Source: Eledone cirrhosa (lineage: Eukaryota). From it: a stretch of DNA of 64,000 bases. Made by a program: the position numbers and the translations under genes. The stretch's first letter is position 1; each line of letters opens with the position of its first letter. The DNA is taken from NCBI GenBank assembly GCA_964016885.1, contig OZ024743.1, positions 106,826,001 through 106,890,000 of the forward strand, in the 5' to 3' direction. The notes beneath the pieces are model-generated. The model was not told the DNA's origin. It saw nothing but the letters and a program-made list of their open reading frames with translations, and ran no database searches. Shown here piece by piece: positions 1 through 64,000 of this stretch.

Positions 1-2280
1 CTGGAGGTCTGGACCGAACCAGACCCCGAGCAATTTCAGCGGTCCGTCCGTCCAGCGCCCAACGACGCTGTCGGGGGTCATTGGTTTGCTGGTTTGCCTC
101 TCCAAGTACCGAGTTGCAAACCGAGAGACTTGTACAGGTGTAGTTTTGCTACCGTCAGCGTTTCTTATTCTTTGAGTAAGTTGCCGATCACCCCGATTTC
201 CAAGGTGCTTCACACCATTACCGTCACGTCGTCGGCATAAGCCGACACCGCTTTGCGCAGTCCCGGTTCTAGAGGGATGCCCTGCAACAGCTCCAATTTC
301 AGCAGTATTGGCTCTTGAGTCAATACATACAGAATGGAGGAGAGAGGGCATCCCTGCGAATGGAACGCGTGATTGCGAACGACTCCGATAGGTGGCCGTT
401 CACCTTGACCCCCGAGCAGATGCTGGTGTGCATCGCCTCGATCCAGCCTCTGAAAACGGGACTGAAACAGGCCGCCTTGAGAACCGCTTCCAAGTATCGA
501 TGGTCGACCCTATCGAATGCTTTAGACTGATCCAAATTGATCAGAACCCCACCGAAGCAGTGTTTACTAACCACCCTCTAGATGATGTTTCGCATGAGGT
601 GGAAGTTGTCGTGTATGGACCTGGTTGGGATTGCACACGTTTGCGCTTTCCCTACCAGGTTCTCGACGACATGCGCCAACCTCGTCACTAGCATCTTGGC
701 CAAAATCTTTAACTCTGTGTTGATCAGAGTTATGGGCCTGAAGTTGTTAATTTCGTCCCCTTCGTTCTCGTCTTTCCTGATCAGCGTTACTACGTCCTTG
801 CCTGCATAAATGGGAATTCTCCCGTACTGCTACTAATTACTACTGCAATAGACGGCTTCGAGGTCGCCAGAGAACAAGTCCGGCATGCCTATGTAAAACT
901 CATAGGGTAGACCATCTAGACCGGGTGACTTGCGTTTCTCGTAGTGGCCCAGAGCGTCCCGTATCTCAGTGTGCGTGATCGGTCTTTCGCAGAAATCGGC
1001 GTCCGTGTTCGAGAGTCGCGGTAGGCCGTCGAGGTATGAACTAAAGTCCATTGCCCCGTTCGGCTCACCGTCGTTCTGCTCAAACAGTCATGCATAGTGT
1101 TGCTGAAAGGCCGCGCACATTTGCTTTGGGTAAAGTAGCACACGTCGTTTCGGTTTTTCAAAGACCGAATCGTGGACTTGTTGCCACTTTTTGCCTCCGC
1201 CACTCGGGCCCAATTGACAGCTTTCGCTCCTTCGTTTCCTAGAGCATGTATTTTTCTTCTGACCACGCAGCCGTCGTGTTTCCCGTCGAAGAACTGGTCC
1301 AGTGCCGTTCTCAACGCTAACACTCTAGCCGCGTTGCCACTTCTAATTGCCTCCTCTACCTTGGCTACTAGTTATCTTTCTATTTTGTTTTTCTCTAAGG
1401 CTAACTCTCTGCTAAACGCTATCGATTATACTCTAATTGCTTTTTTGAGAGAGTACCACCATCTATTGTTGACGATGGTTCACGTTAACTCTTGCTTGAC
1501 TAGTCTACTTATCCATTCACTGTAAGCTTTACGTGCCGGCAACGACACGTTCAGCTTCCAGTATCCGGGTCCCTGTCTATGTGTTCTATCACGGTTGACT
1601 ATGCAGACGACTAGTTTGTGATCTGAATAGGCAACCATGTCCATTCGTGGACAGCTTAACATCTCCTTGTCCCTTTCTCTAATGGAGAACCTATCTAGAT
1701 ACGATCTAGATGTCCCGCTGCGGTTTGCCCACGTCCACTGTGCTGCAGTCGGGAAATCCAGTTGGAATTGGCCGATTAAAGTTTTGAGGCTGTTGCACCC
1801 TCCTCTACTGGGACATGATCCTACATAGTCCCATCGTGCATCTAGAATACCATTCCAGTCCTCCACTAAAAGCAAGGAGCGAGACGTTCCCAGAAAATAC
1901 TCTAGAAGCTTGAAGATGTCTGGCCGCGATTGCCCTGTGGGGGCATAAACGGCCACCAGTCTCAAGGCTCCACCTCCAAGACTGTTCATGTCTAGGACTA
2001 CCAGTCGACCCTCCAGGTCCAAATGTACTTGCTGTATTTCAATGTCCAGGTTTTTCCGAAACATGACAGCTACTCCTCCTCCACTTCCTGGCTGACAGAG
2101 AGATGCGTAGATCCCAAAGTCGTCGAAGATGGGCGTCAGCTGCTGCCTGTTATGGATCCTGGACTCGGTGATGGCTAGCACATCTATACCCTGTGACCTC
2201 AGGTCGTTTAAGAGTTTGCCCTGTTTCCAGGGCATCCCTAGGCCATGCACATTCACACTTCCAACTCGTAAATCAGCCAT
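1..2280 (-). pseudogene. LINE ORF2 (apurinic endonuclease + reverse transcriptase), frameshifted
   Basis: Starts MADLRVGSVNV at 2280 and continues through ORF fragments 1480-2307, 916-1323, 833-1051 and 320-574. Confidence 0.85.
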
Positions 2281-4404
2281 GCTGGTGTAGAAGAGTTGGC
2301 AAAACAAGGACGAAAGGATGCACTTACCTTTCCGTTTTCTGGAGATCGGGTTGTTCGATCTCCATTTCAGTTTTGGTTGGGTTGTTGAGTGGGGTGGGGG
2401 AACATTTCAACAGGGACGGTTTATGGGTTTTTGGTATGGGTTGCCAACGTCCCGTGACAATTGGTTCTTTAGTTTTTGGTAGGTTTCTACCGGAACCCTT
2501 ATTAGTCTGAAGTGTGGTGCAGTGTCAGATTTTACAAATGTTTTCCCCTGTTTCCACTTTAAGTTCCTGGGAGATGTTCCCCACTAATTTTTTATTGTTG
2601 GTGTTGATGTATGTATATTATTGTTTTTGTTTTGAATTGTGGTTTTAGTTTGTTGTTCGTCTGTGAGTTTTCTTGTTTGTGTTTTGGGTGGTGTTGGTGT
2701 TTGTTATGTTGGTAGGGAGGAGGTTTGGTTATGGTGTTGTTTGGGTTGTCGTTTGTGTCTGTGGTCGTGTGTTAGTGCTGGTGATTGGAATTTTGGGGGT
2801 TTTGTGGCGTCTCATTTTTTTGTTTTTTATATGTTCGAGCCTCTTCTTCTTCTTCTTCACTTAAAGGAGAAGCAGCCTCACCCGTCGATGAATGATCATC
2901 GTCAGGAGTGTTGGGTAGGAGAATGTTGTGTGGTGATGGTGTTTCGGTGTGTTCGTTTGTGGTAATGTTTGACGGAGTGGGATAGGGTGTGGTTGTGTTC
3001 AGCAGAGGTGTTGTCTGTGTTTTTTTTCTACTGTTGTTGGTTGAGTGTCTGTTTGTTTTGGTGTGTTTGCTCGTTTCGTCTGTTGTTGTACTTGTGGTGG
3101 TGCTTGTTTTGGTGTTGGGAATAGTGTTTTTATTTAATGATGTTGTTGTGGTGTATTTGTGAAGGACAGGAGGCCTTTAGGTGTGCTGTGCAATGAGGTT
3201 TACGCCCCTCCACCGAAATGTCTCTCTTGTTGTTGTCGTCGATGACCACTTTTTCGGGTATTTTTGAGATTCTCTCCGGCCTCATCTGCATCAGAATCTC
3301 CAAATCAGTACCTGCCCACCATTGTCTAATAGACTTCCGTACCGAAAGAATAGCATCAGTCTCTGGCTCCCCGAAGCCAGCCAAGATCCACCAGATGTTA
3401 ATGTTTGGTGGTATATTTTTTATTTTAATTTTTTGTGTCCTTTTTCCCATGTACGTAGGGAAAAGGTTGAATGCTTTTGACACTATTGGTGTCACAGAAT
3501 GTTTTGGGGCGAGTGCCTCGCTTTTAAACAGTACGGAAATACTTCCGTGCTGTCTTCTTCTTTGAAGAAAATCAATATTTTCTAGTGTCTCCTTCAAGGT
3601 GGCTTCTATGTCTCCTGACTCACAAATACTGGCTTTCTCGTTGTGTTTCAGACAGCCCTTAAGGTCACTGCTCTTCGAACCGTCTCTTTTATTTCGAGGG
3701 GTGAGTTGAATCTAAACCCACCTTTGTCTTCGAAAGTTACAACTTTTCTCCCTTGCTGGAGCATATCCGTTGTATTAGAGATGTCAAGATTTATAAAATC
3801 TTGTTTCTTGTTTACTGTTTCAGCGAAATACATTTTTTAGTGGTGTTGCTGTTGTTGTTGTTGTCATTGTCAGCCTCGGTGTTAGAAATCGCAATTTCTT
3901 GACGAGGGGAAACTTTATCTATACATGTATCCGTGGAGTTGTTGTTGCTGGCTTTTTCATGTGTGTGTATATGAATAGGTTTAATTTCTGTGTTTTCTGT
4001 ATTTTTCTGTGTATATTGTGTTACCTTTCTCCGCTTCGACGGTACAAGTTTTAAAATGTTCAAGTGGCAATATTTTTTCATTGTTGACAGTCATCCATGA
4101 CGACGTCCATAGTGGCAGAAGCAGATATAACGTTAATATCTGCCTTTCTACCTTTCTTCTCTATGTTAATATTCTTTGGCGTTCTTTCCGAGTCACTCAA
4201 TTTTTATAATCGGCAAAATTTGATTTTTTTTTACAATTTTTAAATAAAATTTTCGCCCATTTAGGGGCGAAAAATGGGATTACCACCCAGCTGACAATTC
4301 AGCTTGGAGGTTAATCTACAAAATGATATGTTTTTTCAAACAATTAGTTCAGTTTTTTGTATAGAAATTTACAAAAAAGCTTACCAGCGATGTTCAACGC
4401 GTCA
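1..4404 (-). mobile_element. L1/Tx1-like non-LTR retrotransposon (ORF1 + APE-RT ORF2), disrupted, runs off left edge
   Basis: APE endonuclease (SVNVHGL, AITES, VYAP, SYLDRF, SDHK) in ORF 1480-2307. RT motifs KSPGLDGLPYEFY, NFRPITL, LDQSKAFDRVDH and VSAYADDVTV (~225-250). Upstream ORF1 remnants 3130-4080 with a partial zinc knuckle (KPHC..HLKASCP). Multiple frameshifts and stops. Confidence 0.9.
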
Positions 4405-5443
4405 GATAGATAGATAGATAGATAAGCTCGGCAAAATCACACTTTCAAAGAATCTGGTACCTATTGTTTCCGAAGCGAGCGTCTGAACCATTTAGTAACA
4501 GAGATAGAGAGATAAATAGATACATAGATAGAGAGGGGGAGTGAGTGAGAGAGAAAGAGAGAGAGAGAGAAAGAAAGAAGGAGAGAGGGAGTGAGAGAGA
4601 GATTTGCATAGAGACAGAAGCATTTTAGGTTTGAAAAGAATGATGTATGTATAGGAGAAGGAGAGTCAGAGAATTTTAAAGAATGATGACGATGCCTGAT
4701 AGATAACATGTGTGTACGTGTAAGGGTGTGATATCCATTGCGTATTTGTGTACATATGTGATAGTGATTGTATTTTTGTGTGTTGCCTCGGTTTGGCGTG
4801 ATTGTGTTTCAGCCTATGTCTATGTATGTGTGTGCATGTTCCTTTGACGTATATGGATGTGGTAGTGTTTGAGCTTCCGTATACTTATGTATATGTGTGT
4901 GTGTAAGTTTTATTGTGTTTGAGTCTGTATATACATGTGTGTATATGCGTGTGCAATTGTGCGCACGCGTTCTATTTTCTGTGTGTGTTTTCAAGTGTGT
5001 ATAAGAACGTGAGATCTATGGAATGAGATATGTAAAGTTAAGAGAAAGAAAGAGAAAGAGAAAGGGTGTGTTGTTACTAAAACATAGAGCGTCGGAAAGA
5101 GAAAACAAGAGATGAGAGAGATATAAAGAAAACTCTGCTAAACCTGAAAGTAGAGTATGGAGATTAAATTGACAGATTCACGGTAAATTGGTGAGGAAGC
5201 ATATATAAAGAATATAAGTGCGGGAAGAGAATAGAGGCAAAAAAACGAAATTGCACTATGAAAGGGTGTATGTGTTAAATAATGATCAATAATAAAACGG
5301 AAGAAAGAGAGTGTATAAGAAATTATAAATAATAATAATAATAATAATAATAATAAACTCTGAATTAACGAGGTGAACAAGGAAACAAGAATGATGAATA
5401 TGTAGGAAGAGGAGCGATAATCACTGATAAACCATACATAATC

Positions 5444-5765
<322 letters not shown>

Positions 5766-7603
5766 TCATACGCGCAAAAAACTGCAAGTCATTTTTCTCA
5801 GTACAACACAAATCCAACTAGTTTACTGAAAAGTGAAATGACCCAATGCAAAAAAGACCTTGGTGAGGCATACACAACTGCTCTTGCAGAGTATGTAGAA
5901 GGAAAACTAAAGAAACTTAAGACCCTTCATATAAACAATCAACGTGCAGCCCCATGGGCGTTAATCAACGAAATAACTGGCAGAAAAGAAAATCCTTCAC
6001 CCATCATCAAACGAGGCTCTCAAGAAGCTAGGAAAAAGAGGTGGACTGACCAATTCAAGGGTCTACTGGACGAACCATCCCCTGTAGAAGGCGATCTCCC
6101 AAAGTCTGTGGTATCAACTGAACTCAATATCTCCACTGAACTTTTCACCTTGAGTGAGTTCAACCAGGTGATCAAAACACTTAAAAACAAAAAATAATCA
6201 CCTGGTTTTGACAACATACCCCATACAATTTGGAAAGAGCCAAACCTTACTTCAGTCCTATTATCAATTTGCAGCGACACATTAAGCAACACAATTCCTC
6301 CAACAAGTTGTCTAAAAGCAGGCATAGTTCCTGTCCCCCAACAAAGGGTCCTCACATCCTCCCCAAACTACCGAGGAATATCACTTATGCCCATTGCTGC
6401 CAATATCTACAAGCTAATCCTCGACCGTATAGTTCCGCATGTTGCTCAAATCCTTCACATGAACCAAAACGGTTTTAGGCGTGGTAGATCTACACTTGTA
6501 CAGATTTTGGCCTTAAGAAGAGTACTGGAACAGATGAGAAACTCCAACAGACAGATGGCTCTGCTTTTTGTTGCCTTTATAGAAGCTTTTGATTGCATAC
6601 ACAGAGACATTCTGTTTGAAATTCTACCCTTGTATGGCATACCAGCAAGACTTGTTGAAGCAATTAAGGCTCTGTATCTCAACACAAGTGCTACTATCAT
6701 CACCCCTGATGACACAACAGAGTTCTTTGACATCTAAGCAGGTGTGCTATAGGGTGACATGCTTACCCCATTCATCTTCATCATTGCACTAGAATATGCC
6801 CTGAGACACACAATTGACAAAGTCAATAACAAAGTTATAACCATCACACCCGGCACGAGCTCTAGGCACCCCTCTAAACATCTCACTGACCTTGTCATTG
6901 CGGATGACATTGCACTTCTTGCAGATTGCCTAGAAAATGCGCAACAACTTTTGACATCCCTCCAGGAAGCTGCCGCCGTCGTTGGCCTTCATCTCAACGA
7001 GAATAAAACAGAGTACATATCAAACTGTAAAGGCAATAGCATCAAAGCAATCAACGGCATTGATCAAGCAAGTCGAGGATTTCAAGTATCTTGGATCCTG
7101 GTTCATGGACTCTGAGAAGGAGTTCGCTACCAGAAAGGCCCAAGCATGGTCAACTTGCAACAAGATGGATAGAGTTTGGCGCTCATATCATTCCAACAAC
7201 ACCATAATCAGACTCCTCCAAGTAACAATTCAACCAATCTTGCTATATGGAAGTGAACATGGACACTTCCCTCCAAACTACAAAAGCACCTTGATAGCAC
7301 CTACAGTCGCCTGCTTCGGCGCATTCAGAACGTAAGCTGGCGGCATCTGACTTTGAGAGAGATATATGCCATGCTCCCACGCATATCTGTCGTGCTATGG
7401 TGCCAGCCATGAGGCTTTGTCCCCATTAGTGCTTTGGAAACCAGAAGCAGTCACTAATAACAGGGGGCGCAGGCCTCCTACCCCGATGTCAGCTCCAGAG
7501 ATTCTGGTATTGAAATCCAGGACTTTGCGACGGCAATGAACGTCAAACCCACGTGGAGATCAATTGCTGAGTCCATTTCGGCTGAGGCCGCCGGATGATG
7601 ATA
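5766..7603 (+). mobile_element. RTE-clade LINE, 5'-truncated, degenerate
   Basis: RT fragments NYRGISL, NQNGFRRGRST, F..AFDCIHR, TDLVIADDIALL, FKYLGS and ILLYGSE. In-frame stops are present. Ends in a (GAT)n tail at ~7594-7602. Confidence 0.85.
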
Positions 7604-7960
7604 GGGCCGCCAACCAGACTGGAAACTGGTAAAGGTTTGGCCGCCCTCTCGTATCTCGGCCTTTTCAGCCCCATGGATTGTGTCTATTATATTCCTTTGT
7701 TAAATTTCGAATACCTGACGATGTCACCGGATTCATAGTGAACCCGGTCATTGAAATGTTCATAGTATAAAAAACCTTTAAGGATTTACACAAGTCCAGC
7801 CTCCTGTTATTTTCTAATAATTAACTCCGTACTCGCACCACCAATAATACAAACGAAGACGGGTAAGTTGCAACCGTCGAGTGCTTTCCATAATATTACA
7901 TCAAGGTTGACTATACTGAATGACCAGTTCTATCCAATGGTGAACCAACAAACCTAAATG
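7604..7960 (+). mobile_element. Penelope-type pseudo-LTR (solo) with hammerhead
   Basis: Contains the HHR at 7711-7768 and ends in TA-rich sequence. Shares AACCGTCGAG (7871-7880) with the pLTR tail at 63462-63471. Confidence 0.6.
7711..7768 (+). ncRNA. Type I hammerhead ribozyme
   Basis: Stem I ATAC/GTAT; core CTGACGA; stem II built on ACCGG/CCGGT; GAAA; stem III ATG-TT-CAT; predicted AUA cleavage after 7764. Confidence 0.7.
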
Positions 7961-8410
7961 TATATATCTCTCTATATATGAGTCCGGTGTTCAATCGGGG
8001 ATAGCCCCACATAGAGTAAGGTATTCAATACATTAGTAGAGTGTAAAGGTGAAGTTCAATGTAGGATTGGATTCTACAGGACGAGAAATGTTTCATTCAA
8101 AATTAATCATCGGGAAAGCCGGCTGCCTTTGTAAAACAGTTGTATTTACATATTTTCTGGAGGATGTAAATGCTGGTTACACTGCTTGTCCCTTGTCTGG
8201 TGAGAAACGTCGAAACCCAAAAGCAAAACAAACAAGGGTGGAGACACTTTTCAGAGACAAGGGCCATCTATCTCACCTATGGTTAAAATAGGTTTACAAA
8301 CCCGCAATCGACCAAGAGGTGAACTTCATCAGAGAGGATTGAGAAGGATATGGATTGAATACACACCCACGCACGCACATGCACACATACACACACATAC
8401 ACACGCACAC

Positions 8411-8503
<93 letters not shown>

Positions 8504-8506
<3 letters not shown>

Positions 8507-9533
8507 TAGCAGAGGTACCCGGTGTTGTTCGGGTATTAAATAGCAGTTATATGTATACCATTTATTTCAATACTTCAGTTCTGCTTCGAAAACTATACTT
8601 TTACAAAATCATCGGCTTTTTCCAAAAGGAGGTTTCCTGAGCCCAGGGGACCCCTACTCTATTCTGAGAGTTCACATTCATCTGTAGAACAAACGTAGCC
8701 CATTTGTCGAGTTTTGTGAAAATCGGTTGCGAACTCCTGAAGTTTTGTTTCATTGCACTGCAATGCCTCAGTCGACTCCAAGGAAGTGGTTAAAGGGGAT
8801 TATTTTCCGGGAGGCCCTATAATCAATATCTGGAAAAATTAAAGTGCCCATGAGCATCCGGAGTACATAAGTAACCTATGTCTTAAGTTTGGTGAAAATA
8901 CTGTAGAAATGTACAAGGTTTACACACACACGTGCGCACGCGCGTGTGTGTATGCGTGTGTGTGTTTGTGTGTGAGGGTGTGTGTGTGAGTGTGGGTCGG
9001 TGTGTTTGTGTGTGCGTATGTATATGTATGTGTATGTCTGTCGGCGCATACTTATGTACTGGCCTAATTCTTCACTATTTACTTTTACTATTTTAAGGCA
9101 AAGTTAAAATCCTGTCGAGGTTAACTTTTCCTTTCATCCTTACGGGGTCAATAAAATAAAGTACCAATAATGTACTGGGTAATTGCTGGCCTTGTGCCAA
9201 AAGTAGAAACAACTATTTTAATAAACTCTGTCATTTTCGTTTTCTATTTTATTTATATCATTCTTACACTCCGGGGCTGGAAATCATTCGGTTATTTTTA
9301 ATAGAATATTAGTCTAACGACTCCATTTATACCAGAAACTTGGCCTAGTCTTAGCATGAAATTGTTCTTCTCGGTACACATAACGACGTATTATCCTCGC
9401 TTAATAGATTTAACTCTTACTGGAACGCTGCACGAACACACACACAGACGCGCACGCACACACACACACGCACACATGTTAATTAGTTATAGCATTATTT
9501 CCTCTCTTCCACTGTCATGTATCAAACACAGCG

Positions 9534-9587
<54 letters not shown>

Positions 9588-9595
9588 TCTCTCTC

Positions 9596-9626
<31 letters not shown>

Positions 9627-9882
9627 CGCTCTCTCTCCCGCTATCCCCCTCTTTTAGTCTGTCTGTTTCTTTCACTCTCACTCTTTCTTTTTCATTTTTA
9701 TAGATATAGAGATTCTTTCTGTGCAAAGTCGAACCTATAGTCAGTTTTATAGATTTGTTTACCTGGTTAAAGGGGGAGTCAATCATTTGCAATGTCATGC
9801 CGACCTGCCCAGTTAAGTTTGTGGTTGATTACAAAAAGAATTTTGAAAATCGGCCTTGCGGATCAAAAGTTGCTACGGAACA

Positions 9883-9932
<50 letters not shown>

Positions 9933-9957
9933 CATTTTCATTTTTATAGATATAGAT
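8504..9957 (+). mobile_element. Probable non-autonomous Helentron-associated (DINE-1/HINE-like) element with nested repeats
   Basis: 5' TACTAGC..ACCCGG-tgttgt-TCGGGT hairpin; repeated AAGTTTGGTGAAAAT/GAAAATCGG cores; 3' ACAGAC(AC)n..TTTTATAGATATAGAT. Recognised by pattern only. Confidence 0.5.
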
Positions 9958-10878
9958 ATTCCTGTGAGGGCGGTGGAAATAGAATTATCAAGCACGTGTT
10001 CCAGCGGATCCTCTCAGAAGCAACCGTTTCCAAATGATCTAGCTGGATCCCCAAACGAGACCAACCAACATCATAAATGCTATCGAGCCTTATTGCTTTT
10101 AGTCCACTCCTGGTTCTCCTGCCGGTTGATTTTGCCAGTAAAATTCTTTTACTTAATTCAATTTCCTGCCTGTCATCAATCCTGAACAAACGATTATCCC
10201 CGCTTTTTCAGTAGAAATCCATTCAGATACAGAGTGTAATAGGCATATTTCGCTGCAATCTTACACCCAACATTCTTCATACCGTGTCTAAGTCGGCTTC
10301 GCATGTCAATCTTTTAGTGGCTACCAGAAGCGACTCTTGAATTCATCAGATATTTTGTAGATAGCTAACGTGATTAAGGTAAGCTGTAAGATGTGATATA
10401 TACATGAATACGCATACAGCCGCACACATATAAACCATTATTAAACTTTTAGTGAACATAGACATGGATTTTCGAGCACACAGTTGCAGATATTAATTTA
10501 CACTCCAGCTTTTATTCATATTATACTTACAGACCCTACTAACGAAGTTAAACACTTCAAAGGCAAGGTTATACGTTATATTGCTGCGTTTCAGATGACA
10601 TCATTTGGAGCTACAAAAGATCATTGTGACTATGGTTATTTCACAACATTTAAAATCCAATACCAATGCTAACATTTAATCGGTAGTTCCTCCCCCAGCC
10701 TAATATGGATGTTTTATTATTGTTATCTTATATTTCTCTTACACACACTCACACACCCACACGTTCGGTCAAACCTCATACCAGACAACACCTCCAATAC
10801 AGTCGTTTTCTCTTTTATTCGTCTTCTCTAAATTATTCTCCCCCTCGGGCTAAGCCGCGTACCTCAGCTAGTTTATAT

Positions 10879-11760
10879 ATAAACGGAAAAAATGAAACGA
10901 AATAAGTACTTATATTTAAGTAACAGCCGTACTAAGAGTGGGAAATGAAATTTCGTTTCATTTTTTCCGTTTATCGTTTTCGGTGCACCCCGCCGATTAA
11001 CTCACTCGATATGCAAATTGGGCTACTCGGCCGTTAACATGCATAAGGTAAGTATATACGTTCAACAATCTAGCAGGAAGGTATACGTTGCTGACGATAG
11101 CTAATAAGGTTGAAACTAGTACAGCGTTCCTTTGTCAGTGTTGAACAAACGAGCAACGATGGTTGCTGGACACTACGGCTTAATACGGGATGTTTGTTTA
11201 CAAACACACCGAGCATTATAATAAATGTTCGGTGAATGCATACGTACATATATATATGTGTGCATGTATGTATATATATATATACATACTACTGTACGTC
11301 TGTATACATATATGTATGTACGTGTACATACTTATATTTAAGTAACAGCCGTACTAAGAGTGGGAAATGAAATTTCGTTTCATTTTTTCCGTTTATCGTT
11401 CTCGGTGCACCCGGCCGATTAACCCACTCGATATGCAAATTGGGCTACTCAGCCGTTAACATGCATAAGGTAAGTATATACGTTCAACAATCTGGCAGGA
11501 AGGTATACGCTGCTGACGATAGCTAATAAGCTTGAAACTAGTACAGCGTTCCTTTGTCAGTGTTGAACAAACGAGCAACGATGGTTGCTGTACACTACGG
11601 CTTAATACGGGATGTTTGTTTACAAACACACCGAGCATTATAATAAATGTTCGGTGAATCCATACGTACATATATATATGTGTGCATGTATGTATATAGA
11701 TATATACATACTACTGTACGTCTGTATACATATATGTATGTACGTGTACATACTTATATA
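10879..11760 (+). mobile_element. Retrozyme-like tandem repeat, 2 x 422 bp, each unit with a hammerhead
   Basis: Units start at 10907 and 11329. HHRs at 11085-11127 and 11507-11549. A short inverted piece at 10879-10902 mirrors 10950-10975. Confidence 0.8.
11507..11549 (+). ncRNA. Type I hammerhead ribozyme (second copy; first at 11085-11127)
   Basis: ACGCTG CTGACGA T-AGC-taataa-GCT-T GAAA CTAG TA CAGCGT: 6-bp stem I, palindromic stem III, GUA site. Confidence 0.9.
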
Positions 11761-11863
11761 TATGTACTTGTGTGTGTGTGTATAGGAAAAAGTATTACCG
11801 CATCTACTACCCTAAGTATTGAGTGCGTTATGGTCCATCTGGTTCCTTACCACAATTCCTTCG

Positions 11864-11941
<78 letters not shown>

Positions 11942-11945
<4 letters not shown>

Positions 11946-14900
11946 GTGGAACACTGGAAGGTAATATCCGTAGTGGTAGAGCACTCAATCCATGGGACGA
12001 GTTAGGTAGAAGTGGTTACACAACAGTTAGTTCACCATACCGAGAACAATTGTTTCAACATAGCGGATCCTCATCTCGTAATGGGCACGGTTATAGGAAG
12101 AGGAAGGACAACCGTACGCGCATGTGCAGAAACCCGGCCACCTCACACAGGCAATACTAGAATGCGTGCGAGAGGTGTAAGGGAGATAACTGCGTAAGTC
12201 AGAACATTTTTAGTTGAAAATAAATTTACAAGGAATCAATCCGGAGCTTTGTAGTTATACAATAGGTGTTTAGCGACGTGTGGACTACGTGTGAAAAATG
12301 CATTTCTCGTGTTTAGGCAATCACTATTGCGTAATCTCTTTAGAATAGTTATTCGTTCGTCAATACATAAGCCACACGTCGGATTTCCCCTTGCGTATGG
12401 CTTGTAATTAGTGATGGCTTTCCATTGGATGGAGTAGTCTATACTTGAGACTTTGAAGGACCATACGTGGCTCGCGAGTTTCGTGGATGAACGTCTTCCC
12501 GGGTACCTGAAGGTAGACTGGTGGTTCAGGAAATGCTCCTTAAATCGGCCCTCCGCCATGCCCACATAGGATTTGACGTGCTGTGGTTCGTTTGGTAGGT
12601 TGGAAGTGAGCACAGCTTCATAAATTACAGCTGGTGTGTTGCATTGCTGTTGAAGGGCGAAAGCTTCGGGCTTACGGCAAGAGCACCCTGGTGGGTTATT
12701 GCTCCTAGGGCTGCTGGTGATGTGGGCCTTCCTGCTCCTAGCGCAGGAGTATCCTAGTTTAACTTCAGCGGTATTTATGACCTATGGGAAAGTGTCTATC
12801 TAAGAGGGCTAGACATTTTTTTCCTACATTGGTTTTAACGTTGAGTGAGAAGGGAGGAGAGAACCAGATAGTTTGTCTATTGTTACGCTTACTTTTCTTA
12901 ATGTGTTGTTGCTAGTGGGAGAGAAGATGATAGTCTGTGAGAAGCCTCTGTTAGCCAACCCCGTGTTATAGTAGTGTGCCGCCCTGTCAAAGATAGCCTT
13001 ATTAGAGGAGAGGTTTGACATTCTAGTACTGATATTCTTAACGAAGTTTCTAAAAACAGTGGGAGGGTGGCATGAGTATTTGTGAATGTAATTGAGTTTC
13101 TCGTTTAGCTTTTGGAAGGGCCTCTGGGTGTGTGTGCGAAGGTCTAAATTAATGTCTAAGAAATCTACCCTAGAGAGGTTGGGGGCTACTCTTATTCTAA
13201 GTCCTAACTCATTGAAGGTTGAAGCTAAGTCTTTTTTAAACCGGTCGAGGTAGTGACCACTTTTATGGCTCGATAAAATCAGTCCATCGTCGCGATATAT
13301 TCCCGTGTGGAAGTCCGGAAATGTAACACGTAATATGTCTAAGATAAATAGGCCAAACAAGTCACATACGTCAGCACTGTCAAACGATCCCATGGAGACG
13401 TGGAATAGGTCTGAAGTTGTAGACTTCTTTGCCCTGGCTACTCCGTCGTTCAAGAGGAGGGTTTTTCGGCAGTGAGCGATGATTTCCCTGTCTAAACCAT
13501 CGACGGTGGTATAAGTGATAGCGAAGTCCAACGCTTTGATTAACTGGGTCTCTGAGATCGACGGGTAAAAATCGACAAGGTCAAACTGTATGAACTTCGC
13601 TTTTGGGGATTTTAAGGAGTTAAACCACTTAATTACGGAGTCGCTGTTCTCCCACTGGGGCAGGTTGGACTTGGTCCTAATGTTCTTAACTATGTTTCTA
13701 AGTATGGCCTTACTGACTAATCCCATATATGTGCGTGTCGGGTTTATTAGTATACATGTGGGGTTAGATGTAAAATCTACTGTGTGATCTTTGAGGGTGA
13801 AGAACGCCTCCCGCTTAGCTAGAAGATGGACTGACTTTATCGAGCCATAAAAGTGGTCACGACCTCTACCGGTTTAAAAAAGACTTAGCTTCTAACTTCA
13901 ATGAGTTAGGACTTAGAATAACAGTAGCTACCAACCTCTCTAGAGTAGATTTCTTAGACATTAATTTAGACCTTCGCACACACACCCACAGACCCTTCCA
14001 TAAGCTAAATGAGAAACTCAATTACATTCACAAGGACTCATGCTACCCTCCCACTGTTTTTAGAAACTTCGGTAAGAATATCAGTACAAGAATCTCAAAC
14101 CTCTCCTCTAATAAGGCTATCTTTCACAGGGCGGCACCCTACTATAACACGGTGTTGGCTAACAGCGGCTTCTCCAAACCTATCACCTACTCTCCCACTA
14201 GCAACAACACCATTAAGAAAAGTAAGCGCAACAATAGACAAACTATCTGGTTCTCTCCTCCCTTCTCACTCAACGTTAAAACCAATGTAGGAAAAAAATG
14301 TCTAGCCCTCTTAAATAGACATTTTCCCATGGGTCATAAATACCGTTCCATCTTTAACCGACAAAGAGTTAAACTAGGATACTCCTGCGTTAGGAACATG
14401 AAGGCTCACATCACCAGCAGCCCTAGGAGCAACAACCCACCAGGGTGCTCTTGCCGTAAGCCCGAAGCTTGCCCACTTCAACAGCAATGCAACACATCAG
14501 CTGTAATTTAAGTAGCTGTGGTCACATCCAACCGACCAAACGAACCACAGCTGGTCAAATCCTATGTGGGCATGGCAGTGGGCCGATTTAAGGAGCGTTT
14601 CCTGAACCACCAGTCTACCTTCAGGTACCCGGGAAGACGTTCATCCACGAAACTCGCGAGCCACGTATGGTCCTTCAAAGACTCAAGTATAGACTACTCC
14701 ATCCAATGGAAAGCCATCACTAAGTCCATGCCATACGCAAGGGGAAATCCGACGTGTCGCTTGTGTATTGACGAACGAATAACTATTCTAAAGAGATTAC
14801 GCAATAGTGTTTGCCTAAACACGAGAGTGAATTTTTCACACGTAGTCCACACGTCGCCAAACACCTATTGAATAACTACAAAGCTCCGGACTGATTCCTT

Positions 14901-15122
14901 GTAAATTTATTTTCAACTAAAGATTTTCGGACTTTCGTAGTTATCTCCCTTACACCTCTCGCACGCATTCTAGTATTGCCTGTGTGAGGTGACCGGGTTT
15001 CTCCGCATGCGCGTACGGTTGTCCTTCCTGTTCCTATAACTATGCCCATTACGAGCTGAGGATCCGCTAAGGTGAAAAAATTGTTCTCGGTATGGTGAAC
15101 TAACTGTTGTGTAACCACTTCT
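11942..15122. mobile_element. Penelope-like element (YRDDGL type, Nematis-like) as inverted pair: minus arm 11942-13824, plus arm 13825-15122
   Basis: RT in ORF 12824-13726 (FIQFDLVDFYPSI, MGSFDSA, GIYRDDGL). Linker CSCRKPEACPLQQQC. GIY-YIG C-terminal half (SYVGMA..FKERFLNH, CxLC..E) in both arms. Flanked by (TA)n. Confidence 0.92.
15052..15089 (+). ncRNA. pLTR hammerhead (mirror copy at 12041-12078, minus)
   Basis: CGAG CTGAGGA T-CC-gctaa-GG-T GAAA (C)AATTG TT CTCG. Each arm has different lesions, but their consensus is an intact core. Confidence 0.7.
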
Positions 15123-15197
15123 ATATATATATATATAAACATATATACAAATATATATATATATAAATATACACACATATATATATATATATATATA

Positions 15198-15392
<195 letters not shown>

Positions 15393-16162
15393 GTATACAT
15401 AAATATATATATATATACATATATTTGCGTTACAAAGTTCTTCAAACAAGGGGGGGGTCACAGGTTTTTTTTTTCATACATCAGTGTTTGAATTTCTTTT
15501 TACTTAAAAAAAAAAGGGCTCACGAAGGCTTTTTTTTAATAAACGTAATTTGATTGGTTATAAATTAGATTTATATATACATAATGTTTAAAGTGTTGCA
15601 ATGACACATTCGAGTTTTTGATATTTTAATATTTTAAGAAGTATTTAAAATGTCTATTTTAAATATTGTAGTTTGTTTTAAATATTTCAAACAACAGTGG
15701 TTGTCTCTTCATTATACATATTTTAGATTGATATATCCGTTTCCCCTCAGTGTGTGTGTGAATGTGTGTGTGTGTGCGTGGGTGTGTGTGTATGTGTGTG
15801 TGAGTGTGAGTGTTTGTGTGAGTGTGTGTGTGAATGTGTTTGTGTGTGAGTATGTGTGTGTGTATGTGTGTGTGTGTGTATGGGTGTGGGTGTGTGTGTG
15901 TGTGTATCAATGACTCTCAAAGTTCTGTTCAATTATTTCTTTCGATGGTCACAGCAATAATTCCATACTATTTTTATGTAAAATACATCATAATGAACAC
16001 CCAACGACGTTTGATTAAAATATTTAAAGCAAACAACAATATTAAGAAAATGCTTAATGTCTAAGATTATCATACACTCGTATATGTCACCTCAAGAGAG
16101 TTCTAAACGTAATTTCTGGAGAAACATTGTCGATTTGTGGATGCACAGTATTATTTTATTTG

Positions 16163-16218
<56 letters not shown>

Positions 16219-16354
16219 CAAATAACGAAACGAAATTAAATTTCGTTTCGTTTGTAACTCACTTTTGTATGACTGACGCTTAAACAATTGTGTATTCATA
16301 TACACACTAGTATTTCAGTATGCATATGTAGATGTACATTTTTAACTTAATTGT

Positions 16355-16434
<80 letters not shown>

Positions 16435-16586
16435 TGAACGAGTGAATAATAAGGAAACCTCATGTTGAGTCAAACAACGCCGTACGCTAAAACTATCCAT
16501 AATACGGAGTATTCACAACTTCTAACTGGATAACCTATAACGATAATTTTTCATCCCATATATATATATAAATACACATTTATATA

Positions 16587-16648
<62 letters not shown>

Positions 16649-16671
16649 ATGTATATATATATATGTGTATG

Positions 16672-16715
<44 letters not shown>

Positions 16716-16937
16716 GGGTGGGGTTGGATTATGTGTGTCTTTTGCCTTAATATGAGTTTTCATTTACCTTTACATAAGCAAAATTGACAGGTAACTTTTC
16801 ATATATCTAATTTTCCCTATTCCTCAACTGTGATAACAGTATATGCTATTACATTCTCTGTAGCTATAGCTGTATATACTGTTACCCCTATGAGTCTCAT
16901 TGTTTCTTGAACGTACATATTACTCATTTATATATAT

Positions 16938-17435
16938 ACATAATTCAAGAAAGAAGAGTGACATGGTTGGCTATACAATAAGGGCTTTATTCACATTGCT
17001 GACAATTGTTTCTTTGATCTGGTTGGTCTAGAGTTCGCTAATCGCTTGATTTTGCGTCAATCGATCTCCAATACTTTGTTTATAACCAGTCGTTTCATCA
17101 GAGCGTGCGATGACATGAGTGGTTATAAAAAAAGTATTGGCGTTCGATTGACAAAAAATCAAGCGATTAGCGAACTCTAGACCTACCAGATCAAAGAAAC
17201 AATTAGCAATGTGAATAAAGCCCTTATTGTATAGCCAACCATGTTACTCTTCTTTCTTGAATTATTATTACTCCAAGTATAAACTACATAGACATCACCG
17301 TGAACTCGCAACATCACTATGGAAACGTCTTATTGAGTTAAACTAAGCCATACGTTAATACCATCCACAACAGGGAGTACTCTAACTGGACTACATCTAA
17401 GTGGACTGCCTATAACAATAACCTGTTATCCCATA
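16938..17435. mobile_element. Inverted (palindromic) pLTR insertion
   Basis: Arms ~16940-17090 and ~17118-17266; the right arm extends ~170 bp further. Minus-strand HHR with a long stem II insert (CTGATGA at 17095-17101; GAAACAATTGTC at 17001-17012). Same family as 50875-51428. Confidence 0.8.
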
Positions 17436-18912
17436 TATATACAGCATTATTATTAAAGGACTTTAACATCTGAAACTGCTTCGCTTTTTCTCATTCGATA
17501 TATACTCCGTCACTCCTATCTGGAATAAGTACGTTGAGTGTTTGAATTGAATTGCAGCAATGTTTACCTTAAGCATTTAGCTCCAAAATGTTGAGCCCTC
17601 CATGATGTATCCGATATAGTGGAGGAGAGAGGACCAGCTACCAGCTACACCCGGAAATTCCCTCTACCATGGGGATGGAAAGCACTGATATTGGACGGAC
17701 ATAATATTATAAACTAACTTTCGACAGGATAAATACGCGGAAACAAAAACAACGATAAACCCCTACTTTCCTGCAGCAAATTGCATTTGAACAGAAGCCC
17801 TCTCAATTCAATCTATATATGGACAAATTGACAATCATATTAACCATGTATCTCCTATCTCATTTTGCAAATATGTACTGTATGTATTTTTTTGTATTTT
17901 GGGGGCACTATTTTTTGTGTGTGTGTGTGGGGGGAGGGTTATATATTTTGTGTTTTTTACTTTATTTTATATCTATGTTTTTTGGGGGTATTGTTCCATG
18001 TGATAGAAATACTAACTATGTATCCGCCTAACTACTACCTTTCATACTGTAATTTACCATCCGTTCTACCGTACGATACTATCGTTCAGTATGTAGATAA
18101 TATATCTGTAACATTGATGCCCCTTTCAAAAGTTCTTCCTTAAACATCTCCCTACTTATTAGTTAGTATATGTGCATATATTTTTTACTCACTTCAATCT
18201 AGAATCTCACTTTCAAATTTTTTTAAATTTTGATTTCCGATTTTTGATTTTTAATTTTTAGTTTTGATTTCCAACTCTCATTCATAATCTTCACTGTGAA
18301 ACCATAATACCTAGAATTAAGTATATTTTTTGTCTTAGAGGTTGATGGTCAATTCTACTGTCCATGCTTAATTTAAGGTATATTGAGACCTATTGATACT
18401 CATACCCTCCCAACCCCACCAGCTTTCGGCTGGCTGCCACTGACGGGGTGGCTAGGAGTAAGCTATATATTACAGACCTTGAATAGGGTCATTGTTTGGT
18501 TGAGAAGGGGAACTGCCTAGGCGAATTTCGTATAACTCTGCGGTAGTTGATGGTCAACTTCCTTCGGACCTGCGCCTGCGCAGACCGGTGGGGGTGAATT
18601 GGTACTTCACAAGGGAGCGGACGAAGAACCCAAAAGCACACGCTTCGTCCGTTCCCATGTCGATTCAAATTGGATTGCCACGGAAACATAACCTTATTAT
18701 GTAACAAGCTGTCTGGCTATGTCGCGGCACTGGCGCCATTGAAATATGTATCACAAAATTATTATTAAAGGACTTTAACATCTGAAACTAATTTGCTTTT
18801 TCTAATTCTATACATATTATATATATATATATATATATATATACATAAACAATATATAGAGAAACACACAGATACATGCTTACAGACGTGTTTTGAAACC
18901 CTTAATGAGGTA

Positions 18913-19002
18913 TCCTCTTGATAAGTCGGCAGACCTCACAAAAATTATATATCTCTGTGATGTAGTGTTTTTGCATATGCCACGAAACTACGTAGTCGAG
19001 GA
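18913..19002 (+). ncRNA. Hammerhead ribozyme with UUGAUAA (U3-A8) core variant
   Basis: TCCTC TTGATAA GT-c-GGCA...TGCC-AC GAAAC TACGTA GTC GAGGA. Confidence 0.75.
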
Positions 19003-19145
19003 AATTAGAAGCAGTTTAGGTATGATATATCTTATTACTAATTATATCTAATGTTTCTTCTCTCTTCATAATGTATATATACATATATATATATACATAT
19101 ATATATATACATATATGGATTTTAGTCTTCAAATTGTATTATTAT

Positions 19146-19192
<47 letters not shown>

Positions 19193-19238
19193 TATTATAT
19201 ATATACATATATATATATGTATATATATGTGCATATAT

Positions 19239-19273
<35 letters not shown>

Positions 19274-22040
19274 CACTGTTTGTATCTCTAAATTTACATG
19301 GTTTACATTGTTTTCCGACACATGTCTACACAAACACATCAGCAACTATATAAATATGCCTTCACAGAGAGATCTTTATACATTTTGTTCACTTATCCTT
19401 GCGTTACATTTCGCTCGTCCTACTCTCTTTCTTTCTCTATTTTTCTACATATTGCTATTTATATTTGTCATATTCTCTATCTATAATCTTGTTTCTTACA
19501 TACACCTGAGCCGTAAGCAATATCTGCAACTAACTATCTCTTGAAACAGCAACAGATGCAGCGAGTGTGAGATCTAAATATCTGATATACCTATTCTGAT
19601 TTCATTAACAACATTCCCCGTTAAAGATTTCGCGTAGGTCAATGAGTGTGAGTATATAGATTTAGTTTGGTTTTACGCTCACTATGCTCAAGGGCATGTT
19701 ATTGATTGATATATTTTCATGACCTAAATATATATCATTAGGTCAAATATATTTGACTGACACAAACAATTGACCACAGTTTGTAATATTCAATTTTCTC
19801 ACTGTACATTCCGAAAAATGCGGTGAATTTTCAGAGCTGATATATTGTTGGATAAACCTGCCTCTGCAATTTACAGTTATACTTTCAAGGTCGATAAATT
19901 CTCTATGAACACCTTGATCGATTCTAACTCTTTCCCTACGACGGCACACATACGTCTCCATGATGTGTGTGCTTACATTTTCACTACGGTGCTGGAATGT
20001 CACCATGAAGATTTACGGGTCCCTATATATTCATATGTCAGAAATAAAAATCAACAGCACAATATACGTACTATCAGTGAATCAATCAGTAACCATATAC
20101 TAATAAAGGCTGCTGACAAAATTCAGATGTAGGAATTAGGTTTGCGTTTGGATTAATTCTCTGATAGCTGCAATATAAATAACGAAATCAATATAAATGC
20201 CACTGTGTACTATTGGCACTATTTTCATTTTTTGTTGCCTAAAATATCTGGAAATATTTTCTGATTATTAATTCTTATATTTGTTTGTTAATTTGTAAGC
20301 TCAAACTAATTTATTTTCTACTTTAGGCAAAAGAATGGCAAATTTGTTAGAAGGGTAAAGTTGATTCAATCAAACCCAGTAATTGCCAGGTACTTTATTT
20401 TATGCTATGCTGATAATAATAAGTATCAATGTAGTAAATAAGTATATACATATACACGAGGTCGGAAACAAATAGAATCAAACTTCCTCTGTCGGTGTCT
20501 CCGACATGCCCACTCTCCCCATCTCTTACTATTATAAGAAAATCGAGGCCCACGCACTGGCTGCCCCATGGCCTCGCCAGTGAGAGAATTGTGCTGGAAG
20601 AGGCATTCTAGGTCACGAGGATGAATATTGTCTATACACTTCAGTATATTGCACTAGAATTTCTCGTATTTTTTTAATTTTATTTGTGCAAATGAAAGAT
20701 ATGAATAGTTTATGTATTTATTGATTTAAGGATTCAGTATTCTGCAGCGTATAACATTTATTTTTTAATAAAATATTATAGCATTTATCCTGGAGTATAT
20801 TTCAATTATGTCTAACTAGATCATTTGACTCTGAAGAAAATTACGTGTAGCCAGAGTTTTAGGAAATAACTGTAATAGATTTTAGAAATGATGTCCATTA
20901 CTGAAATTATTTGACAAAAATACTAACCAGTGACATTTTCCTTCAACACAAGTTGAGTAAATATAAACACAGATGTACAGAAATGTTATATTTGAAAGCA
21001 AGAGAGAGGAGAATCTGAGCCGGTATTTACATCAAATTATCAGTAAATTGGAGTTAAATTGTTGATACACAGCTCGTCTACATATACGAGGGTCAACTAT
21101 AGTTGAAGTCAGATATACCTCATAAACATGGGTAAATTAGCAAATTGAGCGTGAAATATATCTAAGAAAGAATGAATCTGGATACTCCTGACTGGAATAC
21201 CTTTGATCACAGATCTACCTGATTAAAATCTGTTACAAATTTTTGAATGTCGATCATGAAGACGGCACGCAATGAGAGTATTTTATCTTCGTCTGTCTGA
21301 TTTCCAATATCTATTGCAATTGATTGCATCATGTCACTACTTCATGAGCTTGGGTATATAATACTTAATTGATTAATTAATATACATTATTGATTTAATA
21401 TCCTACGTTGTGGAGAGCGTGTGAGCATTGTCTGGTTTTTGTGAGAGCTGAAATATAATTCGATTCGTATAAAGCATATAAGAATGGATTTTTTATTCGT
21501 TTGCATGTAAAGTGAGATTTCCAAATAAGTTTAATATTAACCAATGCAAAGGCAGTCTGGTAGCAAGGATTGCAATGCGCTGGAGGAAATAAATGTCTTG
21601 TCTTACAGTATTTAGCTTTGCTCTAAACCTGCCAAGCTTGAATATATATTTCATCTCTCTAGGGTCTATTAATAATGCACCACATACAGAATGTGGTAAA
21701 TTCAATCAACTAAGTCACTATCCTAACAATAGCCTACAGTCTCATGTCAAATTCAGAAATCAATACTCACAAATACTCCAGACATTTGCCAGACATGCAA
21801 CTATCCATCAATATGCAGATTCCCTTAAGGCGTTGATTAAATAACAATGAATAAATGGCTGAAATACAGGTTTAGCAGATACAGCTTTTGTTTCTTACAT
21901 TCCAAGAATGATTACATTTTTGTGCAATTTCGTTAGTTTAATTGAAATTAATACGGTTTTACATGTTCACTTGTACAAACTTCAATGTCATACTCGATTG
22001 TTGAAATGTTAAGATTAATCTGAGTATTTAACTTGTTGCA

Positions 22041-22134
<94 letters not shown>

Positions 22135-25100
22135 ATTAATATTTACCATTTGCCATTTTGAGATGTATATATATTTAAACATGATTGCGATTGCAAGGTC
22201 CTCCATTTAGTCCCTATTTACACTAACCTCAGTTCAACCAATATATTGTGAGTGGAACGCTATAGACAGGGACTCCGTAGAAGCTCGTGAGATCCATTCT
22301 TGCCATTCACTGACTGGACACGTCTGTGGGATTCACTATGAGGATATTTCAATAAAAAATATAAAGGCGCATTTGATAATTCAAAATTTACATTATGCGT
22401 TGATTGGTCTCTTCCTTTGTACATTCAACTATATAAATATATATGATATCGTTATTCAATTTAGCGAACTGCCTAGAATCCACTGTCATTTCATGGTTTA
22501 AGGAAGAATATATATATATTTCTCTTTTATTCAAAGGAAAAAGCTGTTATGTATATAAAGCAAAGCAATAACAGTTAAGTGCAAAATATATTACTACTGA
22601 ATCTTGATTTCGAATGTATTACATACCACCTAACATATGAGATGCTGCTTCTGTGTGTGTGTGGTGTGTATCAGTGTTTGTGTTTTCTCTATATTATAAA
22701 AGTTATGTCTGCTTTGAAGATATACAACTGTTTCATTCGTTCAGTGTACATTTGTATTCATCTCTGACACTAAAATAGTATATTATAAATATCTCTTACA
22801 TTAAATTCGCCCCTCATGATGTTTGAAACTGTGCGAATCCCAAAGCAATCGCTTGTTGTTTTACTATTAATCTAATGAGTCAGTGACTGTTTAGTTTAAA
22901 GGCAAATCACTTGGCTGAAAATCGAAAGATACAGATTTCGATTCAACGTATCGGTGACTGGCCATTGTTTCCCTGCCTCTTAGGCTTATTAATCAATTTT
23001 ATAAGACATTATTTATAGCAATAGACTTCGGATACAGCTATCGTCTGCGTTTATGAATCCTATATTTTCTAAAATTTCAAATCACACAAAGATCCAACAC
23101 TACAACGGCTGTCAGAATAGTTTCGTATATTATAATTTTCTGTATGTCCCTGCATATTTACACTCACCTTAATATAATACAATAAAAACATTTTCTACAA
23201 CATAACTATACTTCTCAGCCGCACTCACTACTAATATATTTCTCCGTGTATAATTCACTTATTTCCTCTTACCATTTCTGCGTAATAATTTTCGCTATTG
23301 GTTAGCTCCCTTCACTTCCTACTCTTTTCTATTACCCTATATCTTTCTTAGAAATATGGCGTATTTACGCATACATGTAATGTAAATATATTTCTACAAT
23401 TAAATCTTCTTCCATTATCTACGTTATAGGTTATACATTTATCTTCCTCTCCACCAATTCACGTTACACACGCTCTCTCTCCCAGTTTATTTATCTCTAT
23501 CAACCTCTCATCTACTGTTCAACACATACATCCTCACTCTCTCTCTTTCAGTTTGCAATTTATTTACTCCACTCTTTGATACTCTCCCCTTCTTGCTCTC
23601 TTTTTCATTAAATTATTCCCCAAAACTTAGATAACTAAAATCCAGAAATTGCTTATGTTAAACATGGATACTTTGTCTCCTCGATACGATTCCCCATTTA
23701 TGAACTAACAATCACTGTGTAAACAGTGTGCTTCTTAAATATTGGTGGGGTGTGGGCGGGAGTTACAGAAAAGGAAGGAAGAAAAGAAGGAAGAAAGAAA
23801 GAAAGAAAGAAAGAAAGGAAGAAAGAAAGAAAGAAAAAGGGAAAGAAAGAAAGGAAAGCGCTACATCATTTATCTTTAATTACCTCGACCAAAGATTTGA
23901 TCAGGTGATAGTAATGTTAGATTTCTCGTCGAAACATAAATCAATAGGTATACATATGAAATAAGCTCTACTACTTAAAGTAATTACTTCCAATCTCTAA
24001 AAGCATAGCTGCATTATTAGTCGTTCCTGTTCTTCCAGAAACTACGTTTGATTATGCAATGTAAGTATACAAACACCACACCTAAAGAGGGAATAAATCT
24101 CCAAATAAAATAAGGTGAACGTAATCATCTAGCCGTGTTTGCTCTTCTTTAAATGATATTTTACATTGTTGATTTAACTATGAAATCATTGTAAGAATAC
24201 AAAGCTTTTAGCAAACAGGATGCTTGTATGGGTTTTGTTTGTTGTTGCTTATTTATTTGTTTGCATTTATATGTTATTCTTGTTTCTCTTCTTTACCATC
24301 ACCGTATTTTTCTGATGCTGTCGGCCATGTTCGTTGCTATTGTTGTTTCTGTCAATTACCACTAAGTTTGTAATTGTTGACATGGTTGCCTCATTTGTTC
24401 AAAATCACCGTTGTTGTTGAAATATTTTGCTAAGTGTATTGTTGCTTTTGCTATTGCTTTTGTTGTTTACTGTTATTGATATGATTGCTACATGTTTAAA
24501 GCATTCATATTGTTGTTTATATTGATGTTACTTTTACTACGATGTTTGCTGAATTGTGCTACTGCTATTAAATTTCGCTTTAAGGAGTGATACAAAACGT
24601 TGGACTTTTCTGTGACCGGGAACCTTTTTCCAAAGCTCTTACCCTGTTAATAGTTTCGCAAAATTATGGCCATGAAAAATCTCCTATAATATTATACTAG
24701 AATCATACGTTTTTATTATTTATTCAGTTTAAATTCTACCACAATTTTCCTTTTATATTCACATCTACTTTCATACGATTTTTTTCAGCACTCTCTGTAA
24801 GTAAAGGTGTAGTTTTTTTCTGGAAACTGTAGAATCTCCTGATATAGTCCTTCTAGAAATATTATGCTGCATGGCTATATTCACGATCTATATTCTTTCA
24901 CAAATCATGACGTAAAGTATGACACGTACCAATTGCGTTGTTGGTAATCTTTCAAATATGTCGCCTACTGGTGACTCTAGAAAGGGTGATGCCATTTTCG
25001 TTTGTATCTCTTGTATTCAAAATTTCCTTAACGAATAATTCCATTTACCAATTAAATATATTGTAACACTCGTAAATTATTACATAATTTACATGTTTTC

Positions 25101-25667
25101 AATTGTTATATGTACATTGTTCACTCAATAAGCTTCGGGAAATGGGGTATTGATATTTCATTGAAGTGACAAGTGTCGATCGTGATACTAAGATTATACG
25201 TTTAACAATGTACTACAGAGGAAATAAATAACGAACAATAGTGATGCAGAGTGGAGTACCCACGTGAATTGCGACAAGTAGGAGTATAAAGAGACTAAAA
25301 TAAATCGAATTCAAGTAATTGTTAAACAGAGGCAAATGGTTTATCCATGGTGGGCTGTAAGTATGTAAGAACACACACTCACTTGATAGGTATACACACA
25401 TACACACACACAAACATATACATATTTCAGTGTGTGTGCGTGCGTGTATGACTGTGCTATGAGGTAATTTTGAAAATATGATATACGATTCCTCATACTT
25501 CATACAAAAACTTCGTTGCACATAATTCTGCGTGGCGATGTGACAATCCGGAACATATACAAAAGTTTTGAGTGTTAACACCGGCGTACCTAAGTGTTAA
25601 TAGATCGACATTTGTGAAACAATCTCTAATTAACGAACATGAACAGACAATATATATATATATATAT

Positions 25668-25880
25668 ATTTATTAAAATAACAGATTAAAGTTTAAGCAA
25701 AGAATCGCTGCTTTCACCCTTAACGGGAACTTCTGAAACTAACAAAGTCAATCTGTAAACACAGAACTGGATATTTCAAAAAACGTTGCAACCGGAGGAA
25801 GACAGGAAGACGATACTTTGGTTCGTGGAAACGTTCGCTGGCAAAGAACGGGAAAAAACGAATATAATACGTCATTAATA

Positions 25881-25910
<30 letters not shown>
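25668..25910 (-). mobile_element. Fragment of the 42830-43398 pLTR-like family
   Basis: Reverse complement of ~43098-43308, followed by an (ATT)n-ACTA tail and (TA)n. Confidence 0.75.
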
Positions 25911-25911
<1 letters not shown>

Positions 25912-26054
25912 ATATATATATATATTTATATATGCTTCCAGTTCAGTTCTTTAGAGGACTAATAACAGACCCACGAGCTGGGCATATCAATTAATTATCA
26001 CGGTAAAATCCATTGCATCATCATGTTTTCCTGTTTTATTTGTTTAAATTCTTA

Positions 26055-26111
26055 CTGTCTGATGAGGTCATAGCTGTTGAATAATGGCTATCACTGAAAT
26101 ATATATAACAG
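26055..26111 (+). ncRNA. Hammerhead ribozyme in a solo pLTR (~25935-26240)
   Basis: CTGT CTGATGA GGT-c-ATAGCT...GGCTAT-c-ACT GAAA TATATATA ACAG. Confidence 0.7.
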
Positions 26112-26233
26112 CGAATATGGATAAATGAAGATAATTTTACCCTGTTGACTTACACATTTAGTTTTACACACCAACCTGCGCAATTCGTTGAGTGGTTCCA
26201 GCCTGCATACTCAAGTGTCAATAAACAACCAAA

Positions 26234-26291
<58 letters not shown>

Positions 26292-26295
<4 letters not shown>

Positions 26296-26540
26296 TGTTT
26301 ACAAACTCACCGAGCATTATAATAAATGTTCGGTGAATCCATAGGTACATATATATATGTGTGTGCATGTGTGTATACATATATACATACTACTGTACGT
26401 CTGTATACATATATGTATGTACGTATACATACTTATATTTAAGTAACAGCCGTACTAATAGTGGGAAATGAAATGTTTCCGTTTATATATATATATATAT
26501 ATAAACGGAAACATTTCATTTCCCACTCTTAAGAAGGGTT

Positions 26541-26599
<59 letters not shown>

Positions 26600-26745
26600 G
26601 GAAACATTTCATTTCCCACTCTGAAGAAGGGCTTATGCCCGAAACGTCGTCCCCCACCTACCCACCACTCTCCTGAGCGTGAATTTAATAAACATTTATC
26701 GTACTGCCTCTCTGTTCTGTCCCTGTTCAATTTTTCATTATATAT
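26292..26745. mobile_element. Permuted fragment of the 422-bp retrozyme plus inverted ends, fused to a different HHR-bearing pLTR end
   Basis: 26292-26484 matches 11613-11760 followed by 10907-10972. Inverted copies at ~26503 and ~26596. HHR core CTGAAGA-AGGGC-ttat-GCCC-GAAACGTCGTC at 26621-26651. The tail matches 47517-47595. Confidence 0.7.
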
Positions 26746-26839
26746 ATATATATATATATATAATTTTTAGAAGGAAAACAGTTTTACGAAGGTGATCAGA
26801 AAAGTAATAGTGTTAAATCAATATGTTATTAGTGAGGAT

Positions 26840-27014
26840 TGGCAGTATCGGTAGAGGGTCGGACGCCATGCTTGACGCATAGAGTTACGGTCTTTGCCAT
26901 TCTGAGTTCAAATCCCGCCGAGGTTAACTTTGCCTTTCATCCTTACGGGCTCGATAAAATAAAGTACCAGTAATGCACTGGGTAATTGCTGGCCTTGTGC
27001 CAAAAGTAGAAACA
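26840..27014 (+). mobile_element. tRNA-derived SINE with 15-bp TSD
   Basis: A-box TGGCAGTATCGG, B-box GAGTTCAAATCCC and central GCCTTTCATCCTTACGGG.TCGATAAAATAAAGTACCAG. TSD GTTATTAGTGAGGAT at 26825-26839 and 27015-27029. Confidence 0.9.
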
Positions 27015-27339
27015 GTTATTAGTGAGGATCTACGTATGAAACAGTTGTAGTTCTGCAGAAGTCCTTCAGTACTATTATAACATATATTCTCATAGGTATT
27101 TTGTTTTGTTTGAATATTAACGCACCTTCATAACCACTTCATCTACTCAACATGTAATATATAAATTATTTAATTATTATATAGCCAAACCGGTTCCTCC
27201 CGTTCTGAGATTAAATGTACCCTTTATCATTCTGAAGTCGTTAAATTAAAGTATACATCAATAATATTGGTTAATAAATTCGATATTTCCTTCCCGTCAC
27301 ACTTGTTTGCCATGTGCCAAATTTAGGAACCATTGTGAA

Positions 27340-27520
27340 TTGTCAGTATCACTAGAGAGTCGGACACCATGCTTTGAAGCATAGAGTTTAGTCCCTTTAT
27401 GATCTGAGTTCAAATCCCGCCGAGGTTAACTTTGCCTTTCATCCTTACGGGGGTCGATAAAATAAAGTACCAGTAATATACTCGGTATTTCCTGGCCTTG
27501 TGCCAAAAATAGAAACAATT
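27340..27520 (+). mobile_element. tRNA-derived SINE (same family)
   Basis: Same B-box and central block. Confidence 0.85.
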
Positions 27521-28269
27521 ATTACATACTAACTATGCAGCACCAAAATCTTTTCCAGGGAGCCGAGATAAAATATGAGAAACCAATTATTAACATCTAA
27601 ACAAACATATTAAGCGATATGGATAGAATTAATAAGTGCTTACTTTTCAGAATAGATTCAATAGCGTTTCAAAACACAAGCTTGAAATTCCATGCTGAAA
27701 GTATTAAAAAAAAACACTACAAATGGCAGAATAATGGTAGATACAATGTTTCATACAATTATACAATGTAAATTATTTGTGCACAAACATTTCTATTTCT
27801 GTTGTAGCTTAATCTAGCAAAACTCTCCACTGTTCCCATCAATACATTTATCATATATTGATATATATATATTTTTTCTATTTTTCAGCTTTCTTGTTTA
27901 GATGAAGTCTACAGAGTTACGACAAATTTAACAGAAGGATCAAGCTTACAACTTACAAATAATGTTTTCATAATGGCTTCTCCCACAATAATTAGATGAT
28001 GATACATTGACAGACCAGTATTTTCACAAATTGAATAATATTCTGCACCGAGTTTATTAGAATTTTGTACATCCTATTAAGTGATGATGTTTTGATATAA
28101 ATACACAGAGAGGAGTATAAATGAATGAACACATAATTACACACGCTCTCACATTTGTTCGTAACGTCATCTATGTCTCGCTTGTGGAAATGATGTTTCA
28201 CATACTGATATAATATGTGATAAGGGACCCGTCTTTCCTTCGATCTCACACCGTTTATTGTCTTTTATG

Positions 28270-30560
28270 CTCCATTTGTCCTGATTACTTTAGAGCATGC
28301 GGCGTGTTAGAAGAGGATTGACACGATTCAGTAGGAAGTTCTTAAACAGGTGGTAGAAGGACAACAGTTGGGGATCTGTGGAACTAGCATCATAGGGAGC
28401 ATGAATTAGATAGCAACTCCTAATAGGAAGACCACTTCGGCAATCTATGAAGATAGAAAGAGATTAGGAAAGCTCCCTTATTTAATAGATCTGCCCAAGT
28501 AATCTTCCTATTAGGAGTTGCTATTTAATTCATGATAGCTGTGATACTAGTTCCACAGAATCCCAACTTCCGTTCTTCTAACACCTGGGTAAGAACTTCC
28601 TCCTTAATCATGTCTATCCTCTTCTTTTTGTCAGCCAATCCCAGTGGTTGGAAATTGGAATTTCTGGGATTTTCTCTTTCCGTGAATGCTAATGCAATTA
28701 CCTTTCTTAGGTTGAATATATTTTCCGCTTGTGTGACAAGCGTCAGTCTCCCACTTGAGTTTTGGTATTGTAGTGACATCTGAATGTATACGTTATGCAT
28801 ATTTGTGTCCTTGAACACAACTATTACGCTGCAATTTGCCACTTTGAATACTTCCTCCAAATATGACGGAAGCTGAGGGTATCCTGATTTTATGTAGAGT
28901 CCAACATTAGTGAAGTTTTGTGGATCCCCAACCACTGTCAGAGTTGTTTCTTGATATTCTTCTCCATCCTCTCCAAACATAACATAGGAACTTCATACAT
29001 GTGTTTCAGCAGCAGACCATGAGAGAGCTTTGTACTTTTCTGAAAGCTCTGTTTCTTTTCTTCTCAGGCATTGTTCTCTCTTTTCTTAATAGTGAAGCTG
29101 TCCATGTTGTAAAGTGATTCATCGCACCACTTTCCAAAGCATTTTGTTGGATTTCAGTATAATCATTGAATAAACTAACTCCTTTGCATTTGCAATCTGC
29201 ATTTGTCTTTCACTCCACGTTTCCTGAATTATTTTGCTTGAACCACATCCTTTCCAATCTTACCGTATAGTAAAATCACTGCTAACACCCGTCTCCTTGT
29301 GGCTGTCAAAGTGAGATCATGCATACAACAACGTATTATGTGTTTTTGTATCCCTCAAGCTTTTACTTGAGATTCTTCCCACAACTGTTATAAAAGACTT
29401 AATTCCCATGATGAACAGAATGGGAGAAATGATGCCAACAGTTAGGATTATCTTTTCCATGTCCTGCAAATGAGCTGAAATTAAGTTGTCTTGAACCGTA
29501 AATGAATACTTCTAGAATATATGTTCATAATTCCCTTGAAGAATTGAAAGATATGGTAGTCATCTAGTGATGGTTGTATGAGGGCATGAATAATTGATAT
29601 AATTTGCTAGAGCTAACTAGACGACCAACAGGTCATCTTGCTTTCCTGGCTATGAATTCCGTTGTTTAATATACCAAGCAAAAATCGGATTCCCAACCTC
29701 TAGAATTGAGTTGTCGATAAATCTATTCTCAATCATTTATGAGGTCATTCATTTAGCAGCATTGAAAACAAGTTCATGCATTTCGAACTTAAAAATAAGA
29801 TCGTTCTAAATTGGTTGGTGACTGAAGAGCTTTCTTTGAGCATAAAACAGGTATCTGCCCTTTTCGAACACGATAAAACGTTTCCATACGGAAGAGCCAC
29901 CCTAATCTCCGAAGAAGCATTATAAATATATTATATTAAGATCCTGTATACAACCATTTTGACTTCCTTCCATTTGGTTCGAGTTATGCTGAGTATTTCA
30001 GCACCAATGATTATTTGATTTGCACAGAATGCTTGGTTTCTGAGAGGGTTGTTTTTTGTTTCTCTCAAGAACTCTTCTCCGTCTTCTCTGGAGCTTGACA
30101 CCCAGATTTATTTTCCCATAACAGGTAAATTCAAAGGGATCTTTAATAAACTTCCAGATTCTTCCTGCTCTTCGGTGTTTGTTTGATCCATGACACTTGC
30201 TGTTGAGAACTTTCATTTTTTATATCAATCGAAACGTTTCTCTTTGGCGTCAATTTTGTTGCTTTGGAATTGCTCACAAGCTGGAATGTATGCCATTAAT
30301 GCAAGGACATTTATCTTGCTATTCATACCTATAACATTTCATCTAATATCTGAACAACTTATTGCCTTCTAAAGATATTCAAATATGTGTTTAGAGGGCA
30401 TCGATAGGAGCATGTTTAAAGCATTCACACATTTTTGTTGATGATGTATAGTCCTTTTGTGGAGAGTATTAGGTTCCGCCAGGCGTTAAATGTCAAAGTA
30501 ATGCCGTATGCAACTACGGCACCCCCTCGACTTCATCAGGAGTTACGGGACCATACAATT
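28270..30560 (-). mobile_element. Highly decayed RLE-type (HERO/R2-like) non-LTR retrotransposon
   Basis: ORF 28525-28980 (GLYIKSG.PQLPS..EEVFKVA, AE....LR..I, RIDMIKEEV..EER) resembles the post-RT region of HERO-type elements. RT-like stretch EKIILTVGIISPILFIMG near 29405-29460. Confidence 0.6.
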
Positions 30561-33500
30561 CCATAGTCCTTTAGCTAAATTTTGCTCCGGACATATATTT
30601 AACCCGGAAAGAGACACCATCGCAGTTTGGTGTCCATTTTACTTTTCTCTATATATGTTATCTGCTAGAACACCGTATCTCTGGTGACAATGTTTCTCTT
30701 CAATTATCAGTTACTACAACAATTGATAGCTTAGAATTTCTTCACATACCACTTCATAATAAGTATTTACTTAACTGAAGAATATAATGTTTAATTTTAA
30801 AATAATAAATTATTTGACAGTAAATCAAAATACACTGGATCATAAAGAACAGGTTTTGTTTAGATATATACAACATTTGCACATGATTTTCTATTAAAAA
30901 ATATTCGGTGTACTATGTATTCATTTAAATATAATCAAAATTGTGCAATGTACATCGTAGAAGATAGGAGCTGGAACTCGCTACCTGAGGTTAAATATAT
31001 AGAATTATATTATATCTAATGAATGAGTTATTCATCTTTTAACTCTATTTGTAAATGGAAGTTTAAATCGAAGAATAATTGAATAATTGATATGATTTTA
31101 ATACTTTTGTATCGGTTCCTTTCTATACTGAGCGAATTGAATAATTAATCACTCGTTAAATGCTCGTAAAATGCAGTAATAAATACATAGTGTATTGGAA
31201 ATATAACCATTAGCTAGTAAACTCTTCAATAGGATAGTATAAATTTGGACCAGCAGCATAGAAACGCTACGTGGAATGTATTAGAAATATGAGACATGCA
31301 TGGTGTGTAAAAGGCGTGAGAATCATTATTGACTGAAAAGTCTGCCATTTCGGTTTGAATCGTGATCTTTGCCCATAAGCTTACAAAGACGGATCGGATT
31401 GTGGGTAATGGGAATTTATCGCTTGAATTTAAATATTATTTATGGTGTTGGCAAGAGGGTTTGAAGTTTGGAGGAAGAATGCGTGAGATGAGTCGTTTTT
31501 GCCTGGTAGTAGTAATTGGCTGTTTGTTGATCCTTCAGAAAACAATATATCGTTATCTTTACTTAACCGTAGAAGTATGTGAGGAATTAGATGTAACCGG
31601 ACACTGGATATGCAGAAAACGAAACAAGCCTCTTCTCAAACCATGACTACATATTGATTGATGTTTATACAATAGACACCTCCGATTTTATATTATGTGC
31701 TATCACCTCGAATTCCAAAGTGAATATGAAAATAAAAGAGACAAGCAAAATTGAAGGAACAAAGAAAGAAGAAAAGAAGAAAAGTAAAAATGTAGAACAG
31801 AGGCATTGAAGGTATATATGAAGGGAAGAGAGAAATAGATTGTGATACCTTTGGAAAACAATGATCTGGAGTCCATTCTCGTGTAGTATAAATGTCGAAG
31901 ATAGGTTACTAAGGGTATGATACGCTGCAAATCAGCTCGCATATTATCGTTGGCATTTCCATAACCTCACTGAAACTACATAAGAAACGATAATGCGACT
32001 AGGAAAAGAATTAAGTATGGACGAAAGAACAGAAACAATGTTCTTCGTTGAAAAGCAATTTAGAATTACAATATTGTATTAAAGCAGCAACGTAGCCATA
32101 AAGATTTTTTGCACAACCCATCTCTCTCAAGACATAATAATATTAAGGCTTGCGTTCACTATATATATATGTGTGTGTGTGTGTGTATGTGTGTGTAGGC
32201 GCGTGTGTGTGTGTATGCACGCGTGTGTGTGTGTATGAATGTATATATATATATATGTATATATGTATATATATATGTATATATATATGTATATATACTT
32301 ATATGCAGCAAAGACACATGCATTCACACACATGTGTGAGTATGTGTCTGTGTGTAGGTATCTGTTTGTTTGGAGAAAATTGGTTTTATGCATAAACATA
32401 ATTGCGTGTCACCGTGCATATAAATAAGTCCTTCAATATATGTATGCATATACGTGTGCATATGCACGGGGACATGCATATAGGATAGAATGACATAAAG
32501 CCATGTGGGGATTGAAATATTTTTTCTGGGTCTAAATTTTAGATTGTATCTAATAAAAAGAATATATTTGTAATCATTAAATTGATAAATAATTTATTTC
32601 TACTTATATCTCTACATGTTGATATCACCTTAAATATATAAAATATTTTCTTATCATTCGTGAATATTTGCAGGCGCGGGAAACTGCTAAGTTGTTAAGA
32701 TATATGCTATGTTATAATGGGCTACTGGGATGGGACAAGAGATTTTTACAATTTCAAAGGGTTGATTAAAATTTGATAGATGAAATGTACGTGGAAGACT
32801 ATCAGAGAAATTATTCCTATAATGTATAACTCAATCATTGCTTCGATGTGCCATGCTAATACAATTTGAGATCCAGAATTGATATCTAGATCTATGCAAT
32901 ATACAGTCACTTACATGTTATATTACTTTAGTTCAGCGAAGAACTTTTAGCTGGTAAGACGTCCTCCTTCACGAACGAGACCATTAGTATAATCATATAA
33001 ATATACAGATGTAGAAATATAAACGATTCTCAACACATTACATACAAGCTTATATATATATATATACATAGAGAGATAGAGAGAGGGCGAGAGACATTCT
33101 TTATCAAGAACGATTAGCATCCTGTTCCCGAATTAACGAATAACCTGTTCAAATGTTCTTGTGATATTCAAGCCTTTAGTACAAATTGTGCATTAGTACA
33201 AATACAGCGGTGACTTTGATATTCGTTGTTTAGACGTGGCCATATTATATACAGTACAAATTACGGTACATACTTTAGAGTCGATATGGCGTCGAATAGG
33301 ATATCTTGTGGTAAATATACTTCCAGAGTGGAAGTTCCACTCTTATTTTATCTCTGTTCAAATTCGGTTAAGTCCTTCCTTGTGGGTAAGCATAATCCAT
33401 CGAGGATCCGCACAGCTATCTGGTTCTTCGCTGTCAGTAATCGCATCCGTTCTATAGAAAGCCTTTTCCGATCATGTCTCTTATCTGATGATTTATTTCT

Positions 33501-35298
33501 CTCAGTTTTCTCCATAACAGTCTGAAGCGCTTTATAAATGATCAGGCTGACTAACCTCTCTCATAACTAAGCTATGAAAGGTCTACACCCGGCATTCAAA
33601 TATAGGGGCGATATGAAAGTTATCAACACTTAATAAACAAGCTACGGATAATATATTAAGGTTTAGGTTCAATTAGTAATATGCACTTTCAAATTGAAAA
33701 AATATGATTTTACTCTTAATGAAACAATTATTTATTTGTGCCCAGTTTATTGAGAAAATGGTAACTTATATTAAATAATTATACACTTCACGATAGAACG
33801 ACAATTTTTCGTAAAGAATCTCCAAGTCGCTTTGAAATTATCTGGTTCCGCTGGTTATTGTTATTTTCATACACATTTTCTATTTATTTTAATTAATATT
33901 TGGCATCTTCAGTATGAGATATATAAATCACAATAAAACAATACAGGCACATACACACAAAAAAGAAAACAGAAATGAAGATATGAAATAAAAAATATAA
34001 TGTTAATATATAAATTTATAAAGTAATAAAATAAAAAAGTAATATTAAAATAACAAAAAAAAACACATTTAATCAAAATATTAATATGAACTCCATAAAA
34101 GCTTATTTCATTATTCATTCTTTTCAATTTATTTATTGAGTCGAAAGAGTTTAAGAATTACGGTACGAGGCAAATGAAAATATAGACGACTATAACGACA
34201 AATGATAAAGTACGTAGACTGAAAGTAAGACGGAAGGAAACTAGAACAGATATAAAGAGAAAGAGGGATAGAGTGAAAGCAAGAGACTGGTTTGCAGAGA
34301 GAAAGCGGGAGGGACAGAGAAAATTTAATTATGAAAAAACCTCATTATAAACATATTTGTATAATGGCGTATAAGACAGTCATTCTCAAACAAGATTTCT
34401 TTACAATACTCTAACAGTAATAAACGGCTACTTCCGTTAAATATAAGTACTTATACATTATAGTACGAAATACTTTCATGAAGACAGAGGAATCTTTACA
34501 GTTCCGGCTGAGATAATTGTCTCTATTGAAGTGGATAGTTATTTTCTCAAAAGAATATGTTTATGTTGTAGAAGAAGAGACAAAAATAAATATATTTTCG
34601 TCTAGAGTCCAATATTCACAATGATGTTTCATTTCTCTTCTTTGGAAACAATTCTTTTTCTGTGGAATTTCTTTAACAGAATATTTAATAGCCACATATT
34701 CGCAATCTACTTCCTCGTAAGTATGTGGTTTTCTGCCAAACACGACCAATAGGTGCATGTAAATTCCACTCCAGAAAATCCCACAATGAAGAATTCCATC
34801 CTGAGAATTCATCCATAAAACATTTAAACACAACATTTCCTCCCTCAAACAATTCATATATATGTACGCTAAACAGTAATACTATAAAATGTTTTAAATG
34901 TTAATGTCTTGCATACACACTCGTTTAGTTCTTGTAATGTGAAATTTAAGTGAAAATAAACGTTTAATGGGTTACGTTTTAAGCTAGAAATTTCAGGGGG
35001 AATTTTTCCGGTCAAGAAATCAATACATAGGATATGTTGTTTTATGATCATAGGGCAGCGCACATGAAGCAATCTTAGTATCAAATTATTCGTGCATCAC
35101 CTGCACCGATATTGGCAATGATTATCTAAGGTTACTTTCTCCACAAACTCGGTAGAGTTTCATTTCTGCATATTTTTGCTGCTATTGCTAGTACACCCGC
35201 TCCCATGGACACACACATATATGTACACACACATATGTATATATATATATGTATGTATTATGTATATGTATGTATGTATATATATATATATATATATA

Positions 35299-35375
<77 letters not shown>

Positions 35376-35944
35376 TGTGTGGGGGGGGGGGTACATGTAG
35401 AGACAGATAGATGAAGTTATACATGCATGTGTACATTTCAGCTCACACAGACAATTAACTAAGTATCATTCCAAAACTAACTCCAGTGCTATTAATTGAA
35501 ATTTGCTCTGCTGTCTATTAAAAGAATTTTTATTAATTGTTTTCTTGTATGTGTATGCAATTTGCTATGCAAGGTCGCTACTCGGCTGTTTAGCAAGATA
35601 CACTCCATTCGGATTCTGATAAAAGATATGGTTTTAATTAAAGTGACATTGCGCAGGATAACATCCTAACCTATCTTACGGCAATTAGAAAAATTCTTTA
35701 TCACGTCATATCGCTTGCAACTCTTTCTACAAAACCAATCTACTTAAAATGTCTTGTCTACACTGACGTTCGATGAATAACCGGAAAAAAGATTTATAAT
35801 TTATTTATTTATGTGCTTGATATTTATTGCGATTTCCAAATCCAATTGAATGAGGAATGTAAAGCATTCGATATCTGTAACTGCAATTTGTGATATCTCG
35901 AAGTGTAATAGTGAGATTGACTTCGTAATTATTCAGTTGTTATT

Positions 35945-35981
<37 letters not shown>

Positions 35982-35987
<6 letters not shown>

Positions 35988-36134
35988 ATAATAGTAAATC
36001 TGAAAACTAAAATCCAAAGAGGGCTCAATAAGGATAAATATATATCAAATATATATATAAGAACCGTAGAGCAAGTATTTGTGATATCTCGAAGTGTAAG
36101 AGTGAGATTGACTTCGTAATTATTTAATCTGTTA

Positions 36135-36142
<8 letters not shown>
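35982..36142. mobile_element. Small inverted insertion of the 42830-43398 family with captured flank
   Basis: Reverse complement of 43305-43398, then a copy of nearby flank ~35888-35933, then TAATCTGTTATTTTAAT. Confidence 0.7.
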
Positions 36143-36211
<69 letters not shown>

Positions 36212-36426
36212 GTCTGTGTGCATGCGTAAGAGTTTGTATTGTTGCAAAATGCCTTTGGTTTCAACATATGCCACAGTGGTTTTGTATAACACTTAAGAAT
36301 GAAATTACATATTTCTTTTCGGATATTCAAATGGCACGTGATACGATAAAAGCTTTAATTTATACACACACACAACCTCCACGCACACACGCACACACAC
36401 ACACACACACATACATTCACGCACAC

Positions 36427-36465
<39 letters not shown>

Positions 36466-36751
36466 CACATACAGTTTTGTCTCACAAGTAAATCCTGGTC
36501 CATCAGATATACTTGAAATGCCTCCTCGCCAAAATTATTTAACTTTATTTCCTTTTTTCATACACAGTATACCTACAACTCCAATAATAAATAGATTCTG
36601 CTTATATATAAAATGGGGTGTGACATATTTTCGAGGAGTTACACACACAAATAAATACAGATATGTACGGACACACACAGACACACACACATATACATAG
36701 CAGTGAAACTTATGTTAGTCCCATCAACTTATTAGTTTATATATATATATG

Positions 36752-36810
<59 letters not shown>

Positions 36811-37029
36811 TGGCGAACTTGGTCTAAAAACATAGGTTGCCAGGAGACGAAGGGGGCCCACCCACATATAGAATGGTATCATTTAATTTTTATAATGAAT
36901 AAAAAATATTTCCAAAAATTACATAAGTGGAAACAAAACAGTGCAATCAAATCTTTGCGGAAAGAAATCTTACCTTCTCCAATAAAAAATATTATGTATT
37001 TTGCGAAGTCCACTGACTTTCAATAACTA

Positions 37030-37680
37030 CCAGATGTCGACCCTAAATATTACTTATAGCTCTAGGAAAGTCATGAACCACATCACATCTTTTTAACTTT
37101 GATTTTGAAAGTAGGTTTATAATGATCAATTTTCATCATACTTTTGTAGCTGGCTCGTGGCCTGTTTGGCGGAATCTTAGACGGTGGTGTTCCTGGTCGG
37201 GAGCTGGGTTCCCAATTAACCTTTTCAGTTTTTTTCTATGGGTTTTAAAATAAAAAGTGAAAAAGGTTACATGTACCTCATGACCAGGACTGAACCCAAG
37301 ACCAGGATCTCCACCGTATCTAGTACATACCGAGACAACTACGAAAATCATATGAAAATTCATACTTATAAATCTACTTTCAAATTTTTCAAAACAAAGT
37401 GATGTGGTGTCGTTCATGTCTTTCTTAATATTATTGCTCCTACTTAATGTCGACTTCTAAATCATTTGGTTGTTCCATAAACTACATCCACGTTTTGTTT
37501 AAGATCTATCTAGACTATATTTTAACCTGTAATCCATGTTTTATTTCTGTTGCATCTCATACCCTCTCTCTCTTTCTTTGTCATATTTGAATCTACCATT
37601 ATATGAGCTTACTTTATTCATATATATATATATATGTTTTTGCATGTCAGATTCAAACTGACAATGATTGGCTTTACAAC
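37030..37680. repeat. ~650-bp dispersed repeat containing two convergent tRNA-like units (copy 1)
   Basis: Homologous to 38520-39185. Imperfect inverted arms, with B-box-like GGTTCAGTCC on the minus strand. Confidence 0.7.
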
Positions 37681-37739
37681 CAACACACACACACATACAA
37701 ATATAAATATATATATATATATATATATACGATATTAAC

Positions 37740-38401
37740 AAAAGGAAACTATATTTATAAAACCATATTTATTTAAGTATACATATTTCAAGTACACCAA
37801 GTTAAATTATGGTGTGCTTTCATCAGATAAAATATAATATAGAGCCGTTTTATAAATAAATATTGACATACCCTTAAAGAATGCGACCATTACTGTTGGA
37901 AGCTCCCGGATAGACTATCCGGGAGCTTCCAACTTGAGTGCGGCCGACCGGGGTAGAAGATGCTATATGTTAGGACGCGTTGTCTATAAATTTATAGAGG
38001 GGAAAAATTCTGAAGCTGGGTTGTATTCCCGTGTTTTGATTTGGGATCTATGGACGATCATAAGTTGAAGGCTGTTTTTTTTTTGTCTGTCCTAGCTAAT
38101 GCTCTCGACATCCTGGGAAAGTCAACACATGAATTAGGTTTTCTGATGCACATGTGAAATTGTATTTAACTGTTAAGGGTTCTCCTTGTTTGAAGTGGAA
38201 CTCCGATCCCTCTATTAGATTAATACATATACCACAGTTAGGTCTTCCGTACTTATTACTGGGGAGTTCATTAAGAATGTCGGCTGGGCTTTGGCCTGCG
38301 TAAGGATATTTTTTATAGATTTGGGTTGCCTTTTGCTCTTTATGATGTTGTGTGTTTGAAGGATTTGATTCATTCTCGGGGCTCTATTTATTAAAGGTGT
38401 T

Positions 38402-38402
<1 letters not shown>
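37740..38402 (-). mobile_element. Penelope-like GIY-YIG fragment (Neptune-like) with short inverted pLTR piece
   Basis: Minus-strand translation KSKRQPKSIKNIL ... GRPNCGICINL ... NFTCASENLIHVLTFPGCREH*LGQT. Palindrome at 37895-37933. 37740-37900 is related to 47150-47440. Confidence 0.75.
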
Positions 38403-38438
<36 letters not shown>

Positions 38439-38519
38439 TAATTATTTGTTTGCTACAATAATCATGTTAAATTAATTCAACAGTTAAAGACACGTAGGAA
38501 TAATAGGGCCAGAAGATTG

Positions 38520-39185
38520 ACAAGTCGACCATAAATATTGTTAATAGCACTAGGAAAGACATGAAAGACACACATCTTTTTAACTTTGATTTTGAAAGTA
38601 AGTTTATAATTATCAATTTTAATTACACTTTTCTAACTGCCTCGATCGCCTAGTTGGAGTAATCATAGACGGTGGTGATCCTGGTCTGAAGTTCGATCCT
38701 GGTCAGGAGTTCTGTTCTCAGTAAACCTTTTCAGATTTTTTCTATGGTTTGTAAAATAAAAACTGAAAAAAAGGTTACATGTACCTCTTGACAAGGATTG
38801 AACACAAGGACAGGATCTCCACCGTCTCTAGTACCTAACGCTAGGCCACAGAGACAACTACGAAAATCTTATGAAAATTCATAATTATAAATCTAGTTTC
38901 AAATTTTTCAATACAAAGTGTTGTGGTGTCGTTCATGTTATACTTAAGGTCGATTTCTAAATCCAACGTGGTGTTCCATAAATTACTTCCACGTTTTGTT
39001 TCACATCTATCTAGACTATATTTTAACGTGTAACCCATGTTTCATTTCTGTTGCATCTCCTTCCGCCTCTGTCTTTCTCCGTGATATTTGAATCTACTAT
39101 GATTTGGGGTTCCTTTATTCATATATATATATATATATATATATGTTTTTGCATGTCAGATTCAAACTTACAATGATTGGCATTA
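38520..39185. repeat. ~650-bp dispersed repeat containing two convergent tRNA-like units (copy 2)
   Basis: Plus strand: TAGTTGGAGTAA..GTTCGATCC..TTTT. Minus strand: TGGCCTAGCGTTAGG..GTTCAATCC..T7. Confidence 0.7.
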
Positions 39186-40329
39186 CATATATATATATAT
39201 ATATATTATGTGTTTGCTAAAATAAAAAAATTCGGTGTAGGTACATATTTCAATGAGGATCTTGGCCACGTGATTGTTCAATCATGTATCCGGCATCGGG
39301 ATCTCATCAGTCTGCAACATTTTGTAATAAGGTTAGTTATCCGAGGCAATCCAGTCTAAGGACAAGGGAACGAACAAAAGAGATTTTCTCGTAGCCTATG
39401 TCCAAGGGAACGGACATCGGCTATGAAAACCTCATTTTCGTTATGCCCTACATATTTAGCTTTCTTAACATTGAATTTTGCCCCTTCGTTTCCTTTCTTT
39501 TAAGGTATTTTAATGCGATATTCGCAAAAGTTAATCCATAGATTTATATATATATAAGAAATGTTTTTCGAATATTAATAGTAACATTCCATTCGTTTGC
39601 AAACAGCCTCTGAAGCCATGTGAATAGAAGAACCTCGTCATTCACGCTCTTGTGTTGGCATTCAAATAGAACGGCAGACACTAATATTTCTGGGTGATTG
39701 CCCTTCATTAGTCCTGTGAACTGTTTATATATATATAATACGCACACACACACATATGCATGCGTACGTGTGTGTGTTGTGTGTGTGTGTGGGGGGGGGA
39801 GTATGTGTGTATGTCTGTTTGTATATATATATATATATGAACTTAAGAATATTAACAAGAGACGACAAGACAACGAACGGAAATATTTGTTTAAAGGGTA
39901 AACCTTAAAAGATTATTTTTAAAAGTACAAATATAAACGAATGACAGAACTCCAGGGTTATCGGCTGTTGAGATAGACTTTGGCAGTTTCGTACATATTC
40001 CGAAATCTAAAGAGAACTCGAGAAGGGCAGTATATATAAGTGTATATACACGTAGAGAAAATATTTATTACTAGTACAGATTAAAAATTAAAGCAAAAGT
40101 GTGTATCTTAATGAGTTACAGGCCCGACTGCCAGCTCGAGCGGTTTTTTCTTGATATTCCCCCCAATTTCTTCAGGACACTCTGTATAAGTTGAGAGATT
40201 TTAACGCAGTAACCGCCCGAGCTCGTGGTGGGACTACTACCCCATTAATATGCCCATTCTGTAACTTACCATGCATCGTGCACCGCTTTGATTTTTGGTC
40301 TTACTGGTCTTCTCACCGCAAACACATAA

Positions 40330-40512
40330 ACTATAATTGTTTCTATTTTGGGCACAAGGCCAGCAATTATCCAGTGTATTACTGATACTTTATTTTATCG
40401 AGTGTGTAGGGATGAATAGTTAACCTCTGTGGTATTTGGACTCAGACCGTAAAGGGATGTAACTATGCCGAAACACATTGGCGTCGGACCCTCTAACGAT
40501 ACTGCCAACTCA
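40330..40512 (-). mobile_element. tRNA-derived SINE, diverged
   Basis: Reverse complement of the SINE family (TGGCAGTATCGTTAGAGGGTCCGACGCC ... CTTGTGCCCAAAATAGAAAC). Confidence 0.8.
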
Positions 40513-40830
40513 ATCGCTTTATAATACATGTAAATCCTTATAATTTCCATTTCTATACTGTCGATGTGACTTCCTTTTACCTTCAGTCTTGAGCTTAACA
40601 CTATACATATTTCTTAATTCCTTTCTCTGTATAATACAATTATTTGTATATTTATTTCTTCTACATGTTCATTGATCATATTTGCATTTTTTCATCACTA
40701 ACATTTACATTTCTATTTAAATATATATATATGTATATATTAAACAAAATTTCCTCCCAATAATTATACGAAACATATTTTAGTAAAACTCCTCTACTGT
40801 GAAACACAATCATTATATGATTGCTTTCAG

Positions 40831-41018
40831 GGCGGCGGATTGGCAGTATCGGTAGAGGGTCGGACGCCATGCTTTCCAGCATAGTTACGTCCCTTTATGA
40901 TCTGAGTTCAAATCCCGCCGAGGTTAACTTTGCCTTTCATCCTTACGGGGCCTATAAAATAAAGTATCAGTAATGCACTGCGATAATTGCTGGCCTTGTG
41001 CCTAACGTAGAAACAATT
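40831..41018 (+). mobile_element. tRNA-derived SINE, full length
   Basis: GGCGGCGGATTGGCAGTATCGG head, B-box, central block and GTAGAAACAAT end. Confidence 0.9.
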
Positions 41019-41189
41019 ATTTGGAGCGGTGAAAAACAATTACACGCAAAGACAAAACCACGTTTATGGTATAAAAGAAGTCGTAGACTAATATTCTATT
41101 AGGAGGTTCATAGAGACGTTCTCTGGCAATGAACATTTTTGAATTTGTTTTGCGAGATTTCTTATCTGAAACGTGTGTTGAAACAGATA

Positions 41190-42068
41190 TTTTCATACTT
41201 AGGGAGGGGTCTTGTTTCCCAATAAAAACACAGACACCTGTCGATTTTCCCTTCAATTTATTATACAATTCCTTTTGGTTGGCTGGCTGGTTGGTTCGAT
41301 AACCGGAAGGTTGTTCGTATATTGTTAAAGCCCTTTTGGCATACATTCTGTGACCTCTCCATTGGCTAACTTTTTATTTCGTGTCTCTCTCCTTTGTTCT
41401 GCCATACACCATTTGTTTTTGTGTGTAGTGTGCTTAGTTTGCGCATGCGTTACATCCTGGTGTGTGTTTGTGTTTTTATTTATTTATGTGCTTATGTATT
41501 TGTCACTAGTTGGTTCGTTGGTTGTTCTATCTGTATGCGTCTGATTTGTCGTGTTAGTTTGGTTTTGTGTGTGTCTGTATGTCTGCATTTTGTACTTAAT
41601 TATTAGTTGTGATGCTGCTATTCCATTCATATTTTCTGAGTTCGTTTATATTATATTTGTTGCCTCTGTGATTTGACTGAGTATTTGATCTTTTCTCTGT
41701 GTGGATATAATTTTTATCTCTATGTTCTCTAATGTGCCCCTATGTTCTATTTTGGCATGTTGGTGGAGTACTGATGAGTCTTTCCCTTCCTGGAGTTCTC
41801 GCCAATGTTCACTTATCCTTTCTCCTATGCTACGGACTGTTTCACCTATGTATGTTATATTCTTATTCCTAAACTGTCCCTCAGTACATCTTATGCTATA
41901 TACTACATTTCTAGTTTTGTAATTAATTTGTGGGCTTACCTTGCAGACTATGCATCTCCTATCAGCAAAGGGGGATCCTTTCACCAACCAACCGGAAATT
42001 CATAATAAATTGAAGGGAAAACCAACAGCTGCGTGTGTTTTTATTGGCAACATGTCTCTCCTAAAGTA

Positions 42069-42072
<4 letters not shown>
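41190..42072 (-). mobile_element. Penelope-like 3' fragment (GIY-YIG) with inverted terminal piece
   Basis: ORF 41646-41987 (NVVYSIRC..TYIGETVRSIGERISEH) is related to 48115-48678. 41985-42072 is an inverted copy of the 3' end at 41190-41295. Confidence 0.85.
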
Positions 42073-42124
<52 letters not shown>

Positions 42125-42829
42125 CGGAAATAAAAGACCATGTGACCTCTGCGCCGCTGAGGAAATACTCTGGAAATACTCTACGCCAAGGACCACCACA
42201 TGTTAAACAAAACATCTGAGGCAGGCAATTTCGGCTTGTAAACATAAATTGCACAAACCTTTCCTGTATTACAGCACCACATTATACCCTAACGGATAGT
42301 ACGAACTATACGCGGATATTTTACGTCTTGAAGTTATAGATAAGTATATGTTATGTTTATACCATTACTTATTTGTATAGGTAAGTATACATTACCTGTA
42401 CGTTTTGTGAAGGTACGTATACTTTCTCGTACGTATATTTGCTTGTATATGTTATGGCGTATATATTATATATTCTGGTACATATGCATTTGGTTATGTG
42501 TATACGCGAGATTTGCGTCTGTGTGAGTGTGCGGGTTCGTACGTATGTAGGGTGTGTCTATATGTGTACTTTGTATTTTACTCGACGTACGTCTGCGAAC
42601 ATATGTGTATTTACATGTAGGTATTGTGTGAGCGCGTTATATACGTATTTATATATGTATATACGTTTATTTAATTGTATGTATACACGCACATACACAC
42701 ACATATATATTTTTTTATGTACGTGCTTGTATTTGTATACCTATGGCGAGTGTTTTCGCGTATGCTTGGGTTTGTACGTATATGGATGCATGTATGTATT
42801 TATTTAATTTCAATTACCTCTGTATTTTA

Positions 42830-43398
42830 TTTACTTTATTCTTTACTCTGAAGCCGAGAATCATTCGGTTTCCTAGTTAGAATTTTAGTCTCCGACTTCA
42901 GTATACCATTTATTTTGTTTTGACTTTGCGTGCAATTGTTCTCACCGGTCCACATAATGACCTACTATCTTCGTTTTTTTCCGTTCATTGCCAGAGAACA
43001 TTTCCACAAACCACCTAATAGAATACTAGTCTACGACTTCTTTTATACCATAAACGTGGTTTTGTCTTTGCGTGTAATTGTTTTTCACCGCTCCAAATAA
43101 TGACGTATTATATTCGTTTTTTTCCCGTTCTTTGCCAGGGAACGTTTACACGAACAAAAGTGTCGTCTTCCGGTCTTCCTCCGGTTGCAACTTTTTTTGA
43201 AATATTCATTTCTGAGTTCACAGATTGACTTTTTTAGTTTCAGAAGATCCTGTTAAGGGTGAAATCAGAGATTATTTGCTTAAACTTTAATCTGTTATTT
43301 TAATAAATATTTGCTCTACGGTTCATATATATTTTATATATATTTATCCTTATCGAGCCCTCTTTGGATTTTTGTCTTCAAATTTATTATTATTACTA
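42830..43398 (+). mobile_element. pLTR-like repeat with ~130-bp internal subrepeats and a degenerate HHR-like motif
   Basis: Pieces recur at ~9230, 15198, ~19115, 25668, 35982 and ~41017. CAGAAGA-TCC-tgttaa-GGGT-GAAA at 43241-43264. Confidence 0.65.
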
Positions 43399-43414
43399 TA
43401 TATATATATATATA

Positions 43415-44978
43415 CATAATCGGAGAAAGCTAATAGCGATACTCCGGCCAAATTCCAACTCACTCAACAAACATTAGGAAATACCTGAGTATATTCCTAA
43501 TTAAACGTTCGGGGTGCTAACTAATTGTATTGTGTGGAAAATTGGCTGTATCATTTCAAATGAGATATATCAAATATATCACTTCCCAGATTTCTACAAG
43601 TTGGGTGAAATTATTCCAATTTATGTAGAAGCTTGTATAAGATCAACAGTTACTTATTCAAGTGGGCTCTTATAATTCTTCAGTGGGTGCCCAATAATAT
43701 TAATATTGATAACCAAATCAACATCAATATTTAGCGATAATCACCATCAGTGCTTGAGGGAGCTGCTAGGTTGTTAGTCCAGCAGTTCTAAAGAAAATCT
43801 CACACTGTCTCAAAAATAGGAGGAAGGAGACTACCGCGAAAAAACAATACATGCGCAGGTCAATGAATTCTGAAAATAATTCAAGCCACGTGCTAGAACT
43901 CAATTGAATATGAAAATACAAGCACATGTGCGCACCGTTTGATGAGACACATAGATATTTTCTCGGGCAAAATAACAGAATGAGATACAAGAACAAACAA
44001 TCAATATTCATATAAAAAGGCGGTGGATTGGCAGTATCGGTAGAGGGTCGGACGCCATGCTTTCCAGCATAGTTACGTCCCTTTACGATCTGAGTTCAAA
44101 TCCCGCCGAGGTTGACTTTGCCTTTCATCCTTACGGGGTCGATAAAATAAGTACCAGTAATGAACTGGATAATTGCTGGCCTTGTGCCTAAAGTAGAAAC
44201 ATATATTCATATAAAAAAATAATCAAAGAGAGTCATACCTTATATCGGGAAAGTTCATATCTGTTGCTCCAAGAGTAAATATATAAATACATAATCGGAG
44301 AAAGCTAATAGCGATACTCCGGCCAAATTCCAACTCACTCAACAAACATTAGGAAATACCTGAGTATATTCCTAATTAAACGTTCGGGTTGCTAACTAAT
44401 TGTATTGTGTGGAAAATTGGCTGTATCATTTCATTTGAGATATATCAAATATATCTCTTCCCAGAGGACTCGTTTCACTATAAGATTTCTACAAGTTGGG
44501 TGAAATTATATCAATTTATGTAGAAGCTTGTATAAGATCAACATATACTTATTCAAGTGGGCTCTTATAATTCTTCAGTGGGTGCCCAATAATATTAATA
44601 TTGATAACCAAATCAACATCAATATTTAGCGATAATCACCATCAGTGCTTGTGGGAGCAGCTAGGTGGTTAGTCCAGCAGTTGTAAAGAAAATCTCACAC
44701 TCTCTCGAAAATAGGAGGAAGGAGACTACTGCCAAAAAACAATAGATGAGCAGATCAATTAATTCTGAAAAGAATTCAAGCCACGTGCTAGAACTCAATT
44801 GGATATGAAAGAATAACCACATGTGCGCATCGTTTGATGACACACATAGGGTATTTTCTCGGGCAAAATAATAGAATGAGATACAAGAACAAACAATCAA
44901 TATTCATATAAAAAATAATCAAAGAGAGTCATACCTTATATCGGGAAAGTTCATATCTGTTGCTCCAAGAGTAAATAT
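43415..44978 (-). mobile_element. Tandem pair of ~690-bp units with a long-stem-II hammerhead
   Basis: Units at 43415-44282 and 44290-44978. Minus-strand CCCA CTGAAGA ATTATAAGA...TCTTATAGT GAAACGAGTCCTC TGGG at 44460-44582. The GAAAC segment is deleted in the left copy. Confidence 0.7.
44019..44202 (+). mobile_element. tRNA-derived SINE with 15-bp TSD
   Basis: TSD ATATTCATATAAAAA at 44004-44018 and 44203-44217. The empty site is visible in the duplicate unit at ~44900. Confidence 0.95.
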
Positions 44979-44984
44979 ATATAT

Positions 44985-45869
44985 ATATGAATGTATATAT
45001 AGTGTATTTTGCAATACACTGTATGCTTAATTAAAAGCAGTTCGAAGACCTTACGCTATTGTTTTAGAGTAGTGACAGTCTCACAGCAAACAGGGGAGAT
45101 AAAGCTGACAGAGCTATGTTTCGTACTGATTGGTACTTATCTAAGCCAAGTACTCCACCTGTTTGCTGAAAATCATGAATGTTTGATTCTTATTGAATTA
45201 TAGTAATAATCCGGAACTGATTATACAAAAGCATTTCGAAGACCTGACCGGGGGCCGCTCTGTATAATCAGTTCCTGATTATTACTAGAATTCTATAAGA
45301 ATCAAGCATTCATGATTTTCAGCAAACAGGTGGAGTACTTGGCTTTGATAAGTACCAATCAGTACGAAACAGAGCTCTGTCAGCTTTATCTCCCCTGTTT
45401 GTTGAACATTTAAAGTAAGTGAGACTGTCCCTACTCTAAAACAATAGCGTAAGGTTTTCGAAATGCTTTAAATTAAGCATACAGTGTTTTGCAAAATACA
45501 TTATATACATTCACATATATATCGCTATTTCAGAGCAATAATTCTAATTTTCAATTTCTACCTGACCGGCAACCGCTCTGTGTAATCAGTTCCTGATTAT
45601 TACTAGAATTCTATAAGAATCAAACAATCATCATTTTCAACAAACAGGTGGAGTACTTGGCTTTGATAAGTACCAATCACTACGAAATAGACCTCTGTCA
45701 GCTTTATCTCCCCTGTTTGCTGAAAATTTAAAGTAAGTGAGACTGTCACTACTCTAAAAGAATTGCGTAAGGTCTTCGAAATGCTTTTGCAAAATACACT
45801 ATATTGCAAAATACACTATATATACATTCATATATATATATCGCTATTTCAGAGCACCAATTCTAATTA

Positions 45870-45872
<3 letters not shown>
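44985..45872. mobile_element. Retrozyme-like ~318-bp family: inverted partial unit plus about 2 direct units
   Basis: Minus arm 44985-45244; plus units start at ~45244 and 45562. HHR-like motifs at 45103-45147 (-), 45341-45385 and 45659-45703. Shares blocks with the 310-bp array. Confidence 0.8.
45341..45385 (+). ncRNA. Hammerhead ribozyme with UUGAUAA (U3-A8) core variant
   Basis: GGCT TTGATAA GTAC-caatca-GTAC GAAAC AGAGCTCT GTC AGCT. Confidence 0.75.
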
Positions 45873-45904
<32 letters not shown>

Positions 45905-46554
45905 CCGGGCATATATTTTGCTGTTATTCTACTTTGGAACTGAAAATGCATTTCAATTATTTTCTTCGGCATGATAAATTGTTAGTTATATTTCTATACC
46001 ACTGATGAAGCAAATACATTAAACTAAACAGTTGTGTCTATTAGTTACGATGGCATTTTCTGTTTACGTCATTTATTTACTAATTATTAATTGTTTGGTT
46101 ATATTAATTTAATGAATATTGATTTTGGCTTAGACAGACTTTCATAATTACTATTTCATCGATTAATAAATAGACATATTTTTGCTTGATAAAATATGTG
46201 CTAATATTTTTTATACCGTTACAAAATATTTACGCCTTTTAAAATGAAGACACTCATACGGGCATATGCATGAATTCAGATATACGGGTAGAGGTGACGG
46301 CTTCTGACGTTCTTGAATTATATTGTTTCTACTAATTATTATCATCTTTGTTTTTCACCAATTATTTACCAAATATGTCTGCAATATTACAGACTGTGTT
46401 GGCATGAATTATAGATCAATTACAGAAGATAATTTGAATTCGAGTATAGGTGTGTCTATGTGTGTACGTGTACTTTTATAAAGTTTTCTCCTGTATTTAT
46501 GTCTGTAAAGATATATACTTTCACGCGCACATCACCGCGCACACACACATGCTC

Positions 46555-46642
<88 letters not shown>

Positions 46643-46647
<5 letters not shown>

Positions 46648-47086
46648 TAAAAGGAATTCCAACTTTATCTGATTTACTCGTTTTATTTGCAATCCTTTAA
46701 AATTATAATGAGATTATAATGAAAGAGTATGGTAGAATATTAAATGTTAAGTGTTAATTGAACAAGTACTTTCATGCTTTCGCAATCTTCAGGTTCATAT
46801 TCAGTGGTGACAGTCAAATTTGCAATTTTTAACTGTGTTGAAAATTGCCAACTTGAGTGTCACCACTGAACATGAACCTGAAGATTTTGAAAGCATGAAA
46901 ATTGCAAACTTGACTCTCACCACTGAATATGAACCTGAAGATTGCGAAAGTATGAAAGTACTTGTTCAATTAACACTTAACATTTAATATTCTACCATAC
47001 TATTTAATTCTAATATCATTATAATTTCAAAGGATTGTAAATAAAATGAGTAAATCAGACAAAGTTGGTATTCCTTTTATTAATAT
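46643..47086. mobile_element. Palindromic pLTR insertion with a hammerhead in each arm
   Basis: Arms ~46643-46830 and ~46898-47086. TGAAC CTGAAGA T-TGC-gaaa-G(C/T)A-T GAAA GTACT T GTTCA at 46759-46797 (-) and 46930-46968 (+). Partial ~58-bp duplication near the centre. Confidence 0.85.
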
Positions 47087-47446
47087 AATCTTCTATGCAC
47101 AATCATACACACCCGTGTGTATATATATACATATATATATATATATTTATATGCAGTCGTTATATTTTAATTTGTTGGGATACAACAAGCTTAAAAAATG
47201 TTTATAACTGATATAATGCACTCAACAAATTATTGGAGTAAATACAATATATTAACAAATGGAAGCTCCAACCGTTAAGGTTGTCTTTTTTTCAGGGTAT
47301 GTCAATATTTATTTATAAAACTAATCTGTATTGAATTTTATATGATGAAAGCGCACCATAATTTGCCTTGGTGGCTCTTGAAATATGTATAATAATATAA
47401 ATATGGTTTTATAAATATAGTTTCCATTTTTTAATATATTGTATAT

Positions 47447-47519
<73 letters not shown>

Positions 47520-47614
47520 TCTCCTGAGCGTGAAATTAATAAACATTTATTGTACTGCCTCTCTGTTTTGTCCCTGTTCAAAAATGTTTTCATTATATAT
47601 ATATATATATACAT

Positions 47615-50525
47615 ATTGTTATACTTGGGGAGGGTCATATTTGTGTAATATTGCCAGAATTAATAACAGAACACACTCACTGTTTGGTTGGTTTTCGCTT
47701 CTCGCTTCTGTGTCTTTTATATCGGTAATCTAACTTACTCGGTCCTCAATGTTGCCATTGTCTGACCGACGGTCAAAAATAATACAGATACAATATAGAC
47801 ACAAACACATATATATAGTTTATCATAAATCTTTCGTTGCACATCTACAACATCGTCAGTGGTGCTATATTTTCCTCCTGTTGTATTGTATGTCTACGCC
47901 ATTTTTATTCAGTCTGTCTATATATTTATTTATTTATTTGTTTGTTTGTTTATTTTATTTTGTCTTCTTTGCGCATGCGTTTGCGTGTGTGTATAGTGTA
48001 TTGTTTGCTGTGTGATGGGTGACTAGTGTGTGTTTATGTGCTTGTTGTTATTGTGCTTGTGTATGTATTTATTTATTTATTTTATTTTATTTACTTATTT
48101 ATACTTCTCTTAGGTCAGTTTGGTTGGGTGTTGTTGTTATTCCATTCATTCTTTCTTTCTAGCCTTGGTCTTCTAATTTCTATTTCACTGGCCTCTCTGA
48201 TTTGCCTATCTGCTGGGTCATTTCTATGTTTAGATATTATTCTAATTTCTATGTTGTCTATGTTACCGTCATGTTGTTGTCTAGCATGTTCGTATAGTAC
48301 TGACCCGTTTTTTCGTCCTTTTAGTTCCCCCCAGTGTTGGTCTATCCTTTCACCTATGCTACGAGCTGTCTCACCTATGTATGTTGTTGTCATGTTTCTG
48401 CAAGTACCCTCTGTACATCTTATGCTATAGACTACGTTTCTAGTTTTACAGTTTATCCGGGGGTTCACCTTACATATGATACATTTCCTATTGGTACAGT
48501 GGATTTTCTTAAAAGGGTAGGTTTTGCTGATCAGGCATTTTATGGTGGTTCCTGGCTTTTTTACCACCTTTATTTTTAAGTGGGTCTTTCTCAGGGCTGT
48601 TATACACTGGTTAGCTAATTTCCCTCCAGGGGTAGCGTCCACAACATGACACTCTGGTATCTCTGGTTGGCGTACCATGAGGTGGCTTTCCCTATCTTAT
48701 GTCTAGCCCTATCTAAGCTATTCCATGATTTGCTCCTGTATAATGGGCAAATTCCTTTCATGTCCAGTTCTATGAGGGTCTTATACTTCTCCATGGCTCC
48801 TTCGTATACTCTGACTCTGTCTCTTTGGTTGTAGCCAGAGGACTGCATGCGGTTGATGAAGTGTTGGATGTGTCTTTCCATTTCTGTTGGGTCGCACATG
48901 CGGGACACATTCTTCATCACTCGTACCAAATCTGCAATCAGAATATTAAACTTAGCACTACTGGACATTGCTGAGTTTTTGAGTATCAGGTATTTGGAGG
49001 CCATGGGTTTAGCATAGTGTGAGTGGAGAATTTGGGCTCTCTCGTCTATAGTGTTAATCCAGAGTTCTGTGTCTAATACAGGTAGTCTATTGTTAGGGTG
49101 TTTGGAAGGGAAGTCGATAGTTACAGTTATACTCTGGTGTATGGAATTAGCTATCTGCTGGATGCTTTCCATCGTGCTACGTTCTAAATCAAACTTGTTA
49201 GTGCTCTCTAGTGGGGGTGTTCTTATAACTATATTGATATCGTCTACATAACGAGAGTACATGATGAGGTCTATGGAGCTCTCATTAAGGAGATCTTTAA
49301 GTCTCCTTTCCCACCATTCCATGAAAAGGTTGGCAACGTCACCAGCTATGCTGACGCCGATGGCTGCTCCCTCATTTTGGGTGTAGATCTTCTCGTTGAA
49401 CTTAAATATGTGGCCCTTTAGGGTAGTTTTGATACTAGCCCCTATTGCATGTGCGACCATTTTTCTTACCTGATCATTGTTTTGGGGGGTCCGTATAGCT
49501 TTGGTCCACCCAATCCACCTTCCCATGGGAGTCTTTTTTGCCATTGAGGTTATGGTGGGGGATCTACCTCTTATAGCTCTACTAGGGCAGAACCGTCTAA
49601 GGTCATGGCTGTCTAGGTAGTCAGTGTCGTAGGTAAGTCTAAGTAGGAGGCCCAGTTCGTCTGTGTCGACGTCGCAGAACTCCACCTCACTCTCAATGAT
49701 CATCTCCACACATCTTTTCACAGCAAAATCAATGTTAATGGATGGGTACAGTGACACCACATCCATGCTGCCTATTATGCAGTTGGATAGGTTCCTGTTT
49801 TTGTTGCACTCATTGATTCTGCTAAGGAGGTCCTCTGTACTGTCGCATACATCTGGGAACATCTTCATTATGGGGCGTATAACCATTGCGAGGAACTAGG
49901 AGATCCTGTAGTTGCTAGCTATATTAGCTCCGCATACGGGTCTTGTTGGTGGTCCTGTTGTCGGGTCGTCGACTGCCTTGTGGTCTTTGCGGAGCCCATA
50001 CAAGGGTAGTATGCCATTGTTAGACGCCTGGAAGTTGTTGGCAGTGCGTCTGCTTGGCTTTAGGATGTCAATCCACATCATCATGTGAGCGTTGAGGATT
50101 TTCTCTCTCCCATCGTGTGTTTGTTGTGCAATTTCGCTCATGTTGGTGATGTGGGGTTGCATAGCCTTGATGTAGTTCGGCATTCTATCTATTGACACCC
50201 TACCAGACTTATCCGTGGGTAGACATACTACCTCACCATCCCTTGTGCGCTGCTTGAGGCTAACCAAGCCTTCTACAGGTTTCCTCCCAAGTTGTTGGGC
50301 CTCTGGTCTGCTATGTCTCTTAGTATAACTGTCTAATATTTGTCTAATCTTATTTCTAGCTATGGTGAACTGTGCCTCTGTCTCGTCATCTATTTGTTGT
50401 GGTATGCAAACTCTTTTATTAAAGGGTAACCTCGTAGGATAGATATTACCCATCTTATATGTTTTGTCAGCTGGGTTGAAAAATAGTTTCTCTAAGGGGT
50501 TGTCATTATATCTATCGTCATAGTT
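47615..50525 (-). mobile_element. Penelope-like element (YVDD type, Cys-rich linker, C-terminal GIY-YIG), 5'-truncated
   Basis: PTDKSGR, GLRKDHK, RPVCGA, GSMDVVSLYPSI, GAAIG, YSRYVDDI, LPVLD; CTNRKCIIC..C; VVYSIRC..YIGETAR. One TAG stop (49896) and one frameshift (~48650). Degenerate HHR at 47822-47863. Confidence 0.92.
48115..50453 (-). pseudogene. PLE reverse transcriptase-GIY-YIG polyprotein, two lesions
   Basis: ORFs 49896-50453, 48615-49886 and 48115-48678 join into one RT-EN protein. Confidence 0.88.
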
Positions 50526-50834
50526 GTGTGTGTTGCTATTATTGTTATCATGGTGGTTGTTGTTGTTTCTATCATTAGCATTATTATTATTGTTAAGATT
50601 GCTAGATGTATTGTTGTTTACTTCACCGTTATTGTTGTTGTTACTGTTATTTCTACCATTGTGGTTGTTACTTTTATTATGTTTCTAGTTTTTGTTGTGT
50701 CTATCATTGATGTTGCTACATGTACTATTTCCATTATTACCACTGTGGTAATTGTTCTTGTTGTTCGTATTCTTACTGTTAATTATATATATATATATAA
50801 TTATATATCTTTCTAATTGTATTAGATATATATA

Positions 50835-50874
<40 letters not shown>

Positions 50875-50876
<2 letters not shown>

Positions 50877-51423
50877 CGGGGTAACAAATAATAGTTATAT
50901 GCAGTCCACTTAGGTGTAGTCCAGTTATGGTACTCCGGGTAGTGGATGATATCAACTCTTGGCTAAGTTTGACTCAACAAGGCGTTTCCATAGTGATGCT
51001 GCGAGTACGCTGTAATTTCTATGTTGTAAACACTTGGAGTAATAATAAATCAGGAAAGAAGAGTGACACGGTTTGCTATACAAAAAAGATTTTGAATCTC
51101 ATTGCTGACGATTGTTTCTCTGAACTGGTAGGTCTAGCGATCGCTATCCGCTTATTTTCACGTTACTCGATTGCCAATACAAAGTTATAACCAGTCAGTT
51201 CATCGGAGCTTGCGAGAATGTAGAGAATATACATGCCTATATATTCTCTTCATTCTCGCAAGCTCCGATGAACTGACTGGTTATAACTTTGTATTGGTGA
51301 TCGAGTAACGGGAAAATAAGCGGATAGCGATCTTTACACCTACCAGTTCAGAGAAACAATTGTCAGCAATGAGATTAAAAACCTTTTTTGTATAGCAAAC
51401 CGTGTCACTCTTCTTTCCTGATT

Positions 51424-51430
<7 letters not shown>
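50875..51430. mobile_element. Inverted (palindromic) pLTR insertion
   Basis: Arms ~51044-51231 and ~51240-51428; the left arm extends ~170 bp further. HHR-like GCT CCGATGA ACTG...CAGTTCAGA GAAACAATTGTC AGC in both arms. Confidence 0.85.
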
Positions 51431-51460
<30 letters not shown>

Positions 51461-51470
<10 letters not shown>

Positions 51471-54400
51471 AATATAGACATAGAATATTCGAAAATATTC
51501 TGTATGTTTATAATAAACATTTTGAAGACCTAATCGCTATAGAATAGAATACGTCACGTATTACAATTAGATTCTCGATAAAAGCAAGGGAAGTAATCTA
51601 CGCGTTTCATTCTTGTTAGAAATCATCAGGACCACATATCCAGTGCTTTTATCGAGAATGACACAGCTAGAGACTTATAGAATACTTAGCTGTGTACAGG
51701 AACTGGTTTGAAAGAGCGGTTGCCGGTCCGGCAGAAATTAGAAATTGGAATAAATGCTCTGAAATAGCGATATATATGTGAATATAGACATAGAATATTC
51801 GAAAATATTCTGTATGTTTATAATAAACATTTTGAAGACCTAATCGCTATAGAATAGAATACGTCACGTATTACAATTAGATTCTCGATAAAAGCAAGGG
51901 AAGTAATCTACGCGTTTCATTCTTGTTAGAAATCATCAGGACCACATATCCAGTGCTTTTATCGAGAATGACACAGCTAGAGACTTATAGAATACTTAGC
52001 TGTGTACAGGAACTGGTTTGAAAGAGCGGTTGCCGGTCCGGCAGAAATTAGAAATTGGAATAAATGCTCTGAAATAGCGATATATATGTGAATATAGACA
52101 TAGAATATTCGAAAATATTCTGTATGTTTATAATAAACATTTTGAAGACCTAATCGCTATAGAATAGAATACGTCACGTATTACAATTAGATTCTCGATA
52201 AAAGCAAGGGAAGTAATCTACGCGTTTCATTCTTGTTAGAAATCATCAGGACCACATATCCAGTGCTTTTATCGAGAATGACACAGCTAGAGACTTATAG
52301 AATACTTAGCTGTGTACAGGAACTGGTTTGAAAGAGCGGTTGCCGGTCCGGCAGAAATTAGAAATTGGAATAAATGCTCTGAAATAGCGATATATATGTG
52401 AATATAGACATAGAATATTCGAAAATATTCTGTATGTTTATAATAAACATTTTGAAGACCTAATCGCTATAGAATAGAATACGTCACGTATTACAATTAG
52501 ATTCTCGATAAAAGCAAGGGAAGTAATCTACGCGTTTCATTCTTGTTAGAAATCATCAGGACCACATATCCAGTGCTTTTATCGAGAATGACACAGCTAG
52601 AGACTTATAGAATACTTAGCTGTGTACAGGAACTGGTTTGAAAGAGCGGTTGCCGGTCCGAGTCTCTAGCTGTGTCATTCTCGATAAAAGCACTGGATAT
52701 GTGGTCCTGATGATTTCTAACAAGAATGAAACGCGTAGATTACTTCCCTTGCTTTTATCGAGAATCTAATTGTAATACGTGACGTATTCTATTCTATAGC
52801 GATTAGGTCTTCAAAATGTTTATTATAAACATACAGAATATTTTCGAATATTCTATGTCTATATTCACATATATATCGCTATTTCAGAGCATTTATTCCA
52901 ATTTCTAATTTCTGCCGGACCGGCAACCGCTCTTTCAAACCAGTTCCTGTACACAGCTAAGTATTCTATAAGTCTCTAGCTGTGTCATTCTCGATAAAAG
53001 CACTGGATATGTGGTCCTGATGATTTCTAACAAGAATGAAACGCGTAGATTACTTCCCTTGCTTTTATCGAGAATCTAATTGTAATACGTGACGTATTCT
53101 ATTCTATAGCGATTAGGTCTTCAAAATGTTTATTATAAACATACAGAATATTTTCGAATATTCTATGTCTATATTCACATATATATCGCTATTTCAGAGC
53201 ATTTATTCCAATTTCTAATTTCTGCCGGACCGGCAACCGCTCTTTCAAACCAGTTCCTGTACACAGCTAAGTATTCTATAAGTCTCTAGCTGTGTCATTC
53301 TCGATAAAAGCACTGGATATGTGGTCCTGATGATTTCTAACAAGAATGTAACGCGTAGATTACTTCCCTTGCTTTTATCGAGAATCTAATTGTAATACGT
53401 GACGTATTCTATTCTATAGCGATTAGGTCTTCAAAATGTTTATTATAAACATACAGAATATTTTCGAATATTCTATGTCTATATTCACATATATATCGCT
53501 ATTTCAGAGCATTTATTCCAATTTCTAATTTCTGCCGGACCGGCAACCGCTCTTTCAAACCAGTTCCTGTACACAGCTAAGTATTCTATAAGTCTCTAGC
53601 TGTGTCATTCTCGATAAAAGCACTGGATATGTGGTCCTGATGATTTCTAACAAGAATGAAACGCGTAGATTACTTCCCTTGCTTTTATCGAGAATCTAAT
53701 TGTAATACGTGACGTATTCTATTCTATAGCGATTAGGTCTTCAAAATGTTTATTATAAACATACAGAATATTTTCGAATATTCTATGTCTATATTCACAT
53801 ATATATCGCTATTTCAGAGCATTTATTCCAATTTCTAATTTCTGCCGGACCGGCAACCGCTCTTTCAAACCAGTTCCTGTACACAGCTAAGTATTCTATA
53901 AGTCTCTAGCTGTGTCATTCTCGATAAAAGCACTGGATATGTGGTCCTGATGATTTCTAACAAGAATGAAACGCGTAGATTACTTCCCTTGCTTTTATCG
54001 AGAATCTAATTGTAATACGTGACGTATTCTATTCTATAGCGATTAGGTCTTCAAAATGTTTATTATAAACATACAGAATATTTTCGAATATTCTATGTCT
54101 ATATTCACATATATATCGCTATTTCAGAGCATTTATTCCAATTTCTAATTTCTGCCGGACCGGCAACCGCTCTTTCAAACCAGTTCCTGTACACAGCTAA
54201 GTATTCTATAAGTCTCTAGCTGTGTCATTCTCGATAAAAGCACTGGATATGTGGTCCTGATGATTTCTAACAAGAATGAAACGCGTAGATTACTTCCCTT
54301 GCTTTTATCGAGAATCTAATTGTAATACGTGACGTATTCTATTCTATAGCGATTAGGTCTTCAAAATGTTTATTATAAACATACAGAATATTTTCGAATA

Positions 54401-55692
54401 TTCTATGTCTATATTCACATATATATCGCTATTTCAGAGCATTTATTCCAATTTCTAATTTCTGCCGGACCGGCAACCGCTCTTTCAAACCAGTTCCTGT
54501 ACACAGCTAAGTATTCTATAAGTCTCTAGCTGTGTCATTCTCGATAAAAGCACTGGATATGTGGTCCTGATGATTTCTAACAAGAATGAAACGCGTAGAT
54601 TACTTCCCTTGCTTTTATCGAGAATCTAATTGTAATACGTGACGTATTCTATTCTATAGCGATTAGGTCTTCAAAATGTTTATTATAAACATACAGAATA
54701 TTTTCGAATATTCTATGTCTATATTCACATATATATCGCTATTTCAGAGCATTTATTCCAATTTCTAATTTCTGCCGGACCGGCAACCGCTCTTTCAAAC
54801 CAGTTCCTGTACACAGCTAAGTATTCTATAAGTCTCTAGCTGTGTCATTCTCGATAAAAGCACTGGATATGTTGTCCTGATGATTTCTAACAAGAATGAA
54901 ACGCGTAGATTACTTCCCTTGCTTTTATCGAGAATCTAATTGTAATACGTGACGTATTCTATTCTATAGCGATTAGGTCTTCAAAATGTTTATTATAAAC
55001 ATACAGAATATTTTCGAATATTCTATGTCTATATTCACATATATATCGCTATTTCAGAGCATTTATTCCAATTTCTAATTTCTGCCGGACCGGCAACCGC
55101 TCTTTCAAACCAGTTCCTGTACACAGCTAAGTATTCTATAAGTCTCTAGCTGTGTCATTCTCGATAAAAGCACTGGATATGTGGTCCTGATGATTTCTAA
55201 CAAGAATGAAACGCGTAGATTACTTCCCTTGCTTTTATCGAGAATCTAATTGTAATACGTGACGTATTCTATTCTATAGCGATTAGGTCTTCAAAATGTT
55301 TATTATAAACATACAGAATATTTTCGAATATTCTATGTCTATATTCACATATATATCGCTATTTCAGAGCATTTATTCCAATTTCTAATTTCTGCCGGAC
55401 CGGCAACCGCTCTTTCAAACCAGTTCCTGTACACAGCTAAGTATTCTATAAGTCTCTAGCTGTGTCATTCTCGATAAAAGCACTGGATATGTGGTCCTGA
55501 TGATTTCTAACAAGAATGAAACGCGTAGATTACTTCCCTTGCTTTTATCGAGAATCTAATTGTAATACGTGACGTATTCTATTCTATAGCGATTAGGTCT
55601 TCAAAATGTTTATTATAAACATACAGAATATTTTCGAATATTCTATGTCTATATTCACATATATATCGCTATTTCAGAGCATTTATTCCAAT
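51461..55692. repeat. 310-bp hammerhead-containing tandem array (retrozyme-like) with central inversion
   Basis: About 3.9 minus units (period marks 51471, 51781, 52091, 52401), then about 9.8 plus units starting at 52661, 52971 ... 55451. Units are essentially identical; substitutions were seen only at 53349 and 54873. Confidence 0.97.
52701..52743 (+). ncRNA. Type I hammerhead ribozyme (representative of 14 copies)
   Basis: GTGGTC CTGATGA T-TTC-taacaa-GAA-T GAAA CGCG TA GATTAC. Predicted cleavage after 52737. Enclosed by the 16-bp stem ATTCTCGATAAAAGCA/TGCTTTTATCGAGAAT. Confidence 0.92.
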
Positions 55693-55707
55693 ATATATAT
55701 ATATATA

Positions 55708-55856
55708 TATTGTTATACTTTGGGAAGGTCATGTTGCCAATAAGAAACACACACACCAGTTTCTTTCACTTCAATTTATTATAATAAATTGAAGTGAAAG
55801 CAACTGGTGCGTGTGTTTCTTATTGGCAACATGACCCTCCCAAAGTATAACAATAT
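55708..55856. mobile_element. Spacerless ~74-bp-arm palindrome made of a PLE 3' terminus
   Basis: Arms match the termini at 47615-47640, 41195-41265 and 42000-42072 (TGGCAACATGACCCTCCCAAAGTATAACAAT). Confidence 0.85.
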
Positions 55857-56224
55857 CGGTGTCAACACACGTTTTCAGATAAAGAATCTTGCTAAACAAA
55901 TTCACAAACGAAATATATATATATATATTTAATACAATTAGAAATATTAGACGGCACAGATGCAATTATACATTACCACATCTCTATTATGTGGATATGT
56001 AAACTTGCAAAGTACGAATTACCATGAAAACTGAAAATATGATGAACGAATTTAACCAGTCTTCAAGCACATTTAGAGTTTGATCAGACGGCATGAATAT
56101 AAATTAAACAAAAAGGAAGCACGTAATCAAAGAGGCTATATATTCTATCTTTGATAGGGCAGTAGCCTGAGATGGACATACTTTGTTTATACAGGTATAT
56201 AAACTTGTTAGTGCCCAAATTTGT

Positions 56225-56327
<103 letters not shown>

Positions 56328-57213
56328 AAAGGTTACATATATAGAGTACTAACCTTATTTGTGATTTTCAGGGTCTCGATACAAAAGACTATAAATATTT
56401 ATTTATATATGTCATCATTTGAGATTTATCATGAATCTATCATTAATATAATTAGTTATCTGTTAGGAAAAACACCACGATTTTCATCCAAGCCGGAATC
56501 TTTTCTTTGGGCCAACATATTTTAGTTGCTTTATGTCCCACAACGTACCGAGTAAAATCGCGTTGTGTTTCCTGCCACGAAAAATACTAAACATATTAGC
56601 GTTTCCAATGTCGGCATTAAAAACAATCAATTTGTGGGACGGAAAAGTCGATTTTATTGGCCCTTCTAAGTGACAGATATTTATGGACCCCAAAAGAATA
56701 AAAGACGAAAATGAGCGGAGCGCTAATTGAATTTTGTATGTATTCAGGCAGAAAAATATCCCAAATCATTTCGTCCGACACAAGAGTTGTTCTGCTAAAC
56801 TATATCCATTAATTCCCTTATATATTGATATATAATTTCATGTACAATTTCAGCAATTAAGCGAGGAAGGCAAACGAAGTAGATTACGTGAACAAAATTA
56901 CATGATTTGTACTTTATTTTTTTATCCCAGAAGGAAAGAAAGGAAAAATTAGATTTTCTATCTGAACGTAAGGCGTCGGTAAATTATTTTCCCGCGTCAC
57001 GAATGTTGTCATCCGACGTTGTAAACGCTTCGGCCAAACCATGATTTCAATTACATAGTAAATGTCAGAGAGCGCAAATGTAGTATAGCCGTTAAGCTCT
57101 CATTCGTTATTCGTTAAACGGATCAACAAGTAACAAAGGCGAACCAAAAACAAAACAAATTAGTGTAATATGTAAAGCAGTTTAGGATAAGTGGGAATTC
57201 TTTACACAGTGCA

Positions 57214-57278
<65 letters not shown>

Positions 57279-57307
57279 TATTTATATATATATATTTATA
57301 TTTATAA

Positions 57308-57380
<73 letters not shown>

Positions 57381-57915
57381 TACATATATATATATAAGGC
57401 GTCTCAAAGACACGTACACACAGATACAATAAACACACAGAGTAGGGGATATAAATTTCTATGTACTTTTTCTTTTGTGTGTGCGAGGAAATTCAACGGT
57501 ATATTTAGACAACATTAATTAAAATGTAATGTTTACCTCCCCAACTATTCAGCGTTGAGGTAGTTGTGTGGAATGCTTTCGCTCATTCAACCAGTTAGAA
57601 AATACATACATCTGCTGACATAAATGTTTGGTATGAGATATGTGATTTTTCAACACATACGACTGAGTTGTCATCGTGTGGTCTCATGAATTTCCCAAAT
57701 TTCACATTCAGAAGATTCAGACGCGTTCCACAACAGGTGTTAGTGACAGGATCCATATTAATTACTCCAGCTTGACGAGAGAAACAAAGGTCAACCTTTA
57801 ATTTTCAGGTTATTAAATACACTGAAATAAAATATTTAAAACTTCTTCCTTAGCATTGAAGAGAAATGGAAGAGAAGCTCGCACTTTTCTTCCATTCTGG
57901 TATTATGATTCTCAG

Positions 57916-58084
57916 CAGTATCGGAAGAGGTTCGGACGCAATGCTTTGACACAGTTACAGCCCTTGCCATACTGAGTTCAAATCCCGCCAAGGTTAACTT
58001 TGCCTTTCATTCTTACAGGGTCGATAAAATAAAGTACCAGTAATACACTGGTTAATTATTGGCCTTGTGCCCAAAGTAGAAACA
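57916..58084 (+). mobile_element. tRNA-derived SINE with 14-bp TSD
   Basis: TSD ATTATGATTCTCAG at 57902-57915 and 58085-58098. Confidence 0.9.
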
Positions 58085-58473
58085 ATTATGATTCTCAGAT
58101 ACTCATATTTTCCATCAATTATATTTTGATCTGTTCTTCCTCTACCGGTTTCAATCATGGAATGGGAGGCAGATTGAGTGAAATTTCTCCCAGTATATAT
58201 ATTTTAATCTGGTATACATTATATGAAAAACAGACTGAAATTGAAGCGATTGTCATGTAATGATTGTCTACTATTATATATATATACAAACATATATATG
58301 TTTATATGTACGTCAATACTCAACTTTTTCCATTTATCTGAGGGTTCTAAGCCCCCATTATCAGACTAAAATTTATTTAGTCAAAAAATACAGTGAAAGC
58401 TATTCTATTTTCTAACGTCAAACCTGCTCACTGTTTCAAAACATATTTACATATATATATATATATTTATATA

Positions 58474-58697
58474 TATCTATCTATCTATCTAAGGCGGGTA
58501 AAATTCCCGAGATCCATGGACGAGTTCTCTCCAGCGGTCTTTGTCCCTCATTATCGCTGCCATGTCCTGCATCTCCAACAGACCAGTGTCTGTCCTTAGG
58601 GCATCAACATATGTTAACCTTGGTCTTCCTCTTCTAGTGTGTCCATGTAGGGGCTCCCAAAGGAGAACTGAGTGCAATGTCAACTCTGGATGTCGGA
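58474..58697 (-). mobile_element. RTE LINE 3' fragment
   Basis: [33 protein letters not shown] followed by a (TAGA)n tail. Confidence 0.85.
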
Positions 58698-58734
58698 TAT
58701 ATATATATATATATATATATATAGAAGGATTTAA

Positions 58735-58823
<89 letters not shown>

Positions 58824-58828
<5 letters not shown>

Positions 58829-59398
58829 GGATTTAAATGGATACAGTCCAGTAAAAGGAATTTATTGACACGTGTTTCAATAACAGTTATATAACCTGAA
58901 AACGGTTGCTATCTACAAAGTATTAATTATGCAGACACTCAATATTTCAATGTTATTTTCAACTATCATTTCATCAGAATAATCTCATTGAGAACTTGTT
59001 TGGTTTTTATAGAGAATATTAAGAGGGAGGAGTGAAGTTAGAAGAATAGTTAAGGAAGTGGATAGAAATGTTTGATAGCAGTGGTAATTAGATTCCCATC
59101 TGTTGTTTTGACATTATTATAGAATACATTATTTGGCGTTGGTTATTTTTCTAAATCTATAGAATGATTAGAGATAGTAAAGATAGGCATGGTTGGTTTT
59201 GTGTTTGCACTTAATTAACATACAGACTTAAATTTTTCTTTCAAGTGTGTGTATCCATTCGCCCTCACATAGATATATGTGTATATATACTTATTTTTTT
59301 TAAAAAACATACACATTCACACACATACATATATGCACACCTCTACAAATACATGCACTCATATACACATACTTACATGCTCATACTTACATACCTAT

Positions 59399-59475
<77 letters not shown>

Positions 59476-62400
59476 TATATCTACCCACATACGCATTCAT
59501 GTATATACACTTTCATACTCTACTTATCTTCATATACACACATATAGACACACACATATATACATACATACTCCTGTCTATGTGTATATATATATATAAA
59601 TACACATATACATGAATACACATACATTTAATTATACACATCAAATATATATATATATATACACACTCGCCCACTTATTTATTTATTTATATACATTTTC
59701 ACCTAATTACATACATATGGTCGCTTTTAGACACATTCATTATAGCATATTCGCACCTATTCTCACCAGCATATTTATCCATTATTAGTGTGATAATTTA
59801 AGGTTATTAATAGTACATATATATGTTGAGAAGTGATTGTTTTTATATTTTTCTAACTAGATTGAGGATTTGTATAGTTGGGAGGATGTCCCTCGTTTAT
59901 GTAATATTCAGCTTGTAGTGGGAAAAAAGGGTTTTAGTTCGGTGACGGCAGAATAATGTTCGTTCAATTCTGTTATTAAGCAGTTTCTTCTTGTGTGTGA
60001 TTATGTAATAAATCTCAAGATTACATAATTTGCAGTAATTTTGGCTCCTGGAAAAGCTTTGGGTTTTAGCTAATTTCTCCCATTTTAGGGTAAACTTTTG
60101 ATCGCTATCCCTGAGTGTCCAAGCTTTTTCTGCTAAAGTTGTTACATTTCTTTGGCTCTGGTGTTTTCTTGAGTTAGAATGCCTATATAATCGAGATTTA
60201 AACGATGTTGCCGTTGATCCCACGTAATACCACTCGTTGCCTCCGGATTCAATGGTACACTTATAGATGATTTTTTTTTCAAGGCAGTTATTGCCGAGGG
60301 GGCAATTGTCAGGATAGGTGCAGTTACAGTTGTGTACGTTGGTTTTGTAGTTAGGTTTACTCTGGAGTAGTATTGCGGACGAACTTAGGTGTGGTTTATT
60401 TATGTTCTGTAGTGTATTGTCTACTGTTTTTTTTTGTGCTCTTTGTACTTAAGTTTTTAGTGTTTTCGTTTAACCTTCTAGTATTGATCTTTTTTATGTG
60501 TTGTTCAAGGTTTAACGCTGTAGAGTATGACAGTCTTATAGTGGTAGGGTTTAGGATTTGGTGGTATTTGTATGATGTAGGAAAATGTTTCCTAACTATT
60601 TTAAAGAAGAGTACTGGTAAATGTGTACTAATGGAAACATTGTATTCAGGTTTATACCATAAGTACTCTTTGCATCGCTTTCTATTAGTTTTGTTTGTTG
60701 GTTTACTGGTGTGTACACTATGGTAGTAAGTGTGGTTTGGTGTTGTGTTATTATTTCTACCTATATAGGATTTATTTTGGGTGTTTTGATTGTTTTCATC
60801 TATATATTCTATTTTGTTGAGGTAGCCTGCTTTACTAAGGGTAATTATCGTAGTATTCGGCGTGTTCCTTAAATACTTGTATGTTAGAAGATAGACCCGA
60901 GATTCTAAGGGAAATATTTTTAGGGATAGATTTAATTATAGAGATGGGGTCGTTAGACCCAACATTTACGTACTTGAGATTTTCATTCAATTTATTAAAC
61001 GGTTTAATCAGACCAGAGTTTAACTACTTTAAGGCTGTGTTCATATGTTATAGTTAGTCCTATTTCGAGTAGTAGTTTTCTTATATCTTTGCGTAGTTTT
61101 TCTAGTTTTTGGTTATTTAGGTTTTTAACTAGGAGGAGAGCATCATCGCAGTATATTCCACCGTGGAGATTACTGAATTTTTCCTGGAGTTTAAAGGCGA
61201 TAAATAACCCCACAATTTCAGTTATTTCCGCCGAATTGTTAGAGCCCATTGTTATGTCAAATTTGGAGGGTCTATCTTTACGAACCCAATAACTGTTCTC
61301 AAATTTGACTATAGTTTTCCTAGCTTCAAATATAATCTTAATTTCTTCATTTGTAAGGTCAGAGTTATCATTAGCAAACTCAATGGTTCTATTCAGAGTT
61401 TCAGGTGATATCGATGAGTAATATTCATCGATATCAAACTGGATAAACTTAGATTTATTCTTATTGCTAATGCTATTAAACCATCTAATTGCTTCTTGGG
61501 TCTTCCCCCAGAGTTTAATGTTAACCTTAGCCTTAATTTGGGGGATGATTCTATCTAAGATATATTTGCTTAGTGTTATTAAAAAAACTAATAGAAAGCG
61601 ATGCAAAGAGTACTTATGGTATAACCCTGAATACAATAGTTCCATTAGTACAAATTTACCAGTACTCTTCTTTAAAATAGTTAGGAAACATTTTCCTACA
61701 TCACACAAATACCACAAAATCCTAAACCCTACCACTATAAGACTGTCATACTCTACAGCGTTAAACCTTGAACAACACATAAAAAAGATCAATACTAGAA
61801 GGTTAAACGAAAACATTAAAAACTTAAGTACAAAGAGCACAAAAAAAAACAGTAGACAATACACTACAGAACATAAATAAACCACACCTAAGTTCGTCCG
61901 CAATACTACTCCAGAGTAAACCTAACTACAAAACCAACGTACACAACTGTAACTGCACCTATCCTGACAATTGCCCCCTCGGCAATAACTGCCTTGAAAA
62001 AAAAATCATCTATAAGTGTACCATTGAATCCGGAGGCAACGAGTGGTATTACGTGGGATCAACGGCAACATCGTTTAAATCTCGATTATATAGGCATTCT
62101 TACTCAAGAAAACACCAGAGCCAAAGAAATGTAACAACTTTAGCAGAAAAAGCTTGGACGCTCAGGGATAGCGATCAAAAGTTTACCCTAAAATGGGAGA
62201 AATTAGCTAAAACCCAAAGCTTTTCCAGGAGCCAAAATTTCTGCAAATTATGTAATCTTGAGATTTATTACATAATCACACACAAGAAGAAACTGCTTAA
62301 TAACAGAATTGAACGAACATTATTCTGCCGTCACCGAACTAAAACCCTTTTTTCCCACTACAAGATGAATATTACATAAACGAGGGACATCCTCCCAACT

Positions 62401-62671
62401 ATACAAATCCTCAATCTAGTTAGGAAAATATAAAAACAATCACTTCTCAACATATATATGTACTACTAATAACCTTAAATTATCACACTAATAATGGATA
62501 AATATGCTGGTGAGAATAGGTGCGAATATGCTATAATGAATGTGTCTAAAAGCGACCATATGTATCTATATAGGTGAAAATGTATATAAATAAGTAAATA
62601 AGTGGGCGAGTGTGTATATATATATATTTGATGTGTATAATTAAATGTATGTGTATTCATGTATATGAGTA

Positions 62672-62702
<31 letters not shown>

Positions 62703-62799
62703 ATAGACAGGAGTATGTATGTATATATGTGTGTGTCTATATGTGTGTATATGAAGATAAGTAGAGTATGAAAGTGTATATACATGAATGCGTATGTGG

Positions 62800-62848
<49 letters not shown>

Positions 62849-63538
62849 TGCATATATGTATTTAAGTATGGGCATGTAAGTATGTGTATATGAGTGTATG
62901 TATTTGTAGAGTTGTGCATATATGTATGTGTGTGAATGTGTATGATTTTTAAAAACATAAGTATATATACACATATATCAATGTGTGGGCGAATGGATAC
63001 ACACACTTGAAAGAAAAATTTAAGTCTGTATGTTAATTAAGTGCAAACACAAAACCAACCATGCATATCTTTACTATCTCTAATCCTTCTATAGATTTAG
63101 AAAAATAACCAACGCCATATAATGTATTCTATAAAAATGTCAAAACAACAGATGGGAATCTAATTACCCACTGCTATCAAAAATTTCTATCCACTTCCTT
63201 AACTATTCTTCTAACTTCACTCCTCCCTGTTAATATTCTCTATAAAACCAAACAAGTTCTCAATGTGATTATTCTGATGAAATGATAGTTGAAAATAACA
63301 TTGAAATATTGAGTGTCTGCATAATTAATACTTTGTAGATAGCAACCGTTTTCAGGTTATATAACTGTTATTGAAACACGTGTCAATAAATTCCTTTTAC
63401 TGAACTGTATCCATTTAAATCCTTCTATTTTTCTCCGGATTACTTTTGAAACTACAACTGGAACCGTCGAGCAAACCCTACGTGAGCTGTCCATCTACTG
63501 TGTATAATATTCATATTACAACACTACGGAAAATACTA
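58824..63538. mobile_element. Penelope-like element (Nematis-like) as inverted pair: minus arm 58824-~61584, plus arm ~61585-63538
   Basis: RT motifs FIQFDIDEYYSSI, MGSNNSAE and GIYCDDAL. Linker CNCTYPDNCPLGNNC. GIY-YIG (IIYKC..YVGST, CKLCNLE) in both arms. The long 3' UTR is duplicated in inverted orientation. Confidence 0.93.
63269..63389 (+). ncRNA. pLTR hammerhead with 72-nt insert in loop II (mirror at 58862-58982, minus)
   Basis: TTATT CTGATGA AATGATAGTT-(72 nt)-AACTGTTATT GAAAC ACGT GTC AATAA. Confidence 0.85.
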
Positions 63539-64000
63539 TATATATATATATTAGAAAAGGGAAGTGAGGTTCTATAAAAAAGAGTGGATATAGAGAAAAG
63601 AGGAAGTTGGAAATAGCACCGGAGATATATTTAAGGGTCAGTCTTTCTTTTTTGATTCGTCAAAGTAACATTTTTTGAAAGATAGTGTTATTAAAAAAGA
63701 TAATCTTATAAAAAAAAAGAGAGGGACAATTCTTTTTTAAACATTTTTTTATGAAGTATATAAAGTATATGAGAAAATTACTGGTTTCGATGTATTAAGA
63801 TCCATCTTGTCAAATTCAGTGAAAAAGGTTAATTAAAAAGAGTTGGTAGGGTAAAGAAAGGTTTAAAATTAAAATCAAAATCGAATGTTTGAGTAAAATT
63901 TCTTCCATCATGCTTCCTGAGAAGTTGCCTGGGAATGAGGCCAAGCTGTTTTGTTGGTGTGAGAAATGTGCTGTGACCGTATTGTTTAATCTATTGGTCG

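What the first reader, a model, noticed from the sequence alone, without database searches (positions are those of the whole stretch)
45341..45703. Second, unrelated family using the same UUGAUAA core
Seen: both plus copies carry TTGATAA (the inverted copy reads TAGATAA). In the first copy stem II is a perfect GTAC/GTAC and stem III is the long palindrome ACAGAGCTCTGT. The flanks are unrelated to those at 18913. Inference: the double change predates insertion, so the U3-A8 variant has been fixed at least twice or exchanged as a module.
Basis: partly seen in the sequence, partly recalled or inferred. Interest (0 to 1): 0.72.

Follow-up and report, generated by a model that had tools for sequence, protein, structure and literature searches.

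The report
U3-A8 hammerhead in tandem retrozyme repeat
The sequence holds a hammerhead ribozyme motif whose core pair is U-A instead of the usual C-G, set in a 318-base, multi-copy, non-coding repeat that is likely cut out of its own RNA by this motif and likely copied around the genome by Penelope-like jumping genes; this core swap is already published, so it is a new example of a known kind.

Summary
Observation confirmed. 45341-45385 is a complete type I hammerhead motif with a compensatory U3-A8 core, 4-bp stem II, 12-nt palindromic stem III and predicted cut after 45381. The second copy keeps the core but has damaged stems; the inverted copy has U4 changed to A. The motif lies in a 318-nt, ORF-less, 35% GC unit arranged inverted + direct + direct inside (TA)n, with a 27-nt one-sided tail: Penelope-type insertion anatomy. 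Reads from four public runs show a multi-copy family with two compensatory stem II changes (about 30%/29% and 18%/18% of reads) and no core reversion among the 40 best-supported variant rows (129 hidden). It is unrelated to the 18918 motif but homologous end to end to a canonical-core (CUGAUGA) 310-nt array at 51460-55692; canonical-core relatives also appear in the reads. Independent origin of U3-A8 is therefore likely and module exchange unsupported. U3-A8, including the heptamer UUGAUAA, is in print for Schistosoma Penelope-type hammerheads (about 1,300 hits) and reported active in vitro. Verdict: a new, probably cephalopod, non-LTR retrozyme family with a known core variant; cleavage and expression untested.

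The parts
45341..45385 (+). Type I hammerhead motif, copy 1 (intact): U3-A8 core 45345-45351, stem II 45352-45365, stem III palindrome 45369-45380, predicted cut after C45381
45318..45406 (+). Extended helix I (internal loop, 4-bp, bulge, 13-bp arm) enclosing the hammerhead; geometry like canonical HH9 but one pair shorter
45242..45559 (+). Repeat unit 1 (318 nt, 35% GC, no ORF)
45560..45868 (+). Repeat unit 2 (91% identical to unit 1), ending in the 27-nt tail before (TA)n
45659..45703 (+). Hammerhead copy 2: intact U3-A8 core 45663-45669, damaged stem II (45680) and stem III (45688, 45692); predicted cut after C45699
44977..45241 (-). Inverted, 5'-truncated unit; joins unit 1 through 4 shared bases at 45242-45245; runs out into (TA)n
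45103..45147 (-). Hammerhead copy 3 (inverted): core TAGATAA 45143-45137, U4 changed to A, probably dead
45872..45902 (.). (TA)n tract at the right end of the insertion; a shorter (TA)n tract at about 44975-44988 forms the left end
51460..55692 (.). Sister family: 310-nt units, 3.9 inverted + 9.8 direct, canonical CUGAUGA core (13 of 14 units with an intact core), homologous to the finding's unit along its length
18913..19002 (+). Comparison motif: unrelated hammerhead with the same UUGAUAA core (U3=18918)

Best explanation
This is a type I hammerhead motif with a compensated U3-A8 core inside a 318-nt multi-copy tandem repeat, likely a non-autonomous Penelope-derived retrozyme whose multimeric transcripts would self-cleave after C17, predicted to work mainly as a double hammerhead through the palindromic stem III. 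Shown: the anatomy, the tandem/inverted layout in (TA)n, compensatory variation in stem II, a canonical-core sister family. Inferred steps: (1) read-through or unit-driven transcription of tandem units; (2) cleavage after 45381 and 45699 releases a 318-nt monomer; (3) a host ligase would circularise it, as reported for animal retrozymes; (4) RT and GIY-YIG endonuclease of an unidentified Penelope-like element would copy it in trans into (TA)n, giving tandem plus inverted 5'-truncated copies with a one-sided tail; (5) U3-A8 arose in this lineage from C3-G8 by two transitions, separately from the 18918 family, and spread with an amplifying subfamily. This particular locus is an aged insertion (copies 91-95% alike) with one intact motif of three, and is probably weakly active at best.
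For: Anatomy and chance level. Structure under selection: in raw reads of X7, T45353C 400 of 1347 with A45364G 390 of 1333, and C45355T 246 of 1346 with G45362A 229 of 1299 (both restore stem II pairs); in X4 all four changes have the same depth (9.89) and two contigs; G45341A 541 of 1038 turns a G-U into A-U; unpaired loop positions 45359 and 45360 vary in 65% and 71%. Head-to-tail joints 45559 to 45245/45255 in X1 (7 and 9 contigs) and X4 (1). Dimer: the unconstrained minimum-energy fold of copies 1+2 already pairs the two stem III segments and swaps stem I (-113.9; double hammerhead -112.7; two monomers -99.5 kcal/mol); stem III duplex -20.1 against hairpin -1.8. Penelope-type insertion: inverted truncated copy, (TA)n at both ends, direct arm 27 nt longer than the inverted arm, 26 nt in the sister array, as described in PMC8557442. 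Penelope-like RT and GIY-YIG remnants abound in the window. Literature.
Against: No cleavage or expression data. No autonomous partner: the unit matches none of the Penelope-like ORF regions in the window. Two of three local copies are damaged; predicted occupancy of the full double hammerhead is 1.6%, of the half that cuts after 45381 3.6%, of the half that cuts after 45699 38%; the monomer fold lies 3.2 kcal/mol above a competing fold. Rfam score is far below gathering. In the 2026 preprint only 1 of 9 genomic retrozyme dimers cleaved in vitro. Read shares come from RAD-seq and an 80% likeness filter that sheds diverged (canonical-core) relatives, so they are not copy frequencies; linkage of the compensatory changes is inferred from matching counts, not read by read. 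The tail is 26-27 nt, below the 30-40 quoted.
Confidence: 0.82

Rival explanations
1. The unit is the pseudo-LTR (3' terminal repeat) of an autonomous Penelope-like element and this locus is simply a heavily 5'-truncated insertion of it; the hammerhead processes the element's own transcript.
For: Same insertion anatomy; retrozymes are related to pLTRs; most PLE insertions are 5'-truncated.
Against: Loose ends before 45256 read as the previous unit's tail (323 reads in X7, 31 contigs in X1) and joints are head-to-tail; no coding flank among the 23 loose-end rows shown, 296 hidden. The sister family forms a 14-unit ORF-less array. Helix geometry is canonical rather than the minimal form typical of animal PLEs. 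The two readings differ only in autonomy.
Confidence: 0.1
2. The family is catalytically dead: U3-A8 is AT-ward decay in a master copy, amplified as a satellite or passive passenger; the hairpin is kept for another reason or not at all.
For: Both changes are GC-to-AT transitions in a 35% GC context; two of three local copies are damaged; predicted competing fold; most tested Xenopus dimers were inactive.
Against: The two changes are exactly the pair that restores Watson-Crick pairing; two further compensatory pairs in stem II while the core shows no top-ranked variant; U3-A8 is reported active in vitro (citing Przybilski and Hammann 2007, not read).
Confidence: 0.07
3. The UUGAUAA core was transferred as a module between this family and the 18918 family (recombination or template switching).
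For: Identical heptamer plus the same first two stem II pairs and G-U-C cleavage triplet; in reads the ends of the unit are covered several-fold deeper than the hairpin, so hairpins vary more than ends across the wider family.
Against: No similarity outside the core; the hairpin arms of this family still align with those of the canonical-core sister (1 and 14 of 1000 shuffles); the same heptamer occurs in Schistosoma, so recurrence needs no transfer.
Confidence: 0.04

Closest known systems
Non-LTR retrozymes of animals (Cervera and de la Pena 2020, PMC7229834; Li, Clavereau and Pollet 2026, bioRxiv 10.64898/2026.07.22.740005), e.g. the 350-390-bp Mytilus repeats
   Same: Short (318 nt), low-GC, ORF-less tandem unit with one type I hammerhead each; co-occurs with Penelope-like elements
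   Different: U3-A8 core (not mentioned in the passages read); 12-nt palindromic stem III; inverted truncated copy with tail; no circRNA evidence here; probable cephalopod host not found in my searches
U3-A8 hammerheads of Schistosoma mansoni Cercyon Penelope-like elements (Cervera and de la Pena 2014, PMC4209133)
   Same: Same covariation; supplement row Schistosoma_mansoni(3) has the same heptamer UUGAUAA; about 1,300 hits; palindromic 15/16 region; predicted dimer
   Different: Those are minimal motifs without helix III, with an extra base after A9 and no defined loop 1; this one has a 4-bp helix II directly after A9, a long helix III and an HH9-like helix I
Canonical type I hammerhead, Rfam Hammerhead_HH9 (RF02275)
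   Same: Full-length alignment; 4-bp stem II with 6-nt loop (commonest read variants move it toward the HH9 loop), bulged helix I
   Different: U3-A8 for C3-G8; proximal helix I one pair shorter; 18.1 bits against 52
Natural U3-A8 core variants (Perreault et al. 2011, PMC3088659)
   Same: Same compensatory pair, described there as natural and active in vitro
   Different: Here it is the majority state of a multi-copy animal repeat subfamily with a canonical-core sister

Membership tests
Type I hammerhead ribozyme | Core N3 UGA N N8 A ... GAA A15.1-U16.1 H17 with N3-N8 paired | tested here: met
   Copy 1 and 2 complete with U3-A8; inverted copy fails at U4
Type I hammerhead ribozyme | Three helices, open end in helix I | tested here: met
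Type I hammerhead ribozyme | Covariation supporting the helices | tested here: met
   Two double changes in stem II, one G-U to A-U in stem I; none seen for stem III among rows shown
Type I hammerhead ribozyme | Rfam gathering score for a hammerhead model | tested here: not met
   HH9 18.1 bits against 52; none of the window's canonical-core motifs reaches gathering either
Type I hammerhead ribozyme | Site-specific self-cleavage after H17 | not testable with these tools
   needs in vitro assay
Non-LTR retrozyme | Tandem units of 150-450 bp, one type I hammerhead each | tested here: met
   318-nt units; head-to-tail joints in X1 and X4
Non-LTR retrozyme | Low GC, non-coding | tested here: met
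   GC 0.349; longest stop-free stretch 70 codons in six frames
Non-LTR retrozyme | [quoted passage not shown] | tested here: inconclusive
   Both direct units have complete cores, but unit 2 has damaged stems
Non-LTR retrozyme | Expressed as monomeric linear and circular RNA | not testable with these tools
   no RNA run available to lay
Non-LTR retrozyme | No LTR, primer binding site or polypurine tract | not tested
   no dedicated search made
Penelope-like element insertion (pLTR) | Partial tandem with adjacent inverted 5'-truncated copy | tested here: met
Penelope-like element insertion (pLTR) | (TA)n target and 30-40-bp one-sided tail | tested here: inconclusive
   (TA)n at both ends met; tail present but 27 nt (26 in sister array)
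Penelope-like element insertion (pLTR) | Linked RT + GIY-YIG ORF | tested here: not met
   none at this locus; no match to the window's Penelope-like ORF regions
Minimal PLE hammerhead (min-HHR) | No or tiny helix III, extra base between A9 and 10.1, long helix II | tested here: not met
   12-nt helix III segment, no extra base, 4-bp helix II

The most novel reading that the evidence does not exclude
One cephalopod retrozyme superfamily holds both core states, and its U3-A8 branch was favoured because, in front of this family's own palindromic stem III, a C3 core pairs with that stem and traps an inactive fold (predicted 3 kcal/mol penalty). The family would then be a natural, many-copy record of a catalytic-core base pair being swapped for folding reasons, shared across three organisms, with wobble intermediates recoverable from genomes.
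Probability: 0.2. Interest if true: 0.5.

Novelty: new member of a known kind. Interest (0 to 1): 0.28.

Why it matters
Modestly. It extends hammerhead retrozymes to a probable cephalopod genome, where at least seven hammerhead families sit in one 64-kb window and none reaches an Rfam threshold, so standard annotation misses them. It shows the known U3-A8 core in a full-architecture tandem hammerhead beside a canonical-core sister family, a convenient natural pair for testing how a catalytic base pair is exchanged. It does not reveal a new ribozyme class or a new core.

Tried and rejected
Genome-wide descriptor search: no genome is held for this window; replaced by laying four public runs on one unit. 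Expression: no RNA holder listed; no evidence either way. Metagenome pattern scan: 2 loci, one and the same sequence, rejected as chance (stem II unpaired, G at position 17, unrelated flanks). Earlier-findings look-ups by place and by sequence were blank. Rfam at gathering level: nothing in the window; at E up to 10 the better-scoring miRNA and sRNA hits reflect the inverted repeat and were rejected. Pol III promoter boxes (consensus patterns recalled): no A box and no convincing B box in the unit, so a tRNA-type SINE origin is unsupported. Link to a Penelope-like ORF in the window: none. Relationship of the unit to the hammerhead regions at 11091, 26059, 46935, 63274: not convincing (2, 1, 7, 62 of 100 shuffles). 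Misfolding hypothesis: observed 2.95 kcal/mol, reached by 35 of 600 randomised-stem controls, so suggestive only. Papers not held: PMC1986816, PMC5785218. Searches for C3U/G8A wording gave nothing useful.

Full report
Observation. Copy 1 is a complete type I hammerhead motif: stem I 45341-45344/45382-45385, core TTGATAA 45345-45351, stem II GTAC/GTAC around a 6-nt loop, GAA, the 12-nt palindrome 45369-45380 and C17 at 45381. Copy 2 keeps the core (45663-45669) but has a C-C mismatch in stem II and two changes in stem III. The inverted copy reads TAGATAA (45143-45137, minus strand), so U4 is lost. A strict descriptor found copy 1 and gave 0.05 U3-A8 hits per window in 40 simulated windows. The enclosing 96-nt hairpin folds at z -5.9. 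Rfam reports nothing at gathering level in the window but aligns HH9 over its whole length here at 18.1 bits; the alignment shows canonical geometry, with the proximal helix I one pair shorter.

Locus. The motif is part of a 318-nt unit (GC 0.349, no stop-free stretch over 70 codons). The layout is (TA)n, inverted truncated unit (45241 to 44977), unit 1 (45242-45559), unit 2 (45560-45868), (TA)n. The copies are 91-95% alike. The inverted arm stops in the unit's own AT tract and the direct arm runs 27 nt further. Partial tandems, an adjacent inverted truncated copy, a one-sided tail and (TA)n targets are the insertion marks of Penelope-like elements described in PMC8557442 (passages read; the tail is given there as 30-40 bp). 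The window has several Penelope-like RT and GIY-YIG remnants, but none shares sequence with this unit. The named relatives of one neighbouring RT with highest identity are Octopus vulgaris proteins (5 of 63 hits, 49-72% over 13-42% of the query; most hits are unnamed), so the host is probably an octopod; this is inference from a mobile gene.

Other copies. No genome is held, so I laid 4 of the 9 listed runs on unit 1 at 80% likeness: 2427, 35 and 6 contigs from runs labelled organisms A, B and C, and 7735 raw RAD-seq reads from organism A, about 1,300 deep at the core. Among the 40 best-supported variant rows (129 not shown) there is none at 45345 or 45350; shown rows go down to about 17%, so reversion is probably below that, which is an inference from the listing rule. 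Stem II covaries: T45353C 400 of 1347 with A45364G 390 of 1333, and C45355T 246 of 1346 with G45362A 229 of 1299; in X4 all four have identical depth in two contigs. G45341A (541 of 1038) turns a wobble into A-U. Loop positions 45359 and 45360 vary in 65% and 71%. One stem III change, G45372T (152 of 1344), has no partner among the rows shown. Head-to-tail joints and diverse loose ends at 45548-45550 show a tandem and dispersed family. These shares are biased by RAD sampling and by the likeness filter: three loose-end rows (3 contigs in X1, 1 in X4, 1 in X6) show relatives that match the 5' part and continue into a canonical core (CTGAAGA in X1, CTGATG in X6, CTGA in X4).

Relatives in the window. 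The array at 51460-55692 (3.9 inverted and 9.8 direct units of 310 nt, 99-100% alike) is homologous to the finding's unit: local score 97 against a shuffle maximum of 35; 5' block, hairpin and 3' block each 0 of 500 shuffles; arms without the core 1 and 14 of 1000. It carries CUGAUGA in 13 of 14 units with intact cores and has the same inverted/direct/(TA)n layout with a 26-nt tail. The 18918 motif is unrelated (48 of 100; arms 407 and 623 of 1000). Five of the seven hammerhead families seen in the window are canonical. The simplest history is that U3-A8 arose in this lineage separately from 18918; direction (C-G to U-A) is inferred from the canonical state of the relatives, without a rooted tree. 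Module exchange has no positive support.

Mechanism. The palindrome forms a weak hairpin (-1.8) but a strong duplex (-20.1 for two intact copies, -11.5 for copies 1+2), and the unconstrained fold of the natural tandem already adopts the swapped double-hammerhead arrangement (-113.9; constrained double -112.7; two monomers -99.5). Predicted occupancy is low for the full double form (1.6%) and uneven between halves (38% and 3.6%); tertiary contacts are not modelled. Cleavage at both sites would release a 318-nt monomer. Circularisation by a host ligase and copying by a Penelope-like RT/endonuclease in trans are taken from PMC7229834 (passages and section 14) and the 2026 preprint (parts 1 and 3 of 5 and a term search; its supplements were not seen); none of this is shown here, and that preprint found only 1 of 9 dimers active.

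A side result. Swapping the core to C3-G8 in silico stabilises competing folds by 2.95 kcal/mol in copy 1 (C3 would pair with the stem III palindrome), 1.22 in copy 2 and 1.32 at 18918, against -1.91 to 0.47 in the five canonical families. Against it: 35 of 600 randomised-stem controls reach 2.95, only seven families were compared, and flanks may have adapted after the core changed. It is a testable lead, not a result.

What is known. PMC4209133 (main text parts 1-2 of 4; supplement file 2 part 2 of 3 and a term search; file 1 not searchable) reports U3-A8 in Schistosoma mansoni Cercyon elements, about 1,300 hits, lists a motif with the heptamer UUGAUAA, and also a U3-G8 motif in Saccoglossus. 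PMC3088659 (passages and section 8) reports natural U3-A8 covariation and cites in vitro activity (Przybilski and Hammann 2007, not held). Lunse et al. on dimeric PLE hammerheads was not held and is known here only through a review passage (PMC6765202); it may list similar variants. PMC6155905 and PMC7151607 (passages) added nothing on this pair. Searches for octopus or cephalopod with hammerhead, Penelope or retrozyme listed no paper on such a family; the library lacks most subscription journals and Repbase or Dfam could not be checked. Earlier notes of this scan list several U3-A8 motifs in other genomes, unchecked.

Verdict. A real motif and probably a functional family, of a known kind with a published core variant. 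The new parts are the host group, the full-architecture setting and the canonical-core sister. Interest 0.28.

Noticed in passing
window 51460-55692: Very young array of 310-nt units (99-100% alike), 3.9 inverted + 9.8 direct, canonical core, U-U at the base of stem II, A at position 17; the best candidate in the window for an active retrozyme.
   Followed up: partly
window 18913-19002 (+): Second U3-A8 hammerhead with a 59-nt stem II region and 10-nt palindromic stem III, just after a (TA)n tract; single copy in the window.
   Followed up: partly
window 11091 and 11513 (+): Canonical-core (CUGACGA) hammerheads in a 422-nt tandem; part of the unit recurs at 26293-26474 (89%).
   Followed up: no
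window 26059 (+): Canonical-core hammerhead between microsatellite tracts, long stem II.
   Followed up: no
window 46644-47083: Inverted pair with CUGAAGA hammerheads (46792 minus, 46935 plus) and a 57-nt internal duplication, flanked by (TA)n.
   Followed up: no
window 58825-63426: Penelope-like element with inverted arms and a CUGAUGA hammerhead with a 92-nt stem II region in each arm (58977 minus, 63274 plus).
   Followed up: no
window 12009-15121, 41646-41999, 48115-50684: Further Penelope-like RT and GIY-YIG remnants; no hammerhead found beside them with my descriptors.
   Followed up: partly
window 16943-17431 and 50879-51427: Another family with fold-back layout in (TA)n (72% alike), no hammerhead found; possibly a different ribozyme or a hammerhead-less Penelope-type end.
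   Followed up: no
window 43419-44018 / 44294-44914 and 44203-44292 / 44900-44988: Tandem duplication directly left of the insertion; its first copy shows the short AT-rich target without the insertion.
   Followed up: no
window 9102, 26836, 27335, 40333, 40831, 44019, 57915: Dispersed repeat of about 190 nt, 77-94% alike, SINE-like.
   Followed up: no
window 1480-2406 (-) and 6198-7335 (+): Broken non-LTR retrotransposon pieces (AP-type endonuclease; reverse transcriptase).
   Followed up: no

Follow-up and report, generated by a model that had tools for sequence, protein, structure and literature searches.

A dispersed U3-A8 hammerhead retrozyme of Eledone cirrhosa, likely a non-autonomous Penelope-like element

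The window analysed here is a 64,000-nt stretch of Eledone cirrhosa DNA (GenBank GCA_964016885.1, contig OZ024743.1, 106,826,001–106,890,000, forward strand), from an assembly of 3.0 Gb in which (TA)n tracts are abundant. At 44979–45868 it carries one inverted arm and two direct units of ~318 bp (318–322 bp across the family), and further downstream an array of a sister family with 310-bp units (family D). The main features, in window coordinates, are:

44979–45868, no strand assigned: whole insertion (inverted arm, junction, two direct units), with (TA)n on both flanks
44979–45227, minus strand: inverted, 5′-truncated arm; outer limit at the ‘short’ end (ATATAT tract of the unit)
45227–45245, minus strand: 19-nt junction filler, an inverted piece of the unit
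45242–45559, plus strand: direct unit 1, 318 bp
45316–45330 with 45394–45408, plus strand: 13-bp outer stem around the ribozyme, covarying across subfamilies
45332–45393, plus strand: intact type I hammerhead, core UUGAUAA (U3, A8) at 45345–45351
45352–45365, plus strand: stem II of this hammerhead (GUAC/GUAC), with GAAA at 45366–45369
45369–45380, plus strand: 12-nt palindromic stem III; cleavage predicted after C45381
45510–45595, plus strand: shared block, with ATATAT tract (short end, ~45522), 26-nt tail (long end, ~45548), GACCGGCAACCGCTCT at 45564 and CAGTTCCTG at 45587
45560–45868, plus strand: direct unit 2, decayed, terminating at the ‘long’ (tail) end
51460–55692, no strand assigned: young 310-bp array of family D, canonical C3-G8 hammerhead with ACGCGU palindrome; inverted arm 51460–52660 (short end), direct arm 52661–55692 (long end)

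One of the three hammerheads at the locus is intact (45345; GUC triplet, stem I with an internal loop); the copy in unit 2 (45663) has changes in stems II and III, and the inverted copy has a broken core (damage at 45132–45144) and a 15-nt deletion after the outer stem. Units 1 and 2 (45242–45868) are 88.8% alike, a 17-nt duplication being present in the latter (45787–45821), and the junction filler is likely the product of a template jump. The ~320-nt family unit contains no ATG-initiated orf >30 aa (longest, 28 aa) and lacks the reverse transcriptase (RT) and GIY-YIG orf by which an autonomous Penelope-like element (PLE) is recognised.

The left flank (43401–44914) is a ~640-bp direct repeat (92%) split by a common SINE-like repeat of ~190 bp (44019–44207), of which several further copies are found within the window. 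A simple scan identified other hammerhead-like cores at 11091 (within a 422-bp tandem), 26059, 58977 (minus strand), 63274 and 63813 (minus strand), those at 58977 and 63274 lying within a long inverted pair. The segment 5′ of the intact ribozyme (45269–45310; CCTGA ... ATTC TATAA GAAT CAAAC) resembles a dead D-type hammerhead, a weak likeness (p 0.025, one of 30 tests).

The U3-A8 core, in place of C3-G8, was overlooked in the initial annotation and belongs to a dispersed family with copies on many contigs. The core pattern with N at positions 3 and 8 gave 633 matches (control, 0), with T3/A8 in 99 of the 100 matches listed. A pattern 5′ of the ribozyme (2,760 matches) revealed sister subfamilies, at least six of which make up the clade (A, A2, A3, B, C and D): A2 and A3 are U3-A8, with stem II GCAC/GUGC or GCAU/AUGC (901 matches; T3/A8 in 93 of the 100 listed), and B, C and D are C3-G8. 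Among 89 distinct segments, the 76 that were parsed comprise 53 T3/A8, 22 C3/G8 and one T3/C8. In a tree of 30 rows, midpoint-rooted only, all U3-A8 copies form one clade (100/99) sister to B, and D lies on a long branch. Positions 3 and 8 are reported to pair, single changes killing the ribozyme and a double change partly rescuing it (PMC11167929), and the U3-A8 core is known from about 1,300 Schistosoma PLE motifs (PMC4209133).

Selection on RNA structure, with covariation of the enclosing stem as its check, had been proposed at the outset and is borne out across subfamilies. In an alignment of 16 natural copies picked to span the subfamilies, with 27 pairs set by hand, 94% of cells are paired (slid controls, 34–46%) and 16 of the 27 pairs are changed on both sides, among them pair 3-8, seven of the 13 outer-stem pairs and three of the four stem II pairs; as the aligned rows are related, these represent a handful of events in few independent lineages, not 16. 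The same annotation described the ribozyme as a different module from that of the 310-bp units. Its sequence does differ, but all subfamilies have colinear, homologous ribozymes distinguished by compensatory substitutions, so that the difference is mostly divergence in place. To judge from the sequences, the subfamily ribozymes have thus mostly diverged where they stand and do not seem to have been replaced, exchange with an autonomous PLE being hinted at only by the hammerhead of the 310-bp family.

Stem III is a perfect 12-nt palindrome found in two forms (38/85 and 9/85 copies), distinguished by compensatory changes flanking the centre, a place at which hairpin closure is impossible, and predicted to fold at −20 kcal/mol as dimers versus −1.8 or 0 alone. 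The position of these changes suggests that the hammerhead may fold as a dimer via stem III, and dimeric folding is known for animal hammerheads (PMC4209133). The geometry of a 121-base stretch aligns to Rfam HH9, a weak match at 18.1 bits, below the gathering score of 52, and the ribozyme of the 310-bp family scores similarly. An Rfam scan of the whole window listed neither hammerhead family, and its miRNA matches, all below gathering score, were rejected as hairpin artefacts. The U3-A8 type I hammerhead is predicted to be self-cutting; of nine predicted retrozyme dimers assayed in vitro in one study, eight failed to cleave (10.64898/2026.07.22.740005).

Aligned end to end, a natural 320-nt unit and the 310-bp unit share 67% identity (score 186, versus −39 ± 13 for 300 shuffles, best 10), in agreement with the original view of the two as sister retrozyme families. 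The similarity is not confined to blocks and covers the ribozyme too, with 17–18 of 20–21 positions identical in four alignment windows (the GGTCTTC block, ATATAT tract, tail and GACCGG block) and 9–14 of 20–22 per window in the ribozyme and its stem. All blocks initially quoted as near-exact between the families exist, namely CAGTTCCTG at 45269 and 45587, ATTCTATAAG at 45290 and 45608, and AGGTCTTC at 45770 (plus strand), 45245 and 45051 (minus strand), with the enclosing stem arms at 45316/45394 and 45634/45712; however, the 28-nt block is exact only at 45510 and GACCGGCAACCGCTCT only at 45564. The copy of the 28-nt block at ~45830 carries changes, and most copies of the family have CATAT where the quoted block has CACAT.

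Exact matches to the 26-nt shared block number 18,246 in the genome, and the loci read from that search belonged to family D. Copies of D are 95–100% alike (10 loci, seven of them chosen as best matches) and those of subfamily A 95.4% alike (18 segments). Copies diverge by about as much inside one locus (3.2%, 25 pairs) as between loci (3.7%, 820 pairs), as would be expected of a past burst followed by decay. The U3-A8 subfamily was amplified earlier and is now decaying, and its 310-bp sister is recent. Family D is very young, with units identical to those of the window on at least nine contigs and arrays of up to 16 units, and is probably the best substrate for experiments.

Insertion ends were called at 140 loci, giving 74 distinct two-armed insertions that were scored, one cut by the locus edge and 49 loci in which no inverted junction was called. 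Outer ends occupy two fixed sites inside the shared block, the ATATAT tract (short) or a position about 26 nt further (long). Short plus long ends were found in 55 insertions, two long ends in two and two short ends in one, while 16 had one end elsewhere, a class inflated for B and C because their ends were measured against A references. The tail signature (one short and one long end) is therefore present in 55 of 58 classifiable insertions. The best-match locus set is biased towards long ends; end-class counts were 14, 1 and 2 in the position-sampled A set and 15, 0 and 1 in D. (TA)4 follows 101 of 132 ends. The shared layout of the locus and the 310-bp array, noted initially, is confirmed: both run from a short end at left to a tail end at right.

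PLE insertions are described as targeting microsatellites and as carrying an inverted truncated arm and, often at just one end, a tail (PMC8557442); PLE RT is reported to start at two neighbouring internal sites, by which the tail is defined, and both strands are cut and extended (PMC11167929). As the insertion ends match those of Penelope-like transposons, the element likely spreads by means of a borrowed PLE copying enzyme. Overall, this non-coding ~320-bp repeat with a U3-A8 type I hammerhead and hundreds of dispersed copies is likely a non-autonomous PLE (non-LTR retrozyme) using the RT of another PLE.

Inner junctions show an even distribution along the unit. The cleavage site is crossed by 112 of 132 arms, and just 3 of 148 truncations fall within 8 nt of it, against 8 expected; the template was therefore not a cut linear monomer, and a circular or multimeric one would fit. 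In family D, whole arrays have variants common to both arms, some of them found in one sampled array only; such private variants, fixed in all units of both arms, number two in one array (L278) and one in another (L281), implying a monomer bottleneck.

Copying was probably from circular RNA. Beside the observed anatomy, copy numbers, covariation, end positions and arm lengths, a cycle can be proposed in which cleavage, circles and the identity of the enzyme are what we infer. A multi-unit copy would be transcribed, and paired hammerheads, joined via palindromic stem III, would excise a monomer to be circularised by a host ligase. A PLE RT-endonuclease would then cut both strands of a (TA)n site, and each target end would prime synthesis at one of two fixed sites that lie inside the unit, in the shared block, and are separated by 26 nt. 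The RT would travel round the template and stop at random, and the two cDNAs would join head to head. Hammerhead cleavage is reported to be dispensable for PLE insertion in vitro (PMC11167929).

The same PLE machinery might instead copy a long uncut multi-unit transcript of a source array, the hammerhead being kept and no circle formed. A homogeneous source array would give read-through of the cleavage site and array-wide variants just as well, and unprocessed RNA is given as the main substrate of PLE RT in vitro (PMC11167929). The monomer bottleneck implied by array-private variants and the selection on cleavage implied by ongoing compensatory change in the ribozyme argue against this template, which is rather unlikely.

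The genome is rich in GIY-YIG PLEs (10,596 candidates, of which 150 were scored, with 64 stretches read); the partner search covered 30 GIY-YIG loci, 14 long-orf loci, 20 more and Hydra-like loci. About nine families were distinguished, about six Neptune-like, two Hydra-like and one other. These labels are presumptive, drawn in part from motifs described in PMC8557442 and not from a tree. Intact Neptune-like and Hydra-like orfs, inserted in (TA)n, are abundant, and several families have long orfs and copies 98–99% alike. Within the window, an inverted pair at 46575–47152 resembles by eye the 3′ pseudo-LTR (pLTR) of a Neptune-like family (L154, L162) and is likely a short two-armed PLE insertion.

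The initially proposed search for the block in the pLTR of an autonomous partner was negative among the PLE families sampled: the backbone was absent from these roughly nine families, a partial sample of the genome's PLEs, and a profile of ten natural backbone segments found no partner among the PLE loci. The best of 30 local alignments with shuffles (p 0.005 and 0.025) were non-significant after correction. Patterns seeking the block in another context gave 17 matches that deviate after it, none running into an orf. At one locus (L016:1906–2050) a retrozyme arm and a piece of Hydra-like pLTR meet head to head without a TA spacer, possibly through co-insertion; this is the only one of 46 arm starts read to abut a PLE piece directly, too little for chimeric insertions to serve as evidence of a partner.

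Ribozyme modules might have been swapped between retrozyme and autonomous PLEs by template switching, the RT-start backbone being kept. The D hammerhead (52706–52733) matches that of a Hydra-like pLTR (L216:627–652) at 26 of 28 nt (E 1.4e-5), including a stem II with a U.U pair and a GUA triplet, and the two have no other sequence in common. Most autonomous PLE hammerheads read are also U3-A8 (Neptune-like L151, L157, L239 and L232; Hydra-like L218). Against this, A, B and C are linked by single compensatory steps, and A3, which resembles a Neptune-like hammerhead, is nested inside A in a tree that is midpoint-rooted only; since it is derived and not basal there, Neptune-like family G was rejected as donor of the U3-A8 ribozyme. 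Axolotl is also reported to have a U.U pair at the base of stem II (PMC7229834), so that the D/Hydra-like match may be convergent. Module swapping is doubtful, to about the same degree as the uncut template. Equally tentative is the idea of a lineage that keeps a fixed PLE RT-start module while its ribozyme changes, by an in-place switch from C3-G8 to U3-A8 and by capture from a Hydra-clade PLE, with one PLE enzyme dimer using two obligatory sites on one RNA circle to prime the two ends of the target. If so, thousands of arrays would be direct footprints of rolling-circle reverse transcription, with the active 310-bp family as a ready substrate.

The shared block had been put forward as a cis-element, either an RT start region or a promoter. 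As the footprints match PLE insertions and the ends map inside it, the block appears to hold the RT start sites and is most likely the reverse-transcription start (and recognition) region. The helices predicted for it, among them one of AGAGC with GCUCU that surrounds the long end, are 93% paired and mostly invariant (2 of 29 pairs double-changed), a near-invariance that fits protein recognition and leaves the helices themselves as predictions. A metagenome scan for the block gave no matches. That it is mainly an internal promoter is distinctly less likely: an invariant TATAAG-like motif lies about 50 nt upstream of the core and multi-unit copies require a promoter somewhere, but both insertion ends fall inside the block, and the RNA needed by a PLE in vitro is reported to reach about 55 nt past the start sites (PMC11167929), where GACCGGCAACCGCTCT lies. 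The two roles may coexist.

The units could also be solo pseudo-LTRs, 5′-truncated products of an unsampled autonomous PLE, since truncated PLEs are described as leaving the same ends and inversions (PMC8557442) and the survey scored 150 of the 10,596 GIY-YIG candidates. Up to 16 consecutive head-to-tail units with no orf between them, the single PLE-abutting arm start and its head-to-head orientation, and the 17 matches that leave the block without leading to an orf make this improbable. An ordinary satellite or AT-rich repeat spread at the DNA level, its hammerhead incidental, is hardly credible, as the long perfect arrays of the sister family are outweighed by dispersal over many contigs, fixed 3′ ends, random 5′ truncation, inversions and covariation.

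The locus is thus a real element, a non-LTR retrozyme that works like a non-autonomous PLE, and in itself a decaying copy of a known kind of repeat. No description of the family was found in the literature on retrozymes, hammerheads and Penelope elements, cephalopods included; Repbase, Dfam and supplements, which may bear on novelty, lay outside that search. Target-primed copying of a retrozyme circle by a PLE enzyme is presented as a hypothesis in PMC7229834 and PMC4209133, and the later steps of PLE copying are left unvalidated in PMC11167929. The genomic footprints described here are unusually clear for a mechanism so far only hypothesised. The clade offers start sites at base level, a near-strict rule of one short and one long end, and a young sister with identical copies on many contigs, which make the target-primed circle-copying model directly testable with purified PLE protein. 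Hammerhead screens fixed on CUGANGA miss whole families, the U3-A8 form accounting here for >1,500 retrozyme matches.

Metazoan non-LTR retrozymes (PMC7229834; Li et al. 2026, 10.64898/2026.07.22.740005) are likewise described as AT-rich, non-coding tandem units of 150–450 bp, each with a type I hammerhead, with two sister families per genome in axolotl and PLEs proposed as the mobilising partner. The element described here differs in its U3-A8 core, 12-nt palindromic stem III, fixed short and tail ends and inverted arms (the word ‘inverted’ is absent from the main text of PMC7229834). Expression and circles are reported for metazoan retrozymes in the same two sources; for a unit of the present family, a search for RNA records listed four rows from one study, none on record as RNA. 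For Xenopus, 24 of 57 retrozyme families are listed with homology to transposable elements, nearly all PLEs, whereas no pLTR homology was found here among about nine PLE families. With EN+ PLEs (Neptune, Hydra and Poseidon, as described in PMC8557442, PMC11167929 and PMC4209133) it shares (TA)n targets, partial tandems, an inverted 5′-truncated arm, a tail at one end and two adjacent RT start sites downstream of the hammerhead; it differs in having no RT or GIY-YIG orf, a tail of 26 nt instead of 30–40 and, in place of a minimal hammerhead, one of canonical size within a long covarying stem. Non-autonomous Chlamys elements such as MRC1 (PMC8557442) are also non-autonomous PLEs with multicopy head-to-tail insertions, but are described there as mostly without hammerheads and as matching autonomous partners at the 3′ end. 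There is precedent for every feature, and the value of the clade lies in its clear end rule, the core switch within one clade and the young sister family.
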